Part shown: one piece after another, positions 1 through 64,000 of the stretch
How the letters are laid out: each line of letters starts with the position of its first letter
Numbering within the stretch: the first letter of the stretch is position 1
DNA from: an uncultured Pseudomonadota bacterium
Lineage (GTDB): Bacteria > CALINM01
Direction of reading: 5' to 3'
DNA: 64,000 nucleotides
Assembly (NCBI GenBank): GCA_964540515.1
Contig: CAZIMS010000001.1
Location: forward strand, 223,291-287,290
Made by a program: the position numbers and the translations under genes
Notes under the pieces: model-generated
The model's database searches: none
Told to the model about the DNA's origin: nothing
Seen by the model: the letters and a program-made list of their open reading frames with translations, nothing else

Positions 1-885
1 AATCTTATAAATAAATTTAAAATATTAAAAGAATTGTCTAGTCATACCTGTGATATACTTATAAATCCTGTTTATTCAAGAACTTTTGATATGGATTTTA
101 TGATAAAAAATATTAATGCCAAAGAAAAAATAGGGAATTCAGGTAATTTAAGCAACATAGGGAAGTGGCAAAAGAAAATTTCTGATAAATACTACACAAA
201 ACTTCTACCTGCAACAGAAGAGATTATATTTGAATTTTACAGAAATAAAGATTTTTTTGAGAATTTATTAGAAGAGGAAATAAAAATAGTTAAGCCAACC
301 ATAGATAGCACTTATTTGCATAAAATTGAATTAAAAGAGACGCTACCTTCAAAGTACATTCTTATTTTTTTAGGAGCAGGGGAAAAGTTCAGAAAATACT
401 CTGTTGATAATTGGATTAACATAGTAAAAAGTCTTCACTCTAAATATGATCTACCTGTAGTTTTAAGCGGTGGCCCCACAGAAGTAAACGATTCGCTTGA
501 ATTTTTAGAAAAATATAATGAAAATATCATAAATCTGGTAAACAAGACAAGTTTAACTGAGATGATAAAAATTGTTGAAAAGTCAGAAATTGTCTTATCC
601 AATGAAAGTTATGTTCCCCATTTGTGTGTTGCACTGAACAAAGTTGTAATAGTCGTATATAATGGAAACCATTTTTTCAGATTTATTCCTTATCCAGATT
701 GTATGACAAATAACTACCATGCAATCTACCATCCAGAAATAGAAAAAGATCTTGAAGACTATAAAAAATTGAGCAATGCATATCAGTTCATATCAAATCT
801 AAACATAAATGAAATTAGTTACAAAAAAGTAATAAATAAAGTAGAGGAGATTTTAAAAGAAAAAATTCACTTCACAAGAAATTAA
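1..885 (+). CDS. ADP-heptose:LPS heptosyltransferase (glycosyltransferase family 9), 5'-truncated by window edge; frame is open from nt 1
   Basis: GT9 C-terminal domain motifs (KYILIFLGAGEKFRKYSVDNW, VVLSGGPTE, LVNKTSLTEMIKIVEKSEIVLSNES). Only ~2/3 of a typical 330-350 aa enzyme lies downstream of the first Met, and no stop occurs in frame between nt 1 and 34. Confidence 0.6.
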   Translation, partial: NLINKFKILKELSSHTCDILINPVYSRTFDMDFMIKNINAKEKIGNSGNLSNIGKWQKKISDKYYTKLLPATEEIIFEFYRNKDFFENLLEEEIKIVKPTIDSTYLHKIELKETLPSKYILIFLGAGEKFRKYSVDNWINIVKSLHSKYDLPVVLSGGPTEVNDSLEFLEKYNENIINLVNKTSLTEMIKIVEKSEIVLSNESYVPHLCVALNKVVIVVYNGNHFFRFIPYPDCMTNNYHAIYHPEIEKDLEDYKKLSNAYQFISNLNINEISYKKVINKVEEILKEKIHFTRN

Positions 886-1286
886 AGACTTTGTCTCAAA
901 GCCACTTTTTGATGAGAAGGTCATTTTGAAAAAGACCCCTTTTGTTTCTAATACCTATAAAATTTGAACTATGTTGGATAATGTTATAACAAAAATTAAA
1001 TTTTTTGAATGTTGCCAGTTACTTATGCATCAATATACTAAATCATTCCAAAGATTTAAGGTTTAAACAAATGCTTATAACAAAAGAAACCCCAAAGATT
1101 ATTAATAAGCCAGAATATAAATTCCAAACTTCACTTTTTTTGCCTCCTAATCTAGAAAGAACGGCTGAGGGTGTGTTACGAACAAAAGGATTATTTAAGC
1201 ATAGTTATAAGCTTGTAAATTACGTGTGATATATATGCGATACGGATTCAAATCTAATAAAACCTGCAGAAGAAGATATACAAATA

Positions 1287-1601
1287 ATGATAAATGATTA
1301 CATAACTAATGTATCTTCAGAAACACAAACTGATAAGCAAATTGATAGCTTACCTCTTATTACAGTGATAACAGTGGTATACAATGGAGAAAAGTACTTA
1401 GAAGAAACAATCCAAAGCGTAATAAACCAGACATATCCAAATGTAGAATATATCATAATAGACGGTGGAAGCACCGATGAAACAATAGACATCATCAAAA
1501 AGTATGAAGATAAGATTGATTTATGGATAAGCGAAAAAGATGAAGGAATTTACGATGCGATGAATAAGGGAATTTATCTTGCAACTGGTCAGTGGGTATA
1601 A
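1287..1601 (+). pseudogene. Glycosyltransferase family 2, N-terminal fragment (~104 aa) truncated next to the IS element
   Basis: GT2 N-terminal signature (ITVITVVYNGEKYLEETIQSVINQTYPNVEYIIIDGGSTDETIDII, DAMNKG) ending prematurely at 1601; full-length GT2 enzymes are >=230 aa. Confidence 0.6.
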
Positions 1602-1659
1602 AACTATGTATTATTATAATTTATTATCTGATAATAAGCTAAATATTCCGTACTGTAAA

Positions 1660-3005
1660 ATATTCTGTGTAAACCTTCGGAGACAGAAAAGATAGGCTAA
1701 AAAAAGGTTATCGGGCAAACTTAATAAAAACTCTGGAGGTAAAGAAGATGGTTATGTTAAACAAGGAAGAGCTAAAAAAGCTTGTAAAAGAGTATAAGAT
1801 GAAGAGCATGGAAGATGTGAATGAATTTTTAAAGAACATATCCAGTCAGGTATTGGAAATAATGTTGGATGGTGAATTGGAAGACCATCTTGGGTATGGG
1901 AAATACGATTATACATCAAAAAATACGGACAATTCAAGAAATGGTAATTACTCGAAGGAAGTGAACTCAAAATTTGGGGAGATGGAGCTTAAAATACCGA
2001 GGGATAGAAAATCTGAATTTGAGCCGGTGATAGTAAAAAAGGGGCAGAAAGAAATAGCAGGGATGGAAGAGAAAATCATTTCCATGTATGCGAAGGGTAT
2101 GACCGTAAGGGACATACAGGGGCACATAGAAGAGCTTTACAACTATGAGATGTCAGCGGAGACGATAAGCAACATAACAGATCGGGTTACGGAAAAGGCA
2201 AAGGAATGGCAGGCAAGGCCATTAAAATAACTCTATACCATTGTATTTCTAGATGCCCTGTTCTACAAAATGAGAAAAGATGGACAGGTAAAGACACCGG
2301 CTGTATATGGTATGGTTGGAGTGGATATAACGGGCAAGAAAGATTGCCTGGGTCTATGGATAGCGGAGAGTGAATCGTCTAAATACTGGCTTTCGGTATT
2401 AAACGAGCTGAAAAATAGAGGAGTTAAAGACATATTGATCTGTGCGGTAGATGGGCTTACTGGCTTTAAAGAAGCGATCAAGGCAGTTTTCCCAGAAACA
2501 GAATTCCAAAGCTGCATAGTGCACCAGATAAGAAACTCCCTCAAATATGTATCATACAAACACGGGAAAGAGATTACAAATGATCTGAAACTTCTCTACA
2601 GGGCTGCAACCGAAGAATCAGCTTTGCAGGAGCTTGAAAAATTTGAGGCAAATGGGTAAACCAATATCCGTACATATCAAAGTCATGGAAACAGAGATGG
2701 GGAGAACTTTCCACATTTTTCAAATATCCTGAAGAGATAAGAAGGCTTGTTTATACGACCAATCCGATAGAGAGCTTTCACCGGGGTTTAAGAAAAGTAA
2801 CGAAAAACAGGGCATATTCCCCAATGAAGAATCCCTTTTCAAGCTCCTTTACCTTGCGGTTCAAGATATTGCGAAAAAATGGACGACTCCGATAAAAAAC
2901 TGGTCATATATCTTTGCTCAATTTTCAGTATACTTTGAAGAACGGCTGGAGAAATAACTGTGAAAAATATTGCAATTAAACAATCCGGAGGGTTACACAA
3001 AATTG
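1660..3005 (+). mobile_element. IS256-family insertion sequence, degenerate copy with recognisable terminal inverted repeats
   Basis: Left end TGTGTAAACCTTCGGAG (1666-1682) pairs as an imperfect inverted repeat with the right end CCGGAGGGTTACACAA (2985-3000). The internal ORFs encode an IS256/Mutator-type transposase. Confidence 0.7.
1748..2957 (+). pseudogene. IS256-family transposase, inactivated by an in-frame TAA (2228-2230) and two frameshifts (~2650 and ~2810)
   Basis: Segments 1748-2230 (LEDHLGYGKYD...IPRDRKSEFEPVIVKK...YAKGMTVRDIQ), 2231-2659 (VFLDALFYKMRKDG...DGLTGFKEAIKAVFPETEFQSCIVHQIRNS) and 2660-2957 (KYPEEIRRLVYTTNPIESFHRGLRKVTKNR...KKWTTPIKNW) together span a complete IS256 transposase, but in three frames and with one nonsense codon. 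Confidence 0.75.
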
Positions 3006-3179
3006 TTGACAGACCCGAGTAGACACAATTTTCTTGACAAGTGCCTTACTGCTTCCTCCCTAAACTCTTTTGTGTACTTCCCATAGGGTAATCTTTCCAT
3101 TAGACAACTCCTCTTTTGTATTATACCGATTCGTGTCCTCTTTTCCTATCCTACACCATTCAAACAAAAAACTCATTAC

Positions 3180-3548
3180 ATGGGACAGCTTAATGATGAA
3201 ACGTCCTTACAAATGCTTTATAACGCTGTTGATCTGATAGTTGTGCCGAGTATTCAGGAAAATCTTTCTAACGTTATATTGGAATCTCTATCTTGTGGGA
3301 CTCCTGTTATTGCCTTTGACATTGGTGGCAACTCAGATATGATTGAGCACAAGCAAAATGGATACCTTGCTAAGCCTTTTGATACCAATGATTTAGCCTA
3401 TGGTATTGAGTGGGTTTTAGAACATTCAGATATTAATTTATTAAGAGAAAGGGCAAGAGATAAATTTTTAAAGGAGTTTAGCGAAGACATTGTTGCTGAA
3501 AGGTATATTAATTTATATAAAAGCTTAGTTAGTGTTAATAAAACATAA
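3180..3548 (+). pseudogene. Glycosyltransferase family 4 (GT-B), C-terminal ~120-aa fragment
   Basis: Conserved GT4 C-terminal block (NAVDLIVVPSIQENLSNVILESLSCGTPVIAFDIGGNSDMIEHKQNGYL). The N-terminal ~250 aa are missing, and the open frame upstream (3087-3179) has no GT similarity. Confidence 0.55.
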
Positions 3549-3992
3549 TTAAATTTTTAGGGAATAATTAAAAAAATTTAGAAGCATCTCTTGAAATCAT
3601 ATTTTAACAAGCTGTTTTAAATCTATATTCATGCCTCTGATTTATCTTGGTGTTAAGATAAGTTTTAACAATTTTATGCTACAGTTTTGTATGTAATTTT
3701 TTTCTTTTATACCTCCAATTTATTTAATAGCAGACTTCAAAAAGAGTTCATATCAAGATACAGGAGGAGTCTACTACAGCTTATCAAATTTTTAGCTGGT
3801 AATCGGAAAACATAACTTTTGACAGACCTAACTTCCCACAAGGAGAGATCTTAAAAGATAAGGTAGGGCATTGGAAAAGCGGTATCTGGGGCGACCCCAC
3901 AAAGGCTGAAAAAGGTAAGGGAGAAAAAAGCCTTTACCTCTCTGCAAAAAAGATAATAGAAATAATAAATACGATTCAAAAAGAAATAAAGA

Positions 3993-4193
3993 CTAAGCTG
4001 TAACTCCAGCTGCTTCGTTTAACTCTTTAACAAGCTGTTCTACGTTAATACCATGAACCATAGCGCCCTGTTCGATATTCTCAAACTGAGCAGCATGACA
4101 GCCTATGCAACCTAATCCATATTTTACAAAAACCTGAATTGTCTGTGGGTATCTTCTAATTACCTCTTGAAAAGTCATATCTTTAGTAATCAT
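3993..4193 (-). CDS. DUF1858 / hybrid-cluster-protein-associated redox disulfide domain protein (66 aa)
   Basis: Small protein with the GCIGCH motif and overall pattern of the DUF1858 family. Confidence 0.5.
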   Translation of the reverse strand: MITKDMTFQEVIRRYPQTIQVFVKYGLGCIGCHAAQFENIEQGAMVHGINVEQLVKELNEAAGVTA

Positions 4194-4284
4194 TATTTCC
4201 TCCTATGAAATCATCTATTCTATTTAATCATAAAAAAAATTTTATTGGAAGATATTATCACCAATTGTCAATAAAATACTAACT

Positions 4285-5655
4285 CTAACCAATATCTGAG
4301 CTGTAGCTATGACTAATATCACTAAACAGGGTAAGTCTATCGTTAAAAAATACCTCTACTGTGTCAGTTGGGCCATTTCTTTGTTTTGCTATTATTATCT
4401 CGGCAATATTTTTCTTGTCCTCAGGAACCTCTTTGTGGCTTAACTTGAGATAATACTCTTCTCTGTAAATAAACATTATTACATCAGAATCTTGCTCAAT
4501 AGCTCCTGATTCTCTTAAATGGGCAAGCTGTGGCCTTTTTTCCATTCCCTTACCTGTCTCAACGGCGCGATTAAGCTGGGACAAAGCTATAACTGGTACA
4601 TTTAACTCCTTCGCGAGGGCCTTTAAAGATCTTGATATCTCCGATATTTCTTGTTCTCTATTATCTTTTCTCTCGTTACCCCTCATAAGTTGTAAGTAAT
4701 CAATTATTATAAGCCCTATATTTTTTTCTGTTTTAAGTCTTCTTGCCTTAGACCTTAGCTCCATTATTGAAAGTGCTGGTGTATCATCAATATAAATCTC
4801 GGCAGTAGATAACTTTGACATAGCAATAGCTATCCTTCCGAGATCTTTCCTGTCAACAAATCCTGTTCTTAGCTTGTGTAGTTCTATTTGAGCCTCTGCA
4901 CAGATTAATCTAAGTCCTATCTGTTCCTTTGACATCTCAAGTGAAAAAAAGGCACAAGGAACCTTTCCTAAGATAGCAGCGTTTTTAAGTATAGAAAGGG
5001 CAAAGGAGGTCTTTCCCATTCCAGGTCTTCCAGCTATTATTATTAAATCTGTAGGTTGTAGACCTGCTGTTAGTTTGTCGAGCTTGCTAAATCCTGTGGG
5101 AATACCGGTGATTGCCTCTTTCATCCTGTGGAGTCTTTCTACGGCAGAATAACTTGATTTTAGAACTTCCTTTATATTACTTACGGTGTTTAGAGTTCTT
5201 TCTTTTTGAGTGATAGAGAAGATCATCTCTTCTGTTTTATCAATAAAGGCATCTACGTCCTCAATTGGTTCAAAACAGGAGTTATAAATATCTCCAGTGA
5301 TATTTATAAGTTTTCTTAAGATTGCCTTTTCTTTAACTATCTTGGCATAATGGTTTATATGGGCTGATGATGCTATGTTATCAATCAAACTTGAGATATA
5401 ACCAGCACCTCCAACCTTATCGAGGGACCCCTTTTTTAAAAAAAAATCAGTTAAGGAGATTAAGTCAATAGGCTCATTTCTATCGGTCATCTCTATGATA
5501 GCCTGATAGATGAGCCTATGTTGTTCAAAATAAAAATCCTCCGCTTTTAGTTGATCTGCGATCTTATGTATAGCATCTTTGTCAATTAAAATACCACCTA
5601 ATATTGATTGCTCAGCATCCTTATTATATGGCAATAGTTTAGTTGTGTTTTTCAT
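4285..5655 (-). CDS. dnaB: Replicative DNA helicase DnaB
   Basis: 456 aa; Walker A GRPGMGKTSFAL, DnaB N-terminal domain, and C-terminal RecA-like fold motifs (IIIDYLQLM, SQLNR). Confidence 0.9.
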   Translation of the reverse strand: MKNTTKLLPYNKDAEQSILGGILIDKDAIHKIADQLKAEDFYFEQHRLIYQAIIEMTDRNEPIDLISLTDFFLKKGSLDKVGGAGYISSLIDNIASSAHINHYAKIVKEKAILRKLINITGDIYNSCFEPIEDVDAFIDKTEEMIFSITQKERTLNTVSNIKEVLKSSYSAVERLHRMKEAITGIPTGFSKLDKLTAGLQPTDLIIIAGRPGMGKTSFALSILKNAAILGKVPCAFFSLEMSKEQIGLRLICAEAQIELHKLRTGFVDRKDLGRIAIAMSKLSTAEIYIDDTPALSIMELRSKARRLKTEKNIGLIIIDYLQLMRGNERKDNREQEISEISRSLKALAKELNVPVIALSQLNRAVETGKGMEKRPQLAHLRESGAIEQDSDVIMFIYREEYYLKLSHKEVPEDKKNIAEIIIAKQRNGPTDTVEVFFNDRLTLFSDISHSYSSDIG

Positions 5656-6097
5656 CTTCCTTTACAATAGCTATCTTTAAATTCGCTGTTATGTTTCCTT
5701 CCATTTTTATCTTAACTTCATAATTGCCAATCATTTTTAATGGCTGTTCTAGCAAAATCTTCTTTCTGTCAATATTAAATCCTTCTTTTTTAAGCTCTTC
5801 CGCAATATTTATAGATGTTATGGAACCAAAAAGCTTTCCTTCTTCACCTGCTTTAGCAGCAATTGTTAACGTTAAGTTTGATAGTTTTTCCGCAAGGCTT
5901 TCAGCCTGTTTCTTTATCTTTTTTACCTTTTCTTCTGTCTGTCTTTTTAGATGTTCAAAGACTCTTAAGTTTTTTTCATCAGCTACTACTGCTAATTTTC
6001 TTGGTATAAGGAAATTTCTTGCATAGCCATCGGATACATTTACTATCTCTCCTGCATTACCGAGAGATTCAACATCTGCCTGTAATAAAACTTTCAT
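5639..6097 (-). CDS. rplI: 50S ribosomal protein L9
   Basis: MKVLLQADVESLGNAGEIVNVSDGYARNFLIPRKLA, the canonical L9 N-terminus; located in the rpsF-ssb-rpsR-rplI cluster. Confidence 0.9.
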   Translation of the reverse strand: MKVLLQADVESLGNAGEIVNVSDGYARNFLIPRKLAVVADEKNLRVFEHLKRQTEEKVKKIKKQAESLAEKLSNLTLTIAAKAGEEGKLFGSITSINIAEELKKEGFNIDRKKILLEQPLKMIGNYEVKIKMEGNITANLKIAIVKEDEKHN

Positions 6098-6099
6098 AT

Positions 6100-7011
6100 T
6101 TATGCCTCCTTTAAACGCTTTTTAATATTAAATTTAACATCTAGTACACCAATTAGGCTTATTAAAAACCACATTATATGATTAGTTAGAAAAAAGAAAT
6201 AGAAAAATAGACTTACAAATACTGGTATTCCAAAAGCTGAAAAAAAGGTGTTAGTAGTAGCCACCCCTTGAAAAAAATAAAAGGATAAGAAATAAAGGGC
6301 TAAATTCATACCAATAAGACCTAACCCAACCTCTCCAAAAAGTATGTACAAGATTATCCCTAAATTTACGATCCAGACACCAAAAAAACTGATATTGATA
6401 CTTGAAAAGGGCTCAGCAAGTCTCTCGGGCATATTAGGAAAAAGCTTTAAAACCATATAAAGGTTTATTACCCCAAAAATAACAAACTGCAATAGAGCAA
6501 GAAAGGGATAAAACCTTTTTATAAGAGACTTACTAAATTCTTGATAATCCAGTAGTGCTTTTTCATCCATATAGCTTTTTAGCACTTTTTCAGAAATATT
6601 ATCTACCTCTAAAAAAGCTTCGTTAACAGTTTTGGTAATTAGTCCCATCTTAATCTCAAGTATTGCCATATAAAAAACAAAAAAGATTGATACTATTATT
6701 GTCGATAGTAAAAAGATATCTCCTTTGCTTACATTCTCAAGCTTTTTGTAAATTAGCCACACCACCCCAGCATATACATAGGGATAAAAAAGATTAAAAA
6801 CAAGTACCATCTGCTCATTCATATACAAAACAAGCAAGGTTAAGCCAAGAGAGAGAAATAAAAAAACCTTCCTACCATTAACAACAGAGCCTAAGATTAT
6901 ACCTCCAAGAAGATAACTCAAAGATACAAAGGCGATTGACGCAAAAAAATAGGCTCCAAAAATTACAAATATTAAGAATAATATTTTTTTATCATTAACT
7001 TGTGAAAACAT
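6100..7011 (-). CDS. Polytopic membrane protein (YybS/DUF2232-like) between rpsR and rplI
   Basis: ~10 predicted TM helices, and the conserved position that YybS-like genes occupy in the rpsR-rplI interval. Confidence 0.5.
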
Positions 7012-7255
7012 GGGTTACCGTGGTATAGGGTAAAAGTGCCAGCTGCCTAGCTCTTTTAATAGCGGTGCTTAACTCTCTTTGGTGTTTTGCACAGTTACCT
7101 GTATATCGTCTTGACAGTATCTTCCCTCTTTCTGAGACATATTGCTTTAAAAAATTGGGTTTTTTGTAATCAATAATAAGTTTTTTGTCGGCACAAAACC
7201 TACAGAACTTCTTTTTTGGTACAAATTTCTTTCTATCATTAATATTCATTGCCAT
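6995..7255 (-). CDS. rpsR: 30S ribosomal protein S18
   Basis: [61 protein letters not shown]. Confidence 0.9.
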
Positions 7256-7275
7256 AAAATACCTCCATAAAAATT

Positions 7276-7698
7276 TTAAAATGGTATATCTTCTTCTAAT
7301 GGTAAATCTTCAATTACATCCGTCTCTGAGTCACTACCTAAATCTTCTAATGCTGACCCTCCTGATCCCCTTCCACCTAAAAACTGAACTCTCTGGGCAA
7401 TAACATAAATCTTTGTCCTTTTACTCCCATCCGGCGCTTCCCACCTTCTCATAGCCAACCTACCATCTACAAAAACCTGTCTCCCCTTAGCAAGATAGCT
7501 TGCACAGTTCTCTGCCTGCTTGCCAAAAACAACTATATCAAAAAAGCCAACTTCCTCTTTCGCTCCCTGCTCCCGGCTAGTATATTTTGTATTGATTGCA
7601 AGAGTAAAGTTGACTACCGCAAGCCCTGCGGGGTTGTGCTTTAGTTGAGGGTCTGCAGTGAGATTACCCATCAAAAGCACTTTGTTATAGGATGCCAT
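7276..7698 (-). CDS. ssb: Single-stranded DNA-binding protein
   Basis: OB-fold N-terminus, Gly-rich linker and an acidic C-terminal tail ending DIPF. Confidence 0.9.
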
Positions 7699-7699
7699 T

Positions 7700-8032
7700 T
7701 TATTCTCCTATTTCTTTATTTTGTTCTTCCTTTGGCAGATAGGGTGTTGGGTCATCAATCTTAACCGATAGGTACCTTAAAACATCAGCCTGAAGATTCA
7801 TCTCCTGCTCTAACTTTTTAACACATTGCTCGTTTGCCTCATAGAAAAGGTAAACATAGTAACCAAAATCTTTGTGGTTGATGGGGTAAGCAAGTCTTCT
7901 TCTACCCCACTCATCCTCTTTAATAATTTTTCCGTTTTTCTGGATTACGTTTCTGAAACGGCTTTTGAGATTATCTTTCTCTTCTGGAGAAAGATCTGAC
8001 GATAAGACATAGGTTGTCTCGTAGTAACGCAT
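7700..8032 (-). CDS. rpsF: 30S ribosomal protein S6
   Basis: MRYYETTYVLSSDLSPEE... S6 signature; adjacent to ssb and rpsR. Confidence 0.9.
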   Translation of the reverse strand: MRYYETTYVLSSDLSPEEKDNLKSRFRNVIQKNGKIIKEDEWGRRRLAYPINHKDFGYYVYLFYEANEQCVKKLEQEMNLQADVLRYLSVKIDDPTPYLPKEEQNKEIGE

Positions 8033-8211
8033 CTAACTACCTCCTTCTGGTTAATTTTTAATTAGCCCCAATTGGAGCAAGGAGCAAAAATAAATTTAAG
8101 AAATTATATCAAAAATTTTTGTTATTAGAAATATTTTTTTCTTTATTTCTCTCCTTTTATCTCAATACCTTTAAATACTTATCTTACAAACGGTAAGATT
8201 GGGATTTATAG

Positions 8212-8379
8212 TCAGGTGTATTTTGAGTTTGCATCACAGCTTGTCGGTTTTTTTTCTCCCTCTTCTTTAAGATAAATATCTTCTTCTCCGCAAAGGGGAC
8301 ACCTAACCTTTTCATCTTCTATAACTATTCTCTCAAAATCAAAATCACATTTATTGCAGTGATAAATTTTTGACCACAT
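8212..8379 (-). CDS. FmdB-family zinc-ribbon protein (55 aa). It is absent from the supplied ORF track because it is <60 aa.
   Basis: Translation MWSKIYHCNKCDFDFERIVIEDEKVRCPLCGEEDIYLKEEGEKKPTSCDANSKYT shows the Y-x-C-x2-C...C-P-x-C spacing of the CxxC_CxxC_SSSS/FmdB family. Its ATG lies 1 nt downstream of the parB stop. Confidence 0.5.
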   Translation of the reverse strand: MWSKIYHCNKCDFDFERIVIEDEKVRCPLCGEEDIYLKEEGEKKPTSCDANSKYT

Positions 8380-8380
8380 G

Positions 8381-9193
8381 TTATTCACCTTCTAAATTTG
8401 AGACTATCTCCTCAAACTGGTCTAAGGAGTAGTATTCTATAATAATCTTACCCCTTTTAACTCTTCCTTCTATCTTTACTTTAGTTTTTAGGACTTTAGA
8501 AAGTCTTTCTTCAAATGCCACAATGTTTTGGTCTTTTGTAACCTTCTTACTTCTTTTTTCTGCTTCTCTAACTGGTAGCTTCTCTTCCGTTAGTTTTTTG
8601 AATAGTTTTTGTCTCTCCTTCTCGTCCTCTATAGCCAAAAGGGCTCTGCCATGTCCTTCAGTAATAACCCCATTTCTTAAAGCATCTTTTGCATAGTCCG
8701 GCAATCTCAAAAGTCTTAAGGTATTTGCTATAGCACTTCTGCTTTTACTTACTATGCTTGAAAGCTCTTCCTGAGTATATTTAAACTCATCGATAAGACT
8801 TTTATAGGCCTCTGCAATATCAAGTGGGTTTAAATCTTCTCTTTGTATGTTCTCGATAAGGGCAGATTCCATAATCTCTTTCTTGCTCATATTTTTGATG
8901 ATGGCAGGTACTTTAATAAGTCCTGCAAGTTTTGCTGCCCGCCATCTTCTCTCACCAACAATTAGGGTATATTTGTTATCTCCATCCTTAGACAATAATA
9001 TAGGCTGTAGTATTCCTTGATTTTTTATTGAAACAACAAGCTCTTGTAGCTTTTCCTTATCAAAGACCTTTCTTGGCTGATAAGGATTGGGTATTATAGC
9101 ATCAATATCTACCTCCTGAATCTCGCTGGATGTTAAACTTTCTTCTCCCATTAATGCAGCCAATCCTCTTCCCATAGGTGGTTTTTTATTCAT
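8381..9193 (-). CDS. parB: Chromosome partitioning protein ParB (Spo0J)
   Basis: ParB box motifs (GERRWRAAKLAGL), HTH, 270 aa; downstream of parA. Confidence 0.9.
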   Translation of the reverse strand: MNKKPPMGRGLAALMGEESLTSSEIQEVDIDAIIPNPYQPRKVFDKEKLQELVVSIKNQGILQPILLSKDGDNKYTLIVGERRWRAAKLAGLIKVPAIIKNMSKKEIMESALIENIQREDLNPLDIAEAYKSLIDEFKYTQEELSSIVSKSRSAIANTLRLLRLPDYAKDALRNGVITEGHGRALLAIEDEKERQKLFKKLTEEKLPVREAEKRSKKVTKDQNIVAFEERLSKVLKTKVKIEGRVKRGKIIIEYYSLDQFEEIVSNLEGE

Positions 9194-9953
9194 TGCCTAT
9201 ACTCCTTGTGATAAACTCTTCTACAAAACTCTGATAACTCAAGGATCCTTTAGAGGAGTTGTCAAACTTATATATTGGCATACCATAACTTGGGGTTTCA
9301 GACAACCTGACATTCCTCGGGATGACTGTCTTAAAAACCTTTCTTCCAAAGTGTGTAATAACATCTTCATAGACAACTTTTGAAAGATTGTTTCTCGAAT
9401 CAAACATAGTTAATAGTATCCCCATTATCTCAAGATGGGGGTTTAGCTCTTTTTTTACTATCTTTATTGTTTTTATCAAATGGGCAAGTCCCTCGAGGGC
9501 ATAATACTCACATTGAAGAGGAACAATTATGTATTTACAGGCAACCATAGCGTTTAAGGTAAGCAGCCCTAAGGAAGGTGGGCAATCTATAATAACATAA
9601 TTAAAATCAGATAATCTTTGTAGAGAGAATAATAACTTTTTTTCTCTCTTTTCCATTGAGACCAGCTCTATCTCTGCACCCACAAGGTCTTGCGTTGATG
9701 GAAGCAAAAATAGATTTTCAAGCTCAGTCTTAATAATTGCGCTACCTATCTCATCAATACCTACAAGTACGTTATAAACTGTTTTATTAAGATCTCTTGG
9801 ATTAATTCCTATACCACTTGTTGCATTTGCCTGTGGATCCATATCAAGTAAGAGGGTTTTTTTTCCTTTCATTGCCAATCCGGCAGCAAGGCTAATTGCT
9901 GTTGTTGTCTTACCAACCCCTCCTTTTTGATTAGCGATAGTAACAATTAGCAT
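9186..9953 (-). CDS. parA: Chromosome partitioning ATPase ParA (Soj)
   Basis: Deviant Walker A KGGVGKTTTA; 255 aa. Confidence 0.9.
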   Translation of the reverse strand: MLIVTIANQKGGVGKTTTAISLAAGLAMKGKKTLLLDMDPQANATSGIGINPRDLNKTVYNVLVGIDEIGSAIIKTELENLFLLPSTQDLVGAEIELVSMEKREKKLLFSLQRLSDFNYVIIDCPPSLGLLTLNAMVACKYIIVPLQCEYYALEGLAHLIKTIKIVKKELNPHLEIMGILLTMFDSRNNLSKVVYEDVITHFGRKVFKTVIPRNVRLSETPSYGMPIYKFDNSSKGSLSYQSFVEEFITRSIGNE

Positions 9954-10527
9954 AATTTTTCCTTATAATGATATTACTACAAGAATAATCTTCTCTCTTA
10001 TAGTGAATGACCCCTTTTATCAATAAAAATCGGTCTTCAAGGGGTTTCTTGTTCCCTGCATAATATATAAGGTAGCCATTATCATTTATAATATTATTTG
10101 TGATTTTAAGGAGCTTCTTTTCTTCCATTGATGCCTTACTGATAATACAGTTAAATTTATTATTAAAAGCTTTATCGGGCAACCTCTTTTGATAAATAGA
10201 AACATCTATACCTAAAATTCTACTCACATATTCCAAAAAAGCAACCTTTTTTTCTGAGGAGTCGATCAAGTTAACCTTTAGATTATTATTCATAATTTTT
10301 AAGACAAGCCCTGGCATTCCATAACCTGTGCCTATATCAAGAATCTCTTTTATCTTTAAATTCTTTAAAAGTAGATGCATAACATAGCAATCTGACAAGG
10401 CAATTTTATACAGATCTTCCCTGCTGTAAGAAGTTAGGTTTATTTTTTCATTCCATTTTAATAGAATCTCAACATAAGAATCAAATATTTTCAATGCCTC
10501 ATTGGTCAATTGTTTCATGTGAAACAC
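9931..10527 (-). CDS. rsmG: 16S rRNA (guanine527-N7)-methyltransferase RsmG (GidB)
   Basis: SAM-binding motif DIGTGYGMPGLVL; conserved position between mnmE and parA. Confidence 0.85.
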   Translation of the reverse strand: MFHMKQLTNEALKIFDSYVEILLKWNEKINLTSYSREDLYKIALSDCYVMHLLLKNLKIKEILDIGTGYGMPGLVLKIMNNNLKVNLIDSSEKKVAFLEYVSRILGIDVSIYQKRLPDKAFNNKFNCIISKASMEEKKLLKITNNIINDNGYLIYYAGNKKPLEDRFLLIKGVIHYKREDYSCSNIIIRKNYANCYYR

Positions 10528-11897
10528 TACTTACCTATGCAGAATTTTTTAAAGATTGCTTCAATCTCGTTAAGATCAAACTCTTTACCTAACAACTTAT
10601 TATAGAGGGTTAGTAGTGAGCTAAGAGAGAACAAGAGGGCGGATTTATCAAAATAATTATCCTTTATCTCTCCTACTATTTTTAACATCTCCTTTACAAT
10701 AATAAAATGCCTCTCGCTAGTAACGTAAAAATCCATCTCTCCTGAAAGACTAAATATATCAATTATATTCCTTCTAAAGGCATCTTTAAAGTCTTCAAAA
10801 CCCTCACCACTTTTTAAAGAGATATAAAAAATATTTTTGAAAGGAAGATTGTCTAATCTTTCAACAATGCCTTTGTCTTTCTTGTTGCCCAGAACAAAGA
10901 TTAAGGCATCATCTTTTTGTTTTAGTTTATCTAATATAAGCTGATCATTTTCATCAAAACTTGTGGAAATATCAAAAATTGCAAAAATTATCTTAGCAAT
11001 AGGCAAAAAACCTATAGCCTTAGAAATCCCTATCTTTTCAACCTCATCTACCGCTGACCTTATACCTGCTGTATCAATGATTTTAAGTGGTATCCCCTCA
11101 AAGACGATACTTTCTTCAATAAAATCTCTTGTCGTTCCTGGTATATGACTTACTATTGCTCGTTCATATTGCAAAATAGTATTGAGAAAACTGGATTTGC
11201 CAACATTTGGTTTGCCTATGATAAGACTTGTAACTCCCTTGAATAAGGGGATACCTTCTTCATAGGACTTTGCAAGCCTGTATAATTTTTCCTCTAAAAA
11301 GTTAATTTTCTCATAATCAAAAGTAAAGATATTATATACATCATCAGGAAAATTTATCTCCGCTTCTAAAACTAAACGACATTCTTCAAGATAATTAAAT
11401 ATTTTATCGAGCTCCTCTTTATAATAACCTGAGAGTTGTTTTAAGGCATTTTGTTGTTGAGTCATTGTCCTTGAATGAACGAGGCTCTCAATAGCCTCTG
11501 CCTGAGTAAGGTCTTTTTTACCATTCAAAAAGGCTCTATAGGTAAACTCTCCTTCCTTAGCAAGCCTCGCACCTGCTTTAATTATGTTTTTCAGAACTGA
11601 TACAGTAGAGATAACCCCTCCGTGACACTGTATCTCTATTGTATCTTCACCGGTATAGCTTTTTGGAGATTTCATATACAACAGTAAAGCCTCGTCTAAA
11701 ACTTCATTAGACTCTATGTCTTTGACTAAACCATAATAAAAATGAAAGGGTTCATATGTTTCTAAATCAGATGATTTCTTTATAAAAACTCTTTTAGCTA
11801 TATTTAATGCTTCTTTCCCGGATATCCTAATAACAGATATGCCTGCATTGCCTAAAGAGGTTGATATGGCAGTTATTGTATCGAATATATCATACAT
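10527..11897 (-). CDS. mnmE: tRNA modification GTPase MnmE (TrmE)
   Basis: G-domain GKPNVGKSSFLN, DTAG, NKKD; C-terminal CIGK motif. Confidence 0.9.
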   Translation of the reverse strand: MYDIFDTITAISTSLGNAGISVIRISGKEALNIAKRVFIKKSSDLETYEPFHFYYGLVKDIESNEVLDEALLLYMKSPKSYTGEDTIEIQCHGGVISTVSVLKNIIKAGARLAKEGEFTYRAFLNGKKDLTQAEAIESLVHSRTMTQQQNALKQLSGYYKEELDKIFNYLEECRLVLEAEINFPDDVYNIFTFDYEKINFLEEKLYRLAKSYEEGIPLFKGVTSLIIGKPNVGKSSFLNTILQYERAIVSHIPGTTRDFIEESIVFEGIPLKIIDTAGIRSAVDEVEKIGISKAIGFLPIAKIIFAIFDISTSFDENDQLILDKLKQKDDALIFVLGNKKDKGIVERLDNLPFKNIFYISLKSGEGFEDFKDAFRRNIIDIFSLSGEMDFYVTSERHFIIVKEMLKIVGEIKDNYFDKSALLFSLSSLLTLYNKLLGKEFDLNEIEAIFKKFCIGK

Positions 11898-13434
11898 CTT
11901 GCTTTTTCATCGTTACCAACTGTTGAGCGATAGAAAATACATTATTTATAAGCCAGTATATTACAAGCCCTGAGGGAAAATTTAAAAACATAAAAGTAAA
12001 GACAATAGGCAGAATATACATCATTCTTTTTTGCATTACATCACCAGTTGAAGGTGTTAACATCTGTTGTAGTAACATAGTAGCACCCATAAGTATGGGA
12101 GTTACATAGTAAGGGTCTGCGGCAGATAAATCTTTAATCCAAAACATAAAAGGTGCCTGCCTTAACTCTATAGCCATCATAAGAGCCTGATAAAGGGCTA
12201 TAAAGAAGGGTATCTGAACAAGCATAGGAAGGCATCCGCTCATGGGATTAACACCATGTCTTTTATAAAGAAGCATCATTTCTCTATTTAATGACTCTCT
12301 ATCATTAGCGTATTTTTTTCTAATCTCTTCTAATTTAGGCTGTAGTTTTTGTAGTTCCTTCATTGACCTATAGCTCTTTTGACTGAGGGGGAAGAATACA
12401 ATCTTTATCAATATAGTAAGTAGTATAATGCTAACACCATAGTTCTTAGTAAAAGAGTAAAAGAAGTTAAGAATCATAAGGAGTGGCTTAGAGATAAAAT
12501 GGAAAAAACCATAATCAACAATAACTGTTAGCTCTTTATTTACTCTTTTAAGGATTTTAGAATCTTTAGGACCAAAAAATAGTCCTAACTCAGCAGAAAC
12601 AGGTGCTGAGATAGCGTTGGATTCGATAAAAGTCAGGATGGTATCAATTCGTCCATCAACATATGTAGAATCTGCGGACATCTTCTCTTTTTCATCAATA
12701 AAAAGAAGTGCGAAATATTTTTCAGAAATACCTCCCAACTTTACATTCAGAGCCTTATATCCTTTAGTAAGCTGTTTTTCTGATGGATGTTCCAGCTTTT
12801 TGTTATAAAAAAATATAGGTAGTGGGTGCCCTTCTTCGTAAGAGTCAAAGGTGCTTGAGCTTTGTACGATTGCAGAGCCTATAGAAATTTTTTGAGATAT
12901 TGGTTCTTTAGGTATTATTGTATAAGAAACAGACCCTTTGAAATCGGTTTTATCAACAATTAATCTCTTTTTTATATCAATTAAGCCTACTGTGGAAGAA
13001 AAATCAAAAACAATAGCCTTATCATTTTCAGAAAGTTGAAAGTTATTATATACAATCCTTGTCCCCACATCGTCTATATAAAGAGTGTCATAAACGTCAT
13101 AGAGTCCTGAATAAAAAAGGTCAACATAATCCTTTTTTTGTATATTTTTATAGTAGTTTTTAAGCAAAAACTTTTTAAAGAACCCATTTTCCTGTGAAAG
13201 GACAATGTGGAATTTTTCTGTATCTATAGTTTTTAAAGATTGATGAACTGGCTGAGTTAATGGAGAAGGTTTTTTGCCTTCCGCTACTGCTGTCTTCTTA
13301 TCAAGGTTTGAGGCAACCTTTGAGGTACTATTTTTAAAAGTACTTTCTTGCACATTTCTTTTTATGAAGAAATAATCCCAAAAAACAAAGACAAGCAAAC
13401 TTATTATAACAAAAATAACTGTCCTTTTTTCCAT
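11890..13434 (-). CDS. yidC: Membrane protein insertase YidC
   Basis: 514 aa with an N-terminal TM, a large periplasmic domain and a conserved C-terminal 5-TM YidC/Oxa1 core. Confidence 0.9.
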   Translation of the reverse strand: MEKRTVIFVIISLLVFVFWDYFFIKRNVQESTFKNSTSKVASNLDKKTAVAEGKKPSPLTQPVHQSLKTIDTEKFHIVLSQENGFFKKFLLKNYYKNIQKKDYVDLFYSGLYDVYDTLYIDDVGTRIVYNNFQLSENDKAIVFDFSSTVGLIDIKKRLIVDKTDFKGSVSYTIIPKEPISQKISIGSAIVQSSSTFDSYEEGHPLPIFFYNKKLEHPSEKQLTKGYKALNVKLGGISEKYFALLFIDEKEKMSADSTYVDGRIDTILTFIESNAISAPVSAELGLFFGPKDSKILKRVNKELTVIVDYGFFHFISKPLLMILNFFYSFTKNYGVSIILLTILIKIVFFPLSQKSYRSMKELQKLQPKLEEIRKKYANDRESLNREMMLLYKRHGVNPMSGCLPMLVQIPFFIALYQALMMAIELRQAPFMFWIKDLSAADPYYVTPILMGATMLLQQMLTPSTGDVMQKRMMYILPIVFTFMFLNFPSGLVIYWLINNVFSIAQQLVTMKKQDV

Positions 13435-13444
13435 TCTAACTCCC

Positions 13445-13654
13445 TTATCTCAAAGGATCAAACCCTCCCTTAAAAAGAGGATTGCACCTTATTAATCTAT
13501 AAAATATCAAAAAAAGGGCCTCAAAAAAACCCTTTCTTTTAAGAGCCTCTATTGCATAATCAGAACAGGAAGGATAAAACCTACATTTGGGACCAAGAAG
13601 AGGGCTTAAAATCCTTTTATATATTCTAATTACAGCTATTAGTAGAATCTTCAT
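13445..13654 (-). CDS. yidD: Membrane protein insertion efficiency factor YidD
   Basis: 69 aa, IRIYKRILSPLLGPKCRFYPSCSDYAIEAL motif. Confidence 0.8.
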   Translation of the reverse strand: MKILLIAVIRIYKRILSPLLGPKCRFYPSCSDYAIEALKRKGFFEALFLIFYRLIRCNPLFKGGFDPLR

Positions 13655-13943
13655 AACTAAATAACTCTTTAAAAGAGGTAAAAAAACTATTAATTACATT
13701 AAAATCTATATTTTTTTCTGCAACCTTTACTAAAAGGTCATAGGGCACGTCAGTTTTTCTTAGGGCCTCTCTTACAAGACGTTTTATATAATTTCTTTGA
13801 ACTGAAGTATATATTTTTTTGCTTAAAGAATAAAAAACACAAATCTTCTCACCTCTTCGAGGCAAGTAATAAACAGTGAGTCTACCTTTAGAAAAAACCT
13901 TCCCATTCTTAATTAATTCTGAAACTCTTTTGTTTAGTCTCAC
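13626..13943 (-). CDS. rnpA: Ribonuclease P protein component
   Basis: Basic 105-aa protein in the canonical position between rpmH and yidD. Confidence 0.8.
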   Translation of the reverse strand: MRLNKRVSELIKNGKVFSKGRLTVYYLPRRGEKICVFYSLSKKIYTSVQRNYIKRLVREALRKTDVPYDLLVKVAEKNIDFNVINSFFTSFKELFSYEDSTNSCN

Positions 13944-14093
13944 CTATTTTCCAGCAACTTGTGGTACAAGATTCCATCTACCTTTTTTTCTTCTGCTCTT
14001 AAGAACCTTAAGCCCTCCCTTTGTGCTTGACCTTTTAAGATAGCCGTGAGTTCTTTTTCTTTTTGTATTAGATGGTTGATAAGTCCTTTTCAT
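13944..14093 (-). CDS. rpmH: 50S ribosomal protein L34 (49 aa). It is absent from the supplied ORF track.
   Basis: Translation [49 protein letters not shown] is a textbook L34. Its stop abuts the rnpA start. Confidence 0.85.
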
Positions 14094-14235
14094 TTAAACC
14101 CCCTCAAAGAGAAATAAGCATTATATTATTTTACATTTTTAAAAATAGGTCAAGTGGTAAAAGAAAAAACGATTTAAATCAGTATGATATTATTCAAAGG
14201 GGGTTAATAAAAGATTATATAATAGTCAAATTTTA

Positions 14236-14709
14236 CTATTTTTTGGCTTCTCTTAATGAAACACACCAGTGCGCCAGCTCTTTGACTTCATCGTTAAGAT
14301 TTCTAATCCTTTGACTGCAGAACTGAATTATTCTAATAAGTATCTTCAAGGCGAGTGTATGATTTTTCTCTATTATTGTTTCAAAGTCTTTCTTACTTAA
14401 GGCTAAGACATTAACACTATTATGAGCTATAACAGTGGCATTGTGAGCCTTCTCATCAAAAAAAGACATCTCTCCTAAGATCTCACCTTCTCCTAATAGC
14501 GCAAGAATCTTAAAATTCTTTTCATCTATTGCCTTAACAACTTTTGCCTGACCAGATGTAATTAGCATCAAAACCTTTGATACCTCACCCTCTTTCAATA
14601 TTTCTTCTCCTGCTGCGTATACCACAGGTATCATTAGTTTTGTTATGTGTGAAACCTCTTCTGGTTTAAAGCCTTTGAAAAACTTAAGATTTATATAGTT
14701 ATTTACCAT
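14236..14709 (-). CDS. Stand-alone cyclic-nucleotide-binding (CAP-effector) domain protein, no DNA-binding domain
   Basis: cNMP-binding beta-roll motifs (ILGEMSFFDEKAHNATVIA) in a 157-aa protein; no HTH. Confidence 0.6.
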   Translation of the reverse strand: MVNNYINLKFFKGFKPEEVSHITKLMIPVVYAAGEEILKEGEVSKVLMLITSGQAKVVKAIDEKNFKILALLGEGEILGEMSFFDEKAHNATVIAHNSVNVLALSKKDFETIIEKNHTLALKILIRIIQFCSQRIRNLNDEVKELAHWCVSLREAKK

Positions 14710-14770
14710 AATTGTATTTATGCAAAAAACATTCCAATTTTTATACTTTCAATATATTATATAGCATATT

Positions 14771-15487
14771 ATGAAAAAAGCAATATTTGTTGCCGATGCC
14801 CATCTAAAATCACCTTACTCCCAAGAATACATAGACATGGTAAATTTTCTCAAAAAAATACTTAATGATAAAGATTTATCAGCCCTATTTATATTAGGAG
14901 ATTTTTTCGATTTCTTTGTTGGCTTCCCACACACGGTCTTTTATGAACACTTAGAGATTTTGGGACTTCTTAAGCAGTTGGAAAATAGAGGCGTTTCCAT
15001 TTTCTACATAGAAGGTAACCATGACTTTTTTCTAAAAAAACTCAATAAATACGGCTCAAAAATAAATTTTGTGCCTCAAAAAATTGCCATTAATTTAGGT
15101 GAAAAGCTATATCTAACCCATGGAGACCTTATCTACAAAAGAAATTACTCTCACAGGATAATGACCTTTTTCATAAAAAATAGATTTACTAATCTCCTGT
15201 CTTATTTACTGCCACCTTATCTTGTCTATCATTTTGCCCATTTAGTCTCAAAGTTTAGTAGAGAAAGGATAAAAGAAGATTTTAAAGATGAGCAACTCGA
15301 TGACTTTATAATTTTTTTGTCAAAAAACAACTATTCTGGAGCAATATTAGGACATTTTCATAAAAATTCCGTCATTAGGCGTAGTATTAAGGGCAAAACT
15401 TTCACAGTTTATACCTTAGGAAGTTGGCAGATAGAGAGAACATATCTTATCTATGAAGAGGGTAGTTTAAGCTTCCAAAGCTTTTAA
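14771..15487 (+). CDS. Calcineurin-like metallophosphoesterase, UDP-2,3-diacylglucosamine hydrolase (LpxH)-like
   Basis: Metal-binding motifs D-x-H (VADAHL), GDFFD, GNHD. Confidence 0.55.
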   Translation: MKKAIFVADAHLKSPYSQEYIDMVNFLKKILNDKDLSALFILGDFFDFFVGFPHTVFYEHLEILGLLKQLENRGVSIFYIEGNHDFFLKKLNKYGSKINFVPQKIAINLGEKLYLTHGDLIYKRNYSHRIMTFFIKNRFTNLLSYLLPPYLVYHFAHLVSKFSRERIKEDFKDEQLDDFIIFLSKNNYSGAILGHFHKNSVIRRSIKGKTFTVYTLGSWQIERTYLIYEEGSLSFQSF

Positions 15488-16272
15488 TAGGTACCCAAAG
15501 TGCCCATCTTTCTTGACCTTTTTTCAAGAAACATAAAAACAATAATACCCAAAAAGAGATAAAATAATGTATTGGCTACAAGTAAAAGATGATAATTTAA
15601 ATCTATTTTATAGCCACCCTCATTGAAAATTATATTTTTCATAATATCCAAGCCTGCCGTCATAGGAAGGACCTTTGATAAGCTCTGTAAACTCTCAGGA
15701 AAAACCTGAACTGGAAAAAGTGCTCCAGTAAAAATAAGAAGCAAAAACCTTGTGATTGTTGTTACTGGACCTAACCTTTTAAATATTAATGTTAACCCAG
15801 CAAAAAAAAGCCCAAGACCATAGAGGCCTAAATAGGTTAAAAAGAAAAAAGGTAATACCTTAAGAGGTATTGAGATTTTTAGATCAAAAATATAGTTAAA
15901 GAGAAAAAGAATTAATAAAGCATTAAATAGAGTTATAAAAAAGCGAGCAATGCTTCTTCCAAACATGTTGTAAATTAAAGAGTAAGGAGTAAGTGCTATC
16001 TGCTCAAGTATTCCTATGTGTAAATCTTCTCTCAAAGCAGAGCTTAAATGACCCACCGCATCAAGAGCAAAAAACCAAACAAGAAAGCCTATAAGCTTGT
16101 GAGAGGTTGAAACCTTATCTATAACAAAGCTACCATTAATAATAGTTGAAGAAGAATAGACAAAACCAAGGAATATAAAAGAAAGCATTACAATAGAGGA
16201 AAATCTTTCAAAAATATACCTTCTAAAATAAACAAACTCTCTATAACTCTCTGCCAAAATAATAGAAAACAT
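15484..16272 (-). CDS. ABC-2 type transporter permease
   Basis: 6-TM permease immediately downstream of, and overlapping, the ABC ATPase gene. Confidence 0.6.
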   Translation of the reverse strand: MFSIILAESYREFVYFRRYIFERFSSIVMLSFIFLGFVYSSSTIINGSFVIDKVSTSHKLIGFLVWFFALDAVGHLSSALREDLHIGILEQIALTPYSLIYNMFGRSIARFFITLFNALLILFLFNYIFDLKISIPLKVLPFFFLTYLGLYGLGLFFAGLTLIFKRLGPVTTITRFLLLIFTGALFPVQVFPESLQSLSKVLPMTAGLDIMKNIIFNEGGYKIDLNYHLLLVANTLFYLFLGIIVFMFLEKRSRKMGTLGTY

Positions 16273-16289
16273 TGGCTACTCCAAAAAAT

Positions 16290-17168
16290 TTATGACCCTT
16301 GAGAGGCCTTTAAAAAAATGTCCTCTAAAGACTGTTCTCTTGTCTCTATATCAATCAATGTCCTATTTTTATCTTTTTGCAGCAAATTTAAAAACTCAGG
16401 AAGTTCTTCTTTGGTTAATTTTTTTTCGAGGGTCTTTAAATGATTGCCTTCTTTAAACGTAAAAATATAAATTTTCTCAGCAAATCTCTTTTTGATCTCA
16501 ACAATACTATCAAAAGACTTAACCTTACCTTCTTTTAAGAAAATTAGGCAATCGCAGTTTTTTTCAATAATATCCATTTGATGAGAGGTTAAGATAACTG
16601 TTTTATTTTCTATATAAACAAGATCTTTAATTACTCTTTGCATAGCAAGACTTGAAGAGAGGTCGAGCCCTAAAGTAGGCTCATCAAGTAATAGAATAGA
16701 TGGATTATGTAATGTAGAAATAGTTATAGCTATTTTTTGTTTCATCCCTTGTGAGAGATTTCTTACAGGCATGTTAATCTTATCAATGATATTAAAGAGC
16801 TCGAAATACTTTAAAGCTCTTGATATAGCATGTTTTAGCTCTATACCTTTTAATAAAGCAAAGTATCTTACATTTTGTAGTGGCGTAAAGTTCCAAAAAA
16901 TATTGCGTGACCCTTCAAGTATAGCCCCTATATTTTTAAGTAATCTAAAATTAGAAGGGTAGAGTGTATCGTTATCTATATATACATTTCCCTCATCTGG
17001 GTAGATTAAGCCACAGATTGTTTTAAGTAAGGTTGTCTTTCCTGCCCCATTAGGACCTATAACACCATATATTTTTGATTTTTCGAAACAAATGGATACA
17101 TTTGAGAGGGCCTCAATATATCCCTTTGAGCTTTTGTAAGTTTTTGTTAAATTTTTTACCTCAAGCAT
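16290..17168 (-). CDS. ABC transporter ATP-binding protein
   Basis: Walker A GPNGAGKTT, signature LSQGMKQK, Walker B LLLDEP. The probable ATG is at 17166-17168; the track start at 17171 is a TTG. Confidence 0.8.
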   Translation of the reverse strand: MLEVKNLTKTYKSSKGYIEALSNVSICFEKSKIYGVIGPNGAGKTTLLKTICGLIYPDEGNVYIDNDTLYPSNFRLLKNIGAILEGSRNIFWNFTPLQNVRYFALLKGIELKHAISRALKYFELFNIIDKINMPVRNLSQGMKQKIAITISTLHNPSILLLDEPTLGLDLSSSLAMQRVIKDLVYIENKTVILTSHQMDIIEKNCDCLIFLKEGKVKSFDSIVEIKKRFAEKIYIFTFKEGNHLKTLEKKLTKEELPEFLNLLQKDKNRTLIDIETREQSLEDIFLKASQGS

Positions 17169-17338
17169 CAATCATCTTTCTTTATGAAGAAAATAAAGGC
17201 CATAACAGGTCTTCTGGAAGAATCTCTGGCTACAAAATGAATACTGTCAAATACATATCCCTTTTGAGTCCATTCGTTAAGAGCATCCTCAACAGTCTCA
17301 TCAGTAACTATACTAAGCTCCACAACTTTGTAAACCAT
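17168..17338 (-). CDS. Small DUF4177-like protein (56 aa), translationally coupled (TGATG overlap) to the ABC ATPase
   Basis: MVYKVVELSIVTDETVEDALNEWTQKGYVFDSIHFVARDSSRRPVMAFIFFIKKDD shows the YKVV..L...E..LNE...G....I pattern recalled for DUF4177. Missing from the ORF track because it is <60 aa. Confidence 0.4.
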   Translation of the reverse strand: MVYKVVELSIVTDETVEDALNEWTQKGYVFDSIHFVARDSSRRPVMAFIFFIKKDD

Positions 17339-17414
17339 AGGATTATTATAAAGTGATAAATAGATTTTTAGAAGATTTTTAAGTAGAATTATAAAAAAGA
17401 TTATGGAGGATTAT

Positions 17415-17621
17415 ATGCCATACGTAAATATTAAAATTACAAAAGATAGTGCCTCATCAGAACAGAAGGCTCTAGTAATCAAGGAAGTAACAAACTTACT
17501 CGTTACAATCTTAGGTAAAAACCCTCAAACAACAGTTGTTGTAATAGAAGAAGTCGATACAGATAATTGGGGTATTGGTGGGGAGACTGTAACAGCCCGA
17601 AGAAAAAGAGAGGGTTGTTAA
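17415..17621 (+). CDS. 4-oxalocrotonate tautomerase family enzyme
   Basis: MPYVNIKI start (catalytic Pro1 after Met removal) and ~68 aa length; the start is moved from 17403 to the MPYV Met. Confidence 0.6.
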   Translation: MPYVNIKITKDSASSEQKALVIKEVTNLLVTILGKNPQTTVVVIEEVDTDNWGIGGETVTARRKREGC

Positions 17622-17630
17622 TTTTTAAGA

Positions 17631-17704
17631 TGGCGGCACAGGGATTTGAACCCCGGACACTGCGGATATGAGCCGCATGCTCTGACCACCTGAGCTATGC
17701 CGCC
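17631..17704 (-). tRNA. tRNA-Met (anticodon CAT). No 3-GC anticodon stem, so an elongator Met or a lysidine-modified Ile tRNA rather than the initiator.
   Basis: Cloverleaf read by hand: acceptor GGCGGCA/TGCCGCC, D-arm AGCTCAGGTGGTCAGAGC, anticodon loop CTCATAT, T-arm GGGGTTCAAATCCC. CCA is not encoded. Confidence 0.8.
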
Positions 17705-17750
17705 AGTAGTAGGATATGATATTTTTTTTTAAGAAAAAAATCAATAAAAA

Positions 17751-19619
17751 TTAAAGACCCAGTGCCTTTCTTTTTTTCATTATATGTTCAATAATTAAAT
17801 CAGCTGCCTTTACTGGATCTGGCTCAACGGCAAACTTAGCACCAAAGACACCTTCGAGACCATTTACAGCCAGATCAGTAATTTTTTTGCTACCAAGGAT
17901 TGGCGGCATAACACCCAAAACTGTGTAAATACCACTTGCCATAACATAAAAGGCTATGGCTACAGCCTTCTCAGAGTACCATTCAGGGGCAGCACCAGCT
18001 ATAGGTAGATCGCATATATCAACCCCCAGGGTATTAGCAAGGGCACTGGCTACAACAAGAATTCTTGAGTTATCAACACAGGAACCTATATGAAGTGATG
18101 GTGGTATACCTAAGGCATTACATACAGCCTTAAGACCTGCTCCTGCATACTCCTTCCCTTCGGGTACTTGCAGGCCTGCTTTACCTATAGCCACATTAGC
18201 ACAACCTGTTGTAAGGACAAGTATATCGTTGCTGATCAATCTTTTTGCCAGCTCTACATGACCATAATCATGCTTAATTTTTGGATTGTTGCAACCTACT
18301 ATTCCAACAGCTCCTTTTATATTTCCAGCCTTTATGGCATCAATCAGAGGATTTAAAGTACCCCCTAAGGCTTTAAGTATAGCCTCTACTGAAAAACCAG
18401 TCATACTCTTTACTTCTGCTACTGGTATATAAACTCTCTCTTTTCTTCTATTCTTAAAGTTTTCAACGGCAAGTTTTACTATCTTGAAGGCCTTTTCCTT
18501 TGCGTTTTCAGGTGTAAACTCTATATGCTCCATACCAGGAAATTTTGCCTTATCGGAAGTAGAAAACATAAGAGAGTGATAACATTTTGCTATCTCTCCT
18601 AGGGCTGGCATTATACATTGATAGTCAACAATCATTGCCTCAACAGCACCTGTTACAAGAGTTAACTCTGTCATCAAATGATTACCAGCCATAGGGATGC
18701 CTTTTCTCATAAGAAGCTCATTGCCTGTACAACAAAGACCAGCTAAATTAATACCTTTAGCACCATAGGATCTTGCTAAATCATTTAACTCTTTATCTTC
18801 AACTGCTAAAAAAACCATTTCAGAGACAACAGGGTTATGACCATGAACAAGAATATTAACATAGTCTTCCTTCAAAACACCTAAATTAAGAGCTGATACC
18901 TTTGGCTCAGGTGTGCCAAAAAGTATATCCGATACATAAGTCCCTATCATAGAGCCACCATAACCATCGGCAAGACTTGTTCTAACACCCTGTAGCAATA
19001 GGGAGACGTAATCATTATCAACGCCCATGTGACTTCTGTGCATAGACTCTGTAACCTCCCTGTCTATCCCTCGTGGTATGACATTTAACTTTCTCCAAAG
19101 CTCCTTTCTTTTCTCTGGAGCAAGGGCAATAAAAGAGAGCTCGCTTTTTTTCATACCAAAATCTTCCATCATAGCCAGAGCAAGCTCTTTTGCAATATCT
19201 TTTAAAGACTTGCCATCTACTGGAATATTATAAATCTTTGCGATATTCCTAAGTTTTTCTTCATCTTTAATCTCATAACCTCCTGCTTTGCCATCTCCTA
19301 CCTTATACAAAACCTCTACTAAATCCCTTCCGTGATCTGAGTGAGAGGCTGAACCAGCAGCTATCATTCTTAAGAGATTCCTTGCTACCATGATCTCTGC
19401 ATCGGCACCGCAGACCCCTTTTTGTGGTCCATCTCCAAAAGGATCAATCCTACAGGGTCCCATTGTACAGATTCGACAGGAAAGCCCAAGCTCACAGTAT
19501 CCACAATGGGGCTCTTGAGCCTTTTTTCTATCCCATACAAGCTCTATATTCTCTTCTTCAGCCTTCTTAATTGTCTCTATTGCATCTTTACATATGGAAA
19601 ACTCTTTATAATCTTTCAT
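17751..19619 (-). CDS. cooS: Anaerobic Ni,Fe carbon monoxide dehydrogenase catalytic subunit CooS
   Basis: 622 aa. N-terminal B/D-cluster cysteines (CGYCELGLSCRICTMGPCRI), CGADAEIMVARN, C-cluster ligands (HGHNP, CCTGNE, GSCVDNSR). Confidence 0.9.
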   Translation of the reverse strand: MKDYKEFSICKDAIETIKKAEEENIELVWDRKKAQEPHCGYCELGLSCRICTMGPCRIDPFGDGPQKGVCGADAEIMVARNLLRMIAAGSASHSDHGRDLVEVLYKVGDGKAGGYEIKDEEKLRNIAKIYNIPVDGKSLKDIAKELALAMMEDFGMKKSELSFIALAPEKRKELWRKLNVIPRGIDREVTESMHRSHMGVDNDYVSLLLQGVRTSLADGYGGSMIGTYVSDILFGTPEPKVSALNLGVLKEDYVNILVHGHNPVVSEMVFLAVEDKELNDLARSYGAKGINLAGLCCTGNELLMRKGIPMAGNHLMTELTLVTGAVEAMIVDYQCIMPALGEIAKCYHSLMFSTSDKAKFPGMEHIEFTPENAKEKAFKIVKLAVENFKNRRKERVYIPVAEVKSMTGFSVEAILKALGGTLNPLIDAIKAGNIKGAVGIVGCNNPKIKHDYGHVELAKRLISNDILVLTTGCANVAIGKAGLQVPEGKEYAGAGLKAVCNALGIPPSLHIGSCVDNSRILVVASALANTLGVDICDLPIAGAAPEWYSEKAVAIAFYVMASGIYTVLGVMPPILGSKKITDLAVNGLEGVFGAKFAVEPDPVKAADLIIEHIMKKRKALGL

Positions 19620-19621
19620 AT

Positions 19622-20218
19622 CTACCTCCTTGATATCTCTTTAAGTGATCTTTCATAACTCTTCAAAAGACTATAACTATTTTCTTTTTTTTCCATTTTT
19701 TCTCTAATTCCAAGATATACAAGCTCTGCCATCTTCATTCCTTCCACATTCTCCATATAGAGATTAACATCATCATATATAAGAGCTCCTACCTTGCAAA
19801 CAGAAACGCAAGCAGGGATATCTCCTTCATTTAAACGCAAAATACACTGATCACACTTGTGGGCAGCTAAGCGATTGTGAATATATCTATGGTATCTAAT
19901 TACACCAAAGGGACAGGCCATAGCACACATACCACAATTAATACATCTATCAGGATTTATAAGTACAATTTCGTCATTATTAGCTCTATAAATTGCCTTT
20001 GTTATACAGGCATTTTCACAGGGAGCAGGGCTGCAATGCCTACATTTATTTGGAAGAGGCTCATTATCTTTAGTCTTTACAATATGTATTCTCGGTTTGG
20101 ATAAAATTTCCTCGAAAATAGAGAAATTATCTTTTGATTTTGAATGAGCCAGTGCACACTGAAACTTACATTGCATACAGCCTACACATCTTTCTGGATT
20201 TATAATAACCGTCTTCAT
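19622..20218 (-). CDS. cooF: CooF-like 4Fe-4S ferredoxin (electron-transfer subunit of CODH)
   Basis: Four CxxCxxCxxxCP-type motifs; 3 nt downstream of cooS. Confidence 0.75.
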   Translation of the reverse strand: MKTVIINPERCVGCMQCKFQCALAHSKSKDNFSIFEEILSKPRIHIVKTKDNEPLPNKCRHCSPAPCENACITKAIYRANNDEIVLINPDRCINCGMCAMACPFGVIRYHRYIHNRLAAHKCDQCILRLNEGDIPACVSVCKVGALIYDDVNLYMENVEGMKMAELVYLGIREKMEKKENSYSLLKSYERSLKEISRR

Positions 20219-20233
20219 AACAGTACCTCCTAA

Positions 20234-21433
20234 CTAAAACTTACTATCAAGTCGTGGTGTTACTGACAAAAATTCTTCAGGATCAGAAACTTTAGTGTCA
20301 CCTCTTTTCACAAGATTTACATATATCCCTGCTTCTTCAGGGTTATTTAAAAAGGCCATACCTACAAGTACACCCTCTTTAATTGCAATCTTTCTTAACT
20401 GATTCTTTCCTTTATTCCAAAGAGAATATACCAAAACATTATCTCCTTTCAGAATACCTGCTGATATAAGATGAAAATCCCCCATCTTAAGGCTATTCAT
20501 AGGCATAGCGCCAGGATAGGGAATATCTCTTCCTAAGATATTCAAGGCGCAGAAGTAGCCTTGTTCAACAGCCATAGGCCATATGGCGTTCATATATCTA
20601 TCTTTTCGTACAATATCAAATGCCTCGATACAATCACCTATAGCATAAATATCTTTGTCTGAAGTTCTTAAATACTCATCCACTATAATTCCACTCTCAC
20701 AGATAAGTCCTGCTTCCTTAGCTAAGCCGATATTAGCTCTTACCCCTTTACCAACTACTACAAGATCGCTAATTAGCTCTCTTCCATCTCTAAGATTAAC
20801 CTTAGTTTTTCCGTCTATTTTTTCTACTTCAACAACATCAGATCTAAGCTTAAGGTCAATCCCCATCTTAATAAGCTCTTTTCCCACAATATTTCCTGTT
20901 TCTTCATCAGCCGTAACGGACAAAGGATAGGGAGAAGTTATTACCATTGATATTTTAATCTGTCTCTTAAAAAAGCCGTAGGCGGCCTTTATCCCTACAT
21001 AACCACCACCTACAATAACTACAGATTCTCTAAGTTTTTTTTCTATCTTTTTTGCATCCTTTAGATACCTTAAGGTAAAGACATTTTTCTCTTCCTTACA
21101 ATAGGTAGGATGGAGTGGATCGGCACCTATTGCCAATACTAACTTATCGTAGGCTATCTCCATTCCACTATCCAAGAGAAGGCTTTTTTTCTCTCTGTTA
21201 ATTTTAACTACACTTTTGCCTGTCAAAACTGTTGCTCTACTTATCTTGCTTACTTCGGAAATGATAAGGTCCTTTTCTTCTAACTCTTTCCCCAAAAGAT
21301 TGGTTAGGAGGCAACGAGAGTAGATATTGTCTTCATTAGTAATGGCGATAATATTATGGCCTTCAGAAAAATTAATGAGATTTTCTAAACAAGATAGGCC
21401 GCCTGCACTAAGGCCTACTATTACGATGTTCAT
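20234..21433 (-). CDS. FAD-dependent pyridine nucleotide-disulfide oxidoreductase (CODH-associated FNOR-type NAD(P)H oxidoreductase)
   Basis: Two Rossmann dinucleotide-binding motifs (VIVGLSAGG; VIVGGGYVGIKAA); 399 aa; first gene of the FNOR-cooF-cooS transcription unit. Confidence 0.7.
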   Translation of the reverse strand: MNIVIVGLSAGGLSCLENLINFSEGHNIIAITNEDNIYSRCLLTNLLGKELEEKDLIISEVSKISRATVLTGKSVVKINREKKSLLLDSGMEIAYDKLVLAIGADPLHPTYCKEEKNVFTLRYLKDAKKIEKKLRESVVIVGGGYVGIKAAYGFFKRQIKISMVITSPYPLSVTADEETGNIVGKELIKMGIDLKLRSDVVEVEKIDGKTKVNLRDGRELISDLVVVGKGVRANIGLAKEAGLICESGIIVDEYLRTSDKDIYAIGDCIEAFDIVRKDRYMNAIWPMAVEQGYFCALNILGRDIPYPGAMPMNSLKMGDFHLISAGILKGDNVLVYSLWNKGKNQLRKIAIKEGVLVGMAFLNNPEEAGIYVNLVKRGDTKVSDPEEFLSVTPRLDSKF

Positions 21434-21520
21434 ATTATCTATTTAGCATTTTTTGAAAATTTGTCAAGAGCAGAATCATTTAAGCCTTTAAAACAGTTTT
21501 AACTATTAAAAGATAAAGAA

Positions 21521-21551
21521 TGATAGGTGTATGCAATTTAAGTGATAGGTG
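21521..21551. promoter_or_regulatory. Two 9-bp direct repeats TGATAGGTG separated by 13 bp in the CODH-operon/trmFO divergent promoter region
   Basis: Exact repeats at 21521-21529 and 21543-21551, ~90-120 bp upstream of the FNOR start codon. Confidence 0.3.
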
Positions 21552-21878
21552 ATAAGTTATATGCAAAAGACGCAATCCCTTTACATGCCTGTGCCTAAAG
21601 GTATGGACCTTGATGCAATATTCTGCATAAAAACAGACAGAATTCTTAGGAATGATAACACAATAAGCTATAAAAAAGCCATATCATATATAGGAGGTGA
21701 TGTCAGGGAAGATAGTAAAAATAACGTAAGGTATATTTGGTGAAAATAGGACATTGTTATTTTGACTTGACAGTTTTTTGGTTTTCTTACATTGATAGTG
21801 CTGCGTTTTTTAAAAATTTAAATCTTAAGACTTCTCAATTTGTGGATGAAAGATAATTATCTATGTTATTATAACTTT

Positions 21879-23192
21879 ATGAAAATTGCTGTTATTGGTG
21901 GTGGTCTTGCTGGTTGTGAGGCAACAGATTTATTACTAAAAAACAATCTCTCTGTTGACCTCTTTGATATGAAACCAAAAAAACTTACTCCTGCCCATAA
22001 GATGCTTACTCTTGCTGAGCTTGTATGCAGTAACTCTCTAAAGACTATGAGAGAAAACCATCCTCAAGGGATGCTTAAAAAGGAACTCCTATTTTTGAAA
22101 TCTCTTATACTTACTAAAGCATTACTTGCCAAAGTACCTTCTGGTGATGCCTTAGCTGTAGATAGAAAAATTCTATCAAAGCTTGTAACTGATGACCTGA
22201 TGAAAAGAAAAAATCTAAAAATTATCAACCATGAAATGGAAAAGCTACCCGAAGGTTATGACTACTATATAATAGCCACAGGACCATTAACATCGGAAAA
22301 GTTTGTCAATTATTTAAGTCAAGATTTGTTAGGTTCAGATAGCCTATATTTTTACGATGCTATAGCACCTATAATTGATGCTGAAAGTATTGATAAAAGC
22401 AAAGTTTTTTATGGTTCAAGATTTAATAAGGGTGGAGATGACTACATCAATATTCCTCTTACTAAGGAGCAGTATTATTTATTTTTAGAGAGCTTACGAA
22501 AGGCAGAGAAGGTACCCCTTAGGGATTTTGAAGAACCTAAGTATTACGAAGGCTGTCTTCCCATAGAAGTATTAGCAGAGAGAGGAGACGATACCCTTGC
22601 ATACGGACCTATGAAGCCTATCGGCTTTGATGAAAAAAAAATAGGCTTTAAGCCCTATGCTGTTGTGCAGTTAAGAAAAGAAGATAAGGAAGGCACTGCA
22701 TATAACATAGTAGGTTTTCAGACAAAACTTACAATAAGGGAACAGGAACGTGTTTTTAAGCTCCTACCAGGCCTTGAAAGAGCTATTTTTTTAAGATATG
22801 GCTCTATTCATAGAAACACCTTTATTAACGCTCCCAATCATTTAAATATTACATTAAATATGAAAAATAACGAACAGGTATTCTTTGCCGGGCAGATAAC
22901 TGGCGTTGAAGGATATGTTGAGTCGATAGCTACAGGTTTTTTATCAGCCTTTTTTTTAATATTAAAAATAAAGAAGATTCCCCCTATCTTGCCCTCGAGA
23001 AGGACTGCCTTAGGGGCACTACTATCTCACATTGAAAGTGAATTAAAACCCTATCAACCTTCTGGTTTGCATCTTGGGCTATTCTTAAAGGATAAATTAC
23101 CAAAAAAACAAAGAGATAAGGCTATTCTTGAAAAAGAAGAGGAAGATTTTAATAAGTTTATGGAAAAAATTGATAAAATTATCTCTTTTTAA
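21879..23192 (+). CDS. trmFO: Methylenetetrahydrofolate--tRNA-(uracil54-C5)-methyltransferase TrmFO (Gid)
   Basis: MKIAVIGGGLAGCEA FAD-binding N-terminus, ELVCSNSL, GQITGVEGYVES. The start is moved to the Met preceding the GGG Rossmann motif. Confidence 0.85.
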   Translation: MKIAVIGGGLAGCEATDLLLKNNLSVDLFDMKPKKLTPAHKMLTLAELVCSNSLKTMRENHPQGMLKKELLFLKSLILTKALLAKVPSGDALAVDRKILSKLVTDDLMKRKNLKIINHEMEKLPEGYDYYIIATGPLTSEKFVNYLSQDLLGSDSLYFYDAIAPIIDAESIDKSKVFYGSRFNKGGDDYINIPLTKEQYYLFLESLRKAEKVPLRDFEEPKYYEGCLPIEVLAERGDDTLAYGPMKPIGFDEKKIGFKPYAVVQLRKEDKEGTAYNIVGFQTKLTIREQERVFKLLPGLERAIFLRYGSIHRNTFINAPNHLNITLNMKNNEQVFFAGQITGVEGYVESIATGFLSAFFLILKIKKIPPILPSRRTALGALLSHIESELKPYQPSGLHLGLFLKDKLPKKQRDKAILEKEEEDFNKFMEKIDKIISF

Positions 23193-23451
23193 TTATGCCT
23201 TCAAGCTCAGCTAAGTGCTGAAGAATAATATTCTTTTTGTTTGTGAGGGATAGCCACTTCTTATCATCGAACTTTCTGTAAGCCTCATTAATCTCTTTGT
23301 CTAATATCTCTATGTAACAAGACAAAGAGTTGTAAACACGCAATAACTCTTTATGGACTTCTTTAAGCTCTTCCTCTATCTTTTCCTTCTCTTCATTTAT
23401 AAATTTTTCTACATCATCAAGATCTTCTTTTTTCTCAATATCATCATTCAT
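23179..23451 (-). CDS. Hypothetical acidic coiled-coil protein (90 aa), overlapping the 3' end of the Lon-like gene by 8 nt
   Basis: ORF with heptad-like E/K composition. Its position suggests co-transcription with the Lon-like protease. Confidence 0.3.
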   Translation of the reverse strand: MNDDIEKKEDLDDVEKFINEEKEKIEEELKEVHKELLRVYNSLSCYIEILDKEINEAYRKFDDKKWLSLTNKKNIILQHLAELEGIIKKR

Positions 23452-25855
23452 TTTTTTCTTCCTTAGACTTTTTAGTACTTTCTTTGCTCTTTTCTATGAG
23501 CTCTAAGAGGTTCTTTTCTACTAAAAAGTTTATTGAACCTTCCTCAAATTTACCTGTCTCTTGATCTAAAGTACCTGCCTTTAGACCTGTTAATATTTCT
23601 AATGCTTCTGAAACATTTTCGATTGCGTAAATGTGAAATAAACCCTTCTCAATGGATTGACATACTTCCTCATTTAACATAAGATGCTGTACATTTGACT
23701 TTGGTATTATGACTCCAGACTCTTTTTGCTTAAAGCCTCTCTCTTTTATAACTTCAAAAAACCCCTCTATCTTTTCGTTTACACCACCAATTGGCTGAAC
23801 CTCACCATACTGATTCATAGAACCTGTAACAGATATATATTGCTTTATAGGTATATTAGATATAGCAGAGATAAGGGCAACAACTTCTGCAATAGAGGCA
23901 CTATCTCCTTCCACCATACCATAAAGCTGTTCGAAACAGATATTAGCACTAAAGCTAAGAGATCTTTTCTTACCAAACATGTTATTGAAAAAAGAGGAGA
24001 TTATCATAGATGCCTTATCGTGAATCTTTCCACTTAATTTTGCTTCTCTGTCGATATTTATTATACCACCCTTGCCAGCATAAACAGTAGCAGTTATACG
24101 AGAAGGTCTACCAAATCTATAATCGCCTAAGTCATAGACAGATAGACCATTTATAACGCCTACTCTCATGCCCTCTGTGTCAATGAGTAAAATATCTCTC
24201 ATCAACTGTTCTTGTATCTTCTTCTCAATCTTGTTGTGTCTCTCCCTCTTCTTATTTAATGCCTTAATAACATCTTCCCGTGAAACAATTGTCTTTCTTG
24301 AGTTTTTTGCAAAGTAGTTTGATTCTCTAACAATCTCAGCTATATCTTCGACTTTAATAGAAAGCCTCCTTTGATCATCAACCAGCCTGCCTCCCTGCTC
24401 TATAATCCTTTGAATTGCAGAATCATCAAAGGGTAGTAGTTTTTCTTTCTCGACAAGATGGTTTATATAAAAGGCATAGGATGCTTCTCCCTTATCATCC
24501 CACAAAATATCTCCTTGAAAATCGACTTTAACTTTAAAGATTTTTGAGAACTCCTCGTCATAATTAAAAAGTATGTAATATATTAAAGGATTACCTATTA
24601 TTATAATCTTAACATCAAGAGGTATCGGCTCGGGCTTTAGTGTTCCTGTCGAGATTCTATAGGGCTCCATTGGGTCTTCTATGCGTATCTCCTTATTCTT
24701 AATTGCCCTTTTTAAGACGTCATAGGAAAAGGGGTTTTTAAAAACATCTATAGCATCAAGTATTAAATAGCCACCATTGGCCTTATGAAGTGAGCCAGAT
24801 TTTATTAAGGTAAAATCCGTTAAAGCCATTCCCATCTGAAATCGATACTCTATCTTACCAATAAGATTAAAGGCATTTGGGTTTGTCTCATGTATAACAG
24901 GTCTTCCTACCTCGCCAGATCTATCAATTAAAACATTTACCTTATATCTAACGAAAGAGGGTTCGGGCTTTAAGAATCTAAAAGCCATATTGGCAGGAAC
25001 AGGAAGCTCTGCCTGTTTGAAGTCTTCTAAGTTGTTTAGTATATCTTCCTGAACATCTTGTAGATAATTAATAATTTTTTGGTTAAGACCAAATCTCTCT
25101 TTAAGATCTTCTATATGGTAGGAGATGTTATTGAAAACAACCCTTTTTTCTAACTCTTGTAGATTTTTTCTTGTCTCTTTTTCCGCCTCTTTTACAACTT
25201 TTATTGCCTCTTTTAATCTATTTTGAAGTACCTTTATCTTTTCTTGAATTGCCTTTTTCTCAGCCTCAGAGAGTTTTGAAAACTTCTCTTCATCAAGAAC
25301 CTCATTGTCTTTAACAGGAAGAAAGACAAAGCCCTCTGCTCCCTTTTCTAAGATAAAGCCCCTTCCTTTAGCCTCACTATTTAGTGTTTCAAAAACCTGT
25401 CTGTCAAACTCTTGAAATTTTTCTATTATCTGCGCCTTTTCTTGTTCATATTCTTTAGATTCAAAAACCTTTGGTATCTCTTTTCTTAAAGATTCTATTA
25501 ACTCATCCATCTCCTTGGCGAAAAAAACTCCGTAACCCTTTGGAAATTTAAGGTAGATAGGGCAGTCTGGCTCTTTAAAATTGTAAACATAGACATAATC
25601 TTCAGGCTCTTTCTCTGAGAGAGCCTTTTGTTTTGTTATTTCTGATATAAGCTGATGTTTTCCTAAACCTGGCTCTCCCAAAACAAAGATATTGTAGCCA
25701 TCTGATTCGATATCAAGACCAAACTCAATGGCCTCTATGGTTGTTTTCTGAATGTCAAAGAAGACTTGTTTGTTTAGTTCCTTGCCTTTGGATGAAAAAG
25801 TACTCTTTCTTGTAACATCTTTTAACCCAAGCTTTTCCATTTTTCTCCTAAACAT
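23444..25855 (-). CDS. LonC-like Lon-family protease with degenerate AAA+ module (ATPase-dead type)
   Basis: C-terminal S16 protease domain with the catalytic Ser in EGDSASIAE and a downstream Lys. The Walker A is degenerate ([12 protein letters not shown] instead of GKT/S) and the Walker B is degenerate (LILDAID instead of DE). Confidence 0.65.
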
Positions 25856-28259
25856 CTAAATTTTTTACTTCCCAGGCATTCTCTTCTATAAACTTTCTTC
25901 TTGGCTCGACCTTCTCTCCCATTAGCATGCTAAATATATCATCAACTATAACCTCATCTTCTAACATTACCTTTCTAAGAACCCGTGTCTCAGGATTCAT
26001 AGTAGTTTCCCAGAGTTGAGAAGGGTTCATCTCTCCAAGTCCTTTGTATCTTTGAATATACACACCTTTGTTACCAATATCAAATATTTTTTCGAAAATC
26101 TTAAGGGGACTCTTTGTCTCAAATATATCATCAGATAAAATAGTGTACGGTGGCATTCCAAGTTTTTCTTTTAATAGTCGAATAACTCCTCTCATCTCTT
26201 TTAGATCGGCAGAGGTGTAAATATCCCTTGAGATTATTGTATTATAAACTTTAAGATTTCTCTCGGTAGTTATTTCAACAAAAAAGCTTTCGTGTTCAAA
26301 ATCTTTTTTCACATCACCAATCTTAATGTAGCCATAGCCTTCTTCCATATACTCCTTTATCTTTCCTATCTTTTCGTTAAAACTCTCTTCACTTTTAAAC
26401 TCCTCCTCATTAGCAAAGAGAAAATATGCCTTCTCTAAAACCTTTGGATCAATATTCTTTTTCTCCAAAGCTTCGGCTAATCTTTTCAGGTTAACAAGCC
26501 TTTTTAGGAAGGCTAACTCGTTTCTTCCCTTAATCTCAGAACTTCCCCTAATAGCAATCTTGTCTAAAGCTAAGTCAACAATTGTCTCCTCTAAATCCTT
26601 CTCATCTTTTAAATACTTCTCAAAATTATCCTTCTTAATTCTGTACAAAGGTGGTTGAGCAATATATAGATAGCCCTCTTTTATTAGATGGGTCATTTGT
26701 CTAAAAAATAACGTTAATAATAGTGTTCTTATATGAGAACCATCTACATCAGCATCGGTCATAATTATTATCTTCTTATACCTTATCTTTTCTTTTTCGC
26801 CATTTTCCTTTCCACCTATGGAAACGCCTAAGGCAGAAATTATAGCCTTTATCTCTTCACTACTTAAAACCTTATCAAGGCGCGATTTTTCAACGTTTAT
26901 TATCTTACCCTTTATAGGTAATATGGCTTGAAACTTTCTATTTCTACCTTGTTTTGCAGACCCCCCTGCTGACTCTCCTTCCACTATAAAGATCTCACTT
27001 TTGTCAGGGTCCTTTTCCTGACAATCAGCTAATTTCCCTGGTAAGGTAAGGTCTTCTAAAGCAGATTTTCTTCTTGCTAATTCTTTTGCCTTCTTAGAGG
27101 CCTCTCTCGCTCGTCTTGCCTCTAAAGCTTTAATTATTATAATTTTTGATATATTTGGATGTTCCTCAAAGAAGCTATTTAGACCCTCATTTACAATACT
27201 CTCAACGATCCCTTTTATTTCGCTGTTGCCAAGCTTAGTTTTTGTTTGGCCTTCAAATTGAGGGTTAGGCATCTTAACACTAATAATTGCTGTAAGACCT
27301 TCCCTAATATCATCACCTGTTAAGGTCTCTTTTCCATCTTTATTTAGCCCTGTTTTTATAGACTGACTATTTATGGTCCTTGTAAGGGCTGATTTGAAAC
27401 CCATTAAATGGGTTCCACCTTCTATTGTATTGATACTATTAACAAAACTAAAAATTGTCTCGTTATATCCTGCATTGTACTGTATAGCAACCTCAACAGA
27501 TATATCATCCTTATCGCCTTTTAAATAAATAACTTCATCAAAGAGCACTTCTTTATTCTTATTAATATGCTTTACAAAGGCGATAATTCCTCCTTCATAA
27601 CAAAAACTTTGTTCCTTGCCTGTTCTCTCATCCTTTAACCTAATACATACTCCAGAGTTTAAAAAAGATAACTCTCTAAACCTTTGAGCAAGGATATCAT
27701 AACTAAACTCTGTTGTTTCAAAAATCTCGCTATCGGGAATAAATCTTACAGTTGTTCCTGTCCTATCAGTAGTACCTGTTACCTCAACATCTCTTTTAGG
27801 AATACCTCTCTCATAACACTGATAGTAAACCTTACCATCTCTTCTTACTTCTACCTCCAAAAACTCTGAAAGGGCATTAACGCAGGACACACCAACGCCA
27901 TGTAAACCACCAGAAACCTTATAGCTCTTTCCGTCAAACTTTCCACCTGCATGTAAGGTTGTTAAGACCGTCTCTAATGTAGATAAGGATGTTTCTGGAT
28001 GTATCTCTACAGGTATACCTCTACCATCATCTTCCACTCTAATACTGCCATCCATGTGTATAGTTACAACAATATTTTTACAATAACCTGCTAATGCTTC
28101 ATCAATACTATTATCAACAACCTCATAGACAAGGTGGTGTAGCCCTTGAGAAGATGTACTACCTATATACATAGCTGGTCTTTTTCTAACTGCCTCAAGA
28201 CCTTTTAAAACTGTGATACTACTAGCATCATACTTTTCTTCTAACTGTATCTCACTCAT
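25848..28259 (-). CDS. gyrB: DNA gyrase subunit B
   Basis: GHKL ATPase motifs ([16 protein letters not shown]), TOPRIM (EGDSAGG), C-terminal GyrA-interaction region. Start is chosen at [15 protein letters not shown]; the track ORF begins 45 nt further upstream. Confidence 0.9.
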
Positions 28260-29175
28260 AAAGAAAAATTTCTCCTTTTCTAATCTCAAAATCTGCTTTA
28301 GCAACTCTTTGATTCATCATAATGAAGCTTTGCAAATCTATTTTGGACAAAATATTAAGAGCACTTTCTATTCTCTTATTATCCCATTCAGAGTTAAAAT
28401 CGTCAATAAGCATTATTGAGCTGTAATTTTTTATTTTACTCAAAACAGAGATAAACATTATAAAAATTAAACTTTTTATCTCTCCAACGGAAAGGTATTT
28501 TTTATCATCTTTTAAAAAAATTATGTCATCTCTGTCTCCACGACGTATCTTAACAGTAAAATCAGGTAAGGACATTTCTTTTTTCATTTTATCAAAACTA
28601 TCTTTTATCTCCTCTAACAATCTCAATCTATAAGTATCAACAATTTTTTTATATTTAAAGATGATATTTTCAATGATTTTTCGTTCTTTGTCTTCCTTTG
28701 ATATTAATAAACTTCGCCTTGATTTTATCAACATTTTATAAACTAATAGAAATTCATTTCCATAGAGGTAAAGGCACATCCTATCTATTAGTTTTTTTCT
28801 GTAGAAACTAAAATTTTTAAAATAAAAAAGGACGTCGCCACCTAATAAGAAAGTATATAGAGATATTTTTTTTCTATACGGTTTTTCGTCAATAAAAAAG
28901 CTTCTTTTATTCCTTGTTAGTTTAAAAGATATAGTGTTTTCAATGCCATCATCACTTAATATACCTTTAACATAAGAGAAATCCTTTTCAAAAAAAATAT
29001 TATCCTCTAAACTTTTTCTAAAGCTTCTCCTATTGAATAGAATGTAGATGGCCTCTAAAAAATTTGTTTTTCCTTGACCGTTTGTACCAAAAAAGATATT
29101 AGTAGTATCGTTTAGAGCTATATTAGCAGACTCTATATTTCTGAAATTGCAAATTTCAATATGTTTTAAATACAT
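28252..29175 (-). CDS. recF: DNA replication and repair protein RecF (short, divergent form)
   Basis: Walker [14 protein letters not shown] at the N-terminus; in the dnaA-dnaN-recF-gyrB position. Only 307 aa, with an atypical Walker B region ([12 protein letters not shown]). Confidence 0.7.
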
Positions 29176-30258
29176 CTAAAGTTTAATGGGCATAACAACG
29201 GCTTTGTAGTTTTCATCTCCTGATATCAAAACAGCCCTATTTGAATCTTTAATGGACATTTCTATCTTTTCAGACTCAACATTTGAGATAGCCTCAATAA
29301 GATACTGAGCATTAAAGCCAATATCTAAACTTTCTCCGTCATATATATGATCAATCTCATCTTCACCTTCACCTAACTCTATATTGACACTTTTAATGGA
29401 TATAACATCTTGTTTTAGTGAGAACATAACTCCTTTTGTATTTTCTTCTGTTATTATAAGAAGTCTCTGAAGACTTTCTAATATTTTGCTTTTATCTATA
29501 TAGGATTTAAAGGGATTGTTTAGTGGTAAAACCTCTATGTAGTTAGGAAATTTTACTTCTCTTAGCCTTGTAATAAAGGTTGTATCATCGCTTTCAAAAC
29601 TTGCATAGTTATCCTCAATAGAAATAAATATTGTATCTCCTTCTTCTTGGGAAAAGATCTTAATAATTTCTGCAACACCCTTTTTAGATATAAGAGTATT
29701 TTCTATTATATCTTCAAAGGGAAACTCGTAGAAACAAAGCCTGTAGGAATCAGATGCAACAAACCTTAGCTTTCCATCTAGTTTGTGAATATAGACACCA
29801 TTTAGGCTAAGCCTTGATTCATCAGGATATATGGCGTAGTCAACCTTATTAAGAGCTTTTATGAAGTCTGCTCTTTTTAAGGCTATCTTTTTGTCTGAAG
29901 AGGGTCTTTTTATAGCTGGAAAATCTTCAGGTGATTGAGAAAAGAGCTTGAAAGAGGATTTACCTGATTTTATGGATAAATTTTTTTCTTCTTGGCTTAT
30001 TGTAATAGACTCACCAGAAAGGCTTTTTATTATCTCAAAGAACTTTTTAGAGGGGACACAGATGGTACCCTTATTTTCTATATTTCCTGATGATGTGGCT
30101 ATGATGGAGTTATCTAAGTTAGTCGCCTTTATAGTGATTTTGTCAGTGGCATCAATAAGTATATTATTTAGGATAGGCATTGTAGTTCTTTTTTCAGATA
30201 CGCCCTGTACTTTTTTTAAAGATTTTAAGATTTCCTCTTTTCTTACTATTACTTTCAT
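29176..30258 (-). CDS. dnaN: DNA polymerase III beta sliding clamp
   Basis: 360 aa, three-domain clamp; follows dnaA. Confidence 0.9.
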   Translation of the reverse strand: MKVIVRKEEILKSLKKVQGVSEKRTTMPILNNILIDATDKITIKATNLDNSIIATSSGNIENKGTICVPSKKFFEIIKSLSGESITISQEEKNLSIKSGKSSFKLFSQSPEDFPAIKRPSSDKKIALKRADFIKALNKVDYAIYPDESRLSLNGVYIHKLDGKLRFVASDSYRLCFYEFPFEDIIENTLISKKGVAEIIKIFSQEEGDTIFISIEDNYASFESDDTTFITRLREVKFPNYIEVLPLNNPFKSYIDKSKILESLQRLLIITEENTKGVMFSLKQDVISIKSVNIELGEGEDEIDHIYDGESLDIGFNAQYLIEAISNVESEKIEMSIKDSNRAVLISGDENYKAVVMPIKL

Positions 30259-30407
30259 TATTTACTCCTTATGTGGTAGATGTTAGTAGTTTATGTTAAT
30301 TTGTTGATAAATATATATATCTTCTTGTTATTAATATAAAAAAGTATGTGCAAAAAATGTTCATAAAAAAAAGTTTGTCAACGTTAAAAAGTAGTTTAAA
30401 AAATTTG

Positions 30408-31709
30408 TTAATACTTTTTCAACAGATTTTCAATATACTCCACTTGTTTTCTAAAACCCTCATTTTCTTCAATATTTTTAGTAACTTTATTAATGGAATG
30501 GATAACTGTTGAGTGATCCTTACCTCCAAACTTATTTCCAATCTCCGATAAGGACATATCTATGTATTTTCTACAGAGGTATATGGCGATATGTCTTGCT
30601 AAGGCGATCTTTTTTTGTTTTTTTTGTGATTTAAGTTCAGTAATTTTGATTTGGAAACAGTCACAGACAGCCTTTTGAATAGATTCAACTGTTATTATAG
30701 AATCTTCTTTTGGGAGATGGTCTGCTAATATCTCCTTTGCTAAGTTAAGATTTAATTTTTTCTTTGTAAGAGAGGAGTATGCTAATAACTTTGTTAAAGC
30801 CCCTTCCAACTCCCTTACATTATTGTTTATATTTGAGGCAAGAAAAGTAATAATGTCATCAGGAAGAGATAAGTTGTGATAGGCAAGCTTGCTTTTAATA
30901 ATGGCAACTCTTGTTTCATACTCAGGTGGTTGAATATCAACTATAAGTCCCCATTCAAATCTATTTCTTAACCTCTCATCAATATTTTGAATCAACTTGG
31001 GGTACTTATCACTTGTAATAACAATCTGTTTCTTCTTTTCATATAAGCTATTAAATACAGAAAAAAACTCCTCTTGAGTTGATTCTTTTCCTGCTATTAA
31101 CTGGACATCATCAACTAAGAAGAGGTCAATATTACTAAATTTATCTTTAAAATCATTCATTTTATTAAACCTGATAGAGCTAATAAACTCATTAACAAAC
31201 TTCTGGGATGGACAATATAATATATTAATATTACTATGCTTTTGATAAACGGCATGTCCAATGGCCATAATAAGATGTGTTTTTCCCAAGCCAACATTGC
31301 TATAAATTAGAAGAGGGTTATACTGATTTCCAAGGTTATTAACTACAGCATTCGCTGCTGCATTTGCAAACTCATTAGAAGGACCAGTTATAAAATTTTC
31401 AAAGGTATATCTTGGAATTAAAGAAGGGTGGAGCTTCTGTTGAACAGGTTCTTTTGTACCAGATATTTTTTCTGTTGAAATAATAACTTTAATAGGCTTT
31501 TCTAAAAGAGAAAAGAAGATTCCTTCAATGGTAGGAAGGTAATTTTCATTTACCCAATCTCTAAAAAAGTCATTAGGTGTAGTTAATTGTATACTATCAT
31601 CATTCCAATTGGAGATATTCATTGGTTCTAACCATATTGCTATGGTTGATTCATCAAAAAAATCTTTTGAACGTTCCAGAAACTTTTTCCAGAGACTTGT
31701 CATAACCAT
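30408..31709 (-). CDS. dnaA: Chromosomal replication initiator DnaA
   Basis: AAA+ Walker A GLGKTHL, sensor motifs, and the C-terminal DnaA-box-binding HTH (KKIALARHIAIYLCRKYIDMSLSEIGNKFGGKDHSTVIHSINKV). The start may instead be Met3 (31703). Confidence 0.9.
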   Translation of the reverse strand: MVMTSLWKKFLERSKDFFDESTIAIWLEPMNISNWNDDSIQLTTPNDFFRDWVNENYLPTIEGIFFSLLEKPIKVIISTEKISGTKEPVQQKLHPSLIPRYTFENFITGPSNEFANAAANAVVNNLGNQYNPLLIYSNVGLGKTHLIMAIGHAVYQKHSNINILYCPSQKFVNEFISSIRFNKMNDFKDKFSNIDLFLVDDVQLIAGKESTQEEFFSVFNSLYEKKKQIVITSDKYPKLIQNIDERLRNRFEWGLIVDIQPPEYETRVAIIKSKLAYHNLSLPDDIITFLASNINNNVRELEGALTKLLAYSSLTKKKLNLNLAKEILADHLPKEDSIITVESIQKAVCDCFQIKITELKSQKKQKKIALARHIAIYLCRKYIDMSLSEIGNKFGGKDHSTVIHSINKVTKNIEENEGFRKQVEYIENLLKKY

Positions 31710-31926
31710 AGGTTATCAATTTACCAAATAAAATACCATTATTCAAGAAACAAATTGTCAGGGGTCAGGTCTTTATTTTTGATCAGCTGTCAATAAATTA
31801 CTAATTTTTATGAAAATGTTAAAGTTGAGAAACTACTTTCTTTTGTTAACAAAAATTAATCTAATTTCTAAAGGGGTTTATTAACAACAAGGTTTATGTA
31901 ACTTAGAAGGGACATCCCTATCTTTA

Positions 31927-33339
31927 TTACTTCTTAGACAATTTAAGTTTTTTTACCACTGACTCAACAGCATCGGCAACTACTCTCGGTACCCGTTTAT
32001 CAAAGGGAGAGGGAATTATATAATCTTCATTTAACTCTGATGGTTTAATCAGGTTTGCTATTACCTGTGCGGCAGCCAACTTCATCTCATAGGTAATCAT
32101 TTTTGCACGGGAATCCAATAATCCTCTAAAAAATCCGGGGAAACAAAGGACATTGTTTATCTGGTTTGGATAATCGGATCTACCTGTTGCAATAACCTTT
32201 GCATGTGGCTGTGCCTCCTCAGGCATGATCTCTGGTATAGGGTTTGCCATAGCAAAGACTATGGCATCCTTTGCCATATTCTTTATATCTTCTCCTGTTA
32301 AGAGCCCTGGGCCAGAAGTACCCATAAATATATCGGCTCCTTTTATTGCTTCGTGTATGGAGCCCTTAATTTTTTTACCATTTGTAATAACAGCAAGTTC
32401 ATCTTTATACTTATTCATCCCTTCTTTTCGACCTTTGTAGATGGCTCCTTTACTATCACAGACAATCACCTTTTTAGGATCGACTCCTGCTTTTATTAAT
32501 AGCTTTACACAGGCTATTCCTGCAGCGCCTGCCCCTGATGTTACGATTTTTACCTTATCTATATCTTTTTTTACTATCTTCAGTGCATTATAGAGCGCAG
32601 CAAGGGCAACAACTGCGGTTCCATGTTGATCATCATGAAAGACTGGGATATCAAGCTCATTTCTAAGCCTTTCTTCAATCTCAAAACAGCGGGGAGCTGA
32701 GATGTCTTCTAAGTTTATACCCCCAAAGACAGGAGCTATCTTTTTTGTTATATCAATAATTTCTTCTGTATCTTTTGTATCAAGGCATATTGGAAAAGCA
32801 TCTACATCGGCAAATTGTTTAAAAAGCATAGCTTTGCCTTCCATAACAGGTAAAGCTGCCGAAGGACCAATATCGCCGAGACCTAATACAGCTGTACCGT
32901 CTGTAAGAACTGCTATAGTATTACTTTTAATAGTGTAATTATAAACATGGTCAGGATTTTTATAAATATCCATACATACTCTTGCAACACCAGGTGTATA
33001 AACCATAGAAAGGTCATCTCTATTGTTAATAGAGTGTTTAAGTTTTATAGCTATCTTTCCACCTTGATGTATGGCAAAAGTTCTATCAATTACATGTTTA
33101 ATCTTGACACCAGAGATCTTTTTTAACTCTTCTATAATCTGATGTATATGTTCGGTGCTGGCTGCAGCAAAATTAATATCCCTAGTTATAGTATTTTTAC
33201 CTATTTTGTATATATCAATGGAACCAATATCTCCACCTGCTCCTCCTATGGTAGAAGTAATCTTGCCAAGCATCCCTACAATATTAGGATATTCAATCCT
33301 TAAGTTTGCACTAAAACTTGGAGTTGCTTTTGGAGTCAT
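31927..33339 (-). CDS. NAD(P)-dependent malic enzyme with N-terminal ACT domain
   Basis: ACT-like N-terminus, then malic-enzyme motifs (VYTPGVARVC, GAGAAGIA Rossmann). Confidence 0.85.
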   Translation of the reverse strand: MTPKATPSFSANLRIEYPNIVGMLGKITSTIGGAGGDIGSIDIYKIGKNTITRDINFAAASTEHIHQIIEELKKISGVKIKHVIDRTFAIHQGGKIAIKLKHSINNRDDLSMVYTPGVARVCMDIYKNPDHVYNYTIKSNTIAVLTDGTAVLGLGDIGPSAALPVMEGKAMLFKQFADVDAFPICLDTKDTEEIIDITKKIAPVFGGINLEDISAPRCFEIEERLRNELDIPVFHDDQHGTAVVALAALYNALKIVKKDIDKVKIVTSGAGAAGIACVKLLIKAGVDPKKVIVCDSKGAIYKGRKEGMNKYKDELAVITNGKKIKGSIHEAIKGADIFMGTSGPGLLTGEDIKNMAKDAIVFAMANPIPEIMPEEAQPHAKVIATGRSDYPNQINNVLCFPGFFRGLLDSRAKMITYEMKLAAAQVIANLIKPSELNEDYIIPSPFDKRVPRVVADAVESVVKKLKLSKK

Positions 33340-34206
33340 AGGTACCCCCTTTTATGTTAACTTAATAATATGTAAATGTACGAAAAGTAGTTTAATACTA
33401 GATCTTAACAAACTTTTAAATCTAACGTATATGTTCAAAAAACATAATCGATGAAGATAGAACTTAATTATATATGTCTTTAGATTCGACTCTTAGAATC
33501 ACAATCTGTTATAGGAGTAGGATTATTTTAAGCATTATAGTTAAAACCAACTATCTAATAGCTAATCTTTATTGGCTGTTATATTTTTAATTTACCATTT
33601 TTAAGGTAAAGTTACAACTAGCAAATGGAAGGTCAACAAACTTCACTGTTTGAACCCAAAGGGTGAGTTCAAAGTTTGTAGTATAATAAGCTTGGAGCTG
33701 TGAAAAGAACTTGCGGAGAGAAAAAATGACCTTCCCTCTATCGGCAAATTAAACCCAAGTTGAGTCCACAATGGTACTTGTCAAGAAAATTGTGACATCT
33801 TCGCAAATCTACTATTAAAAATCTGCCTAAGTTCATAAAATATACTCCTTGATACACTTAATGGCTTCTTCCATCTGCCCTGTATATCTGTAGCCCTTCA
33901 GGATATTTCTTTTCATATCCACCACGAAGAGATTCAAATTTTTTGACTGCTTCTCCAAAATCACTGATTAATTTTATCTTAGCCAATGCTAAGTATAAAG
34001 CTAACACAATTTTATTTTGACATCCCTTCTGGTTAATCTTGGTGTTTTCAACAGCGCCTTGATGAATGATGCCGTATATAAATTCAAAGCTTTATGAAGA
34101 ACCAAAGCAAATCTTTTTTGTTCAAACATTAATCTACAAAATTCCCACAATTTTGACTTATCTAAGAAAACTGTTAAAATCTTAATTAAAAGGGGTTAAC
34201 ACTTAA

Positions 34207-34515
34207 ATGAGTACCTTAAAAGATTTAATAGAGGAAGAAAAAAGGATCAAAACACTTTTGGAAGAAGAAAGGCGTAAAGTTGCCGAATATTTATCAAATA
34301 AAAGAAAAGAGACAGATGATAATTTGAAAATTTATGAGCAAGAGCTTACCCAAAAGATCAGAATGGAGGTAGAGCAGGCAGAAAAAGATTACAGAGAACA
34401 ATTAGAATTAAAAATAGATAGACTAAAATCAATAGAACAATCTCTCAGTAATTTTGATGAAAAAAGCTTAATTGAACTTGCAAGCAAATACTACAGGTTA
34501 ATAATTAAGGTATGA
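34207..34515 (+). CDS. A/V-type ATPase subunit H (small coiled-coil peripheral-stalk component), first gene of the operon
   Basis: 102-aa charged coiled coil in the position of ahaH/atpH, immediately upstream of subunit I with a 4-nt overlap. Confidence 0.5.
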   Translation: MSTLKDLIEEEKRIKTLLEEERRKVAEYLSNKRKETDDNLKIYEQELTQKIRMEVEQAEKDYREQLELKIDRLKSIEQSLSNFDEKSLIELASKYYRLIIKV

Positions 34516-36371
34516 TCGTACCAATCTCTAAGATTCAGATAATAGGGCCCCTTGAGCTTTTTGCGGAAGTCATAGATTTTCTAAAAATAAGAAAAATAAT
34601 ACATCCCGAAAGAGAGATAGAGAGCTTCTGTGGCGATTTAAAAGTTTTTTTAAAGAATTATAGCTCCAGTGAAGAGATCGTGAGGGAGAAAATTTTCTAT
34701 GAAAGTCTTAAAAGAAGGGTGGAGAACTTTTTGGAGATATCAAGAGATGTAACATTAATGGAGAGGGAAGGATTAAATATCGAAGATATTAATGTTAATT
34801 ATGAAGAGATTGAGAAAGACACCAACTTCTTGAAAAATTACATAAAAAAGATAGAAGAACTTGAGAAAAAGAAAGAAGAGATAGAGCTTTATATAAAATT
34901 TTTGAGTTTAGCAAAGGCATCCTTTGAAGATGTTTTGGATCTTACAAGCCTTGAGATTACAGGATTGCTACTAAAGAATGAAGAAAATGCTGAGAGATTA
35001 AGAAAAATCTTAGAAGAGAAGGGCAGGGGGCTTTATAAAATCATAACAAAAAAAGATGAAAAGAATAACGTAATAAGCATTATTATCTATCCTAAAGAGG
35101 TTAAGGAAGAGCTAAAAAGGTATCTTAAAGATATAAATATACCAGAGATAGCAACGCCTTCTGAGGTAACAAAGGTACCCCTAAGTCAAAAGATAGAGCT
35201 AATGGATGATAAATTGAAGAAAATTGATGAGCAAAGAGAGCTATTAATAAAGGAGAAAAACGATAAGTTTAGTGAGAAAAAGGCATTATATCTGGAAAAC
35301 TTAAAGATTATTAAAAGAAGGCTTGAACAGCTTGAAGATAGAGTTTTTTTATTCAAATCGGAAAGGCTTTTTTATATTTTTGGTTGGGTACCAAAGGAAA
35401 GACTTATAAATGTAGTAAAGGAGATAAAAAAGGAGTTTAAGGAGTTAGTACTTATAGAGGAGATTCCTCTTTATGAAAATGAGATAGAAAGGGTACCTGT
35501 TATAGTAAAAAACTCTGCATATTTTGAGCCCTTTGAGGTTTTGACTAAGGTTTTTCCTCTTCCCTCATATGGATCCTATGACCCCACATTGTTTTTAGGG
35601 ATTTTTTTCCCACTTTTTTTCGGGATTATAGTTGGCGATATGGGCTATGGTATTGTTATAAGCATCCTTGCCATTATTGGGAGTAAATATTTTAAAAAGG
35701 ACTTTTTAAGAAACATCTCTAAGGTGCTTTTCTACGGCGGGGTAGGCGCTATTATTTTTGGTGTAGTCTATGGAGAGTTTTTTGGTGAGCTCGGGGAGGA
35801 GATAAATTTTTTAAAGAGAATTAAGTTGTTTGATAGAAAACATTCTATAATGCAGATGTTTTTAATAGCTCTTTTTATAGGGATAAGCCATATAGTTATT
35901 GGATTTATACTAGCTATAATAAAGCCTAGCCACAAAAAAGAAAGGGGCCTTTCATTATCTATTTTAATCTCCCTTGCAATAATCTCTATAATTATCTTCC
36001 TTTTGTTCCTTGGCGGTGATAATAAGATCTTATATGCTCTTACAGTTCTTGGAATAATAATATTTGCCTTATCAATAACCTTTTTTGGCATAATCTTTCC
36101 ACTCGAGTTAATAAAAACTTTGGGAAATATTGTTTCCTATGGGAGGATTATGGCTATTGGCCTTTCGTCAGTAATTCTTGCTAACATAGCCAACAACTTC
36201 TTGGGAGCTATAGGTAATATCTTTGTGGGGTTTTTGATTGCCCTACTTATACATAGTATAAACATAGTTCTTTCAGTCTTTTCACCCACTATACACTCAT
36301 TGAGATTACATTATGTAGAGTTTTTCTCTAAGTTTATGAAGTTTGGTGGAAAAAAATTTAATCCCCTATAA
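34512..36371 (+). CDS. A/V-type ATPase subunit I (membrane a-subunit, 116-kDa family)
   Basis: 619 aa. Hydrophilic coiled-coil N-terminal half plus a 7-8 TM C-terminal half carrying a conserved Arg-containing helix (SVFSPTIHSLRLHYVEF). Confidence 0.8.
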   Translation: MIVPISKIQIIGPLELFAEVIDFLKIRKIIHPEREIESFCGDLKVFLKNYSSSEEIVREKIFYESLKRRVENFLEISRDVTLMEREGLNIEDINVNYEEIEKDTNFLKNYIKKIEELEKKKEEIELYIKFLSLAKASFEDVLDLTSLEITGLLLKNEENAERLRKILEEKGRGLYKIITKKDEKNNVISIIIYPKEVKEELKRYLKDINIPEIATPSEVTKVPLSQKIELMDDKLKKIDEQRELLIKEKNDKFSEKKALYLENLKIIKRRLEQLEDRVFLFKSERLFYIFGWVPKERLINVVKEIKKEFKELVLIEEIPLYENEIERVPVIVKNSAYFEPFEVLTKVFPLPSYGSYDPTLFLGIFFPLFFGIIVGDMGYGIVISILAIIGSKYFKKDFLRNISKVLFYGGVGAIIFGVVYGEFFGELGEEINFLKRIKLFDRKHSIMQMFLIALFIGISHIVIGFILAIIKPSHKKERGLSLSILISLAIISIIIFLLFLGGDNKILYALTVLGIIIFALSITFFGIIFPLELIKTLGNIVSYGRIMAIGLSSVILANIANNFLGAIGNIFVGFLIALLIHSINIVLSVFSPTIHSLRLHYVEFFSKFMKFGGKKFNPL

Positions 36372-36384
36372 AGGAGGCATATAT

Positions 36385-36606
36385 ATGGATGAAAAAGTCT
36401 TGTTAGCCTTTGCGGCGGCTCTTTCCGTTGGCTTATGTGGCATTGCAACAGCTTGGGCTCAATCAAAGATAGGCTCAGCGGGCTGTGGAGCTTTAGCAGA
36501 AAAACCAGAGCTTAGCGGCACAATAATTATACTTATTGCTATCCCTGAAACAATCATAATATTAGGTTTTGTAATCGCATCAATGATTCTATTTATGATT
36601 AAGTGA
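36385..36606 (+). CDS. A-type ATPase proteolipid subunit K (single-hairpin c subunit, 73 aa)
   Basis: Two TM helices with Gly/Ala-rich TM1 and the carboxylate in TM2 (AIPETIIILG). Start is taken at MDEK, preceded by AGGAGG. Confidence 0.75.
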   Translation: MDEKVLLAFAAALSVGLCGIATAWAQSKIGSAGCGALAEKPELSGTIIILIAIPETIIILGFVIASMILFMIK

Positions 36607-37196
36607 TGGAAAAAGAAAGTTTACTAAGACATTTATTAGAGAGTTTTGAAAGAGAAAAGGCTCTTCTTCAAGAAATGAAAGAGAAGGAAGAGAGAGAGAT
36701 TGAGTCTAATTATCTAAAAGAAAAGTTACGGTTGGAAGAAGGTTACAAAAAAACTAAAGAGCAAATGATCAAAGAGCTAAGAAAAAAAATTGAAGATGAG
36801 TATCTTCAGAAAGAGCTCGACCTTGAACTGTCACTCCAACATCTTTTAATGGATAAGATAAAGAGTATAGAAAAAAAGCTCATATTTTCTCTAAGAGATG
36901 AGAGATATGAGGAAGTGTTTTTTAATCTCTTCAATGAGTTACCTCATATAGAATGGAGTATTATTAAGATAAATCCTTTAGATAAAAAAATTGCAAAAAA
37001 ATACTTTCCTCAGGCAGAAATTATTGAAGATGGAGAAATTACAGGCGGCTTTATTGTCCTATCAAAGGACGGAAGAGTAATGATTGATAATACCTTTGAA
37101 AAAAGAGCTGAAAAGATAAGAGATGAGGCTTTATTAGGAATATATAAAGAGCTAATTAATTACTTTGGGAAAGATAATGTTAAAAGAGAATATTAA
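36603..37196 (+). CDS. A/V-type ATPase subunit E
   Basis: 197 aa; N-terminal coiled coil and globular C-terminus with ITGGFIVLSKDGRVMIDNTFEKR, typical of subunit E. Confidence 0.65.
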   Translation: MMEKESLLRHLLESFEREKALLQEMKEKEEREIESNYLKEKLRLEEGYKKTKEQMIKELRKKIEDEYLQKELDLELSLQHLLMDKIKSIEKKLIFSLRDERYEEVFFNLFNELPHIEWSIIKINPLDKKIAKKYFPQAEIIEDGEITGGFIVLSKDGRVMIDNTFEKRAEKIRDEALLGIYKELINYFGKDNVKREY

Positions 37197-38034
37197 ATCA
37201 GGCTATCCCTTCGAGTTTTTAATAGCAAGGTTAAGAAACCGTATTAACTCGCTTATTACAACTATAGCCTATTTAAAAGGTAATCTTGAGAGCCAAAGTG
37301 ATTTTGACTGGAATGGCTATAACCTTACCTTTCAAAGAGAGTATGTAAATCTTTACTTCTCCATTGAAGAGAAAGAAAGGGTGCTTTTAAGAAACCTCTT
37401 CATAATCTTTGAGATAAGAAATCTTATAAGTCTCATAAGATACGCCTTCTATGAGAGGAAAGAAGAGATAAAAGAGATATTTAAAAAATCTCTTTTAAGT
37501 GACGTGATAAGGGTTATCTTTTTAAGAGACGATAGTTTTAAAAAAAAGCTTGAAAACCTCTATTATCATTTAGGTCAGATAAACAGAGAGTTACCCAATA
37601 TATTAAATACCTTTGATGAAGAAAGCTTTAGAAGTTTTGAAGAAAATTTTACAAAAGCTATTCTTGAAGGGCTAGTTAGGGATAAAAAAAATATCCCAGA
37701 AGTTAGAGATTTTATTAAAAGGTTCATTGACTTTATCAATTTAAATGGCTTAAGCAAGGCAAATTACTGGAACAGCGAGAAAGCCCCCCTTTTTATAGAG
37801 GGAGGATTTTATACAAAAAAACAGTTAGAAGAGATGTCTTCCCAAGAAGATTTCACAAGTAGCTTGAGGTATATGAGAAAAATTGTTAATGAGCTTAGAA
37901 AAAAAATAGCTCACTCCGATTATTATCTCTTTGTCTTTTATATAAGCAATCTATACCTAGAAAACATAAATTTAAACATACTTTTTAATAGGTTAAATTC
38001 TATAGAGAGAGAGATGGAGACATATATAGTATGA
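37165..38034 (+). CDS. A/V-type ATPase subunit C (d-like)
   Basis: Position between E and F in the conserved H-I-K-E-C-F-A-B order; helical protein; shorter than typical (289 aa). Confidence 0.55.
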   Translation: MGKIMLKENIKSGYPFEFLIARLRNRINSLITTIAYLKGNLESQSDFDWNGYNLTFQREYVNLYFSIEEKERVLLRNLFIIFEIRNLISLIRYAFYERKEEIKEIFKKSLLSDVIRVIFLRDDSFKKKLENLYYHLGQINRELPNILNTFDEESFRSFEENFTKAILEGLVRDKKNIPEVRDFIKRFIDFINLNGLSKANYWNSEKAPLFIEGGFYTKKQLEEMSSQEDFTSSLRYMRKIVNELRKKIAHSDYYLFVFYISNLYLENINLNILFNRLNSIEREMETYIV

Positions 38035-38351
38035 CTAAAAAGATGATATTAATTACTACAGAGGAGCTGGAGAATATTTTTTCTATAATAGGTTTTGAGC
38101 AATATATTGTAAGTGATATCTACTCAGCCGAAGAGCTTATAAAAGAAAAGATAGGGGATGAGAGTATAGGTTTGATAATTATTGAAGAAGAACTCTTTAA
38201 AAAATTAACTGAAAAAACCCGTTTTATCCTTGAAAAGAGGTGGAAAGGAGCTATCTGTAAGCTACCTTCAATAAAAGAGCTTACTATAGAAGAAGGCTAC
38301 ACAATGAAAGAGATAACAAGAGTTTTAGGATATCAGTTAAAGATAACTTAA
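38031..38351 (+). CDS. A/V-type ATPase subunit F
   Basis: 106 aa, MILITTEELENIFSIIGFEQYIV N-terminus typical of subunit F. Confidence 0.65.
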   Translation: MTKKMILITTEELENIFSIIGFEQYIVSDIYSAEELIKEKIGDESIGLIIIEEELFKKLTEKTRFILEKRWKGAICKLPSIKELTIEEGYTMKEITRVLGYQLKIT

Positions 38352-38360
38352 GGAATTCTT

Positions 38361-39989
38361 ATGAAAAAAGGTTATGTTGAAGGCATTTCTGGTCATATTG
38401 TCCAGTCTTCCTTTAAAGATGTAAAAATAGGAGAGCGAGTCTATGTGGGAGAAAAAAATCTCGCTGGAGAAGTAGTAAGGATACTTAAAGAAGGCTGTCT
38501 TATAATGGTATTTGAAGATACAAGAGATGTTAAGTTAAAAGAAGAGATTATTTTTACAGATAAGGAGCCTAACGTCCTTTTAGGACCAGGCTTATTAGGA
38601 GGTATTTATGATGGTCTTCAAAGACAGCTAAGCTTCTTGATGGAAAGATATGGAAGCTTCATAAAGCCTATGAAAAACTTATTAGACATAAATCTTGGTG
38701 AGTACAAACTTAACTTTGTCCCTTTAAAAAAAAGTGGAGAAAGAGTTTTTAAAGGAGAAGCGGTAGGTTATGTAATTGAGAAGGGATTTAAGATATTTAT
38801 TTTTTCTCACAGAGAGGGGTTTTTAAAAGAGATAAAGGAAGGAAAGATAGATGTAGAAAAAGAGGTAGCCCTGCTAAAAGGAGGAGAGGCAATAAGATTT
38901 CATCATAGCTGGTCATTGAAAGAAAAAAGACCTTATAAAAAAAAGAGAAAACCCGAAAAGATTCTTCTAACAGGCCAAAGAGTTATTGATTTTCTCTTCC
39001 CCATCCCCTTAGGTGGCACCTTTATTATCCCCGGGGGTTTTGGTACGGGAAAGACAATCTTACAACAGACTATAGCAAAATTTGCACAGGCTGATATTGT
39101 AATCTATGTTGGATGTGGAGAGCGGGGGAACGAAATGGCTGAACTACTTGAAGAGTTTAGCGAGATAAAGGATCCTTGGGAGAATAGACCCTTAATGGAT
39201 AGAACGATAATTGTTGTAAATACATCTAATATGCCCGTTGCGGCGCGAGAGGCATCAATTTACACAGGTGTAACGATTGCTGAGTTTTATAGAGATTGTG
39301 GTCTTAATGTGCTTTTGATAGTTGATAGTATATCAAGGTGGGCCGAGGCTTTAAGAGAGATCTCCTCCTCCTTGGAAGAGATGCCAGGGGACGAAGGATA
39401 TCCTACCTATCTTATATCAAAGCTTTCAGATTTTTTTGAAAGAGCAGGTCTTTTTGATACCTTGAATAACACCTTAGGATCTATAACAATGTTAATATCT
39501 GTCTCCCCTCCAGGAGGAGACACAACAGAGCCAGTTACACAAAGCTGCCTTAGGACAGCTGGAGGTTTACTTATGCTTGATAAGGAACTGGCAAGCAGAA
39601 GATTTTTCCCTGCCATCAACCATAAGCTTAGTTACAGTCTTTATGAGAGAGATTTACAGAGGGCCTTAAAAGATATCTTTGGTGAGAACTATCAAGAACT
39701 TAAAAGTTTTATTATGACATTACTTAATGAAGAAGAAAAGTTAAGAGAGATACTTGATATAATAGGATACGAAAGCTTACAAGATAGGGATAGATTAATC
39801 ATAGATACAGCAGAGCTTCTTAAAGATAAATTTTTGAGTCAAAATGCCTTTAGTCATGATGCCTTCTCAACACCAAAAGAGATGGTAGAGAAGGTTGAGT
39901 TAATAAAGAGAAAATATAGAGAAGCCCAAGAGTTACTTGAGACAGGAAATCCCTATTTTGAGGTAAGAAGGGTCTATGAATCTTTTTGA
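38361..39989 (+). CDS. A/V-type ATPase catalytic subunit A
   Basis: P-loop GGFGTGKT, GERGNEM, and the non-homologous region preceding the nucleotide-binding domain; 542 aa. Confidence 0.9.
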   Translation: MKKGYVEGISGHIVQSSFKDVKIGERVYVGEKNLAGEVVRILKEGCLIMVFEDTRDVKLKEEIIFTDKEPNVLLGPGLLGGIYDGLQRQLSFLMERYGSFIKPMKNLLDINLGEYKLNFVPLKKSGERVFKGEAVGYVIEKGFKIFIFSHREGFLKEIKEGKIDVEKEVALLKGGEAIRFHHSWSLKEKRPYKKKRKPEKILLTGQRVIDFLFPIPLGGTFIIPGGFGTGKTILQQTIAKFAQADIVIYVGCGERGNEMAELLEEFSEIKDPWENRPLMDRTIIVVNTSNMPVAAREASIYTGVTIAEFYRDCGLNVLLIVDSISRWAEALREISSSLEEMPGDEGYPTYLISKLSDFFERAGLFDTLNNTLGSITMLISVSPPGGDTTEPVTQSCLRTAGGLLMLDKELASRRFFPAINHKLSYSLYERDLQRALKDIFGENYQELKSFIMTLLNEEEKLREILDIIGYESLQDRDRLIIDTAELLKDKFLSQNAFSHDAFSTPKEMVEKVELIKRKYREAQELLETGNPYFEVRRVYESF

Positions 39990-41295
39990 GATATCCTACA
40001 GAAATATTAGCGAGATAAAGGGACCACTACTTTTTTTAGAGGGAGTTTTCTCCGTTAGATCGGGAGAGGTGGTTAAGATAATCTACCCCGATAAAAAAGA
40101 GGGGAGAGGAGAGGTATTAAAAATAGATAAAAATAAAGTGCTTATACAGATTTTTTCAGATCCCAAGGGGCTTTCTGTTGAGGCTCAGGTAATTTTTACA
40201 AATGATATAGCCAAAGTGCCTCTATCTATGCAGATACTAAATAGAGTTTTTGATGGCTCCTTTAAGCCTTTAGATGATAAAGGGTTTTTTATTCCCGTAA
40301 AGAAGGTTCCTATCACAGGCTATCCCATAAATCCAGTAAGTCGGGCATCACCAGAAGATTTTATAGAAACAGGATTATCTACCATAGATGGGCTTAACAC
40401 TCTTGTAAAAGGCCAGAAATTACCAATATTTTCAGGCTCAGGTCTTCCTTCAAAGGAGATTGTAAGGTTTATATTACAAAATGCAAAGATAAGAAGTGAT
40501 AAGAATTTTGCTGTAGTCTTTATTGCTATTGGTCTTTCCTTTTATGACTATCATCACTACTTAGATACTATTAAAACATTAAATGCAAACTATGTAGCCT
40601 TTATAAATCTTTTAGATAGTCCTACAATGGAAAGATTATTAGTACCTCGCTATGGCCTTACAGTTGCGGAATACTTTGCCTTTGAACATGCCTTTGATGT
40701 GCTTGTTATTATATCTGATATGACTAACTATTGTGATGCCCTAAGAGAGATATCCTCTGCAAGAGAAGAGCTTCCTGGTAGGCGTGGATATCCGGGTTTT
40801 ATGTACTCTGACCTAGCTAGTCTTTATGAAAGGGCAGGTAGATTAAAAAATAAAGAAGGCTCTGTTACAATTCTTCCTGTTCTTACTGTGCCAGAAGATG
40901 ATATTACCCATCCTATACCAGATCTGACAGGCTATATAACTGAGGGACAGATTGTCTTATCAAGAAAGCTCCACCAAAAAAATATATTTCCACCAATAGA
41001 TGTTTTGCCAAGCCTATCAAGACTTATGAATAGAGGTATAGGTGAGGGTAAAACCCTTAAAGAGCATCGGCACATAGCAAATCAGCTATACAGACTTTAT
41101 GCGAAAGGTGTTGATCTAAGAAAACTCTCAGCACTCTCTGGGAGAGAGGGTTTGCCCGAAAAAGAACAAAAAATTCTTGATTTCGCAGAATTTTTTGAGA
41201 AAAAATTTATCCACCAAGAAAAAAGAAGAGACATAAAAGAGACCTTAGAGATAGGCATTAACCTTATTAATAAAGTCGAGAATATTAATCTATAA
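39976..41295 (+). CDS. A/V-type ATPase regulatory subunit B
   Basis: 439 aa; B-subunit motifs (SGSGLP, PGRRGYPGFMYSDLASLYERAG). Confidence 0.9.
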   Translation: MNLFEISYRNISEIKGPLLFLEGVFSVRSGEVVKIIYPDKKEGRGEVLKIDKNKVLIQIFSDPKGLSVEAQVIFTNDIAKVPLSMQILNRVFDGSFKPLDDKGFFIPVKKVPITGYPINPVSRASPEDFIETGLSTIDGLNTLVKGQKLPIFSGSGLPSKEIVRFILQNAKIRSDKNFAVVFIAIGLSFYDYHHYLDTIKTLNANYVAFINLLDSPTMERLLVPRYGLTVAEYFAFEHAFDVLVIISDMTNYCDALREISSAREELPGRRGYPGFMYSDLASLYERAGRLKNKEGSVTILPVLTVPEDDITHPIPDLTGYITEGQIVLSRKLHQKNIFPPIDVLPSLSRLMNRGIGEGKTLKEHRHIANQLYRLYAKGVDLRKLSALSGREGLPEKEQKILDFAEFFEKKFIHQEKRRDIKETLEIGINLINKVENINL

Positions 41296-41435
41296 ACAAC
41301 ATTTTTTAATTTATTATTTCAAAGAAGTTAACAAAACATTAAATCATTTGACTATAAATAGATTTTTAATATATTTTTAATTATAAGTATAAACAAAACC
41401 TATGAATGGCACGTAGGTGAAAAAAAGGAGGATCT

Positions 41436-42422
41436 ATGCTAAAAAAAGGCTTCTTTGTGGTTGTTGCCCTAATGTTTTTTCTTGCCTGTGCCACTATGCA
41501 AGAAAAAAGGGCAAAGATGTTTTCACCCTTAGAGTATCTTCAGGGAGCCTCTTATGTAGGTAGCGAAAGCTGTAAGGGCTGCCACGAAAAAGTATTCAGT
41601 GACAAAGCAAATGTGCATCTAAGGGTAAAAGATTTTGAGACTGGCGGGATAAAGACTGGTTGCGAGAGCTGTCATGGTCCTGGTTCTTTACATGTTGAAG
41701 GTCAGGTTGAAAAGATTATTAGCTTTAAGAAAAAAGATTTAGACGTAGTATCCCAATGTATGGCCTGTCATCAAACAATGAAGACCATGTCCTTTGAAGG
41801 CACAGCCCATGCAAAGGATGGTATAGTCTGTATTGAATGTCACAAGGTGCACGACAATAAAATAGCAAAGTTACTCAAAAAAGAAGAAACCGCTCTCTGT
41901 ACAACATGTCATTTAGATATTAAATCAAAGCTTTATAACCCCTCTCATCATCCTATTAGGGAGGCCAAAATGTCTTGCTCAAGCTGTCATAATGTACACA
42001 ATGCTAACGCTGGTATGTTAAACACAGATGAGGGTAGCAAAGAGCTTTGCCTTTCTTGCCACACCAAGTATCAAGGTCCCTTTGTATTTGAACATGCACC
42101 TGTTATAGAAGATTGTATGAACTGTCATAATCCACACGGGACAATAGCCAATAAGCTTCTTAAACAAAATGAGCCTTTCGTCTGTCTACAGTGTCACGAA
42201 GCCCATTTCCACGCCCTTAGAGCATCCTCTAAGAATGATTTGCAATATTTAGGCATTCGGGATCCCTATACAAATAATCCAGTTACTATAAAAGGTGATC
42301 CAGACCAAAGAGGTTTCCAGAAGGCATACTTAACCAAGTGCACCCAGTGTCATACATCTGTTCATGGTTCTGACCTGCCATCTCAGGGCATAACAAGTCA
42401 GGGCAAAAGTTTGACAAGATAG
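41436..42422 (+). CDS. Periplasmic decahaem c-type cytochrome, MtrA/MtoA/PioA family
   Basis: Ten CxxCH motifs counted directly (CKGCH, CESCH, CMACH, CIECH, CTTCH, CSSCH, CLSCH, CMNCH, CLQCH, CTQCH) in 328 aa. The N-terminal signal peptide has a probable A-x-A cleavage site. Confidence 0.85.
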   Translation: MLKKGFFVVVALMFFLACATMQEKRAKMFSPLEYLQGASYVGSESCKGCHEKVFSDKANVHLRVKDFETGGIKTGCESCHGPGSLHVEGQVEKIISFKKKDLDVVSQCMACHQTMKTMSFEGTAHAKDGIVCIECHKVHDNKIAKLLKKEETALCTTCHLDIKSKLYNPSHHPIREAKMSCSSCHNVHNANAGMLNTDEGSKELCLSCHTKYQGPFVFEHAPVIEDCMNCHNPHGTIANKLLKQNEPFVCLQCHEAHFHALRASSKNDLQYLGIRDPYTNNPVTIKGDPDQRGFQKAYLTKCTQCHTSVHGSDLPSQGITSQGKSLTR

Positions 42423-42431
42423 GAGGGCCAT

Positions 42432-44894
42432 ATGAAAAAAATTATGATATCAATTATATGTTTGCTTTTAGGGGTGAGCTTATCCTACGGAGATGATAAA
42501 AGTTTTTCTGGCTCCATAAAGATAGGTGGCTCAGGCCATGATTTAAAAGATTCGGGCACCCTTGTATCTGAATACAACAAAGAAAACAAGAATGACATAA
42601 ACCCATTAGTAGAGATTAAAGGTATCTATGATAAAGAGGCAAGGATAGAGTTTAAAGGTAGCTATATCCACCCAGAAAGTCAGTATTATAAGTTTAAGCT
42701 TGATGGTGAAAGAGTCTTTAGATTCGAAACAGACTATCAAAGATTTTTTCATATCACCAGTAAGGATAATCTAAAAAATCTTTGGGCCCATGTTGGTGAA
42801 GATTATAGGAACAATACCACTTTGGCATCAGGGCCAGATGGAAATGCAGATCCTATGCGTGCACCCGGATTTGCTTTAGTACCAGCAACAGGAACAACTT
42901 CTTTAGGGCAAATAGGCTCAGCGACGGTTTATAATAGTGATATGTCGACAATGTCAAATTATGGCAAATCCGTTACGGAATGGAAAAATAACCTTTATGT
43001 AAATCTGCCAGCTTTAAATGGAGTAACCTTTGGTATAAAGAGTAAGATATTAGAAAGAAAAGGTTTTGACCATTCAACCGTAACTGCCCATTGTAGCACC
43101 TGTCATGTAACAGGCTACGATAAAAGGGTAGAAGAAAAAACCACAGATATCACTCCTTTTATTGATGCTAAGCTTGGTAAATTTTCTTTCAACTATAAAA
43201 TGTCTGCAAGAGACTTCTCAAATAAGGCAGAAGAGACCTTTAAATACGACAGAACAGGCAGCCCTCTTGATAATTCAAACCCCTTCAGAAATAGGAATAT
43301 GTTTGATATAGATGACGGTTATCTACCAGCTAATGTTGACCCTGAATCAAAAAAATTTACAAACACTCTAAAGCTAAGATACGACTTCTCCAAAAACGCA
43401 AATATTATAGTTACAGGTATTCTTTCTGAATCTACAAACAAGTCAACCAACGGTGCCTATGACCTTTTAAGAGGTAAGTATGGTAAAGACCTTGAGTCTG
43501 ATTATAAAGCGTTAGATCTAAAATACCATAGAAAGATTAATAAAGACCTTACCTTTAATATGAAGGCCTATTATAAAACACAAGAAAATGATGATGTCTT
43601 TATAGATGTCATAGAAAGATTAAACCCCGCTGGAGCACCAGGTGGCGCAGTAACTTTTCTAAATGGTCTTCAAACTAACACTTATAATACTACAACTAAT
43701 TTTACCTCCTTTGGTATAGAAGCCTATCCAAACCCACTTGTTTTAGATTTTACAAGACATTCACTACTTAATAGAGACGAGATGGGGATTAATTTTGATC
43801 TAAATTATAGACTGTCAAAAGAGCTTAATCTCTTTGCTTTACTTGGTGTAGATAAGATAAAGAGAGATTATGCCCATGAGTATGAGGTGACTGAAGAAAC
43901 AGAAAAATATAGTCTAAAAATAGGAGCAAACTACAAACCCTCTTCCACGCTAAGATCAAAGCTAACATATAAATATACTAAAATAGATGACCCTTTTATA
44001 TTTTTTAAAGCTGGTTGTGCTGAATCTTATTCACGAGGCGATGCTAATGATACCGATGGCTTAGAACCACATATTTATTACAATGTACCTGTTGGAATGT
44101 ATCGGTGGGACGCTTTATATGGTCCGGTTGTATACAATAGAAGGAAGGCAGGCATGAGCATAGAGCCTACAGGAGAACATCAGATTGACTTAACAATAAA
44201 CTATCTTCCAACAGAGAAGCTTGGTGTTGATCTTTCTGCAAAAATAAAAGATGCAAAAAATGATGATCTTGCCACCTATGACTGGAAAAGAAAGATTTAC
44301 AACGCCAATGCCAATCTGAACTATGCTGTAAACCAAGATTTTGGCCTATACATTGCTTACAACTATCTTAGAGAAAAATATGATAGTATCCTCTGTGCCT
44401 CCTATTACGATGGTTGAGCAAACATAATTCTCTCAAGCCAGGTTGGCTCTGAGCAAAACAATATTAACTATAAAAACGAAGCAAACACAATACTCTTAGG
44501 TGGTAACTATAGTCTAAATAAAAAGACTAACCTTACGGCAAACTTTGTATATAACAAGATTAAAGGCTACATAGAGGGACCAAATTTTGCAAACTCTGTC
44601 TGGACTGACAAAAAGCTGGGTTATCTTTATGATGGTATAGATAATATACAAGGCAATAATCCATCAGAAGTATTGCTTTATAATTTTGCCTATATGAATA
44701 TCTTGCCTGAGCTTTCAGATCTCCAATATGATATTTATGATTTTAATATCTCCGGAGATTATAAGGTCACCGATAATTTAAAGGTGTCCCTTGGCTATCT
44801 CCTATCTGTGGTGAAGGATAAAAAGGGCTATGTATATGGTGACGAAGATGGAAAGATCCATACTGTCTCTGCAAGTTTAACATACAACTTCTAA
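42432..44894 (+). CDS. MtrB/MtoB/PioB-like outer-membrane beta-barrel (porin partner of the decahaem cytochrome). It is a single ~820-codon frame interrupted by one in-frame TGA at 44415-44417.
   Basis: Signal peptide; alternating amphipathic beta-strand pattern rich in Y/N/T/G; C-terminal ...LTYNF ending in Phe, typical of an OMP. ORFs 42432-44417 and 44673-44894 are in the same frame, and the sequence between them is open except for one TGA. Confidence 0.6.
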
Positions 44895-44916
44895 GAAATA
44901 TCTGATATCTTAAAAA

Positions 44917-44947
44917 AGGGGTGCTAATAAAGCACCTCTTTTTTTAA
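44917..44947 (+). terminator. Rho-independent terminator after the porin-cytochrome operon
   Basis: GC-rich inverted repeat AGGGGTGCT...AGCACCTCT followed by a T-run. Confidence 0.5.
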
Positions 44948-45033
44948 TAAAATGCTAATAACATTTCTAAATATTAATTCGTCGTTGTTTTATCAGGTAA
45001 AAAACTATAAAATTATTAAAAACTAAAGGATGA

Positions 45034-46530
45034 TTGATGAGTATTTACGTGCTTGTTGTTATTTTTGTCTTTCTTATGCTTTTGTCAGGCCTATTGGGTT
45101 TTTTTAAAACAAAAACAGCTGATGATTTTGTTATTGGCAATAGGAATGTGGGACCATGGCTTTCTGCCTTTGCCTATGGTACAACTTATTTTTCTGCTGT
45201 TTTATTTATTGGATACGCAGGAAAGATTGGATACACCTTTGGGCTTAAATCGCTCTGGATTGCTGTTGGAAACGCCCTATTAGGCAGTTTCATCGCTTGG
45301 AAGGTACTTGCAAAAAAAACAAGAGAGCTAACGGAAAGGCTTAACGCACGCACTATGCCAGAGTTTTTTGCTGCTCGATATAACTGCAAAGCCTATAAGT
45401 ATATCTCGGCAATTATTATCTTTGTTTTTTTGGTTCCCTATTCTGCCTCTGTTTATATGGGGCTAAGCTATTTCTTTGAATCTCTATTTAAAATTCCCTA
45501 TGTCTATGCTCTCTTGTTTATGGCTGGCTTAACTACTATATATCTTCTTCTTGGCGGTTATAGAGCCGTTGCCTTGGCAGACTTTATTCAAGGAATTATT
45601 ATGATAGCAGGTGTTTTTTTGATGGTCTATTTTCTTCTTGCAAATCAGAAAATAGAGGGTATTAAAAATGTGCCTGTAAGACTCTATGAGATAAACCCAA
45701 GCTATACGGAGTTTTGGGGAGGTAAGGGCTTTTTATCCATTTTTTTTCTTATGTTACTTACGAGTTTTGGTGCCTGGGGGATGCCTCAGATGATCCAAAA
45801 ATTTTATGCCATAAAGGATACAAACTCAATAAAACCAGCTACATATATCTCTTCTATATTTGCCTTGATAATTGCAGTAGGAGCCTACTTTACAGGTTCT
45901 TTAACTCCTCTCTTTTTTAAAAGCATACCCTACGACCCCGTTACAATGAAGGCCAATCCTGATTTGCTTGTGCCTCAGATGCTATCTAACTACGTGCCTG
46001 AGTGGGTAACAGCATTAATCTTTTTATTAGTCCTTTCTGCATCAATGTCTACCCTCTCGTCACTTGTGCTTGTCTCCAGCTCAGCCGTTACTATAGATTT
46101 TTTAGGAGATTTAGGCCTTTTTAAAGATAATAAGGTGCAGATACTTGCCTTACGAATATTTTCTTTAGTATTTATTTGTCTTTCAGTGTATATCGCTCTT
46201 AAGAAGCCAACAATTATATTATCATTAATGGCAATCTCTTGGGGGGCTGTCTCAGGTGCTTTTTTAGCGCCCTATCTCTATGGTCTCTTTAGTAAGAATG
46301 TAAATGCTATATCTGCTATAACAGGTACTTTTAGTGGCTTGTTTATAACGATTGTCTTATCAATAATCTATAATTTTGATCCAGCTAAGTTGCCTATGGT
46401 GAGCGTCCTTAGTATGGCAGTGCCGCTAATTATTATACCTATTATGACTCTCATAACTGCAAAAAGAGAATATATAACAGAGATAGGTATAGCTGAAAAA
46501 AATTTTATTGACGAGGAAAAAAATTTGTAG
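45034..46530 (+). CDS. Sodium:solute symporter family (SSS) transporter
   Basis: 13-TM 498-aa protein with SSS-family signature regions (GGYRAVALADFIQG). Confidence 0.8.
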   Translation: MMSIYVLVVIFVFLMLLSGLLGFFKTKTADDFVIGNRNVGPWLSAFAYGTTYFSAVLFIGYAGKIGYTFGLKSLWIAVGNALLGSFIAWKVLAKKTRELTERLNARTMPEFFAARYNCKAYKYISAIIIFVFLVPYSASVYMGLSYFFESLFKIPYVYALLFMAGLTTIYLLLGGYRAVALADFIQGIIMIAGVFLMVYFLLANQKIEGIKNVPVRLYEINPSYTEFWGGKGFLSIFFLMLLTSFGAWGMPQMIQKFYAIKDTNSIKPATYISSIFALIIAVGAYFTGSLTPLFFKSIPYDPVTMKANPDLLVPQMLSNYVPEWVTALIFLLVLSASMSTLSSLVLVSSSAVTIDFLGDLGLFKDNKVQILALRIFSLVFICLSVYIALKKPTIILSLMAISWGAVSGAFLAPYLYGLFSKNVNAISAITGTFSGLFITIVLSIIYNFDPAKLPMVSVLSMAVPLIIIPIMTLITAKREYITEIGIAEKNFIDEEKNL

Positions 46531-46554
46531 TATAAAAATATACTCTATATTTAT

Positions 46555-46630
46555 GAGCCGCTAGCTCAGACGGTAGAGCATCTGCCTTTTAAGCAGGTGG
46601 TCGATGGTTCGAATCCATCGCGGCTCACCA
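46555..46630 (+). tRNA. tRNA-Lys (anticodon TTT), CCA encoded
   Basis: GAGCCGCTAGCTCAGACGGTAGAGCATCTGCCTTTTAAGCAGGTGGTCGATGGTTCGAATCCATCGCGGCTCACCA; anticodon loop CTTTTAA. Confidence 0.9.
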
Positions 46631-46631
46631 C

Positions 46632-46704
46632 GTCCCCATCGTCTAGAGGCCAAGGACACGGGCCTTTCACGCCTGTAACCGGGGTTCGAATCCCCGTGGG
46701 GACG
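46632..46704 (+). tRNA. tRNA-Glu (anticodon TTC)
   Basis: GTCCCCATCGTCTAGAGGCCAAGGACACGGGCCTTTCACGCCTGTAACCGGGGTTCGAATCCCCGTGGGGACG; anticodon loop CTTTCAC. Confidence 0.9.
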
Positions 46705-46746
46705 TTTAATTTTATAAAATTTCCTTTATATCTTCTTTTAATTAGC

Positions 46747-47991
46747 TTATATCTTACATCTATCTGATGTTTTTATGGCGCAAAGGTCACCGCACATTGT
46801 GCAAGGCTCTTCTTGACTTAGCTTATCACCTAACATATCTTTTGCCTTTTTAGGATTAAAGGTTAAGCTTGCCTGCCTTTGCCAATCTAACTTTCTCCTT
46901 GCTAAAGCCATCTCTTTTTCTTTCTCCCAGGCTAATTTGTTAGCTCTCGCTAAATCGGCAGAGTGAGCAGCTAACCTAAGAGCGATTACGCCTTCTTTTA
47001 CCTCTTCTGCCGTTGGTAGCTTTAGATGTTCTGCAGGAGTAACATAGCAGAGAAAATCTGCTCCAAAGTAAGCGGCCCAAGAAGCACCAATTGCAGCAGA
47101 GATATGGTCATAGCCTGCAGCGATGTCTGTAACAAGAGGACCTAACACATAAAAGGGTGCATTATGGCATAAGTATTTTTGCATTTTTATATTGGTCTCT
47201 ATTTGGTTAATCGGTACATGGCCAGGACCTTCAACTATTGCTGGTACAGCAAGCTCTCTACTTTTCTTTACCAACTCACCAAGTATTATAAGCTCACTTA
47301 TCTGGCTTGCATCGGTGGCATCAAGGGTAGAGCCTGGTCTTAACCCATCTCCTAAGCTAATTGCAACGCTATATTTTTTCATTATCCTTAAAATATCTTC
47401 AAAATGCTCATAAAGAGGGTTTTCTTTATTATTTTTTTCCATCCACTCAACAAGAAGAGATCCGCCTCTTGAGACTACACCAAGTATCCGTTTATTTTTC
47501 TTTAATCTCTCTACACAATGCCTTGTAAGCCCAGCATGTATAGTCATAAAATCGACACCACTTTCTGCCTGCTCTTCCAAGACTTCGAGAAAGTTTTTTA
47601 TATCCATCTTTTCAAAACCAACATTTTTTTTCACTATAAGATCATAGGCAATCTCATAGATTGGTACTGTACCAAGAGGTAGTTTTGTCTGAGATAAGAT
47701 CTCTTTTCTAATCTTTTTAAGATCCCCACCTGTTGATAGGTCCATTATTGCATGGGCTCCAAATTCTTCAGAGACCTTAACTTTTTTTAGCTCCTCTTTA
47801 ATATCGCAATGTCTCTCTGAGGTGCCAATATTCGCATTAATCTTTACAGATAGAGGAAAGCCAATCCCCAATGGCTCAATGTCTCTCTGCTTGTTTTTTA
47901 CAATTACAATAGACCCTTCCTCTAAGCCTTTCTCTAAGATGCTTATATCTACCTGTTCTTTTTTTGCTACAATACTTATTAGTTCTTTCAT
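46747..47991 (-). CDS. thiC: Phosphomethylpyrimidine synthase ThiC
   Basis: 414 aa radical-SAM-type ThiC with the C-terminal CxxCGxxC cluster motif (CTMCGDLCAI). Confidence 0.9.
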   Translation of the reverse strand: MKELISIVAKKEQVDISILEKGLEEGSIVIVKNKQRDIEPLGIGFPLSVKINANIGTSERHCDIKEELKKVKVSEEFGAHAIMDLSTGGDLKKIRKEILSQTKLPLGTVPIYEIAYDLIVKKNVGFEKMDIKNFLEVLEEQAESGVDFMTIHAGLTRHCVERLKKNKRILGVVSRGGSLLVEWMEKNNKENPLYEHFEDILRIMKKYSVAISLGDGLRPGSTLDATDASQISELIILGELVKKSRELAVPAIVEGPGHVPINQIETNIKMQKYLCHNAPFYVLGPLVTDIAAGYDHISAAIGASWAAYFGADFLCYVTPAEHLKLPTAEEVKEGVIALRLAAHSADLARANKLAWEKEKEMALARRKLDWQRQASLTFNPKKAKDMLGDKLSQEEPCTMCGDLCAIKTSDRCKI

Positions 47992-47992
47992 C

Positions 47993-48589
47993 TTATCCCC
48001 ATTGCATTCTTAATTTTTGTAAACTTTTTAGGTAATCTTTATTACCAAAAACAAGACTTCTTATAGCAATACCATAGGCACCTGCCTCTTTTATAAGATA
48101 GCTATTATCTTGATTAATACCGCCAATTGCATAGACAGGCTTACTTGTTAGCGATACAATCCTTTTTAAGGTCTCTATCCCCCTGCCTGCCACGCCTTCT
48201 TTGCATGATGTCTCAAAAACATTACCATATACAAAAAAATCCGCCTCATTACAAAATCTTTTCACCCTCTCCTCATCATGGACAGAAAGTCCAATTTTAA
48301 GTTGAGGAAATTTTTTCTTAACAAGAGAAGGCTCAATACTAACCTCTTTTAACTGAACACCAAAGACATTGTATATATATGCAAGATCTACCCTATCATT
48401 AATGACAAGATTAATCTTGTCATCGGCTATCTTTAAAATTTTATCTATTGTCTCCGATAACTCTTTTGCTGTTAAATCATTTTCTCTAAGCTGAATAAAA
48501 TTAAATCCTTCCTTGAGCAAGTCAGAGACAATTGTATAAAAATTAGCCCCTGCAAGCTTTCTGTCTGTAATAATATAAATCCTATCCAT
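47993..48589 (-). CDS. thiE: Thiamine-phosphate synthase ThiE
   Basis: 198 aa TMP-synthase fold (IYIITDRKL, IQLREND, VYAIGGIN). Confidence 0.8.
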   Translation of the reverse strand: MDRIYIITDRKLAGANFYTIVSDLLKEGFNFIQLRENDLTAKELSETIDKILKIADDKINLVINDRVDLAYIYNVFGVQLKEVSIEPSLVKKKFPQLKIGLSVHDEERVKRFCNEADFFVYGNVFETSCKEGVAGRGIETLKRIVSLTSKPVYAIGGINQDNSYLIKEAGAYGIAIRSLVFGNKDYLKSLQKLRMQWG

Positions 48590-49377
48590 TACTCAATTAA
48601 ATCTGTCAAGGGACTTGAAGCTGAGGCGTATAGTTTTTTTGGCATTCTACCGGCTAAATAGGCAAGTCTGCCAGCTTCAACGGCAAGCCTCATGGCACGG
48701 GCCATCATAATAGGATTTTTTGCCGCAGCTATTCCTGTATTCATCAAAACACCAGCACAACCAAGCTCCATGGCTATAGAAGCATCTGATGCTGTACCAA
48801 CTCCAGCATCAACAATAACTGGAACCTTAACAGTCTCTAAGATAATTTTTATGTTGTAGGGGTTTCTAATTCCTAAACCAGAGCCAATAGGTGCTCCTAA
48901 GGGCATAACGGCAGCACAACCTATATCCTCTAATTTTTTAGCCATAATGGGGTCATCATTTGTATAAGGAAGGACGATAAAACCTTCATCAACAAGTATC
49001 TTAGCTGCCTTAAGGAGTTCCTCGTTGTCAGGAAAGAGGGTTTTTTTATCTCCAATAACCTCAAGCTTTACCATATCAGAAAGCCCCATCTCTCTTGCAA
49101 GTCTTGCTGTCCTAACGGCTTCTTCAGCTGTGTAGCAACCTGCTGTGTTAGGAAGTATAGTAATGTTAAGCTCAGATAGATAATCAAGAATTGTCCTTTT
49201 TTGACTGGCGATCTCTATTCTTCGTAGAGCAACTGTTACAACCTCTGCGCCGGACTCTTCTATAGCGCCGAGCATAAGCTCAGGTGTTTCATACTTACCT
49301 GTTCCAACAAAGAGCCTTGATTTAAACTTTTTTCCTCCAATCTCTAATAGATCTTGCATATTATCCTCCTCCAACAA
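48589..49377 (-). CDS. thiG: Thiazole synthase ThiG
   Basis: 262 aa; TIM-barrel ThiG with Schiff-base Lys region ([16 protein letters not shown]). Confidence 0.9.
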
Positions 49378-49561
49378 AAGTTACGATCTCTATTTGATCG
49401 TTTTCTTTAATATTTGTACTGTCCCAGTTAGAACGTTTAACTATCTCCTTGTTTAGCTCGACGGCCACATAATTTTGTTTAATTTTAAGAAAATTAAGTA
49501 GCTCAGATACAGTTATGTTATCAGGTATGGTAGTCTCTTTTCCGTTAATCTTAACTATCAT
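49361..49561 (-). CDS. thiS: Sulfur carrier protein ThiS
   Basis: 66 aa ubiquitin-like protein ending ...VGGG. Confidence 0.75.
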
Positions 49562-50877
49562 AGGAGCTCCTCACTGGCTGTTTTATATTGTGAAGATTTC
49601 TCAAATTTATCAAGATAGTCATTAAACCTATTTTTTAGTGATTCATCTTTTAGGCTATTGACATACTCTCTAAAGGTAATAATGGCGTTTCTGTGGCAAA
49701 AATCTTTTATAACCTCTTTCTCTGCTAAATGATGAAACTCTCCACCTACTCTTGCCTTTCCATAGCAGGCAGTGCAAAAACTAGGTAGAAACCCTCTTTC
49801 TAAAATAGAAAAAACCACATCTTCTAAACTTCTCTTATCGTTAAGAGAAAATTGAGAGCCCTGTTCTTCTTCTATTATATCAGTGTAGCCGCCAGGAGAT
49901 GTTTTGGATTCGGCGCTTATCTGAGAAGCACCATAATAAAGAATCTCATCTCTTAGCTGGGCTGGCTCTCTGGTGGAGACAACAATACCTGCTGTAGGGA
50001 CAGCGATTCTATATACCGATACAATCTTCTTAAATGTAAAATCATCAACAGGATAGGGTGGATGTTCTAATAAAGCACCTTTTGCATATCTAAATCTCGG
50101 TACAGAAATGGTATGTGGGTAGGTGCCAAAGGTTTTTTTTAGATATCTTGCATGGGATATAGTTGCCAAAACATCGTATTTATAATCATAAAGCCCAAGT
50201 AATGAACCAATACCAACATCATAAAAACCTGCTTCAATGGCCCTATCAATAGCAGTTAATCGGTAGTAAAAATCGCTTTTTTTGCCTTTTATATGTAGTT
50301 TTTTATAAGTCTCTTCGTTATAGGTCTCCTGAAAGAGCTGATATACACCTAAACCTTCTTTCTTAATCTCCTTTAGCTCTTCTCTCTCCATAGGTGCAGC
50401 ATTGATATGCAATATCCTAAGCCCCGATTTTTTATAAATCTCTCTTACTACAGAACTTATGTAATCGACCCCACAGAGAGCCTTGTTTTCGGCAAGTACC
50501 AATAATGCCCGCTTAAATCCTCTTTTTTCCAAAAATTTAGCCTCTTCTAAAGCCTCTTTTGGGGTTAGGGTCTTTCTAACCTCTGTAATATTGCCATTCT
50601 GAAAACCACAATAGAGACATTTATTAGTACACTCATTAGAAAGATATAAAGGAGCAAAAAGGACAATTCTATTGCCAAATACTTTGGTCTTTATCTTTAA
50701 AGCAGCCTCTTGAATCTGTTTTAGGCTTTCTTCTCTATCAATAGAAAGAAGGTATGAGATCTCTTCTAATGAGAGAGTTTTTCCTTCTAAAGCCCTAGAT
50801 AAAAGCTTTTCAAGCCCATCCTTTGTGATAGTAAAATTTTCTCTTGAAAGCTCTTCAATAGCTCCAAAATCAAGCAT
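49558..50877 (-). CDS. thiH: ThiH/HydG-family radical-SAM tyrosine lyase (2-iminoacetate synthase), carrying a HydG-type C-terminal CX2CX22C motif
   Basis: N-terminal radical-SAM CTNKCLYCGF. C-terminus FCTAC-YGKARVGGEFHHLAEKEVIKDF-C has exactly CX2CX22C spacing. 439 aa, longer than the canonical ~375-aa ThiH. Sits between thiS and thiD. Confidence 0.7.
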   Translation of the reverse strand: MLDFGAIEELSRENFTITKDGLEKLLSRALEGKTLSLEEISYLLSIDREESLKQIQEAALKIKTKVFGNRIVLFAPLYLSNECTNKCLYCGFQNGNITEVRKTLTPKEALEEAKFLEKRGFKRALLVLAENKALCGVDYISSVVREIYKKSGLRILHINAAPMEREELKEIKKEGLGVYQLFQETYNEETYKKLHIKGKKSDFYYRLTAIDRAIEAGFYDVGIGSLLGLYDYKYDVLATISHARYLKKTFGTYPHTISVPRFRYAKGALLEHPPYPVDDFTFKKIVSVYRIAVPTAGIVVSTREPAQLRDEILYYGASQISAESKTSPGGYTDIIEEEQGSQFSLNDKRSLEDVVFSILERGFLPSFCTACYGKARVGGEFHHLAEKEVIKDFCHRNAIITFREYVNSLKDESLKNRFNDYLDKFEKSSQYKTASEELL

Positions 50878-50878
50878 A

Positions 50879-52198
50879 TTAATATTTGTAAAACTCCTTT
50901 ATCTTAGTAATCTTATCTACCACCTGCTGCGGGTCTTTACCAAATATCCTAATAACAGGCTCTTTCCCCATTCCACCTTCATCATAGATAAAGTCAGGCG
51001 GGTTTTTAAGTTTTTTGCATGCCTTTGTAACCCCCCAGTCCAGGCTACTTCCTTCTTTCTCTCTAATCTCGCGGGGCTCCTTTGTTCTATCAAAAAAACC
51101 GACTTCATAGCCTGCCTCTTTTATCTTTTCGATAACCAATTTATCATACTTAAGTGCCATAGCAGAGTTTAGTTGAGGGAAAAACTTTTTTGCTGAGAGA
51201 ATGACCCTACCTACATGTTTTGCCCCGCCAAAAACAGGAAAAGAAGGCGTATCAATATCATCGCCAACTGAAATAATCCTACCTCTAAAGCCAGCAACAT
51301 CATCTATGCTTTCAGCCCAAGGTAAGGCATAGACAAGATTGGACTGAACCTCTGGCAATATCTTACCTATTTTAAGCTCCTTAAGCCTCATAAAGGCCTT
51401 AATAAGTCCATCTATGCAACGGTATTGATAGGCAGAACGTCTAAGAGTTGCAAACTGATCTAATGTGCCAAAGTTAGAGCCCAGGGGTATACCATATTTT
51501 AAGGCATTATGGACAAAATCCCTTGCTTGAATTATAGCCTCAAGATAATCATTAGTATGAATTAAAAAAGAGGCAATAGCAGTAGCAAGACTACAGCCTG
51601 TGCCATGGGTGTTGTTTGTTATAATTCTCTCTATCTTAAAATCGTAGATATCTTTCCCGTCGAAGAAGACATCATAGTCGTATTTAGCGTCACCACCTTT
51701 TATCAAAACCCTTTTTGCGTGTCTTCCTATTTTTTTTGCGGCAGCTTTTGCATCATTAAGAGAAGCTATCTCTATGCCACTTAACTTTTCAGCCTCGTAA
51801 AAATTTGGGGTTATAAGAGAACAGTCTTTGATGATTTTATTAAAAATATTGTCAGGTGATAGCATACTACCACTTTGGGAGAACATCACGGGGTCTAAGA
51901 TAACAGGTTTTTTTTGGCTTTTAATAAATCTATGAACAACCTGAGCTACTTCTTCGCTACCAAGCATGCCAATTTTTATGGCTGAAAATTCAATATCATC
52001 AGAAACGGCATCGAGCTGACTCTTTATATCTACAGTAGGGACAAGATGGACCTTGTGAACCCCCTTTGTATTCTGAGAAGTTACAGCCGTAATAACGGTA
52101 AGGGGATATATACCTACCGCTGAGGCTGTCTTTATGTCAGCCTGAATACCAGCACCAGCTGAAGAATCAGAGCCCGCAATAATTAAAAGTCTTCTCAT
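50879..52198 (-). CDS. thiDN: Bifunctional ThiDN: HMP/HMP-P kinase (ThiD) fused to an archaeal-type thiamine-phosphate synthase domain (ThiN)
   Basis: Residues 1-265 are ThiD (ribokinase-fold GxGC motif NTHGTGCSLATAIAS). Residues ~270-439 match the ThiN domain as recalled, e.g. GFRGRIISVGDD. Confidence 0.8.
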   Translation of the reverse strand: MRRLLIIAGSDSSAGAGIQADIKTASAVGIYPLTVITAVTSQNTKGVHKVHLVPTVDIKSQLDAVSDDIEFSAIKIGMLGSEEVAQVVHRFIKSQKKPVILDPVMFSQSGSMLSPDNIFNKIIKDCSLITPNFYEAEKLSGIEIASLNDAKAAAKKIGRHAKRVLIKGGDAKYDYDVFFDGKDIYDFKIERIITNNTHGTGCSLATAIASFLIHTNDYLEAIIQARDFVHNALKYGIPLGSNFGTLDQFATLRRSAYQYRCIDGLIKAFMRLKELKIGKILPEVQSNLVYALPWAESIDDVAGFRGRIISVGDDIDTPSFPVFGGAKHVGRVILSAKKFFPQLNSAMALKYDKLVIEKIKEAGYEVGFFDRTKEPREIREKEGSSLDWGVTKACKKLKNPPDFIYDEGGMGKEPVIRIFGKDPQQVVDKITKIKEFYKY

Positions 52199-53013
52199 AG
52201 ATCCTCCTCAATATCTCTTTCGCCAAGCAATATTCTTATGACCTGATTTGCCTGATGTCCTGCAGCGATAGCTACCCTTGGAGCCATAAGCCCCATACCA
52301 GGCCTAGCCTCAGAGACTAAATCTCCCACAACAAAAAGCCTTTTTGCAAACCTTCTAGTCTTAATATCATTATTAGGGCCATACCCAGCAAGCCCCGAGG
52401 CACTAACTATATAGACATCATCCATTTTTTCAAATATGGTATTTATAAGCATAGCCTTCATATCTGCTCTATCAAAGGCTTCAACTATTACGCAACAGTT
52501 AAAGAATATCTCAGGTATATTATCAGGATTTAGCATAACATTATGAGTAACAACCTCGATAAAGGGATTAATTCTTGAAAGATTCTCCTTTAAGGCGTAA
52601 ACCTTTTCTTTGCCCAGCTGATCAATAAAATATTGCTGTCTATTAAGATTAGATGGCTCAACTATATCAAAGTCGGCTATAACAAGTCTGCCAACGCCAA
52701 CACGAGCTAAAGAAATAGCCACGTTTGAGCCAAGACCACCTACACCTGCAATGCCAACAGTACTTGCTTTAAGTCTCTCATAAACGTTGGGTGTATGCCT
52801 TGCAACAAGCATGTACTCAAGTTCTTCTTTAGAGGGAGTTTCTCCTCGCTTGATAAAATTAATAACATCGCCATCTTTAAGTAAAAGATTATCTTTTATG
52901 GGAAAACCGTTATAAACGATAATATCGGCCTGAGGATTTATCTTATTTTTTACATCAAAGATGGTTGTACCTGCAGGGAAAAAAAGTTCTCTTTCGTTAA
53001 CTTTTATCTTCAT
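52195..53013 (-). CDS. thiF: ThiF/MoeB-type E1-like sulfur-carrier adenylyltransferase with an N-terminal ThiS/MoaD-like ubiquitin-fold domain
   Basis: Rossmann GIAGVGGLGSNVAISLARVGVGRLVIADFDIVEPSNLNRQ. The first ~57 aa (MKIKVNERELFFPAGTTIFDV...DGDVINFIKRG) resemble ThiS but lack the GG terminus. Confidence 0.8.
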   Translation of the reverse strand: MKIKVNERELFFPAGTTIFDVKNKINPQADIIVYNGFPIKDNLLLKDGDVINFIKRGETPSKEELEYMLVARHTPNVYERLKASTVGIAGVGGLGSNVAISLARVGVGRLVIADFDIVEPSNLNRQQYFIDQLGKEKVYALKENLSRINPFIEVVTHNVMLNPDNIPEIFFNCCVIVEAFDRADMKAMLINTIFEKMDDVYIVSASGLAGYGPNNDIKTRRFAKRLFVVGDLVSEARPGMGLMAPRVAIAAGHQANQVIRILLGERDIEEDL

Positions 53014-53059
53014 AAAGATTTTTGGGGATGTAAATTAGCTGATGATTGGAATGAAAAGG

Positions 53060-53155
53060 TTGATATGAAGCCTTCCCTCCGACGGCATTACCCGCATCAG
53101 GTTCCATGGGTTGTCTCCAAAGAGACTCTCAGCTAAAAAAGCACCCCCGGCTTTC
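53060..53155 (-). ncRNA. TPP (THI-box) riboswitch in the 5' leader of the thiamine operon
   Basis: Minus-strand sequence GGGGTGC...GCTGAGAGTCTCTTTGGAGACAACCCATGGAACCTGATGCGGGTAATGCCGTCGGAGGGAAGG contains the conserved CTGAGA, ACCC, GAACCTGAT, GGTAATGCC and GGGAA blocks, ~50 nt upstream of the thiF start. Confidence 0.8.
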
Positions 53156-53162
53156 TCACTAT

Positions 53163-53354
53163 TTATTTTTTCTCAAAAATTATTTTGTGACCAATAAGAT
53201 TAATCTCTGTTATAACGCCAGAGATTTTTTTCCTCTCACCCATAAGCCCTTCAACAACAAACTCATTCTCGCCTGTGGGTATGATTCTTACCGCTTCTTT
53301 ATAAAAAAGCTCCTCTTTATCGCCTTCTTTTATGTAGACATTTGACTCGCACAT
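53163..53354 (-). CDS. CooT-like small nickel-binding CODH accessory protein (63 aa)
   Basis: Starts MCESNVYIKEGDKEELFYKEAVRIIPTGENEFVVEGLMGERKKISGVITEINLIGHKIIFE. The MC(E)xN start with Cys2 and ~65-aa beta-rich architecture match the CooT family as recalled. The track ORF begins 19 codons upstream with a hydrophobic stretch that is probably not translated. Confidence 0.5.
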   Translation of the reverse strand: MCESNVYIKEGDKEELFYKEAVRIIPTGENEFVVEGLMGERKKISGVITEINLIGHKIIFEKK

Positions 53355-53489
53355 ATTTTTTATTACAACAACAAATATGAAAAAAGTCAAACAAAAAAAT
53401 TTTAAAGCCACCTTAGCTATAGAGATTATTATAAGAGAGATAAAAAAGATGAAAAGAGGTACAAGTGAGGTTTCAAAAGTACGTAAATG

Positions 53490-54239
53490 TTAAAAATTGT
53501 AAGTAAAGCCTATCAAAGCACCTTTATCGGTAGGTATTATTATGGGAATAAGGCTTCTTTTATTTTCTCTATCTATATCTTTTGAATAAACATAGTCGGC
53601 TATTATATAGCCAATTGCAGCACCTATTACTGTATCGGCAAGGTAATGTTCGTTTTCATACATCCTTCCAAAGGCAGTAATTAAAGGAAATATATATAAG
53701 ATTGGAGCATCATAATATTTTGCATAGGTTGTAAAGAGTGCGGAAGAGGCGACTAGATGCTTGGAAGGAAAGCTATCAAAACTATCGAAAGAAAAAGGTT
53801 TGTAGGTGTGTCTTCCTTCATTTTTGTAAGGTCTGCTCCTACCTATTGCGATAGATGAAGTCCCTGCAATGAGAGTTGAGAAAAAAACAGATTCTGCAGC
53901 CGAAAAGGAGCTTTTTGATATTTTGGTATCCTTAGGTGATAGTGCGTATATAGTAACAGGTATGGCAAAATCTATAAATGGGTTGCCTATTAAGTTACCT
54001 GTATCGGATATGGTTTTATTGAGGTGGTTTTTATTTTTATCAAAAAAATCTTGACTTCCCTTTTCAAAAAAGAAGGATAAAGAAGTTAAAGCTATTCCAA
54101 AGAGTAATTCTTCTTTTTGATTGTTGAGATTAAATTCATAGATGTCTTCTCTTATTCTTGCAAGGTCCTTTTGATAGTCGTAGGCATAAGTATTAATCGA
54201 TAGCAGAGTTAGTGTTAATGTAATAATTATTGTGGGCAT
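53490..54239 (-). CDS. PAP2-superfamily phosphatase (secreted/membrane-anchored)
   Basis: PAP2 motifs KxxxxxxRP (GRSRPY), PSKH (PSGH variant), SRxxxxxHxxxD (GRMYENEHYLADTV). Signal peptide present. Confidence 0.65.
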   Translation of the reverse strand: MPTIIITLTLTLLSINTYAYDYQKDLARIREDIYEFNLNNQKEELLFGIALTSLSFFFEKGSQDFFDKNKNHLNKTISDTGNLIGNPFIDFAIPVTIYALSPKDTKISKSSFSAAESVFFSTLIAGTSSIAIGRSRPYKNEGRHTYKPFSFDSFDSFPSKHLVASSALFTTYAKYYDAPILYIFPLITAFGRMYENEHYLADTVIGAAIGYIIADYVYSKDIDRENKRSLIPIIIPTDKGALIGFTYNF

Positions 54240-54298
54240 TTGTAAGATTATAATCTTTTTACATTCTTATAGTTATATTTTTTTATTAGAGTTTTTCA

Positions 54299-54574
54299 TT
54301 GTCAGCAAAAAGGGTAAATGTTAGTATTAGAAAAATGGGTAAGGGCAAAAATTTTAGAAAGTATTTTTATTTAAGCTCAATTGGGATTGAGATGGGTGTT
54401 GCCACCATGATTGGTATGGGGATGGGGTGGCTAATAGATAAGTATATTCTTGGGGATAAATATTCTCCTTTATTTACGTTAATTTTTCTATTTTTTGGTT
54501 TTGCAGCAGGTATAAAAAATGTTATAAAGCTAATGAAAAGTTTAGGGAAGGATAGTAATGAATCAGAAGAATGA
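54299..54574 (+). CDS. AtpZ-like small membrane protein (putative F-ATPase operon gene 1)
   Basis: 2-TM 91-aa protein resembling the AtpZ/ATPase_gene1 family (GIEMGVATMIGMGMGWLIDKY...FTLIFLFFGFAAG); first gene upstream of atpI-atpB-atpE. Confidence 0.55.
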   Translation: MSAKRVNVSIRKMGKGKNFRKYFYLSSIGIEMGVATMIGMGMGWLIDKYILGDKYSPLFTLIFLFFGFAAGIKNVIKLMKSLGKDSNESEE

Positions 54575-54944
54575 TCAAAACGGTATCATAGATTTTGTCG
54601 TAATGTTTATGATAGTTTTTCTTATTTTAGGTGTAATAATAATCTCTATCTTCTTTTTTAGTTTTGTAAATCTCATTAGTTATTTAGCAGGAGGAGCAAT
54701 TTCTATTCTTAATTTTATCTGGTTAAAGAGATTAATAAAAAAATTGATTGGTCATGGAAAGTTTACAAAGAAATCAGGTCTTGAGTGGGGAGTGAAAATT
54801 TTAATTATCTTTGGTTTAATTACTGTTTTAATTTTAAAAACAAAAATAAATATCTTGATTTTTATCATTGGTTTGAGTATATTACCATTTGCAGTGATTT
54901 TGCAAAGTGTAGTAAGCTATCTTAAAACTATTGGGGGGAGGTAG
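54558..54944 (+). CDS. ATP synthase protein I (AtpI)-like membrane protein
   Basis: 128-aa 4-TM protein in the atpI position immediately upstream of atpB. Confidence 0.45.
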   Translation: MNQKNDQNGIIDFVVMFMIVFLILGVIIISIFFFSFVNLISYLAGGAISILNFIWLKRLIKKLIGHGKFTKKSGLEWGVKILIIFGLITVLILKTKINILIFIIGLSILPFAVILQSVVSYLKTIGGR

Positions 54945-55683
54945 TAAAATGGCGGGTGGAGCGACACCTTTTACCTTTGATCAGGTTATTCCTGGGCTTA
55001 GTTCTATTGCTAAAGATCAATCTTTGGGTATACATGGAGGTACCCATGTATCAAATGCGATCTTAATAGTCTCAATAATTTTTCTTATAGTTTTTTTGGG
55101 CACAAGAAGACTTAAGCACACAGAAGAGGGAGCTATTCCTGATTCAACCTTTACTTTTAAGAATTTTTGCGAGCTTCTTGTAGAAGGTATCTTAAAGATA
55201 ATGGAAGATTCCTTAGGGCACCATGCAAGAAAGTTTTTGTATCTCATCGGTTCTGCTGCAATTTTTATACTTTTTTCAAATCTTTCAGGTCTTGTGCCTG
55301 GCTTTAATCCTCCAACTGACAATCTCAACACAACGGCAGCATGTGCTATAACAGTATTTTTGCTTTATAACTACCATGGCCTTAAAGAACACGGAGTTGC
55401 TTATCTTAAACATTTTGTAGGACCTTTCTGGTGGCTAGCTCCTTTGATGATACCTATTGAGATTATAGGTCATTTGGCAAGACCTCTTTCTCTCTCTCTC
55501 AGGCTTTTTGGTAATATAATGGGAGATCATCTTGTTACCGCAATCTTTTTTGCCCTTGTTCCGCTTCTTGTTCCAGTTCCAATAATGGTTTTAGGTGTTT
55601 TTGTTTCCTTTGTTCAGACCTTTGTATTTTGTTTACTTTCCATGGCCTACATCTCTGGTGCTGTCGAACACGGCGAGCACTAA
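54931..55683 (+). CDS. atpB: F-type ATP synthase F0 subunit a
   Basis: Conserved Arg helix ARPLSLSLRLFGNIMGDHLV, 5-6 TM helices. Alternative start at 54949 (MAGGATPF). Confidence 0.85.
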   Translation: MGGGSKMAGGATPFTFDQVIPGLSSIAKDQSLGIHGGTHVSNAILIVSIIFLIVFLGTRRLKHTEEGAIPDSTFTFKNFCELLVEGILKIMEDSLGHHARKFLYLIGSAAIFILFSNLSGLVPGFNPPTDNLNTTAACAITVFLLYNYHGLKEHGVAYLKHFVGPFWWLAPLMIPIEIIGHLARPLSLSLRLFGNIMGDHLVTAIFFALVPLLVPVPIMVLGVFVSFVQTFVFCLLSMAYISGAVEHGEH

Positions 55684-55718
55684 TCGAGAATAGAAAAAAA
55701 AAGAAAGGAGGAATGAGA

Positions 55719-56039
55719 ATGAAAAAGGCTTTTCTAACTACCGCAATTGTTCTTGCTCTCGCTTCATTTGCTTTTGCAGCAGAGGGAACACCAGCAGGTG
55801 GTCTTTCCGATTCCGTTAAAGTGGCTATTGCTATAGCTTCTGGTTTCGGAATTGCTATTGCCGCTGCTTTTGGTGGATTATCTCAGGCAAAGGGTCTTTC
55901 TACAGCCCTTGATGGTATTGCAAGAAATCCTGCTGCATCCGGTAAGATTGTTACACCCATGATTATCGGTCTTGCTATGATTGAGTCTCTCGTTATTTAC
56001 TCTCTTGTTATCTCATTAATGCTAGTCTTAAAACTCTAA
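55719..56039 (+). CDS. atpE: F-type ATP synthase F0 subunit c with N-terminal signal-like extension and Na+-binding-type motif
   Basis: Hairpin GFGIAIAAAFGGLSQAKG...IIGLAMIESLVIYSLVISLML with Q...ES...Y. Preceded by GGAGG 7 nt upstream. The ~25-aa N-terminal extension MKKAFLTTAIVLALASFAFAAEG looks like a signal peptide. Confidence 0.85.
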   Translation: MKKAFLTTAIVLALASFAFAAEGTPAGGLSDSVKVAIAIASGFGIAIAAAFGGLSQAKGLSTALDGIARNPAASGKIVTPMIIGLAMIESLVIYSLVISLMLVLKL

Positions 56040-56047
56040 TTTTCTGA

Positions 56048-56078
56048 AAGAGGGGGAAGCAATTTTCCCCCTCATTTA
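56048..56078 (+). terminator. Rho-independent terminator after atpE
   Basis: GAGGGGGAAGCAATTTTCCCCCTC hairpin followed by ATTT. Confidence 0.55.
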
Positions 56079-56083
56079 AATCT

Positions 56084-56725
56084 ATGAGACATAAAAAATT
56101 TCCCAAGATACCAGAAGCAACTATAAAAAGACTTTCTATTTATAACCGTATTCTCAACGAACTTAGTAGAGATGGCTTTGAGGTTGTATCTTCCGCTCGG
56201 CTTTCTGAGATAAGCGGACTTAATGCAGCGCAGATAAGAAAGGATTTAACTTATTTTGGAGAGTTTGGTGTCAGAGGAGTAGGTTATTTCGTAAATCATC
56301 TAAGAGATAATATAAAAAAGATCCTTGGTATTAATAAACAATGGAATCTTGTGATAATTGGTGTTGGTAAGCTTGGACAGGCAATTCTTTCTTATGGTAA
56401 CTTAAAATCTCAAGGCTATAATATTGTGGCTGCCTTTGATATTGATACTGCAAAGGTAGGCTCTAAGATTGGTGCTTACAATACTCCCATATATCCGCTT
56501 TCTAAGATAAAGGAAATAGCAAAAAAGCACGCAGTTAAAATTGCAATACTTACCACACCAGCAGCAGCTGCACAGGAGGTATTAAAAATTCTTGAAGAGG
56601 CAAATATAGAGGGGATAATTAATTTTGCACCTGTTAAGTTAAACCCAACTAAAAATATTAAAATCTCCTATGTCGATTTAGTTACAGAGTTTGATAAAAT
56701 GGCCTTTAAGATATCTTCTGAGTAA
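56084..56725 (+). CDS. rex: Redox-sensing transcriptional repressor Rex
   Basis: N-terminal winged helix (PEATIKRLSIYNRIL) and Rossmann NADH-binding domain (LVIIGVGKLGQAI); 213 aa. Confidence 0.85.
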   Translation: MRHKKFPKIPEATIKRLSIYNRILNELSRDGFEVVSSARLSEISGLNAAQIRKDLTYFGEFGVRGVGYFVNHLRDNIKKILGINKQWNLVIIGVGKLGQAILSYGNLKSQGYNIVAAFDIDTAKVGSKIGAYNTPIYPLSKIKEIAKKHAVKIAILTTPAAAAQEVLKILEEANIEGIINFAPVKLNPTKNIKISYVDLVTEFDKMAFKISSE

Positions 56726-56728
56726 GTT

Positions 56729-57133
56729 TTATTGCTGAGCCAAATAAGAATCGTAGAGAACCTTGCCCACAAAAAAATCCCCCCAAGCGATACCTATATC
56801 AGGTAGTGTGGACTTTAAGATCCAATCGGAAGGCGGTATATTTGCCATAACAAAATAGTTGATACTGAAATGAGACATTAAAACTGTGCCATAGATGACT
56901 ATTAAACCATTAAAAAGATAGGCATAAAGCGCAGTTTTTCTATACATAAATAATAGAGTTACAAAGATTGTATCGATAAGTGGCAGGAGCGTTGCCCAAA
57001 AATAGGTTAGACTAAAAATCTTTTCTGTAGGATTTATCTTGCTTGTTATATAAAAAGGATGGATTCTATAGTGGAGCAAAAGCCCTGATAAAGCAAATAA
57101 AAAAAGTGATAATATAAGTAGCTTTCTATTCAC
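56729..57133 (-). CDS. Hypothetical 4-TM membrane protein (GTG start)
   Basis: Hydrophobic 134-aa ORF; last gene of a three-gene minus-strand unit with the two small ORFs below. Confidence 0.4.
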   Translation of the reverse strand: MNRKLLILSLFLFALSGLLLHYRIHPFYITSKINPTEKIFSLTYFWATLLPLIDTIFVTLLFMYRKTALYAYLFNGLIVIYGTVLMSHFSINYFVMANIPPSDWILKSTLPDIGIAWGDFFVGKVLYDSYLAQQ

Positions 57134-57136
57134 CCT

Positions 57137-57241
57137 TTACCTCGAAAAATCTACAGAGTAGCCTAACCAGATGGTTAGAGCAATCGCTACAATATGTAGT
57201 ATAAACCAGCCAGGCTTGTATCTCATAAAATACTTAATCAT
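57137..57241 (-). CDS. Small single-TM protein (34 aa), MIKYFMRYKPGWFILHIVAIALTIWLGYSVDFSR
   Basis: ORF not in the track (<60 aa). The start is 2 nt after the stop of the upstream small ORF, and the stop is 3 nt before the next gene, a tight tandem arrangement. Confidence 0.25.
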   Translation of the reverse strand: MIKYFMRYKPGWFILHIVAIALTIWLGYSVDFSR

Positions 57242-57242
57242 G

Positions 57243-57350
57243 TTAGCCCCAATATCTTTTTAATAGAACACCAAGGGTGTAAAAAAAGGCGATACCCAAA
57301 AAGTGTACTAACCACCACAGAGCACTTAAAAAGGGAGCAGGCTTTTTCAT
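57243..57350 (-). CDS. Small single-TM protein (35 aa), MKKPAPFLSALWWLVHFLGIAFFYTLGVLLKRYWG
   Basis: ORF not in the track (<60 aa); first of three tightly packed minus-strand membrane ORFs. Confidence 0.25.
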   Translation of the reverse strand: MKKPAPFLSALWWLVHFLGIAFFYTLGVLLKRYWG

Positions 57351-57456
57351 TTTAACCTCTTCTAAAATAATAAATAGCAAAAAAATAAACTTTGTCAAGG
57401 GCTGAAAAAACGAGTAACTCTTTAATAAAGAATCGATTTTTGTTATAATTCACTGA

Positions 57457-58251
57457 ATGAATAGTGATGGTACAATAAAAATAAATGATTATGTATTAAT
57501 CGTATCAAAAAAAAGAGATGAGTACCTTGTTAAAGTTGAAGAAAAGGGGCAGTTTTCGAGTCATAGGGGTTTTATAGATTATAACCTTATCCTTGGAAAA
57601 TCCTTTGGTTCTGTTGTAAAAACCCATCTTTCAGAAGAGTACTACCTCTTTAAACCAAACATTTATGATTTTTTAAGACATGTTAAAAGAAAGACACAGG
57701 TTCTATATGCTAAAGATCTGGGATATATTATACTGCGGTTAGGCCTATCTTCAGGTATAAGAATGATTGAATGTGGCTCAGGAAGTGGTTCAGCCACCTC
57801 TGCCTTTGCCTTTGCCCTCTATCCTTATGGCATTCTTTATTCCTATGAGGCAAGGGAAGAGTTTATGGAGCTGGCAAGAAAAAATTTAGAGAGGGTAGGG
57901 CTTACTAATATAGTTCATTTTAAACATAGGGATATCGAGAAAGGCTTTGAGGATGAGGATGTAGATGCTATCTTTTTAGATGTTAAGTACCCCGAAAAAT
58001 ATATAACTCATTGTTATAGAGCCTTAAAAAACGGTGGTAATTTATGTGTCTTTGTACCTACGGCTAATCAGGTCTCTGATGTATTAAAGGCCTTTGAAGA
58101 TCATAGATTTTTTATGACAGATGTGTTAGAAATATTTCTGAGAAATTACAAAACAGTGCCAGAAAGACTTAGGCCTGATGATACGATGATTGCCCACACA
58201 GGTTATCTGATTTTCACAAGAAAATATGTGGGAGGTGAAGAAAATGGATAA
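57457..58251 (+). CDS. trmI: tRNA (adenine-N1)-methyltransferase TrmI (Gcd14 family)
   Basis: Class-I SAM MTase motif IECGSGSGSAT preceded by the TrmI N-terminal beta domain; 264 aa. Confidence 0.7.
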   Translation: MNSDGTIKINDYVLIVSKKRDEYLVKVEEKGQFSSHRGFIDYNLILGKSFGSVVKTHLSEEYYLFKPNIYDFLRHVKRKTQVLYAKDLGYIILRLGLSSGIRMIECGSGSGSATSAFAFALYPYGILYSYEAREEFMELARKNLERVGLTNIVHFKHRDIEKGFEDEDVDAIFLDVKYPEKYITHCYRALKNGGNLCVFVPTANQVSDVLKAFEDHRFFMTDVLEIFLRNYKTVPERLRPDDTMIAHTGYLIFTRKYVGGEENG

Positions 58252-59638
58252 ACATATAGCCGTTGTTATCTTAGCAGCAGGCAAAGGTACGAGGATGAAA
58301 TCTTATTATCCTAAAGTGCTTCACCCTGTTCTAGGAAGGCCCATGATAAATTATGTTGTTGATGCAACCTTAAGTCTTAAACCCTTTGAAATTATACCTG
58401 TTGTCTCACATCAAAGAGAGTTAGTGGAAAAACATCTAACCAATAATTTTGGCCATATCTTTAAGTTTGTCCATCAGAAGAACCCCCTTGGAACAGGAGA
58501 TGCAGTTAAATGGGCAGTGAAACATTTAACCGATCTTGTCGATACAGTGCTTATATTGTCAGGTGATGTACCCCTAATTACCGAAAAGATGCTGAATAAT
58601 TTATTAGAGCAACACAAAAGTCAGATTACTATAACAACTATAGAGCTTGAAGATCCTAAGGGGTATGGAAGGATTGTAAGAGAAGGTGAAAGGATAATAA
58701 AAATAGTTGAAGAAAAAAATGCTAATGGGGAAGAGAAAAAAATAAAAGAGGTTAACGCAGGTATATATTGTTTTGATAAATCTTTTCTACTGAAATATAT
58801 TGATAGGCTTACCCCCAATGAGCTGACAAAAGAGTATTATCTTACTGAAATCATTGATATTGCTGTAGCAGAGGGTGTTTTAATTAGCTGTTATTTTGAG
58901 AGAGAAGGGTGGAGGCTTTTAGGAATAAACTCAAGAGCTGAACTGTCTATTGCCACAAATTACTTACAAAAAGAGATAATAGACAACTTAATGATGAATG
59001 GTGTTACAGTTATAGCCCCTCATAGAACATATATTGAGAAGGATGTGTCATTAGCAGAAGATACGGTTATACATCCTGATTGTCATATTTCTGGGTTAAC
59101 AAAGATTGGAAGAGGTAGCATAATTGAACAGGGAGTACTTATAAGAGACAGTGTTATTTCAGAGAATGTTCATGTTAAACCTTATTGTGTTATTGAAGGG
59201 TCCCATATACATAGCAATGCAGTAATTGGTCCCTTTGCCCATTTAAGACCAGAAACAATCTTGGAAGAAAAGGTAAAGATTGGTAATTTTGTAGAGACAA
59301 AAAAGGCTACTTTTAAAAAGGGTGCTAAGGCAAATCATCTGTCCTATATTGGAGATGCTTTTGTAGGGGAAGAGACAAATATAGGGGCTGGAACGATAAC
59401 TTGCAATTATGACGGAGAGAAAAAGCACTTTACAACAATTAGAAGAAAAGCCTTTATTGGGTCTAATACCTGTCTTGTGGCTCCAGTAACAGTAGGAGAG
59501 AATGCTGTTACCGGTGCAGGTTCAGTAATTACTAAAGATGTACCCGATAATGCTTTAGCTGTAGAAAGGGCGGAACAGAGAGTTATTGAAAACTGGCAGA
59601 AGATTAAGAAAAGGATGATTAAGAAAGAGCATAAATAA
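58244..59638 (+). CDS. glmU: Bifunctional UDP-N-acetylglucosamine pyrophosphorylase / glucosamine-1-phosphate N-acetyltransferase GlmU
   Basis: N-terminal LAAGKGTRM nucleotidyltransferase motif and C-terminal left-handed beta-helix hexapeptide repeats. Start is taken at MDKHIAVV. Confidence 0.9.
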   Translation: MDKHIAVVILAAGKGTRMKSYYPKVLHPVLGRPMINYVVDATLSLKPFEIIPVVSHQRELVEKHLTNNFGHIFKFVHQKNPLGTGDAVKWAVKHLTDLVDTVLILSGDVPLITEKMLNNLLEQHKSQITITTIELEDPKGYGRIVREGERIIKIVEEKNANGEEKKIKEVNAGIYCFDKSFLLKYIDRLTPNELTKEYYLTEIIDIAVAEGVLISCYFEREGWRLLGINSRAELSIATNYLQKEIIDNLMMNGVTVIAPHRTYIEKDVSLAEDTVIHPDCHISGLTKIGRGSIIEQGVLIRDSVISENVHVKPYCVIEGSHIHSNAVIGPFAHLRPETILEEKVKIGNFVETKKATFKKGAKANHLSYIGDAFVGEETNIGAGTITCNYDGEKKHFTTIRRKAFIGSNTCLVAPVTVGENAVTGAGSVITKDVPDNALAVERAEQRVIENWQKIKKRMIKKEHK

Positions 59639-59654
59639 TTCAAGGAGAGAGCTA

Positions 59655-61478
59655 ATGTGCGGTATTGTAGGATATACTGGTAATAAATATGCTGTCCCGA
59701 TAATTATCGATGGCTTAAAAAGACTTGAGTATAGAGGCTATGACTCAGCAGGGATAGCAGTACATGAAAGAAATGCTATAAAGATTATTAGGGCTGTAGG
59801 AAAGCTAAAAAGTTTAATAGAAAAAACCAATAATCTCAAAGCTTCAGGAAGATCAGGGATAGGCCATACAAGATGGGCAACCCATGGTAAGCCCTCAGAG
59901 GTAAATGCGCATCCCCATAAGGCAGGCGATATTGTGCTTGTCCATAATGGTATTATTGAGAACTATGGAGAGTTAAAGGCGAGACTTATAAAAAAGGGGG
60001 TTATTTTTGAATCCGAGACAGACACAGAGGTAATTGCGCACCTTATAAATGATTATTATCTTAAAACAAAGGATCTATTTGGAGCTATGTTAATGGCTAT
60101 AAAAGAGTTACGAGGCTCCTTTGCCTGTGCAATTTTAAACGAGAAGGAGCCTGAAAAAATTTATCTTATGAAACACGAAAGCCCCCTTGTTTTAGGGATA
60201 GGAGACGATGAGAATTTCTTTGCATCTGATATACCAGCTCTTTTGCCTTATACTAATAGAATTGTATTTTTAAAAGATGGTGAGATTGCTGTAGTTACTG
60301 ATAAAAATTATATGATTTATGATTTTGAAGGAAAAGAGATAAAAAGAGATGCTGAGCTTATTAATTTGTCAATCTCACAGGCAGAGAAAGGTGGATACCC
60401 CCATTTTATGTTGAAAGAGATCTATGAGCAGCCAGAAGCTTTTATAAATACAGTAAGGACAAGATTGCAGCCCGATAAGGGCGAGATTGTTTTTGATGAG
60501 CTTGATTATAATATCTCAGAAAAGTTTTCTTATATCAATATTGTTGCCTGTGGCACATCCTATCATGCAGGGCTGTTAGGAAGGATATTTCTGGAAGAGT
60601 TAGCGGAGATACCTGTTTCAGTTGAGATTGCCTCAGAGTTTAGATATAAAAGAAACTTTTTTAACAAAAGTACTCTTTATATTTTTATCTCTCAATCTGG
60701 CTCAACGGCAGATACTCTTGCGGCCTTAAAAAAATGTAAAGAGGCAGGCATGAAAACTCTCGCTATATGTAATGTCTTAGGCAGTAGTATATCTCATGAA
60801 GCAGACAATACAATCTACACACATGCTGGTCCTGAGATAGGTGTTGCTTCTACTAAAGCCTTTTCTACTCAGGTATCTATACTGCTACTTTTTGCCCTTA
60901 AGATTGCCGCAGAGAAAAGGCTACTAAATAGAAAAGAGATAAAGACATACATTAACGATATGCTTGCCTTACCAAGACTTATGGAAGAAACCCTTAAGTC
61001 TGCGGCACAGATAAAAGAAATTGCAAGGATATTTCATAAGTATAGCCATTTTCTTTATTTAGGAAGAGGCCTAAATTATCCGCTTTCTATGGAGGGGGCA
61101 CTAAAACTTAAAGAGATTTCATATATCCATGCAGAGGCCTATGCAGCAGGGGAGATGAAGCATGGTCCTATTGCTCTAATTGATGAGAATATGCCCACCT
61201 TTCTTATAAATCCTAGGTCTATGCATTTCGAGAAGACATTGAGTAATATGCAGGAGATACTTGCGAGAGGTGGTAAAATAATAGCTTTGGTATCAAAAGA
61301 TGATATAACTACTAAAAATTATACAGAAAATTTAATATATATACCCCATATAAATATTTATCTTGATACCTTGCTTACCATAATCCCTCTACAACTTTTT
61401 GCTTACTACTGTGCGGTTCTTAAAGGTACTGATGTAGATCAACCAAGAAATCTCGCAAAGAGTGTAACTGTGGAGTAG
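59655..61478 (+). CDS. glmS: Glutamine--fructose-6-phosphate aminotransferase GlmS
   Basis: MCGIVGY N-terminal nucleophile Cys, two SIS domains, C-terminal ...VTVE. Confidence 0.95.
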   Translation: MCGIVGYTGNKYAVPIIIDGLKRLEYRGYDSAGIAVHERNAIKIIRAVGKLKSLIEKTNNLKASGRSGIGHTRWATHGKPSEVNAHPHKAGDIVLVHNGIIENYGELKARLIKKGVIFESETDTEVIAHLINDYYLKTKDLFGAMLMAIKELRGSFACAILNEKEPEKIYLMKHESPLVLGIGDDENFFASDIPALLPYTNRIVFLKDGEIAVVTDKNYMIYDFEGKEIKRDAELINLSISQAEKGGYPHFMLKEIYEQPEAFINTVRTRLQPDKGEIVFDELDYNISEKFSYINIVACGTSYHAGLLGRIFLEELAEIPVSVEIASEFRYKRNFFNKSTLYIFISQSGSTADTLAALKKCKEAGMKTLAICNVLGSSISHEADNTIYTHAGPEIGVASTKAFSTQVSILLLFALKIAAEKRLLNRKEIKTYINDMLALPRLMEETLKSAAQIKEIARIFHKYSHFLYLGRGLNYPLSMEGALKLKEISYIHAEAYAAGEMKHGPIALIDENMPTFLINPRSMHFEKTLSNMQEILARGGKIIALVSKDDITTKNYTENLIYIPHINIYLDTLLTIIPLQLFAYYCAVLKGTDVDQPRNLAKSVTVE

Positions 61479-61479
61479 A

Positions 61480-62574
61480 TTAAAGCATCTTCTCAAAGAG
61501 TCTTTCTATCTCATCAAGTAGGGTTTTTTTGTTAAAATATCCTTTAATATAGCCAGCTCCAGCTATACCACCCGCTCCAACGCCTTCTTTAACAAGCCCT
61601 TCCTCATACATCTGTAGCCCCTTATACTTTGATTTTTTAAAATCCACATCAGAGGCAAAAACAAGAAGGTCATTTTTTATATCCTTTGAAAGCCCCTTAA
61701 AATCAGCAGTTTTATCTTCATAGACCCAGCGGGTAGTACAAACGGATATATTCTCCCAGCATACAGGCTTATTTAGATATTCAGCTAATTTTATCATAAA
61801 AACGATAACTGCCAACATCTGGGTACCACCAGCAAGTATTACTGGAAGGTGATCGGCCAAATATAATGCCATTGTAGCGTTAATAAGCTGCATTGAATCG
61901 CCAATGGCAGATACGACCTCTATAGGAGTTAGAGATGCTGGGTTTTTTTTAGACTTTAAATTTTTATGAGATTTCATTACAACCTCGGTCTTTAGCTTGT
62001 GGGCATTATCTTTCATGCTACTACTAACTTTACTGTGGGCTGATATGCCATAATAGCTCATTATCGAAAGGGCTGTAGTGGTACCACCAGGAACACTCTC
62101 CCCTAAAACTATGAATCTGTTAGTTTTTGCTAACTCCAAAGCCAAAACCTTTGATAACTTAAGAAGTTCATCGCCATTATCAAAAGCTTCGGCAGAAGTA
62201 ATACATTTAAGCCCATTTTTTCTTAACATAATGGTAGGCACTTTTGCCTTCCTTTGACAGCCACCATCAATTATAAAGAGGGGCATATTAGAAAGGTTAA
62301 GAGCAGCCTTTGTGATTATAACTGGTGAGGGTGGACCAAGAGGGTTTTTGGGTATCTCTTTAATGGTGTAGGTCCTTTCATAAAAAAGATATTCCACGTC
62401 TGCTTGGGCTGTATATCTTCGTAGCCTTGGTGTTGCCCCTGCTGCAGAGATACCAGAAATCTCGGCTGTTTTTGTAGTTGCTATGGTACAGATAAAAAGC
62501 CCGTCTCTTTTTGCTATCTCTTGAAGGTGTCTGTTTTTATAGGGAGAGTCGTTAACTATTAATATATCGTTCAT
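61480..62574 (-). CDS. CobT-family (archaeal-type) nicotinate-nucleotide:dimethylbenzimidazole phosphoribosyltransferase-like protein
   Basis: 364 aa; resemblance to the archaeal CobT-like family. Sits next to cobC-like and cobS genes. Confidence 0.5.
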   Translation of the reverse strand: MNDILIVNDSPYKNRHLQEIAKRDGLFICTIATTKTAEISGISAAGATPRLRRYTAQADVEYLFYERTYTIKEIPKNPLGPPSPVIITKAALNLSNMPLFIIDGGCQRKAKVPTIMLRKNGLKCITSAEAFDNGDELLKLSKVLALELAKTNRFIVLGESVPGGTTTALSIMSYYGISAHSKVSSSMKDNAHKLKTEVVMKSHKNLKSKKNPASLTPIEVVSAIGDSMQLINATMALYLADHLPVILAGGTQMLAVIVFMIKLAEYLNKPVCWENISVCTTRWVYEDKTADFKGLSKDIKNDLLVFASDVDFKKSKYKGLQMYEEGLVKEGVGAGGIAGAGYIKGYFNKKTLLDEIERLFEKML

Positions 62575-62585
62575 TTTCTGCTCTT

Positions 62586-63185
62586 TTATGTTTTATTATG
62601 AAACATAAGTAGTCTATTGCCATCTTCAAATAATCTTAAATGAGTTAGACTGGCAAAATCAATCTGAAACTTGAAGAAATTATTCAAAGGCAATCTTAGA
62701 AGCCATAGAATTAATACTCTTATTACACCAGCATGACTTACCAAAAGTATATTTTCATTATTTCTGAGATATTTTTTTATAAGTTTAATACTCCTCTTTT
62801 TTAAATCCTTTAGAGATTCACCATCTGGAAAGGGTATATTAACAGGATCTTTTAGTCTTTTTTGAAGATACTCCTTATCTGACTCCATTATCTCTAAATA
62901 GTTTAGCCCTTCCCATCTACCTGCATAAATTTCTCTAAGCTCAGGGAAGGATAGATGTTGTATAGAGAGTCTTTTTGCATAAACCGATGCAGGTCTATAA
63001 CATCTCTTTAAGTCGGAAGACAAGACCAACGAGATACTTTTATCTTTAAAAAAATCAATCCACTTAATAGTCTCTAAAAAGCCCTTTTCCGTAAGATCTA
63101 TATCTCTCTGTCCATTATATACATTTTTTGAGGAGTTTATTAGCTCACCGTGCCTCAAAAGATATAAGTCGAGGTATTTCATCAT
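62586..63185 (-). CDS. Histidine-phosphatase (phosphoglycerate-mutase-like) family protein, alpha-ribazole-5'-phosphate phosphatase CobC-like
   Basis: LLRHGE catalytic motif at the N-terminus and a second His region (SHAGVIR). Confidence 0.6.
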   Translation of the reverse strand: MMKYLDLYLLRHGELINSSKNVYNGQRDIDLTEKGFLETIKWIDFFKDKSISLVLSSDLKRCYRPASVYAKRLSIQHLSFPELREIYAGRWEGLNYLEIMESDKEYLQKRLKDPVNIPFPDGESLKDLKKRSIKLIKKYLRNNENILLVSHAGVIRVLILWLLRLPLNNFFKFQIDFASLTHLRLFEDGNRLLMFHNKT

Positions 63186-63187
63186 TA

Positions 63188-63913
63188 TTAAACCTTAAAA
63201 ATTGATAGGAAGATAATAAGCTCTGTTAATATACAACCAGCACCAAAAAGATCGCCAGAAAAACCACCACAATACCTCAATATAAAAAATTTAAAAACAT
63301 ATGATAAGAGAAATAGTATCAATGAAAGATAAACAAAGGTCCAGCCTAAAAATATTGATATTAGAAAAAAACTTGCATTGCCCAATAAAAACTCATAGAT
63401 TCCTGTTTTTTCAATAAAAAACTTACCTAACCCCTCATCAAAGATTGAACGGGAAAATGTTACTAAGTTTACAATTGTTGCTCTTCCAGACATACCTAAA
63501 AAGATAAAAAAATTTATATCCGCTATATAGTTATCAACTGCTTTTAAAATAACAGAGAAATATAGTAGCAATGCAAAGGTGCCCATTGCACCTATCCTGC
63601 TATCTTTTAGTATCTCCTTAAATCTATTTCTGTCTTTTTTTGCACCAAAAAAGGCATCAAAGAAGTCAGCAAAACCATCTAAATGAAGGCCACCATTAAG
63701 AAAATGATAAAAGAATATACTTAATAAAAATGAGATCTTGGGTAGTAAAAAAGATGATAACAGATAGTAGAAAAGATATGATAGCAAACCAATAAAGGCA
63801 CCAGCTAAAGGAAAATAGCCTACAATTTTATGAAAATTATTGTCATACTTAAGAAATTTTTGTGGTAAAGGTATGATAGAGATAAAGCTTAGAGAAAGTA
63901 AAAAGTATCTCAC
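63188..63913 (-). CDS. cobS: Adenosylcobinamide-GDP ribazoletransferase (cobalamin 5'-phosphate synthase) CobS
   Basis: Polytopic membrane protein with the CobS motif GGLHLDGFADFFDAFFG; GTG start. Confidence 0.8.
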   Translation of the reverse strand: MRYFLLSLSFISIIPLPQKFLKYDNNFHKIVGYFPLAGAFIGLLSYLFYYLLSSFLLPKISFLLSIFFYHFLNGGLHLDGFADFFDAFFGAKKDRNRFKEILKDSRIGAMGTFALLLYFSVILKAVDNYIADINFFIFLGMSGRATIVNLVTFSRSIFDEGLGKFFIEKTGIYEFLLGNASFFLISIFLGWTFVYLSLILFLLSYVFKFFILRYCGGFSGDLFGAGCILTELIIFLSIFKV

Positions 63914-63940
63914 AGAGTATTCCTTGATACATTTGCCGAA

Positions 63941-64000
63941 TCAAAGGTGGCCATCTCTAAATACATCTTTGCTGAGGCCTCTATGATATGAAAGACTATG
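63941..64000 (-). CDS. 3' end (last ~19 codons) of an unidentified minus-strand gene running off the window edge
   Basis: Open minus-strand frame ending ...HRGLSKDVFRDGHL followed by TGA at 63941-63943. Confidence 0.2.
   Translation of the reverse strand, partial: HSLSYHRGLSKDVFRDGHL

What the first reader, a model, noticed from the sequence alone, without database searches (positions are those of the whole stretch)
41436..44947. MtoAB/PioAB-like porin-cytochrome conduit (decahaem cytochrome + ~820-aa outer-membrane barrel), a candidate extracellular electron-transfer module
A 328-aa secreted cytochrome with exactly ten CxxCH motifs is followed, after a 9-bp spacer, by a signal-peptide-bearing protein. 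That protein has beta-barrel OMP composition, a C-terminal Phe, and a size (~820 codons if the TGA is read through) that matches PioB/MtoB. The pair ends in an intrinsic terminator at 44917-44947, and no MtrC/OmcA-like outer cytochrome follows. This two-component MtrAB-type conduit is known from Fe(II) oxidisers and metal reducers. Here it sits in what appears to be a thermophilic anaerobe.
Basis: partly seen in the sequence, partly recalled or inferred. Interest (0 to 1): 0.7.

Follow-up and report, generated by a model that had tools for sequence, protein, structure and literature searches.

The report
Selenocysteine-bearing OmcK/OmcL porin-cytochrome conduit
This is a two-gene outer-membrane "electron wire" of the already catalogued OmcK/OmcL (GSU2203/GSU2204) family, made of a ten-haem MtrA-like lipoprotein and an MtrB-like 26-strand barrel; the barrel's in-frame TGA encodes selenocysteine and the barrel carries a haem-binding motif of its own, so this is a new member of a known but biochemically unstudied kind.

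Summary
There is a 328-aa protein with exactly ten CxxCH motifs, a 9-bp spacer, and an 820-codon signal-peptide protein that ends in Phe, has one in-frame TGA, and is followed by a terminator.

The TGA is a selenocysteine codon, not a defect:
- about 115 of 131 family representatives stop at that same column;
- rare full-length relatives have Cys there;
- the downstream frame is conserved through to the C-terminal Phe;
- nine diverse loci all have a SECIS-like hairpin at the same offset.

The barrel has an invariant CxxCH (130 of 131 representatives). Both that motif and the Sec lie on the long-loop, extracellular side. The cytochrome is a lipoprotein.

The module is known in the literature as the putative "OmcKL conduit" but has not been characterised. 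Verdict: a real, correctly classed EET module and a new member of a known family. The open question is what the surface haem and Sec do.

The parts
41348..41375 (+). sigma-70-like promoter candidate (TTGACT-16-TATATT, 10 of 12 matches), about 60 nt upstream of the cytochrome start codon
   Evidence: This is a consensus match only; the number of such matches in the region is not above the shuffled expectation.
41427..41431 (+). Shine-Dalgarno sequence GGAGG, 4 nt before the ATG at 41436
   Evidence: Read from the sequence.
41436..42422 (+). omcK-like gene: a 328-aa decahaem c-type cytochrome of the GSU2203 family and a homologue of MtrA/DmsE
   Evidence: Ten CxxCH motifs. NF041028 scores 396 bits (cutoff 325) and TIGR03508 scores 231 bits (cutoff 192). 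6r2q_A (MtrA) matches at E=1.2e-44 over residues 39-317.
41436..41489 (+). lipoprotein signal peptide with lipobox FLAC; Cys18 is the 21st Cys, the one that is not in a haem motif
   Evidence: A lipobox Cys is present in every paired cytochrome whose N-terminus is on the contig (window, L002, L004, L005, L006, L007, L009).
42432..44894 (+). omcL-like gene: an 820-aa outer-membrane barrel of the GSU2204 family of CXXCH-containing selenoproteins, MtrB-like, ending in Phe; public gene calls truncate it to 661 aa
   Evidence: NF041027 scores 428 bits (cutoff 350). The read-through frame is shown. The AlphaFold model of homologue P0002 has 26 strands. MtrB is the best structural match.
43092..43106 (+). 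CSTCH (residues 221-225), the haem c attachment motif inside the barrel protein; it sits at the tip of the long hairpin formed by strands 7 and 8 (loop L4)
   Evidence: C, C and H are each present in 130 of 130 aligned family representatives.
44016..44018 (+). Cys529 (motif FFKAGCAE) in long loop L9; conserved within this clade but present in only 46 of 130 representatives family-wide
44394..44396 (+). Cys655, seven residues before the Sec (motif C-x6-U, CASYYDGU); present in 57 of 126 representatives family-wide
44415..44417 (+). TGA encoding selenocysteine 662, in loop L11 between strands 21 and 22
   Evidence: Homologues stop at or read TGA in this column. Cys (codon TGC in L009) occupies it in P0048, P0077, P0059 and P0074.
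44432..44453 (+). SECIS-like hairpin (CUCAAGCCA-GGU-UGGCU-C-UGAG) starting 14 nt after the UGA
   Evidence: Folding places it among the 0.6% most stable 30-nt windows of the gene. A hairpin sits at the same offset in 9 of 9 loci, with different stem sequences. No Rfam family matches it.
44920..44945 (+). intrinsic terminator: stem GGTGCT/AGCACC followed by a T-run, with an A-run upstream, so it could act in both directions

Best explanation
The locus is a two-gene operon encoding an OmcK/OmcL (GSU2203/GSU2204)-type trans-outer-membrane electron conduit.

Shown:
- OmcK is a ten-haem homologue of MtrA with a lipoprotein signal.
- OmcL belongs to the MtrB/PioB fold class (26 strands).
- Making OmcL requires decoding UGA-662 as selenocysteine, because the last five strands and the C-terminal Phe lie after that codon.
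- A CxxCH motif and the Sec (or rarely Cys) column are the two near-universal features of the family.

Inferred:
- The haem chain of OmcK threads the OmcL barrel from the periplasmic side, as MtrA does in MtrB. It would be tethered to the inner leaflet of the outer membrane by its N-terminal lipid.
- OmcL binds one c-type haem at CSTCH, on the tip of the hairpin formed by strands 7 and 8.
- That haem and Sec662 lie on the long-loop side of the barrel, which is extracellular in MtrB and in outer-membrane proteins generally.
- Together they would form the cell-surface end of the wire and take the place of a separate MtrC-type outer cytochrome.

The direction of electron flow (export to minerals or a partner, or uptake) and the chemical role of the Sec are not determined. 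The Sec could be a haem ligand, a redox-active selenol paired with Cys655, or a substrate- or metal-binding site.
For: Identity:
- NF041028 scores 396 bits (cutoff 325) and NF041027 scores 428 bits (cutoff 350).
- MtrA (6r2q_A) matches at E=1.2e-44.
- The P0002 model has pLDDT 78, pTM 0.75 and 26 strands.
- Foldseek gives 6r2q_B at E=7.8e-25 and TM 0.73, against TM of about 0.4 for the next hits.
- PF11854 is hit by P0002 (53 bits, cutoff 23) and by 19 of 30 family members.

Selenocysteine:
- All 11 close homologues stop at or read TGA after CASYYDG.
- About 115 of 131 representatives at 50% identity end at that column.
- Four full-length relatives have Cys there.
- The downstream frame stays open and conserved through to ...Y-x-F.
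- A SECIS-like hairpin is present in 9 of 9 loci with different stem sequences.
- TGA is otherwise a normal stop codon in the window.
- The family is listed as a selenoprotein in PMC13188914.

Haem motif: CxxCH is present in 130 of 131 representatives.

Topology: connections between strands alternate between short (6 residues or fewer) and long. CxxCH, C529, C655 and the Sec all lie on the long-loop side. MtrB has tight periplasmic turns and long extracellular loops (PMC7198977).

Module: a decahaem gene sits 9-20 bp upstream of the barrel gene in all 11 loci that have upstream sequence, and the flanking genes differ.

Role in EET: GSU2203 and GSU2204 are induced on hematite and magnetite (PMC4070692). 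OmcKL is highly expressed in HotSeep-1 consortia (PMC10553843).
Against: - No member of this family has been purified, so haem attachment to the barrel, Sec incorporation and complex formation are all unproven.
- The window's own barrel did not list PF11854 at E<=1. It has only a 'faint' precomputed hit.
- The barrel family profile finds no MtrB chain in the PDB by sequence.
- The structure was modelled on a 68%-identical homologue with Trp in place of Sec. The haem-motif tip and loop L11 have pLDDT below 50, and no coordinates were available to measure distances.
- Strands 7/8 and 21/22 lie about 14 strands apart in the barrel, so contact between the haem and the Sec is not implied.
- The lipobox would also fit a surface-exposed cytochrome, which is how PMC10553843 describes OmcK.
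- No selA, selB, selD or tRNA-Sec gene is in the window.
Confidence: 0.72

Rival explanations
1. OmcK is a surface-exposed lipoprotein cytochrome, analogous to MtrC or OmcB. OmcL is only the porin, and an unlinked periplasmic cytochrome fills the barrel. This is the view taken in PMC10553843.
For: A lipobox is conserved in the paired cytochromes. MtrC, OmcA and OmcB are lipoproteins (my own knowledge). One paper lists OmcK's predicted localisation as 'Extracellular'. PMC10553843 notes that no periplasmic cytochrome gene is adjacent.
Against: OmcK aligns co-linearly with MtrA over 279 residues at E=1.2e-44 (the stretch holds all ten of its motifs) and is the same size (328 vs 333 aa). It passes the DmsE/MtrA family cutoff. 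Its MtrC/MtrF-domain hit (PF22113) is weak by comparison, 37.7 bits against 108.8 for Paired_CXXCH_1, and is marked 'faint' in the precomputed hits. The barrel's own CxxCH on the outer loops already provides a surface haem.
Confidence: 0.18
2. The CxxCH in the barrel is not a haem site. It would be a structural disulfide or metal-binding motif, and the Sec would be part of a surface thiol/selenol redox or metal-binding centre that does not depend on haem.
For: Shewanella MtrB has a functionally important N-terminal CxxC without haem (my own knowledge). The motif tip has low model confidence. No invariant distal His or Met exists in the family; the best candidate, H107, is present in 106 of 126 representatives.
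Against: The His of CxxCH is invariant in 130 of 130 representatives, while the two middle residues vary freely. That is the signature of haem c attachment rather than of a disulfide. NCBI curators define the family by its CXXCH. Cyc2 is a precedent for a haem-bearing outer-membrane barrel (my own knowledge).
Confidence: 0.12
3. The TGA is a genuine stop or a pseudogene lesion, so the barrel is truncated or split and the module is not functional.
For: All public gene calls end at the TGA. No Sec-insertion machinery is visible in the window. No Rfam SECIS family matches the region.
Against: The same column is TGA across a family whose members are as little as about 25% identical. The 158 downstream codons stay in frame and are conserved at the protein level in every locus. 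Relatives with Cys at that column are continuous proteins. SECIS-like hairpins are present in all nine loci examined. Without the tail the barrel would lack five strands and its C-terminal Phe.
Confidence: 0.03

Closest known systems
OmcK/OmcL (GSU2203/GSU2204) of Geobacter sulfurreducens and the 'OmcKL conduit' of HotSeep-1 / Seep-SRB2 (NCBIfam NF041028 and NF041027; PMC10553843)
   Same: Both proteins pass the curated family cutoffs. The gene order is the same. The decahaem has a lipobox, and the barrel has a CxxCH and a Sec at the family's conserved column. HotSeep-1 is also a thermophile.
   Different: The host is a different, unidentified low-GC (about 35%) lineage. The flanking genes are unrelated (a V-type ATPase operon upstream and an SSS-family transporter downstream). 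The papers that name the conduit (PMC10553843, PMC13343851) do not mention the Sec or the porin's haem motif, and PMC10553843 treats OmcK as extracellular.
MtrAB core of Shewanella MtrCAB (PDB 6R2Q) and its paralogue pair DmsEF
   Different: Barrel sequence identity is only about 14%. There is no mtrC-type gene. The barrel here has its own CxxCH and a Sec, and is about 120-170 residues longer, with the extra length in the loops. The cytochrome here is a lipoprotein.
   Same: A two-gene architecture of MtrA-like cytochrome plus MtrB/PioB-family barrel, with no outer cytochrome gene.
   Different: To my knowledge these barrels are not reported to carry CxxCH or Sec; this was not tested here. The window proteins fall under the separate curated GSU2203 and GSU2204 models rather than under those families.
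Cyc2 fused cytochrome-porin (Acidithiobacillus, Zetaproteobacteria)
   Same: One polypeptide that is both an outer-membrane barrel and a mono-haem c-type cytochrome.
   Different: In Cyc2 the haem domain is N-terminal and the barrel is small, about 16-18 strands (my own knowledge). It has no decahaem partner and no Sec. Here the motif is at residue 221, on an extracellular hairpin of a 26-strand barrel.
ExtKL, the Sec-containing multihaem cytochrome of the Geobacter ExtHIJKL cluster (NF040886; PMC5877670)
   Same: A selenoprotein with c-type haem motifs that belongs to an outer-membrane electron-transfer gene cluster.
   Different: ExtKL is a soluble or periplasmic pentahaem protein, not a barrel, and it is an unrelated family.

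Membership tests
GSU2203 (OmcK) family decahaem cytochrome | Score above the curated cutoff of NCBIfam NF041028 over the full length | tested here: met
   396.2 bits against a cutoff of 325; residues 8-328 match profile positions 2-317 of 317.
GSU2203 (OmcK) family decahaem cytochrome | Ten CxxCH motifs | tested here: met
   Ten motifs in the window protein. Ten in each of seven paired homologues.
GSU2204 (OmcL) family CXXCH-containing (seleno)protein | Score above the curated cutoff of NCBIfam NF041027 (the part before the Sec) | tested here: met
   428.4 bits against a cutoff of 350; residues 8-661 match profile positions 2-580 of 580.
GSU2204 (OmcL) family CXXCH-containing (seleno)protein | A single conserved CxxCH within the barrel protein | tested here: met
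   CSTCH at residues 221-225. The column is invariant in 130 of 130 representatives.
GSU2204 (OmcL) family CXXCH-containing (seleno)protein | In-frame UGA (Sec) at the conserved [FYM]-[DH]-G-U column, followed by a SECIS hairpin and a conserved C-terminal extension | tested here: met
   YYDG-TGA at 44415-44417. Hairpin at 44432-44453. A 158-codon conserved tail follows. Relatives with Cys at that column exist.
GSU2204 (OmcL) family CXXCH-containing (seleno)protein | The host encodes Sec-insertion machinery (selA, selB, selC, selD) | not testable with these tools
   None found in the 64-kb window or in the fetched loci. The rest of the genome could not be reached.
MtrAB / PioAB / MtoAB-type porin-cytochrome conduit | Decahaem of the MtrA/DmsE family | tested here: met
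   TIGR03508 scores 230.8 bits against a cutoff of 192.2. 6r2q_A matches at E=1.2e-44.
MtrAB / PioAB / MtoAB-type porin-cytochrome conduit | Barrel matches Pfam PF11854 (MtrB_PioB) | tested here: inconclusive
   The window protein was not listed at E<=1 and has only a 'faint' precomputed hit. Homologue P0002 (68% identical) scores 53.1 bits against a cutoff of 23, and 19 of 30 family members match, the best at 6.5e-20.
MtrAB / PioAB / MtoAB-type porin-cytochrome conduit | A 26-strand barrel with the MtrB fold | tested here: met
MtrAB / PioAB / MtoAB-type porin-cytochrome conduit | Cytochrome gene immediately adjacent to the barrel gene | tested here: met
   A 9-bp spacer in the window. The same arrangement is found in all related loci that have upstream sequence.
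MtrAB / PioAB / MtoAB-type porin-cytochrome conduit | Soluble periplasmic MtrA-type cytochrome, i.e. an ordinary signal peptide rather than a lipoprotein one | tested here: not met
   Lipobox FLAC with Cys18; the lipobox is conserved in the homologues.
MtrAB / PioAB / MtoAB-type porin-cytochrome conduit | The cytochrome is physically sheathed in the barrel and carries electrons across the outer membrane | not testable with these tools
   This needs a solved structure or biochemical work.
Cyc2 fused porin-cytochrome | N-terminal mono-haem domain fused to a small barrel, with no partner cytochrome | tested here: not met
   The motif is at residue 221, between strands 7 and 8 of a 26-strand barrel, and a decahaem partner is present. 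No Cyc2-type model appeared in the NCBIfam or Pfam hits.

The most novel reading that the evidence does not exclude
The OmcL barrel is itself a seleno-haemoprotein. Its covalently bound haem sits over the exit of the OmcK haem chain. The near-universal Sec is either the sixth (distal) ligand of that haem or a selenol catalytic site next to it. The first would be a natural His/Sec-ligated c-type haem, which has not been described in the sources searched here. In either case the cell-surface end of the wire would be a dedicated Sec-dependent redox centre, for example for sulfur, selenium, metal or partner-cell chemistry, rather than a generic haem. The Sec/Cys column is occupied in about 129 of 132 representatives, which matches the conservation of the CxxCH and exceeds that of any candidate distal His or Met (H107 reaches 84%).
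Probability: 0.15. Interest if true: 0.85.

Novelty: new member of a known kind. Interest (0 to 1): 0.42.

Why it matters
Porin-cytochrome conduits let bacteria respire minerals and electrodes and exchange electrons with partner cells. The OmcKL type is the most highly expressed conduit in a thermophilic partner of methane-oxidising archaea, yet nobody has characterised it.

This locus shows three things about the family clearly. The "porin" is an MtrB-fold barrel. It cannot be made without selenocysteine insertion. It probably carries its own haem on the outer face.

Three consequences follow:
- Every public gene call found here for this protein is truncated or split at the TGA.
- EET activity in these organisms may depend on selenium supply.
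- The usual picture of a periplasmic cytochrome, an inert porin and a separate outer cytochrome may not apply to this family.

It also extends the family to another probable thermophile.

Tried and rejected
- Rfam found no SECIS family at the TGA, only chance-level hits on the opposite strand. The hairpin was therefore assessed by folding and by comparison across loci instead.
- A profile of the barrel family found no MtrB chain in the PDB by sequence. The relationship rests on the fold and on Pfam.
The full-length homologue P0002, in which a gene caller had read the TGA as Trp, was used as a proxy.
- The genome-contig scan returned only two relatives, both unclassified MAGs. Cluster look-ups gave no names. 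Paper searches for the assembly and MAG identifiers found nothing. The organism therefore stays unidentified.
- The afdb50 fold library was unavailable.
- No tRNA-Sec gene is in the window or in nine related loci.
- A formal column-wise covariation count on the SECIS was not attempted. Loop sizes differ (3, 4 or 6 nt), which shifts the pairing register in an alignment that follows the codons.
- DnaA boxes are not enriched near dnaA.
- Model coordinates are not exposed by the tools, so the distances between the haem-motif tip, the Sec and the barrel axis could not be measured.
- Genome-wide TGA reassignment was considered and rejected, because TGA terminates 7 of 36 genes in the window.
- A split gene with an internal restart was considered and rejected. 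Relatives with Cys at that column are continuous proteins, and the tail is in frame in every locus.
Full report
**Observation.**
- ORF A (41436-42422, +) encodes 328 aa with exactly ten CxxCH motifs. Composition-matched shuffles give 0.09 on average and never more than 2.
- It has 21 Cys: twenty in haem motifs plus Cys18 in a lipobox (FFLAC).
- Its TAG stop overlaps a GGAGG, and the next ATG follows after 9 nt.
- ORF B (42432-44894) starts with a type-I signal peptide. It has one in-frame TGA at 44415-44417, then 158 further in-frame codons ending ...SASLTYNF, for a total of 820 aa.
- A GC-rich hairpin followed by a T-run lies at 44920-44945.
- A sigma-70-like promoter match lies at 41348-41375.
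- These are the only two open frames of at least 80 codons in the 64-kb window that contain any CxxCH, so no third cytochrome is present.

**What the two proteins are.**
- The cytochrome passes the curated NCBIfam model NF041028, "GSU2203 family decaheme c-type cytochrome" (396 bits, cutoff 325). It also passes the broader DmsE/MtrA family model TIGR03508 (231 bits, cutoff 192).
- Against the PDB it matches chain A of 6R2Q, which is MtrA of the Shewanella Mtr complex, at E=1.2e-44. The aligned stretch covers residues 39-317, which contain all ten of its haem motifs.
- The barrel's first 661 residues pass NF041027, "GSU2204 family CXXCH-containing (seleno)protein" (428 bits, cutoff 350).
- GSU2203 is OmcK.
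- The pair is called the OmcKL conduit in Murali et al. 2023 (PMC10553843). That paper reports that it is expressed about four-fold above OetABI in the thermophilic ANME partner HotSeep-1. It treats OmcK as extracellular and notes that no periplasmic cytochrome gene is adjacent.
- GSU2203 and GSU2204 are induced 2.4- to 2.7-fold on hematite (PMC4070692).

**The TGA is selenocysteine.**
- All 11 close database homologues either terminate after ...CASYYDG or, in one Logan call, read the TGA as Trp.
- An exhaustive search of 1.84 billion cluster representatives found 206 relatives. Nearly all end at the query position just before that codon.
- Of 131 representatives of at least 400 aa, about 115 end in ...[FYM][DH]G.
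- Reading through the TGA in nine diverse loci gives 148-160 further in-frame codons each time. These are conserved at the protein level and end in an aromatic-x-Phe signal.
- Four rare full-length relatives have Cys in the Sec column; the codon is TGC in L009. Three others have neither Cys nor Sec.
- Fourteen nt after the UGA the window has the hairpin CUCAAGCCA-GGU-UGGCU-C-UGAG. It ranks in the top 0.6% of 30-nt windows of the gene for stability.
- All nine loci have a hairpin at the same offset with a G(G/U)U-type loop. Their stems differ in sequence: GGACC/GGUCC, GGAUGA/UCAUCC and CCUCCC/GGGAGG. In the closest loci even the synonymous sites of AGCCAGGUUGGCU are invariant.
- TGA is a normal stop for 7 of 36 other genes in the window, and no other TGA-split frame exists.
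- The family is listed in a 2026 review of the prokaryotic selenoproteome (PMC13188914).
- The Sec-insertion genes themselves are not in the window, so that requirement is untested.

**Is the barrel MtrB-like?**
- The window protein itself did not list Pfam PF11854 at E<=1. The family profile finds no MtrB by sequence in the PDB.
- Homologue P0002 (68% identical) does hit PF11854 at 53 bits (cutoff 23), and 19 of 30 family members hit it, the best at 6.5e-20.
- An AlphaFold2 model of P0002 built with a 30-sequence alignment has pLDDT 78.3 and pTM 0.75. It shows 26 long strands with shorter early strands.
- Foldseek ranks MtrB (6r2q_B) first at E=7.8e-25 and TM 0.73, about 15 orders of magnitude ahead of TonB-dependent receptors at TM about 0.4.

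1. The barrel contains CSTCH at residues 221-225. C, C and H are each invariant in 130 of 130 aligned representatives, while the two middle residues vary freely. This is the pattern of a haem c attachment site.
2. In the model, the connections from even-numbered to odd-numbered strands are all 6 residues or fewer. The connections from odd to even are mostly long (10-56 residues; four are of 2-8). That is the same asymmetry as in MtrB, which has tight periplasmic turns and long extracellular loops (PMC7198977).
3. On that scheme, four features all lie on the extracellular side: the CxxCH (tip of the unusually long hairpin of strands 7/8), Cys529 (loop 9), Cys655 (end of strand 21) and Sec662 (loop 11).
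4. Every paired cytochrome whose N-terminus is on the contig has a lipobox.
5. No second His or Met is invariant in the family. H107 is present in 84% of representatives. The Sec/Cys column is occupied in all but about three representatives.

**Mechanism proposed.** OmcK, tethered by its N-terminal lipid to the inner leaflet of the outer membrane, threads the OmcL barrel as MtrA threads MtrB. OmcL's own haem, with Sec662 nearby, forms the outward-facing terminus and replaces an MtrC-type protein.
- Homology, fold, motif conservation and Sec decoding are shown.
- Haem attachment to the barrel, the threading, the sidedness, and the role of the Sec are inferred.
- The tips that carry the CxxCH and the Sec have pLDDT below 50. 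Direct Sec-haem ligation is therefore only a possibility, which I put at about 15%.
- The main rival is that OmcK is a surface lipoprotein and an unlinked periplasmic cytochrome fills the barrel, at about 18%.

**Context and host.**
- The pair is the only conserved unit. In the window it lies between a V-type ATPase operon (34512-41295) and an SSS-family transporter (45034-46530). In other loci it lies between DegP/RluD/YfiH-like genes and a YfhO-like gene, or in other settings.
- The host could not be named. An identical copy of the locus is on a contig of NCBI assembly GCA_900096875.1.
- An IVYWREL fraction of 0.427 suggests a growth optimum near 65 C. The Ni-CODH catalytic subunit CooS and radical-SAM enzymes (ThiC and a probable ThiH) fit an anaerobe.

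**Verdict.** More precisely it is a new member of the catalogued but uncharacterised OmcK/OmcL selenoprotein conduit family. Interest is moderate: the module itself is known, but the near-obligate selenocysteine and the porin-borne haem are not addressed in the papers found here that name the conduit, and both are directly testable.

Noticed in passing
window 42432-44417 and 44673-44894; L001, L004-L007, L010-L012: Every public gene call for this barrel is truncated at the Sec TGA (products of 615-667 aa). The tail is either uncalled or called as a separate ORF of 66-138 aa. One Logan call (P0002) translated the TGA as Trp. This is a systematic mis-annotation of the family.
   Followed up: yes
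window 53056-53158 (-): A TPP riboswitch (RF00059, 69.7 bits) lies upstream of a thiamine-biosynthesis gene cluster on the minus strand, running from 53013 down to 46747. Pfam families on the identical locus L001 are ThiF/ThiS-like, a kinase/ThiN-type protein, a radical-SAM/BATS protein (ThiH-like), ThiS, ThiG, TMP-TENI (ThiE-like) and ThiC.
   Followed up: partly
window 25848-34500: gyrB (25848-28304) and dnaA (30408-31709) lie on the minus strand, and the cumulative GC-skew minimum falls near 32-34 kb. This suggests the window spans the replication origin. The E. coli-type DnaA box TTATCCACA is not enriched (23 matches against about 19 expected).
   Followed up: partly
window 17751-21433 (-): An anaerobic Ni-CO dehydrogenase catalytic subunit CooS (TIGR01702, 724 bits) lies next to a 198-aa ORF and a 399-aa FAD/NAD(P)-dependent oxidoreductase. 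This may be a CO-oxidising module in the same organism.
   Followed up: partly
window 34512-41295 (+): A complete-looking V/A-type ATPase operon (I, K/c, E, C, F, A and B subunits) lies immediately upstream of the conduit. It is not conserved next to the conduit in other loci.
   Followed up: partly
L005 3-3908 (JGI 3300002895): In one relative, the region about 5-9 kb upstream of the conduit encodes a 499-aa multihaem cytochrome, a SoxA/TsdA-type cytochrome, a molybdopterin oxidoreductase domain protein and a small rhodanese. This sulfur-oxidation-like neighbourhood might bear on what the Sec site does. It is not conserved elsewhere.
   Followed up: no
L009 7960-8005: In the Cys-form relative (TGC in place of TGA), a moderately stable hairpin still lies at the SECIS offset (-9.8 kcal/mol, within the top 7% of windows in the gene). 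It may be a relic of a former SECIS or may be chance.
   Followed up: partly
window 1-2000 and 28000-32000: GC content drops to 0.29-0.30 in these two stretches, against about 0.35 elsewhere. The first stretch has few long ORFs.
   Followed up: no

Follow-up and report, generated by a model that had tools for sequence, protein, structure and literature searches.

HydG, the H-cluster maturase that is used to mark [FeFe]-hydrogenase capacity, and the thiamine-pathway lyase ThiH are the closest described relatives of the enzyme considered here. HydG combines a radical-SAM TIM barrel with a C-terminal helical domain that carries a CX2CX22C motif. The lower part of the HydG barrel leads to an auxiliary cluster that has a dangler Fe and breaks the product down to CN- and CO, and this conversion of dehydroglycine to CO and CN- has been called a remaining grey area in the literature. 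ThiH is a single-domain protein of ~365-380 aa, represented in its canonical form by E. coli b3990 and by structure 7PD1 from T. carboxydivorans. E. coli ThiH (377 aa) stops where the barrel stops, in agreement with an earlier note on this DNA, according to which ThiH normally lacks the C-terminal domain. In the T. carboxydivorans enzyme (TcThiH), Glu158 contacts the tyrosine carboxylate and T299, R300, R306, S318 and S321 are the tyrosine-binding residues (PMC9046217).

The window (the whole 64-kb stretch of DNA that was analysed, from an uncultured Pseudomonadota bacterium) contains a tightly packed operon, thiSF-thiDN-X-thiS-thiG-thiE-thiC, headed by a TPP riboswitch. The fourth element, X, encodes a HydG-type radical-SAM tyrosine lyase (hereafter the lyase). 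The seven genes are separated by intergenic gaps of -17 to +1 nt; the thiD-thiN gene and the gene upstream of it share 4 nt, as do thiS and the lyase gene. The riboswitch scores 69.7 bits (gathering score 54.3), covers the full Rfam model (1-105) and lies 42 nt upstream of the first gene of the operon. The ThiD-ThiN fusion combines HMP-P kinase and thiamine-phosphate synthase (ThiN) activities, and ThiG is the presumed acceptor of dehydroglycine. No second thiH-like gene was found within the 64-kb window, and the operon has no other source of dehydroglycine. Searches of the window for hydA, hydE and hydF were likewise negative, and promoter and terminator scans across the operon gave matches at chance level only.

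Table 1 Features of the operon and of the lyase, with positions in the window.
Feature	Position	Strand	Basis
TPP riboswitch aptamer, operon head	53056..53158	-	Rfam RF00059
ThiS-like/ThiF fusion, sulfur-carrier adenylyltransferase	52195..53013	-	Pfam ThiS-like (residues 1-57), ThiF (residues 74-267)
ThiD-ThiN fusion	50879..52198	-	Pfam Phos_pyr_kin 257 bits, ThiN 187 bits
HydG-type radical-SAM tyrosine lyase, 439 aa	49558..50877	-	TIGR03955, TIGR02351, 4wcx, AF2, Foldseek
Radical-SAM cluster motif C83-X3-C87-X2-C90 (CTNKCLYC)	50608..50631	-	Read directly
Barrel strand I155-L-H157-I-N159	50401..50415	-	Alignment; predicted beta-strand 155-159
V178, in place of HydG-invariant Thr (94/94)	50344..50346	-	Alignment
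Tyrosine-binding residues T302, R303, R309, S321, S324	49906..49974	-	Alignment to TcThiH
C-terminal helical Fe-S domain, residues 366-439	49561..49782	-	Alignment and AF2 model
Auxiliary-cluster motif C368-X2-C371-X22-C394	49696..49776	-	Alignment and direct reading
ThiS sulfur carrier	49361..49561	-	Pfam ThiS 65.6 bits
ThiG thiazole synthase	48589..49377	-	Pfam ThiG 386 bits
ThiE thiamine-phosphate synthase	47993..48589	-	Pfam TMP-TENI 134.5 bits
ThiC HMP-P synthase, final operon gene	46747..47991	-	Pfam ThiC_Rad_SAM 589 bits

The lyase passes the curated equivalog cutoff for HydG and fails that for ThiH: it scores 373.6 bits with the NCBI HydG model TIGR03955 (cutoff 312.15) and 323.9 bits with the ThiH model TIGR02351 (cutoff 380). 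Scores with the HydG model fall into two bands, 366-449 bits for HydG-type lyases in thi loci (thi-type) and 478-648 bits for hyd-linked proteins. The lyase lies inside the thi-type band and under all 11 context-verified HydGs scored (478-648 bits). Its phmmer matches to the two solved HydG structures have E-values of 3e-107 (4wcx) and 1e-106 (4rtb) at ~40% identity; these structures are of HydG from T. italicus (TiHydG) and C. hydrogenoformans, respectively. The AF2 model of the lyase (pLDDT 92.9) superposes on 4wcx_A over its full length with a TM of 0.93, while the match to the ThiH fold (TM 0.75) is to the barrel part, where the identity to ThiH is just 0.37. The radical-SAM motif (C83/C87/C90) is invariant across all the groups compared. 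A look-up of the exact lyase sequence gave no record, and among GTDB representatives the best match to the lyase is at 64% identity.

The lyase differs from ThiH in size, being longer by ~62 C-terminal residues, with three invariant cysteines in a 74-residue Fe-S domain like that of HydG. The C-terminus reads ...PSF-C368-TA-C371-YGKARVGGEFHHLAEKEVIKDF-C394-HRN, an exact CX2CX22C motif. The size, the motif and the position of the gene between thiS and thiDN, all given in the earlier note, are borne out by the open reading frame and the alignment. That note had staked its reading on the cysteines being positionally homologous to those of HydG and on the spacing being conserved in orthologues, and both are found. 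C368, C371 and C394 match column for column the cysteines of the HydG sequence 'CTACY...FC' in 4wcx and 4rtb, and all three are aligned by phmmer, so the agreement in spacing is not due to chance. In the closest-relative set (the 120 nearest 90%-identity database clusters, spanning 47-100% identity), the Cys triad is present in 120/120 clusters; 119 of them have the X22 spacing, the remaining one X21.

The motif PS-x-C-T-x-C-Y-R-x-G-R-x-G-x-x-F around the triad is also retained in the relatives, and the domain is predicted with high confidence by AF2. Pairwise identity among thi-type proteins is 0.54-0.57 in the C-terminal domain and 0.60 in the barrel. Since the triad is kept throughout and the identity is near that of the barrel, the domain is under selection, and given the invariant cysteines it has very probably kept its [4Fe-4S] cluster. 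The domain is less conserved than in HydG (0.67). A Met, a Lys-Pro and a Pro of HydG are replaced in the thi-type, and the lyase and its subclade do not have the terminal 'E-G-x-RD-h-h-h' (GxRD) tail, which is kept by true HydGs and by other thi-type members.

The lower conservation and the loss of the tail would suit an enzyme with ThiH function in which the C-terminal domain is an inert relic that either binds no cluster or does nothing. Two thi-linked lyases, P0137 (363 aa) and P0164 (381 aa), stop at the barrel and manage without the Fe-S domain. An inert domain is nevertheless unlikely, as the invariant cysteines, the retained motif and a conservation nearly that of the barrel point to purifying selection on a cluster-binding domain.

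The barrel has features of both enzymes. All five tyrosine-binding residues of TcThiH are conserved in the lyase (T302, R303, R309, S321 and S324). The position of the ThiH carboxylate ligand Glu158, which is Glu in 48/48 ThiH representatives, is occupied by Asn (N159) as in HydG, and the channel gate is Phe/Phe (F74/F182), also as in HydG, whereas it is mostly Tyr/Tyr in ThiH. H242 aligns with TiHydG His265, the His that binds the dangler Fe. This His was considered as a sign of HydG-type chemistry and rejected: 47/48 ThiH representatives have it too, and it therefore has no discriminating value. With the three cysteines and H242, all known protein ligands of the auxiliary site are present, and so there is no ligand-based case for loss of the metal site.

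The two types are separated by four positions (155, 157, 178 and 299), a diagnostic set defined empirically from the alignments in this analysis. HydG has Arg (94/94), Asn (94/94), Thr (94/94) and Ile (92/94) at these positions, whereas the thi-type has Ile (15/16), His (16/16), Val (16/16) and Val (16/16). The lyase has I155, H157, V178 and V299 and thus does not have the HydG state; H157 and V299 are invariant in 120/120 of the nearest clusters. V178 is on the same strand as the channel-gate residue F182, four residues ahead of it, and from the strand register the diagnostic residues would face the interior of the lower barrel. Literature searches for roles of these residues found none assigned. 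Arg and Asn also occupy the first two of these positions in P0164, which is domain-less yet thi-linked. This weakens the case for Arg/Asn being specific to CO/CN chemistry; they are not exclusive to it, and their functional meaning is uncertain.

The thi context is conserved. In the 16 thi-type loci with readable flanks (the window, L001, L002, L004-L011, L014, L019 and L085-L087), thi genes adjoin the lyase gene in 16/16, and hydA, hydE or hydF is near it in 0/16 (in the 64-kb window and within +/-10 kb for each relative); these genes, or a canonical thiH or thiO, may lie elsewhere in the genomes. HydG-type loci differ, with hyd neighbours in 43/69 and thi neighbours in 0/69. A TPP riboswitch heads 11 thi-type operons and is directly 5' of the lyase gene in seven loci (L002, L005, L007, L008, L010, L085 and L087); at the gathering score, no riboswitch was matched in five loci of the thi-type or related to it. 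The thi-operon synteny behind the riboswitch is kept in relatives from several phyla, and the lineage occurs in Nitrospirota/Thermodesulfovibrionia, 'Deltaproteobacteria', Deferribacteres MAGs and Moorella. Genomes with a gene of this type include Moorella mulderi DSM 14980, GCA_016215115.1 and GCA_030646755.1.

All trees were constructed by neighbour-joining (NJ). A clade of hyd-linked HydG without any thi-linked protein, the lyase included, was recovered in 92/100 bootstraps. The thi-linked proteins are placed outside crown HydG, as a sister or basal group, with thi-type monophyly recovered in 45-57% of bootstraps only.

The best explanation of the observed domain architecture, operon context, riboswitch, clade separation and residue pattern is probably that the lyase is the 2-iminoacetate (dehydroglycine) synthase of the operon, doing the work of ThiH but belonging to a HydG-like lineage that has kept the three-Cys Fe-S domain. 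The lyase is probably not a hydrogenase maturase. The earlier note had offered three options (a HydG-like enzyme recruited to thiazole synthesis, a bifunctional enzyme or a mis-placed hydG), and the evidence supports the first and disfavours the other two. The assignment to thiazole synthesis agrees with the synteny, the TPP riboswitch and the clade-specific residues; the word 'recruited' fits less well, as the direction may be reversed.

The chemistry, including the delivery of dehydroglycine to ThiG, we infer as follows. When TPP is low the riboswitch would permit expression of the seven-gene operon, judging from where the aptamer lies and from its match to Rfam. The N-terminal CX3CX2C cluster would cleave SAM to give a 5'-deoxyadenosyl radical which, by homology to ThiH and HydG, would attack tyrosine in the T302/R303/R309/S321/S324 pocket and release p-cresol and dehydroglycine. 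The dehydroglycine would pass the F74/F182 gate and travel down the barrel, where Ile, His, Val and Val at the HydG Arg, Asn, Thr and Ile positions may leave it unfragmented. It would then be handed to ThiG, encoded two genes downstream, for formation of the thiazole with ThiS-thiocarboxylate and DXP. [quoted passage not shown] An enzyme that shares its fold and cluster ligands with HydG and presumably must spare dehydroglycine would offer a handful of residues to swap.

A bifunctional enzyme, supplying dehydroglycine to ThiG and also the CO/CN ligands of a hydrogenase in organisms with one HydG-type gene, would account for the occurrence together of the thi context and the full set of auxiliary-site ligands. 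HydG without its C-terminal domain releases chiefly 2-iminoacetate (PMC10114646), which makes partitioning between the two outcomes chemically plausible. We consider this quite improbable, however, as the need for a hydrogenase fits poorly with control by a TPP riboswitch, the thi-type has other residues throughout at the HydG-invariant positions and hyd linkage is absent at every thi-type locus examined. Organisms with an [FeFe]-hydrogenase also normally have one enzyme for each task, ThiH and HydG, as Shewanella does (PMC3226654).

Least probable, and very much so, is a true HydG maturase that just happens to be encoded in the thi operon, its Fe(CO)2(CN)-cysteine synthon going to an [FeFe]-hydrogenase whose gene lies elsewhere, while another enzyme feeds dehydroglycine to thiazole synthesis: the model scores (HydG passed at 373.6 vs 312 bits, ThiH failed), the CX2CX22C motif with His242, the TM of 0.93 to TiHydG and the NCBI name of the close relatives would agree with it, but expression would be switched off by TPP, the operon would be left without a source of dehydroglycine, hydE/F/A are near 0/16 thi-type loci (43/69 for true HydG), four near-invariant barrel residues and the Met, Lys-Pro and Pro of the C-terminal domain are replaced, the conserved tail has been lost in the subclade, and the lyase falls outside the hyd-linked clade with a score under every verified HydG scored.

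The thi-type could plausibly stand between ThiH and HydG, and is thereby of interest for how H-cluster biosynthesis arose. P0137 and P0164 are followed by thiS-thiG and, like the lyase, have Asn at the Glu158 position. Their barrels are 0.44-0.51 identical to those of the lyase and HydG and 0.34-0.38 identical to canonical ThiH, with lower-barrel residues SNNL and RNNA, respectively. As both are thi-linked and have no Fe-S domain, the Asn-type barrel serves thiazole synthesis. The position of the thi-linked proteins outside crown HydG and the existence of these domain-less relatives suggest that HydG may derive from such thiamine enzymes. It is possible, though doubtful, that the thi-linked Fe-S lyases are surviving representatives of the HydG ancestor and that the CX2CX22C domain arose in thiamine synthesis and was co-opted later. 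The series would then run from ThiH to an Asn-type ThiH, to an Asn-type ThiH with the Fe-S domain and to HydG. The task of the domain in thiamine synthesis could be, for example, chelation and protection of the labile imine by the open cluster Fe until ThiG takes it, and a small number of changes in the lower barrel (I/H/V/V to R/N/T/I) would have led to fragmentation of dehydroglycine into the CO and CN- of the H-cluster. The thi-type would in that case be a naturally occurring 'off-switch' variant with which to dissect the chemistry of HydG.

The lyase is not peculiar to one genome but belongs to a large group that is systematically named HydG by the NCBI pipeline: 120/120 of the nearest clusters carry the automatic name '[FeFe] hydrogenase maturase HydG'. 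Literature searches gave no description of thi-linked HydG-type enzymes (the sole match, on 'ThiH-like', was unrelated), and the lineage is widespread and, apparently, so far undescribed. Since HydG is used as a marker, surveys that rely on these names will over-count [FeFe]-hydrogenase capacity. A threshold near 460 bits with the HydG model, or the strand signature RxNxN as opposed to IxHxN, would separate HydG from the thi-type.

The radical-SAM tyrosine lyase of the thiamine operon ends in PSF-C368-TA-C371-(22 residues)-C394, and the CX2CX22C motif reported in the earlier note is thus real and exact in its spacing. The excess length is also borne out: the protein has 439 residues, while E. 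coli ThiH has 377 and stops at the end of the barrel. The best PDB-sequence matches (phmmer) are HydG from T. italicus (4wcx, E = 3e-107) and C. hydrogenoformans (4rtb, 1e-106), with ThiH (7pd1) at 4e-55. In the 4wcx/4rtb alignments the three cysteines coincide with the auxiliary-cluster cysteines of HydG, so the positional homology that the note left to be checked holds, as does conservation in orthologues: all three are invariant in the 120 closest 90%-identity clusters, with X22 spacing in 119 and X21 in one. The AlphaFold2 model (pLDDT 92.9) superposes with 4wcx_A over 445 columns (TM 0.93, rmsd 2.1 Å) and with ThiH over the barrel only (TM 0.75).

The lyase passes the NCBIfam HydG model TIGR03955 (373.6 bits; cutoff 312) and fails the ThiH model TIGR02351 (323.9 bits; cutoff 380); close relatives are named HydG at NCBI and 2-iminoacetate synthase at JGI. 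The HydG model, calibrated on approximately 180 HydF-containing genomes (PMC3226654), scores lyases of this kind in thiamine operons (thi-type) at 366–449 bits (n = 12) and HydGs encoded beside hydE, hydF or hydA (hyd-linked) at 478–648 bits (n = 11), and its cutoff admits both alike.

The gene order after the TPP riboswitch is thiS-like/thiF, thiD-thiN, lyase, thiS, thiG, thiE and thiC, with intergenic gaps of −17 to +1 nt, an arrangement that suggests a single TPP-controlled operon. When every window ORF was compared by BLAST with verified HydA, HydE and HydF from Shewanella, none matched; no second ThiH-like gene was found in the 64-kb window, and Pfam annotation of 20 further window ORFs gave no hydrogenase or maturase. 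The operon has thiamine-phosphate synthase in two unrelated forms, ThiE and the ThiN part of the ThiD-ThiN fusion, and also a ThiS-type carrier in two forms: free ThiS and a ThiS-like domain fused to ThiF. An ORF of the CooT family (CO-dehydrogenase nickel accessory protein) precedes the riboswitch, and the order CooT, riboswitch, thiSF recurs in the 65%-identical relative L001.

Coordinates of features in the window and in homologous loci (L numbers)
Feature	Sequence	Position	Strand	Remarks
Prismane/CO-dehydrogenase family protein	window	17751-21433	-	622 aa; PF03063, 623 bits; span includes the 198-aa ORF and Pyr_redox_2 flavoprotein
Chromosomal origin region	window	25848-31709	-	dnaA, dnaN, recF, gyrB
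V/A-type ATPase	window	34512-41295	+	I, A, B subunits
Multihaem cytochrome and beta-barrel protein	window	41436-44417	+	
ThiE	window	47993-48589	-	
Lyase	window	49558-50877	-	between ThiD-ThiN fusion and ThiS
ThiD-ThiN	window	50879-52198	-	
TPP riboswitch	window	53158-53056	-	RF00059, 69.7 bits; 42 nt upstream of first operon gene
CooT	window	53163-53411	-	PF10133, 63 bits; ends 5 nt before riboswitch
F-type ATP synthase	window	54299-56039	+	atpI/atpB/atpE-like
CooT	L001	7535-7726		
c-di-GMP-I riboswitch	L010	3779-3860		
c-di-GMP-I riboswitch	L087	5915-6022		
P0128	L088	217-1626		

The flanks of 87 homologous loci were searched by BLAST for matches to reference Thi and Hyd proteins, and each locus was typed as nearer the window protein or nearer Shewanella HydG. 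All 16 thi-type loci with readable flanks (the window, L001, L002, L004-L011, L014, L019 and L085-L087) have adjacent thi genes, most commonly lyase-thiS-thiG-thiE-thiC, and none has hydA, hydE or hydF in the flanks searched. The other group, nearer Shewanella HydG, comprises 69 loci: in 43 of them hydE, hydF or hydA lies within 10 kb, and thi genes flank none. The thi-linked set comes from MAGs of Nitrospirota/Thermodesulfovibrionia, 'Deltaproteobacteria' and Deferribacteres, and from the cultured firmicute Moorella mulderi (thiE-thiS-thiG-lyase). Eleven thi-type operons begin with a TPP riboswitch, which in seven lies immediately upstream of the lyase gene. A sub-branch of two Nitrospirota MAG loci, L011 and L019, is laid out unlike the rest of the clade: the lyase follows thiS-like/thiF, no thiG was detected in the downstream flank (L019 has thiS only) and no TPP riboswitch reaches gathering score. 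The c-di-GMP-I riboswitches that precede the thi operon by a few kb in the unrelated loci L010 and L087 are probably a coincidence.

The phylogeny suggested in the earlier note was run by neighbour joining. With 88 sequences, rooted on two ThiHs, the thi-linked proteins are sister to all hyd-linked HydGs. A larger distance tree drew 48 ThiH-type outgroups, along with other lineages, from 1.8 billion cluster representatives searched exhaustively; there too the thi-linked proteins fall outside the hyd-linked HydG clade (92/100 bootstraps), and an exclusive thi-linked clade is recovered in only 57/100. This pattern in distance trees argues for a sister clade or basal grade and against a recent departure from within crown HydG.

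Thi-type proteins, HydG and ThiH all have the radical-SAM Cys triad and the same tyrosine pocket (T302/R303/R309/S321/S324, window numbering). The window lyase resembles HydG and not ThiH in its Phe/Phe channel gate (F74, F182) and in N159, which corresponds to Glu158 of ThiH, the residue that binds tyrosine by its carboxylate (PMC9046217). H242 lies at the position of the 'dangler Fe' histidine, TiHydG His265 (PMC8855341); this histidine also occurs in 47 of 48 ThiH representatives and was ruled out as diagnostic. The two types differ at four positions: HydG has R155 (94/94), N157 (94/94), T178 (94/94) and I299 (92/94), and thi-type proteins have I155 (15/16), H157, V178 and V299 (each 16/16), with H157 and V299 invariant across the 120 nearest clusters. 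Residues 155, 157 and 159 alternate along a single predicted beta-strand, so 155 and 157 should face as the substrate-contacting 159 does, stepwise closer to the barrel bottom; V178 lies on the next strand, four residues ahead of F182. From this placement in the model, these residues are predicted to line the lower channel.

Two homologues lack the C-terminal Fe-S domain. P0137, a complete ORF of 363 aa that stops at the barrel end, is 49% identical to the window lyase, with Asn159 and, downstream, a ThiS-ThiG fusion; P0164 (381 aa) has Arg155 and Asn157 and precedes thiS-thiG-thiE-thiC. Both are placed nearer thi-type proteins and HydG than canonical ThiH. Together these proteins define an 'Asn-type' superclade in which HydG joins the thi-linked lyases, both those that have the domain and those that lack it; its barrel type clearly serves thiazole synthesis. 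P0164 rules out Arg155/Asn157 alone as markers of CO/CN chemistry, for which their combination with the auxiliary domain may be what matters. P0128, within the HydG clade, has the full C-terminal tail, a mixed R-H-N-V signature and a membrane protein downstream on a short contig; it is possibly an intermediate or an exception to the signature rule. The divergent P0142 (443 aa; JGI 3300072015, 5.3-kb contig) retains the three cysteines with lower-barrel residues Q-N-N-I, in neither a thi nor a hyd context (sigma-70 factor, DUF1858, P0142, rpsP-KH-ylqD-rimM). Further Cys-bearing lineages have other channel residues (P0163, P0168, P0170, P0174, P0189, P0193, P0195, P0202), and P0127, P0129, P0133, P0134 and P0172 are fusions of 803–1102 aa with an RNNT-type HydG as the C-terminal half.

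The window lyase is probably the dehydroglycine synthase of the thiamine operon, a HydG-like ThiH with a retained Fe-S domain and a lower channel so remodelled that the imine would be passed to ThiG instead of being split into CO and CN−. Of the options in the earlier note, a HydG-like enzyme in thiazole synthesis is favoured by the thi synteny, the absence of hyd neighbours and the replaced HydG residues; full-text literature searches found no description of thi-linked HydG-type enzymes. That the C-terminal domain is inert appears improbable: a Met (88/94), a Lys and two Pro that hardly vary in HydG are unconserved in thi-type proteins, and the terminal 'E-G-x-RD' tail, kept in other thi-type proteins and HydGs, is gone from the window's subclade (at least 29 clusters), but pairwise identity among thi-type proteins (0.54–0.57 in the domain vs 0.60 in the barrel) indicates continued selection. 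A bifunctional enzyme, with which the retained cysteines would agree, is quite improbable given the flanks of the 16 loci, all thi-linked and none with hyd genes. A true HydG, as the family model would have it, is very improbable with all four barrel residues replaced.

Elsewhere in the window, the Prismane/CO-dehydrogenase family protein, with a 198-aa ORF and then a Pyr_redox_2 flavoprotein downstream, possibly marks an anaerobic CODH cluster of the CooS/CooF type, and the source organism is therefore probably an anaerobe handling CO. The chromosomal origin region has the usual gene order, and V/A-type ATPase and F-type ATP synthase genes lie less than 20 kb apart. The multihaem cytochrome (paired CXXCH, MtrC/NrfB-like matches) precedes a 661-aa outer-membrane beta-barrel protein, and the two resemble an MtrA/MtrB-like extracellular electron-transfer pair.
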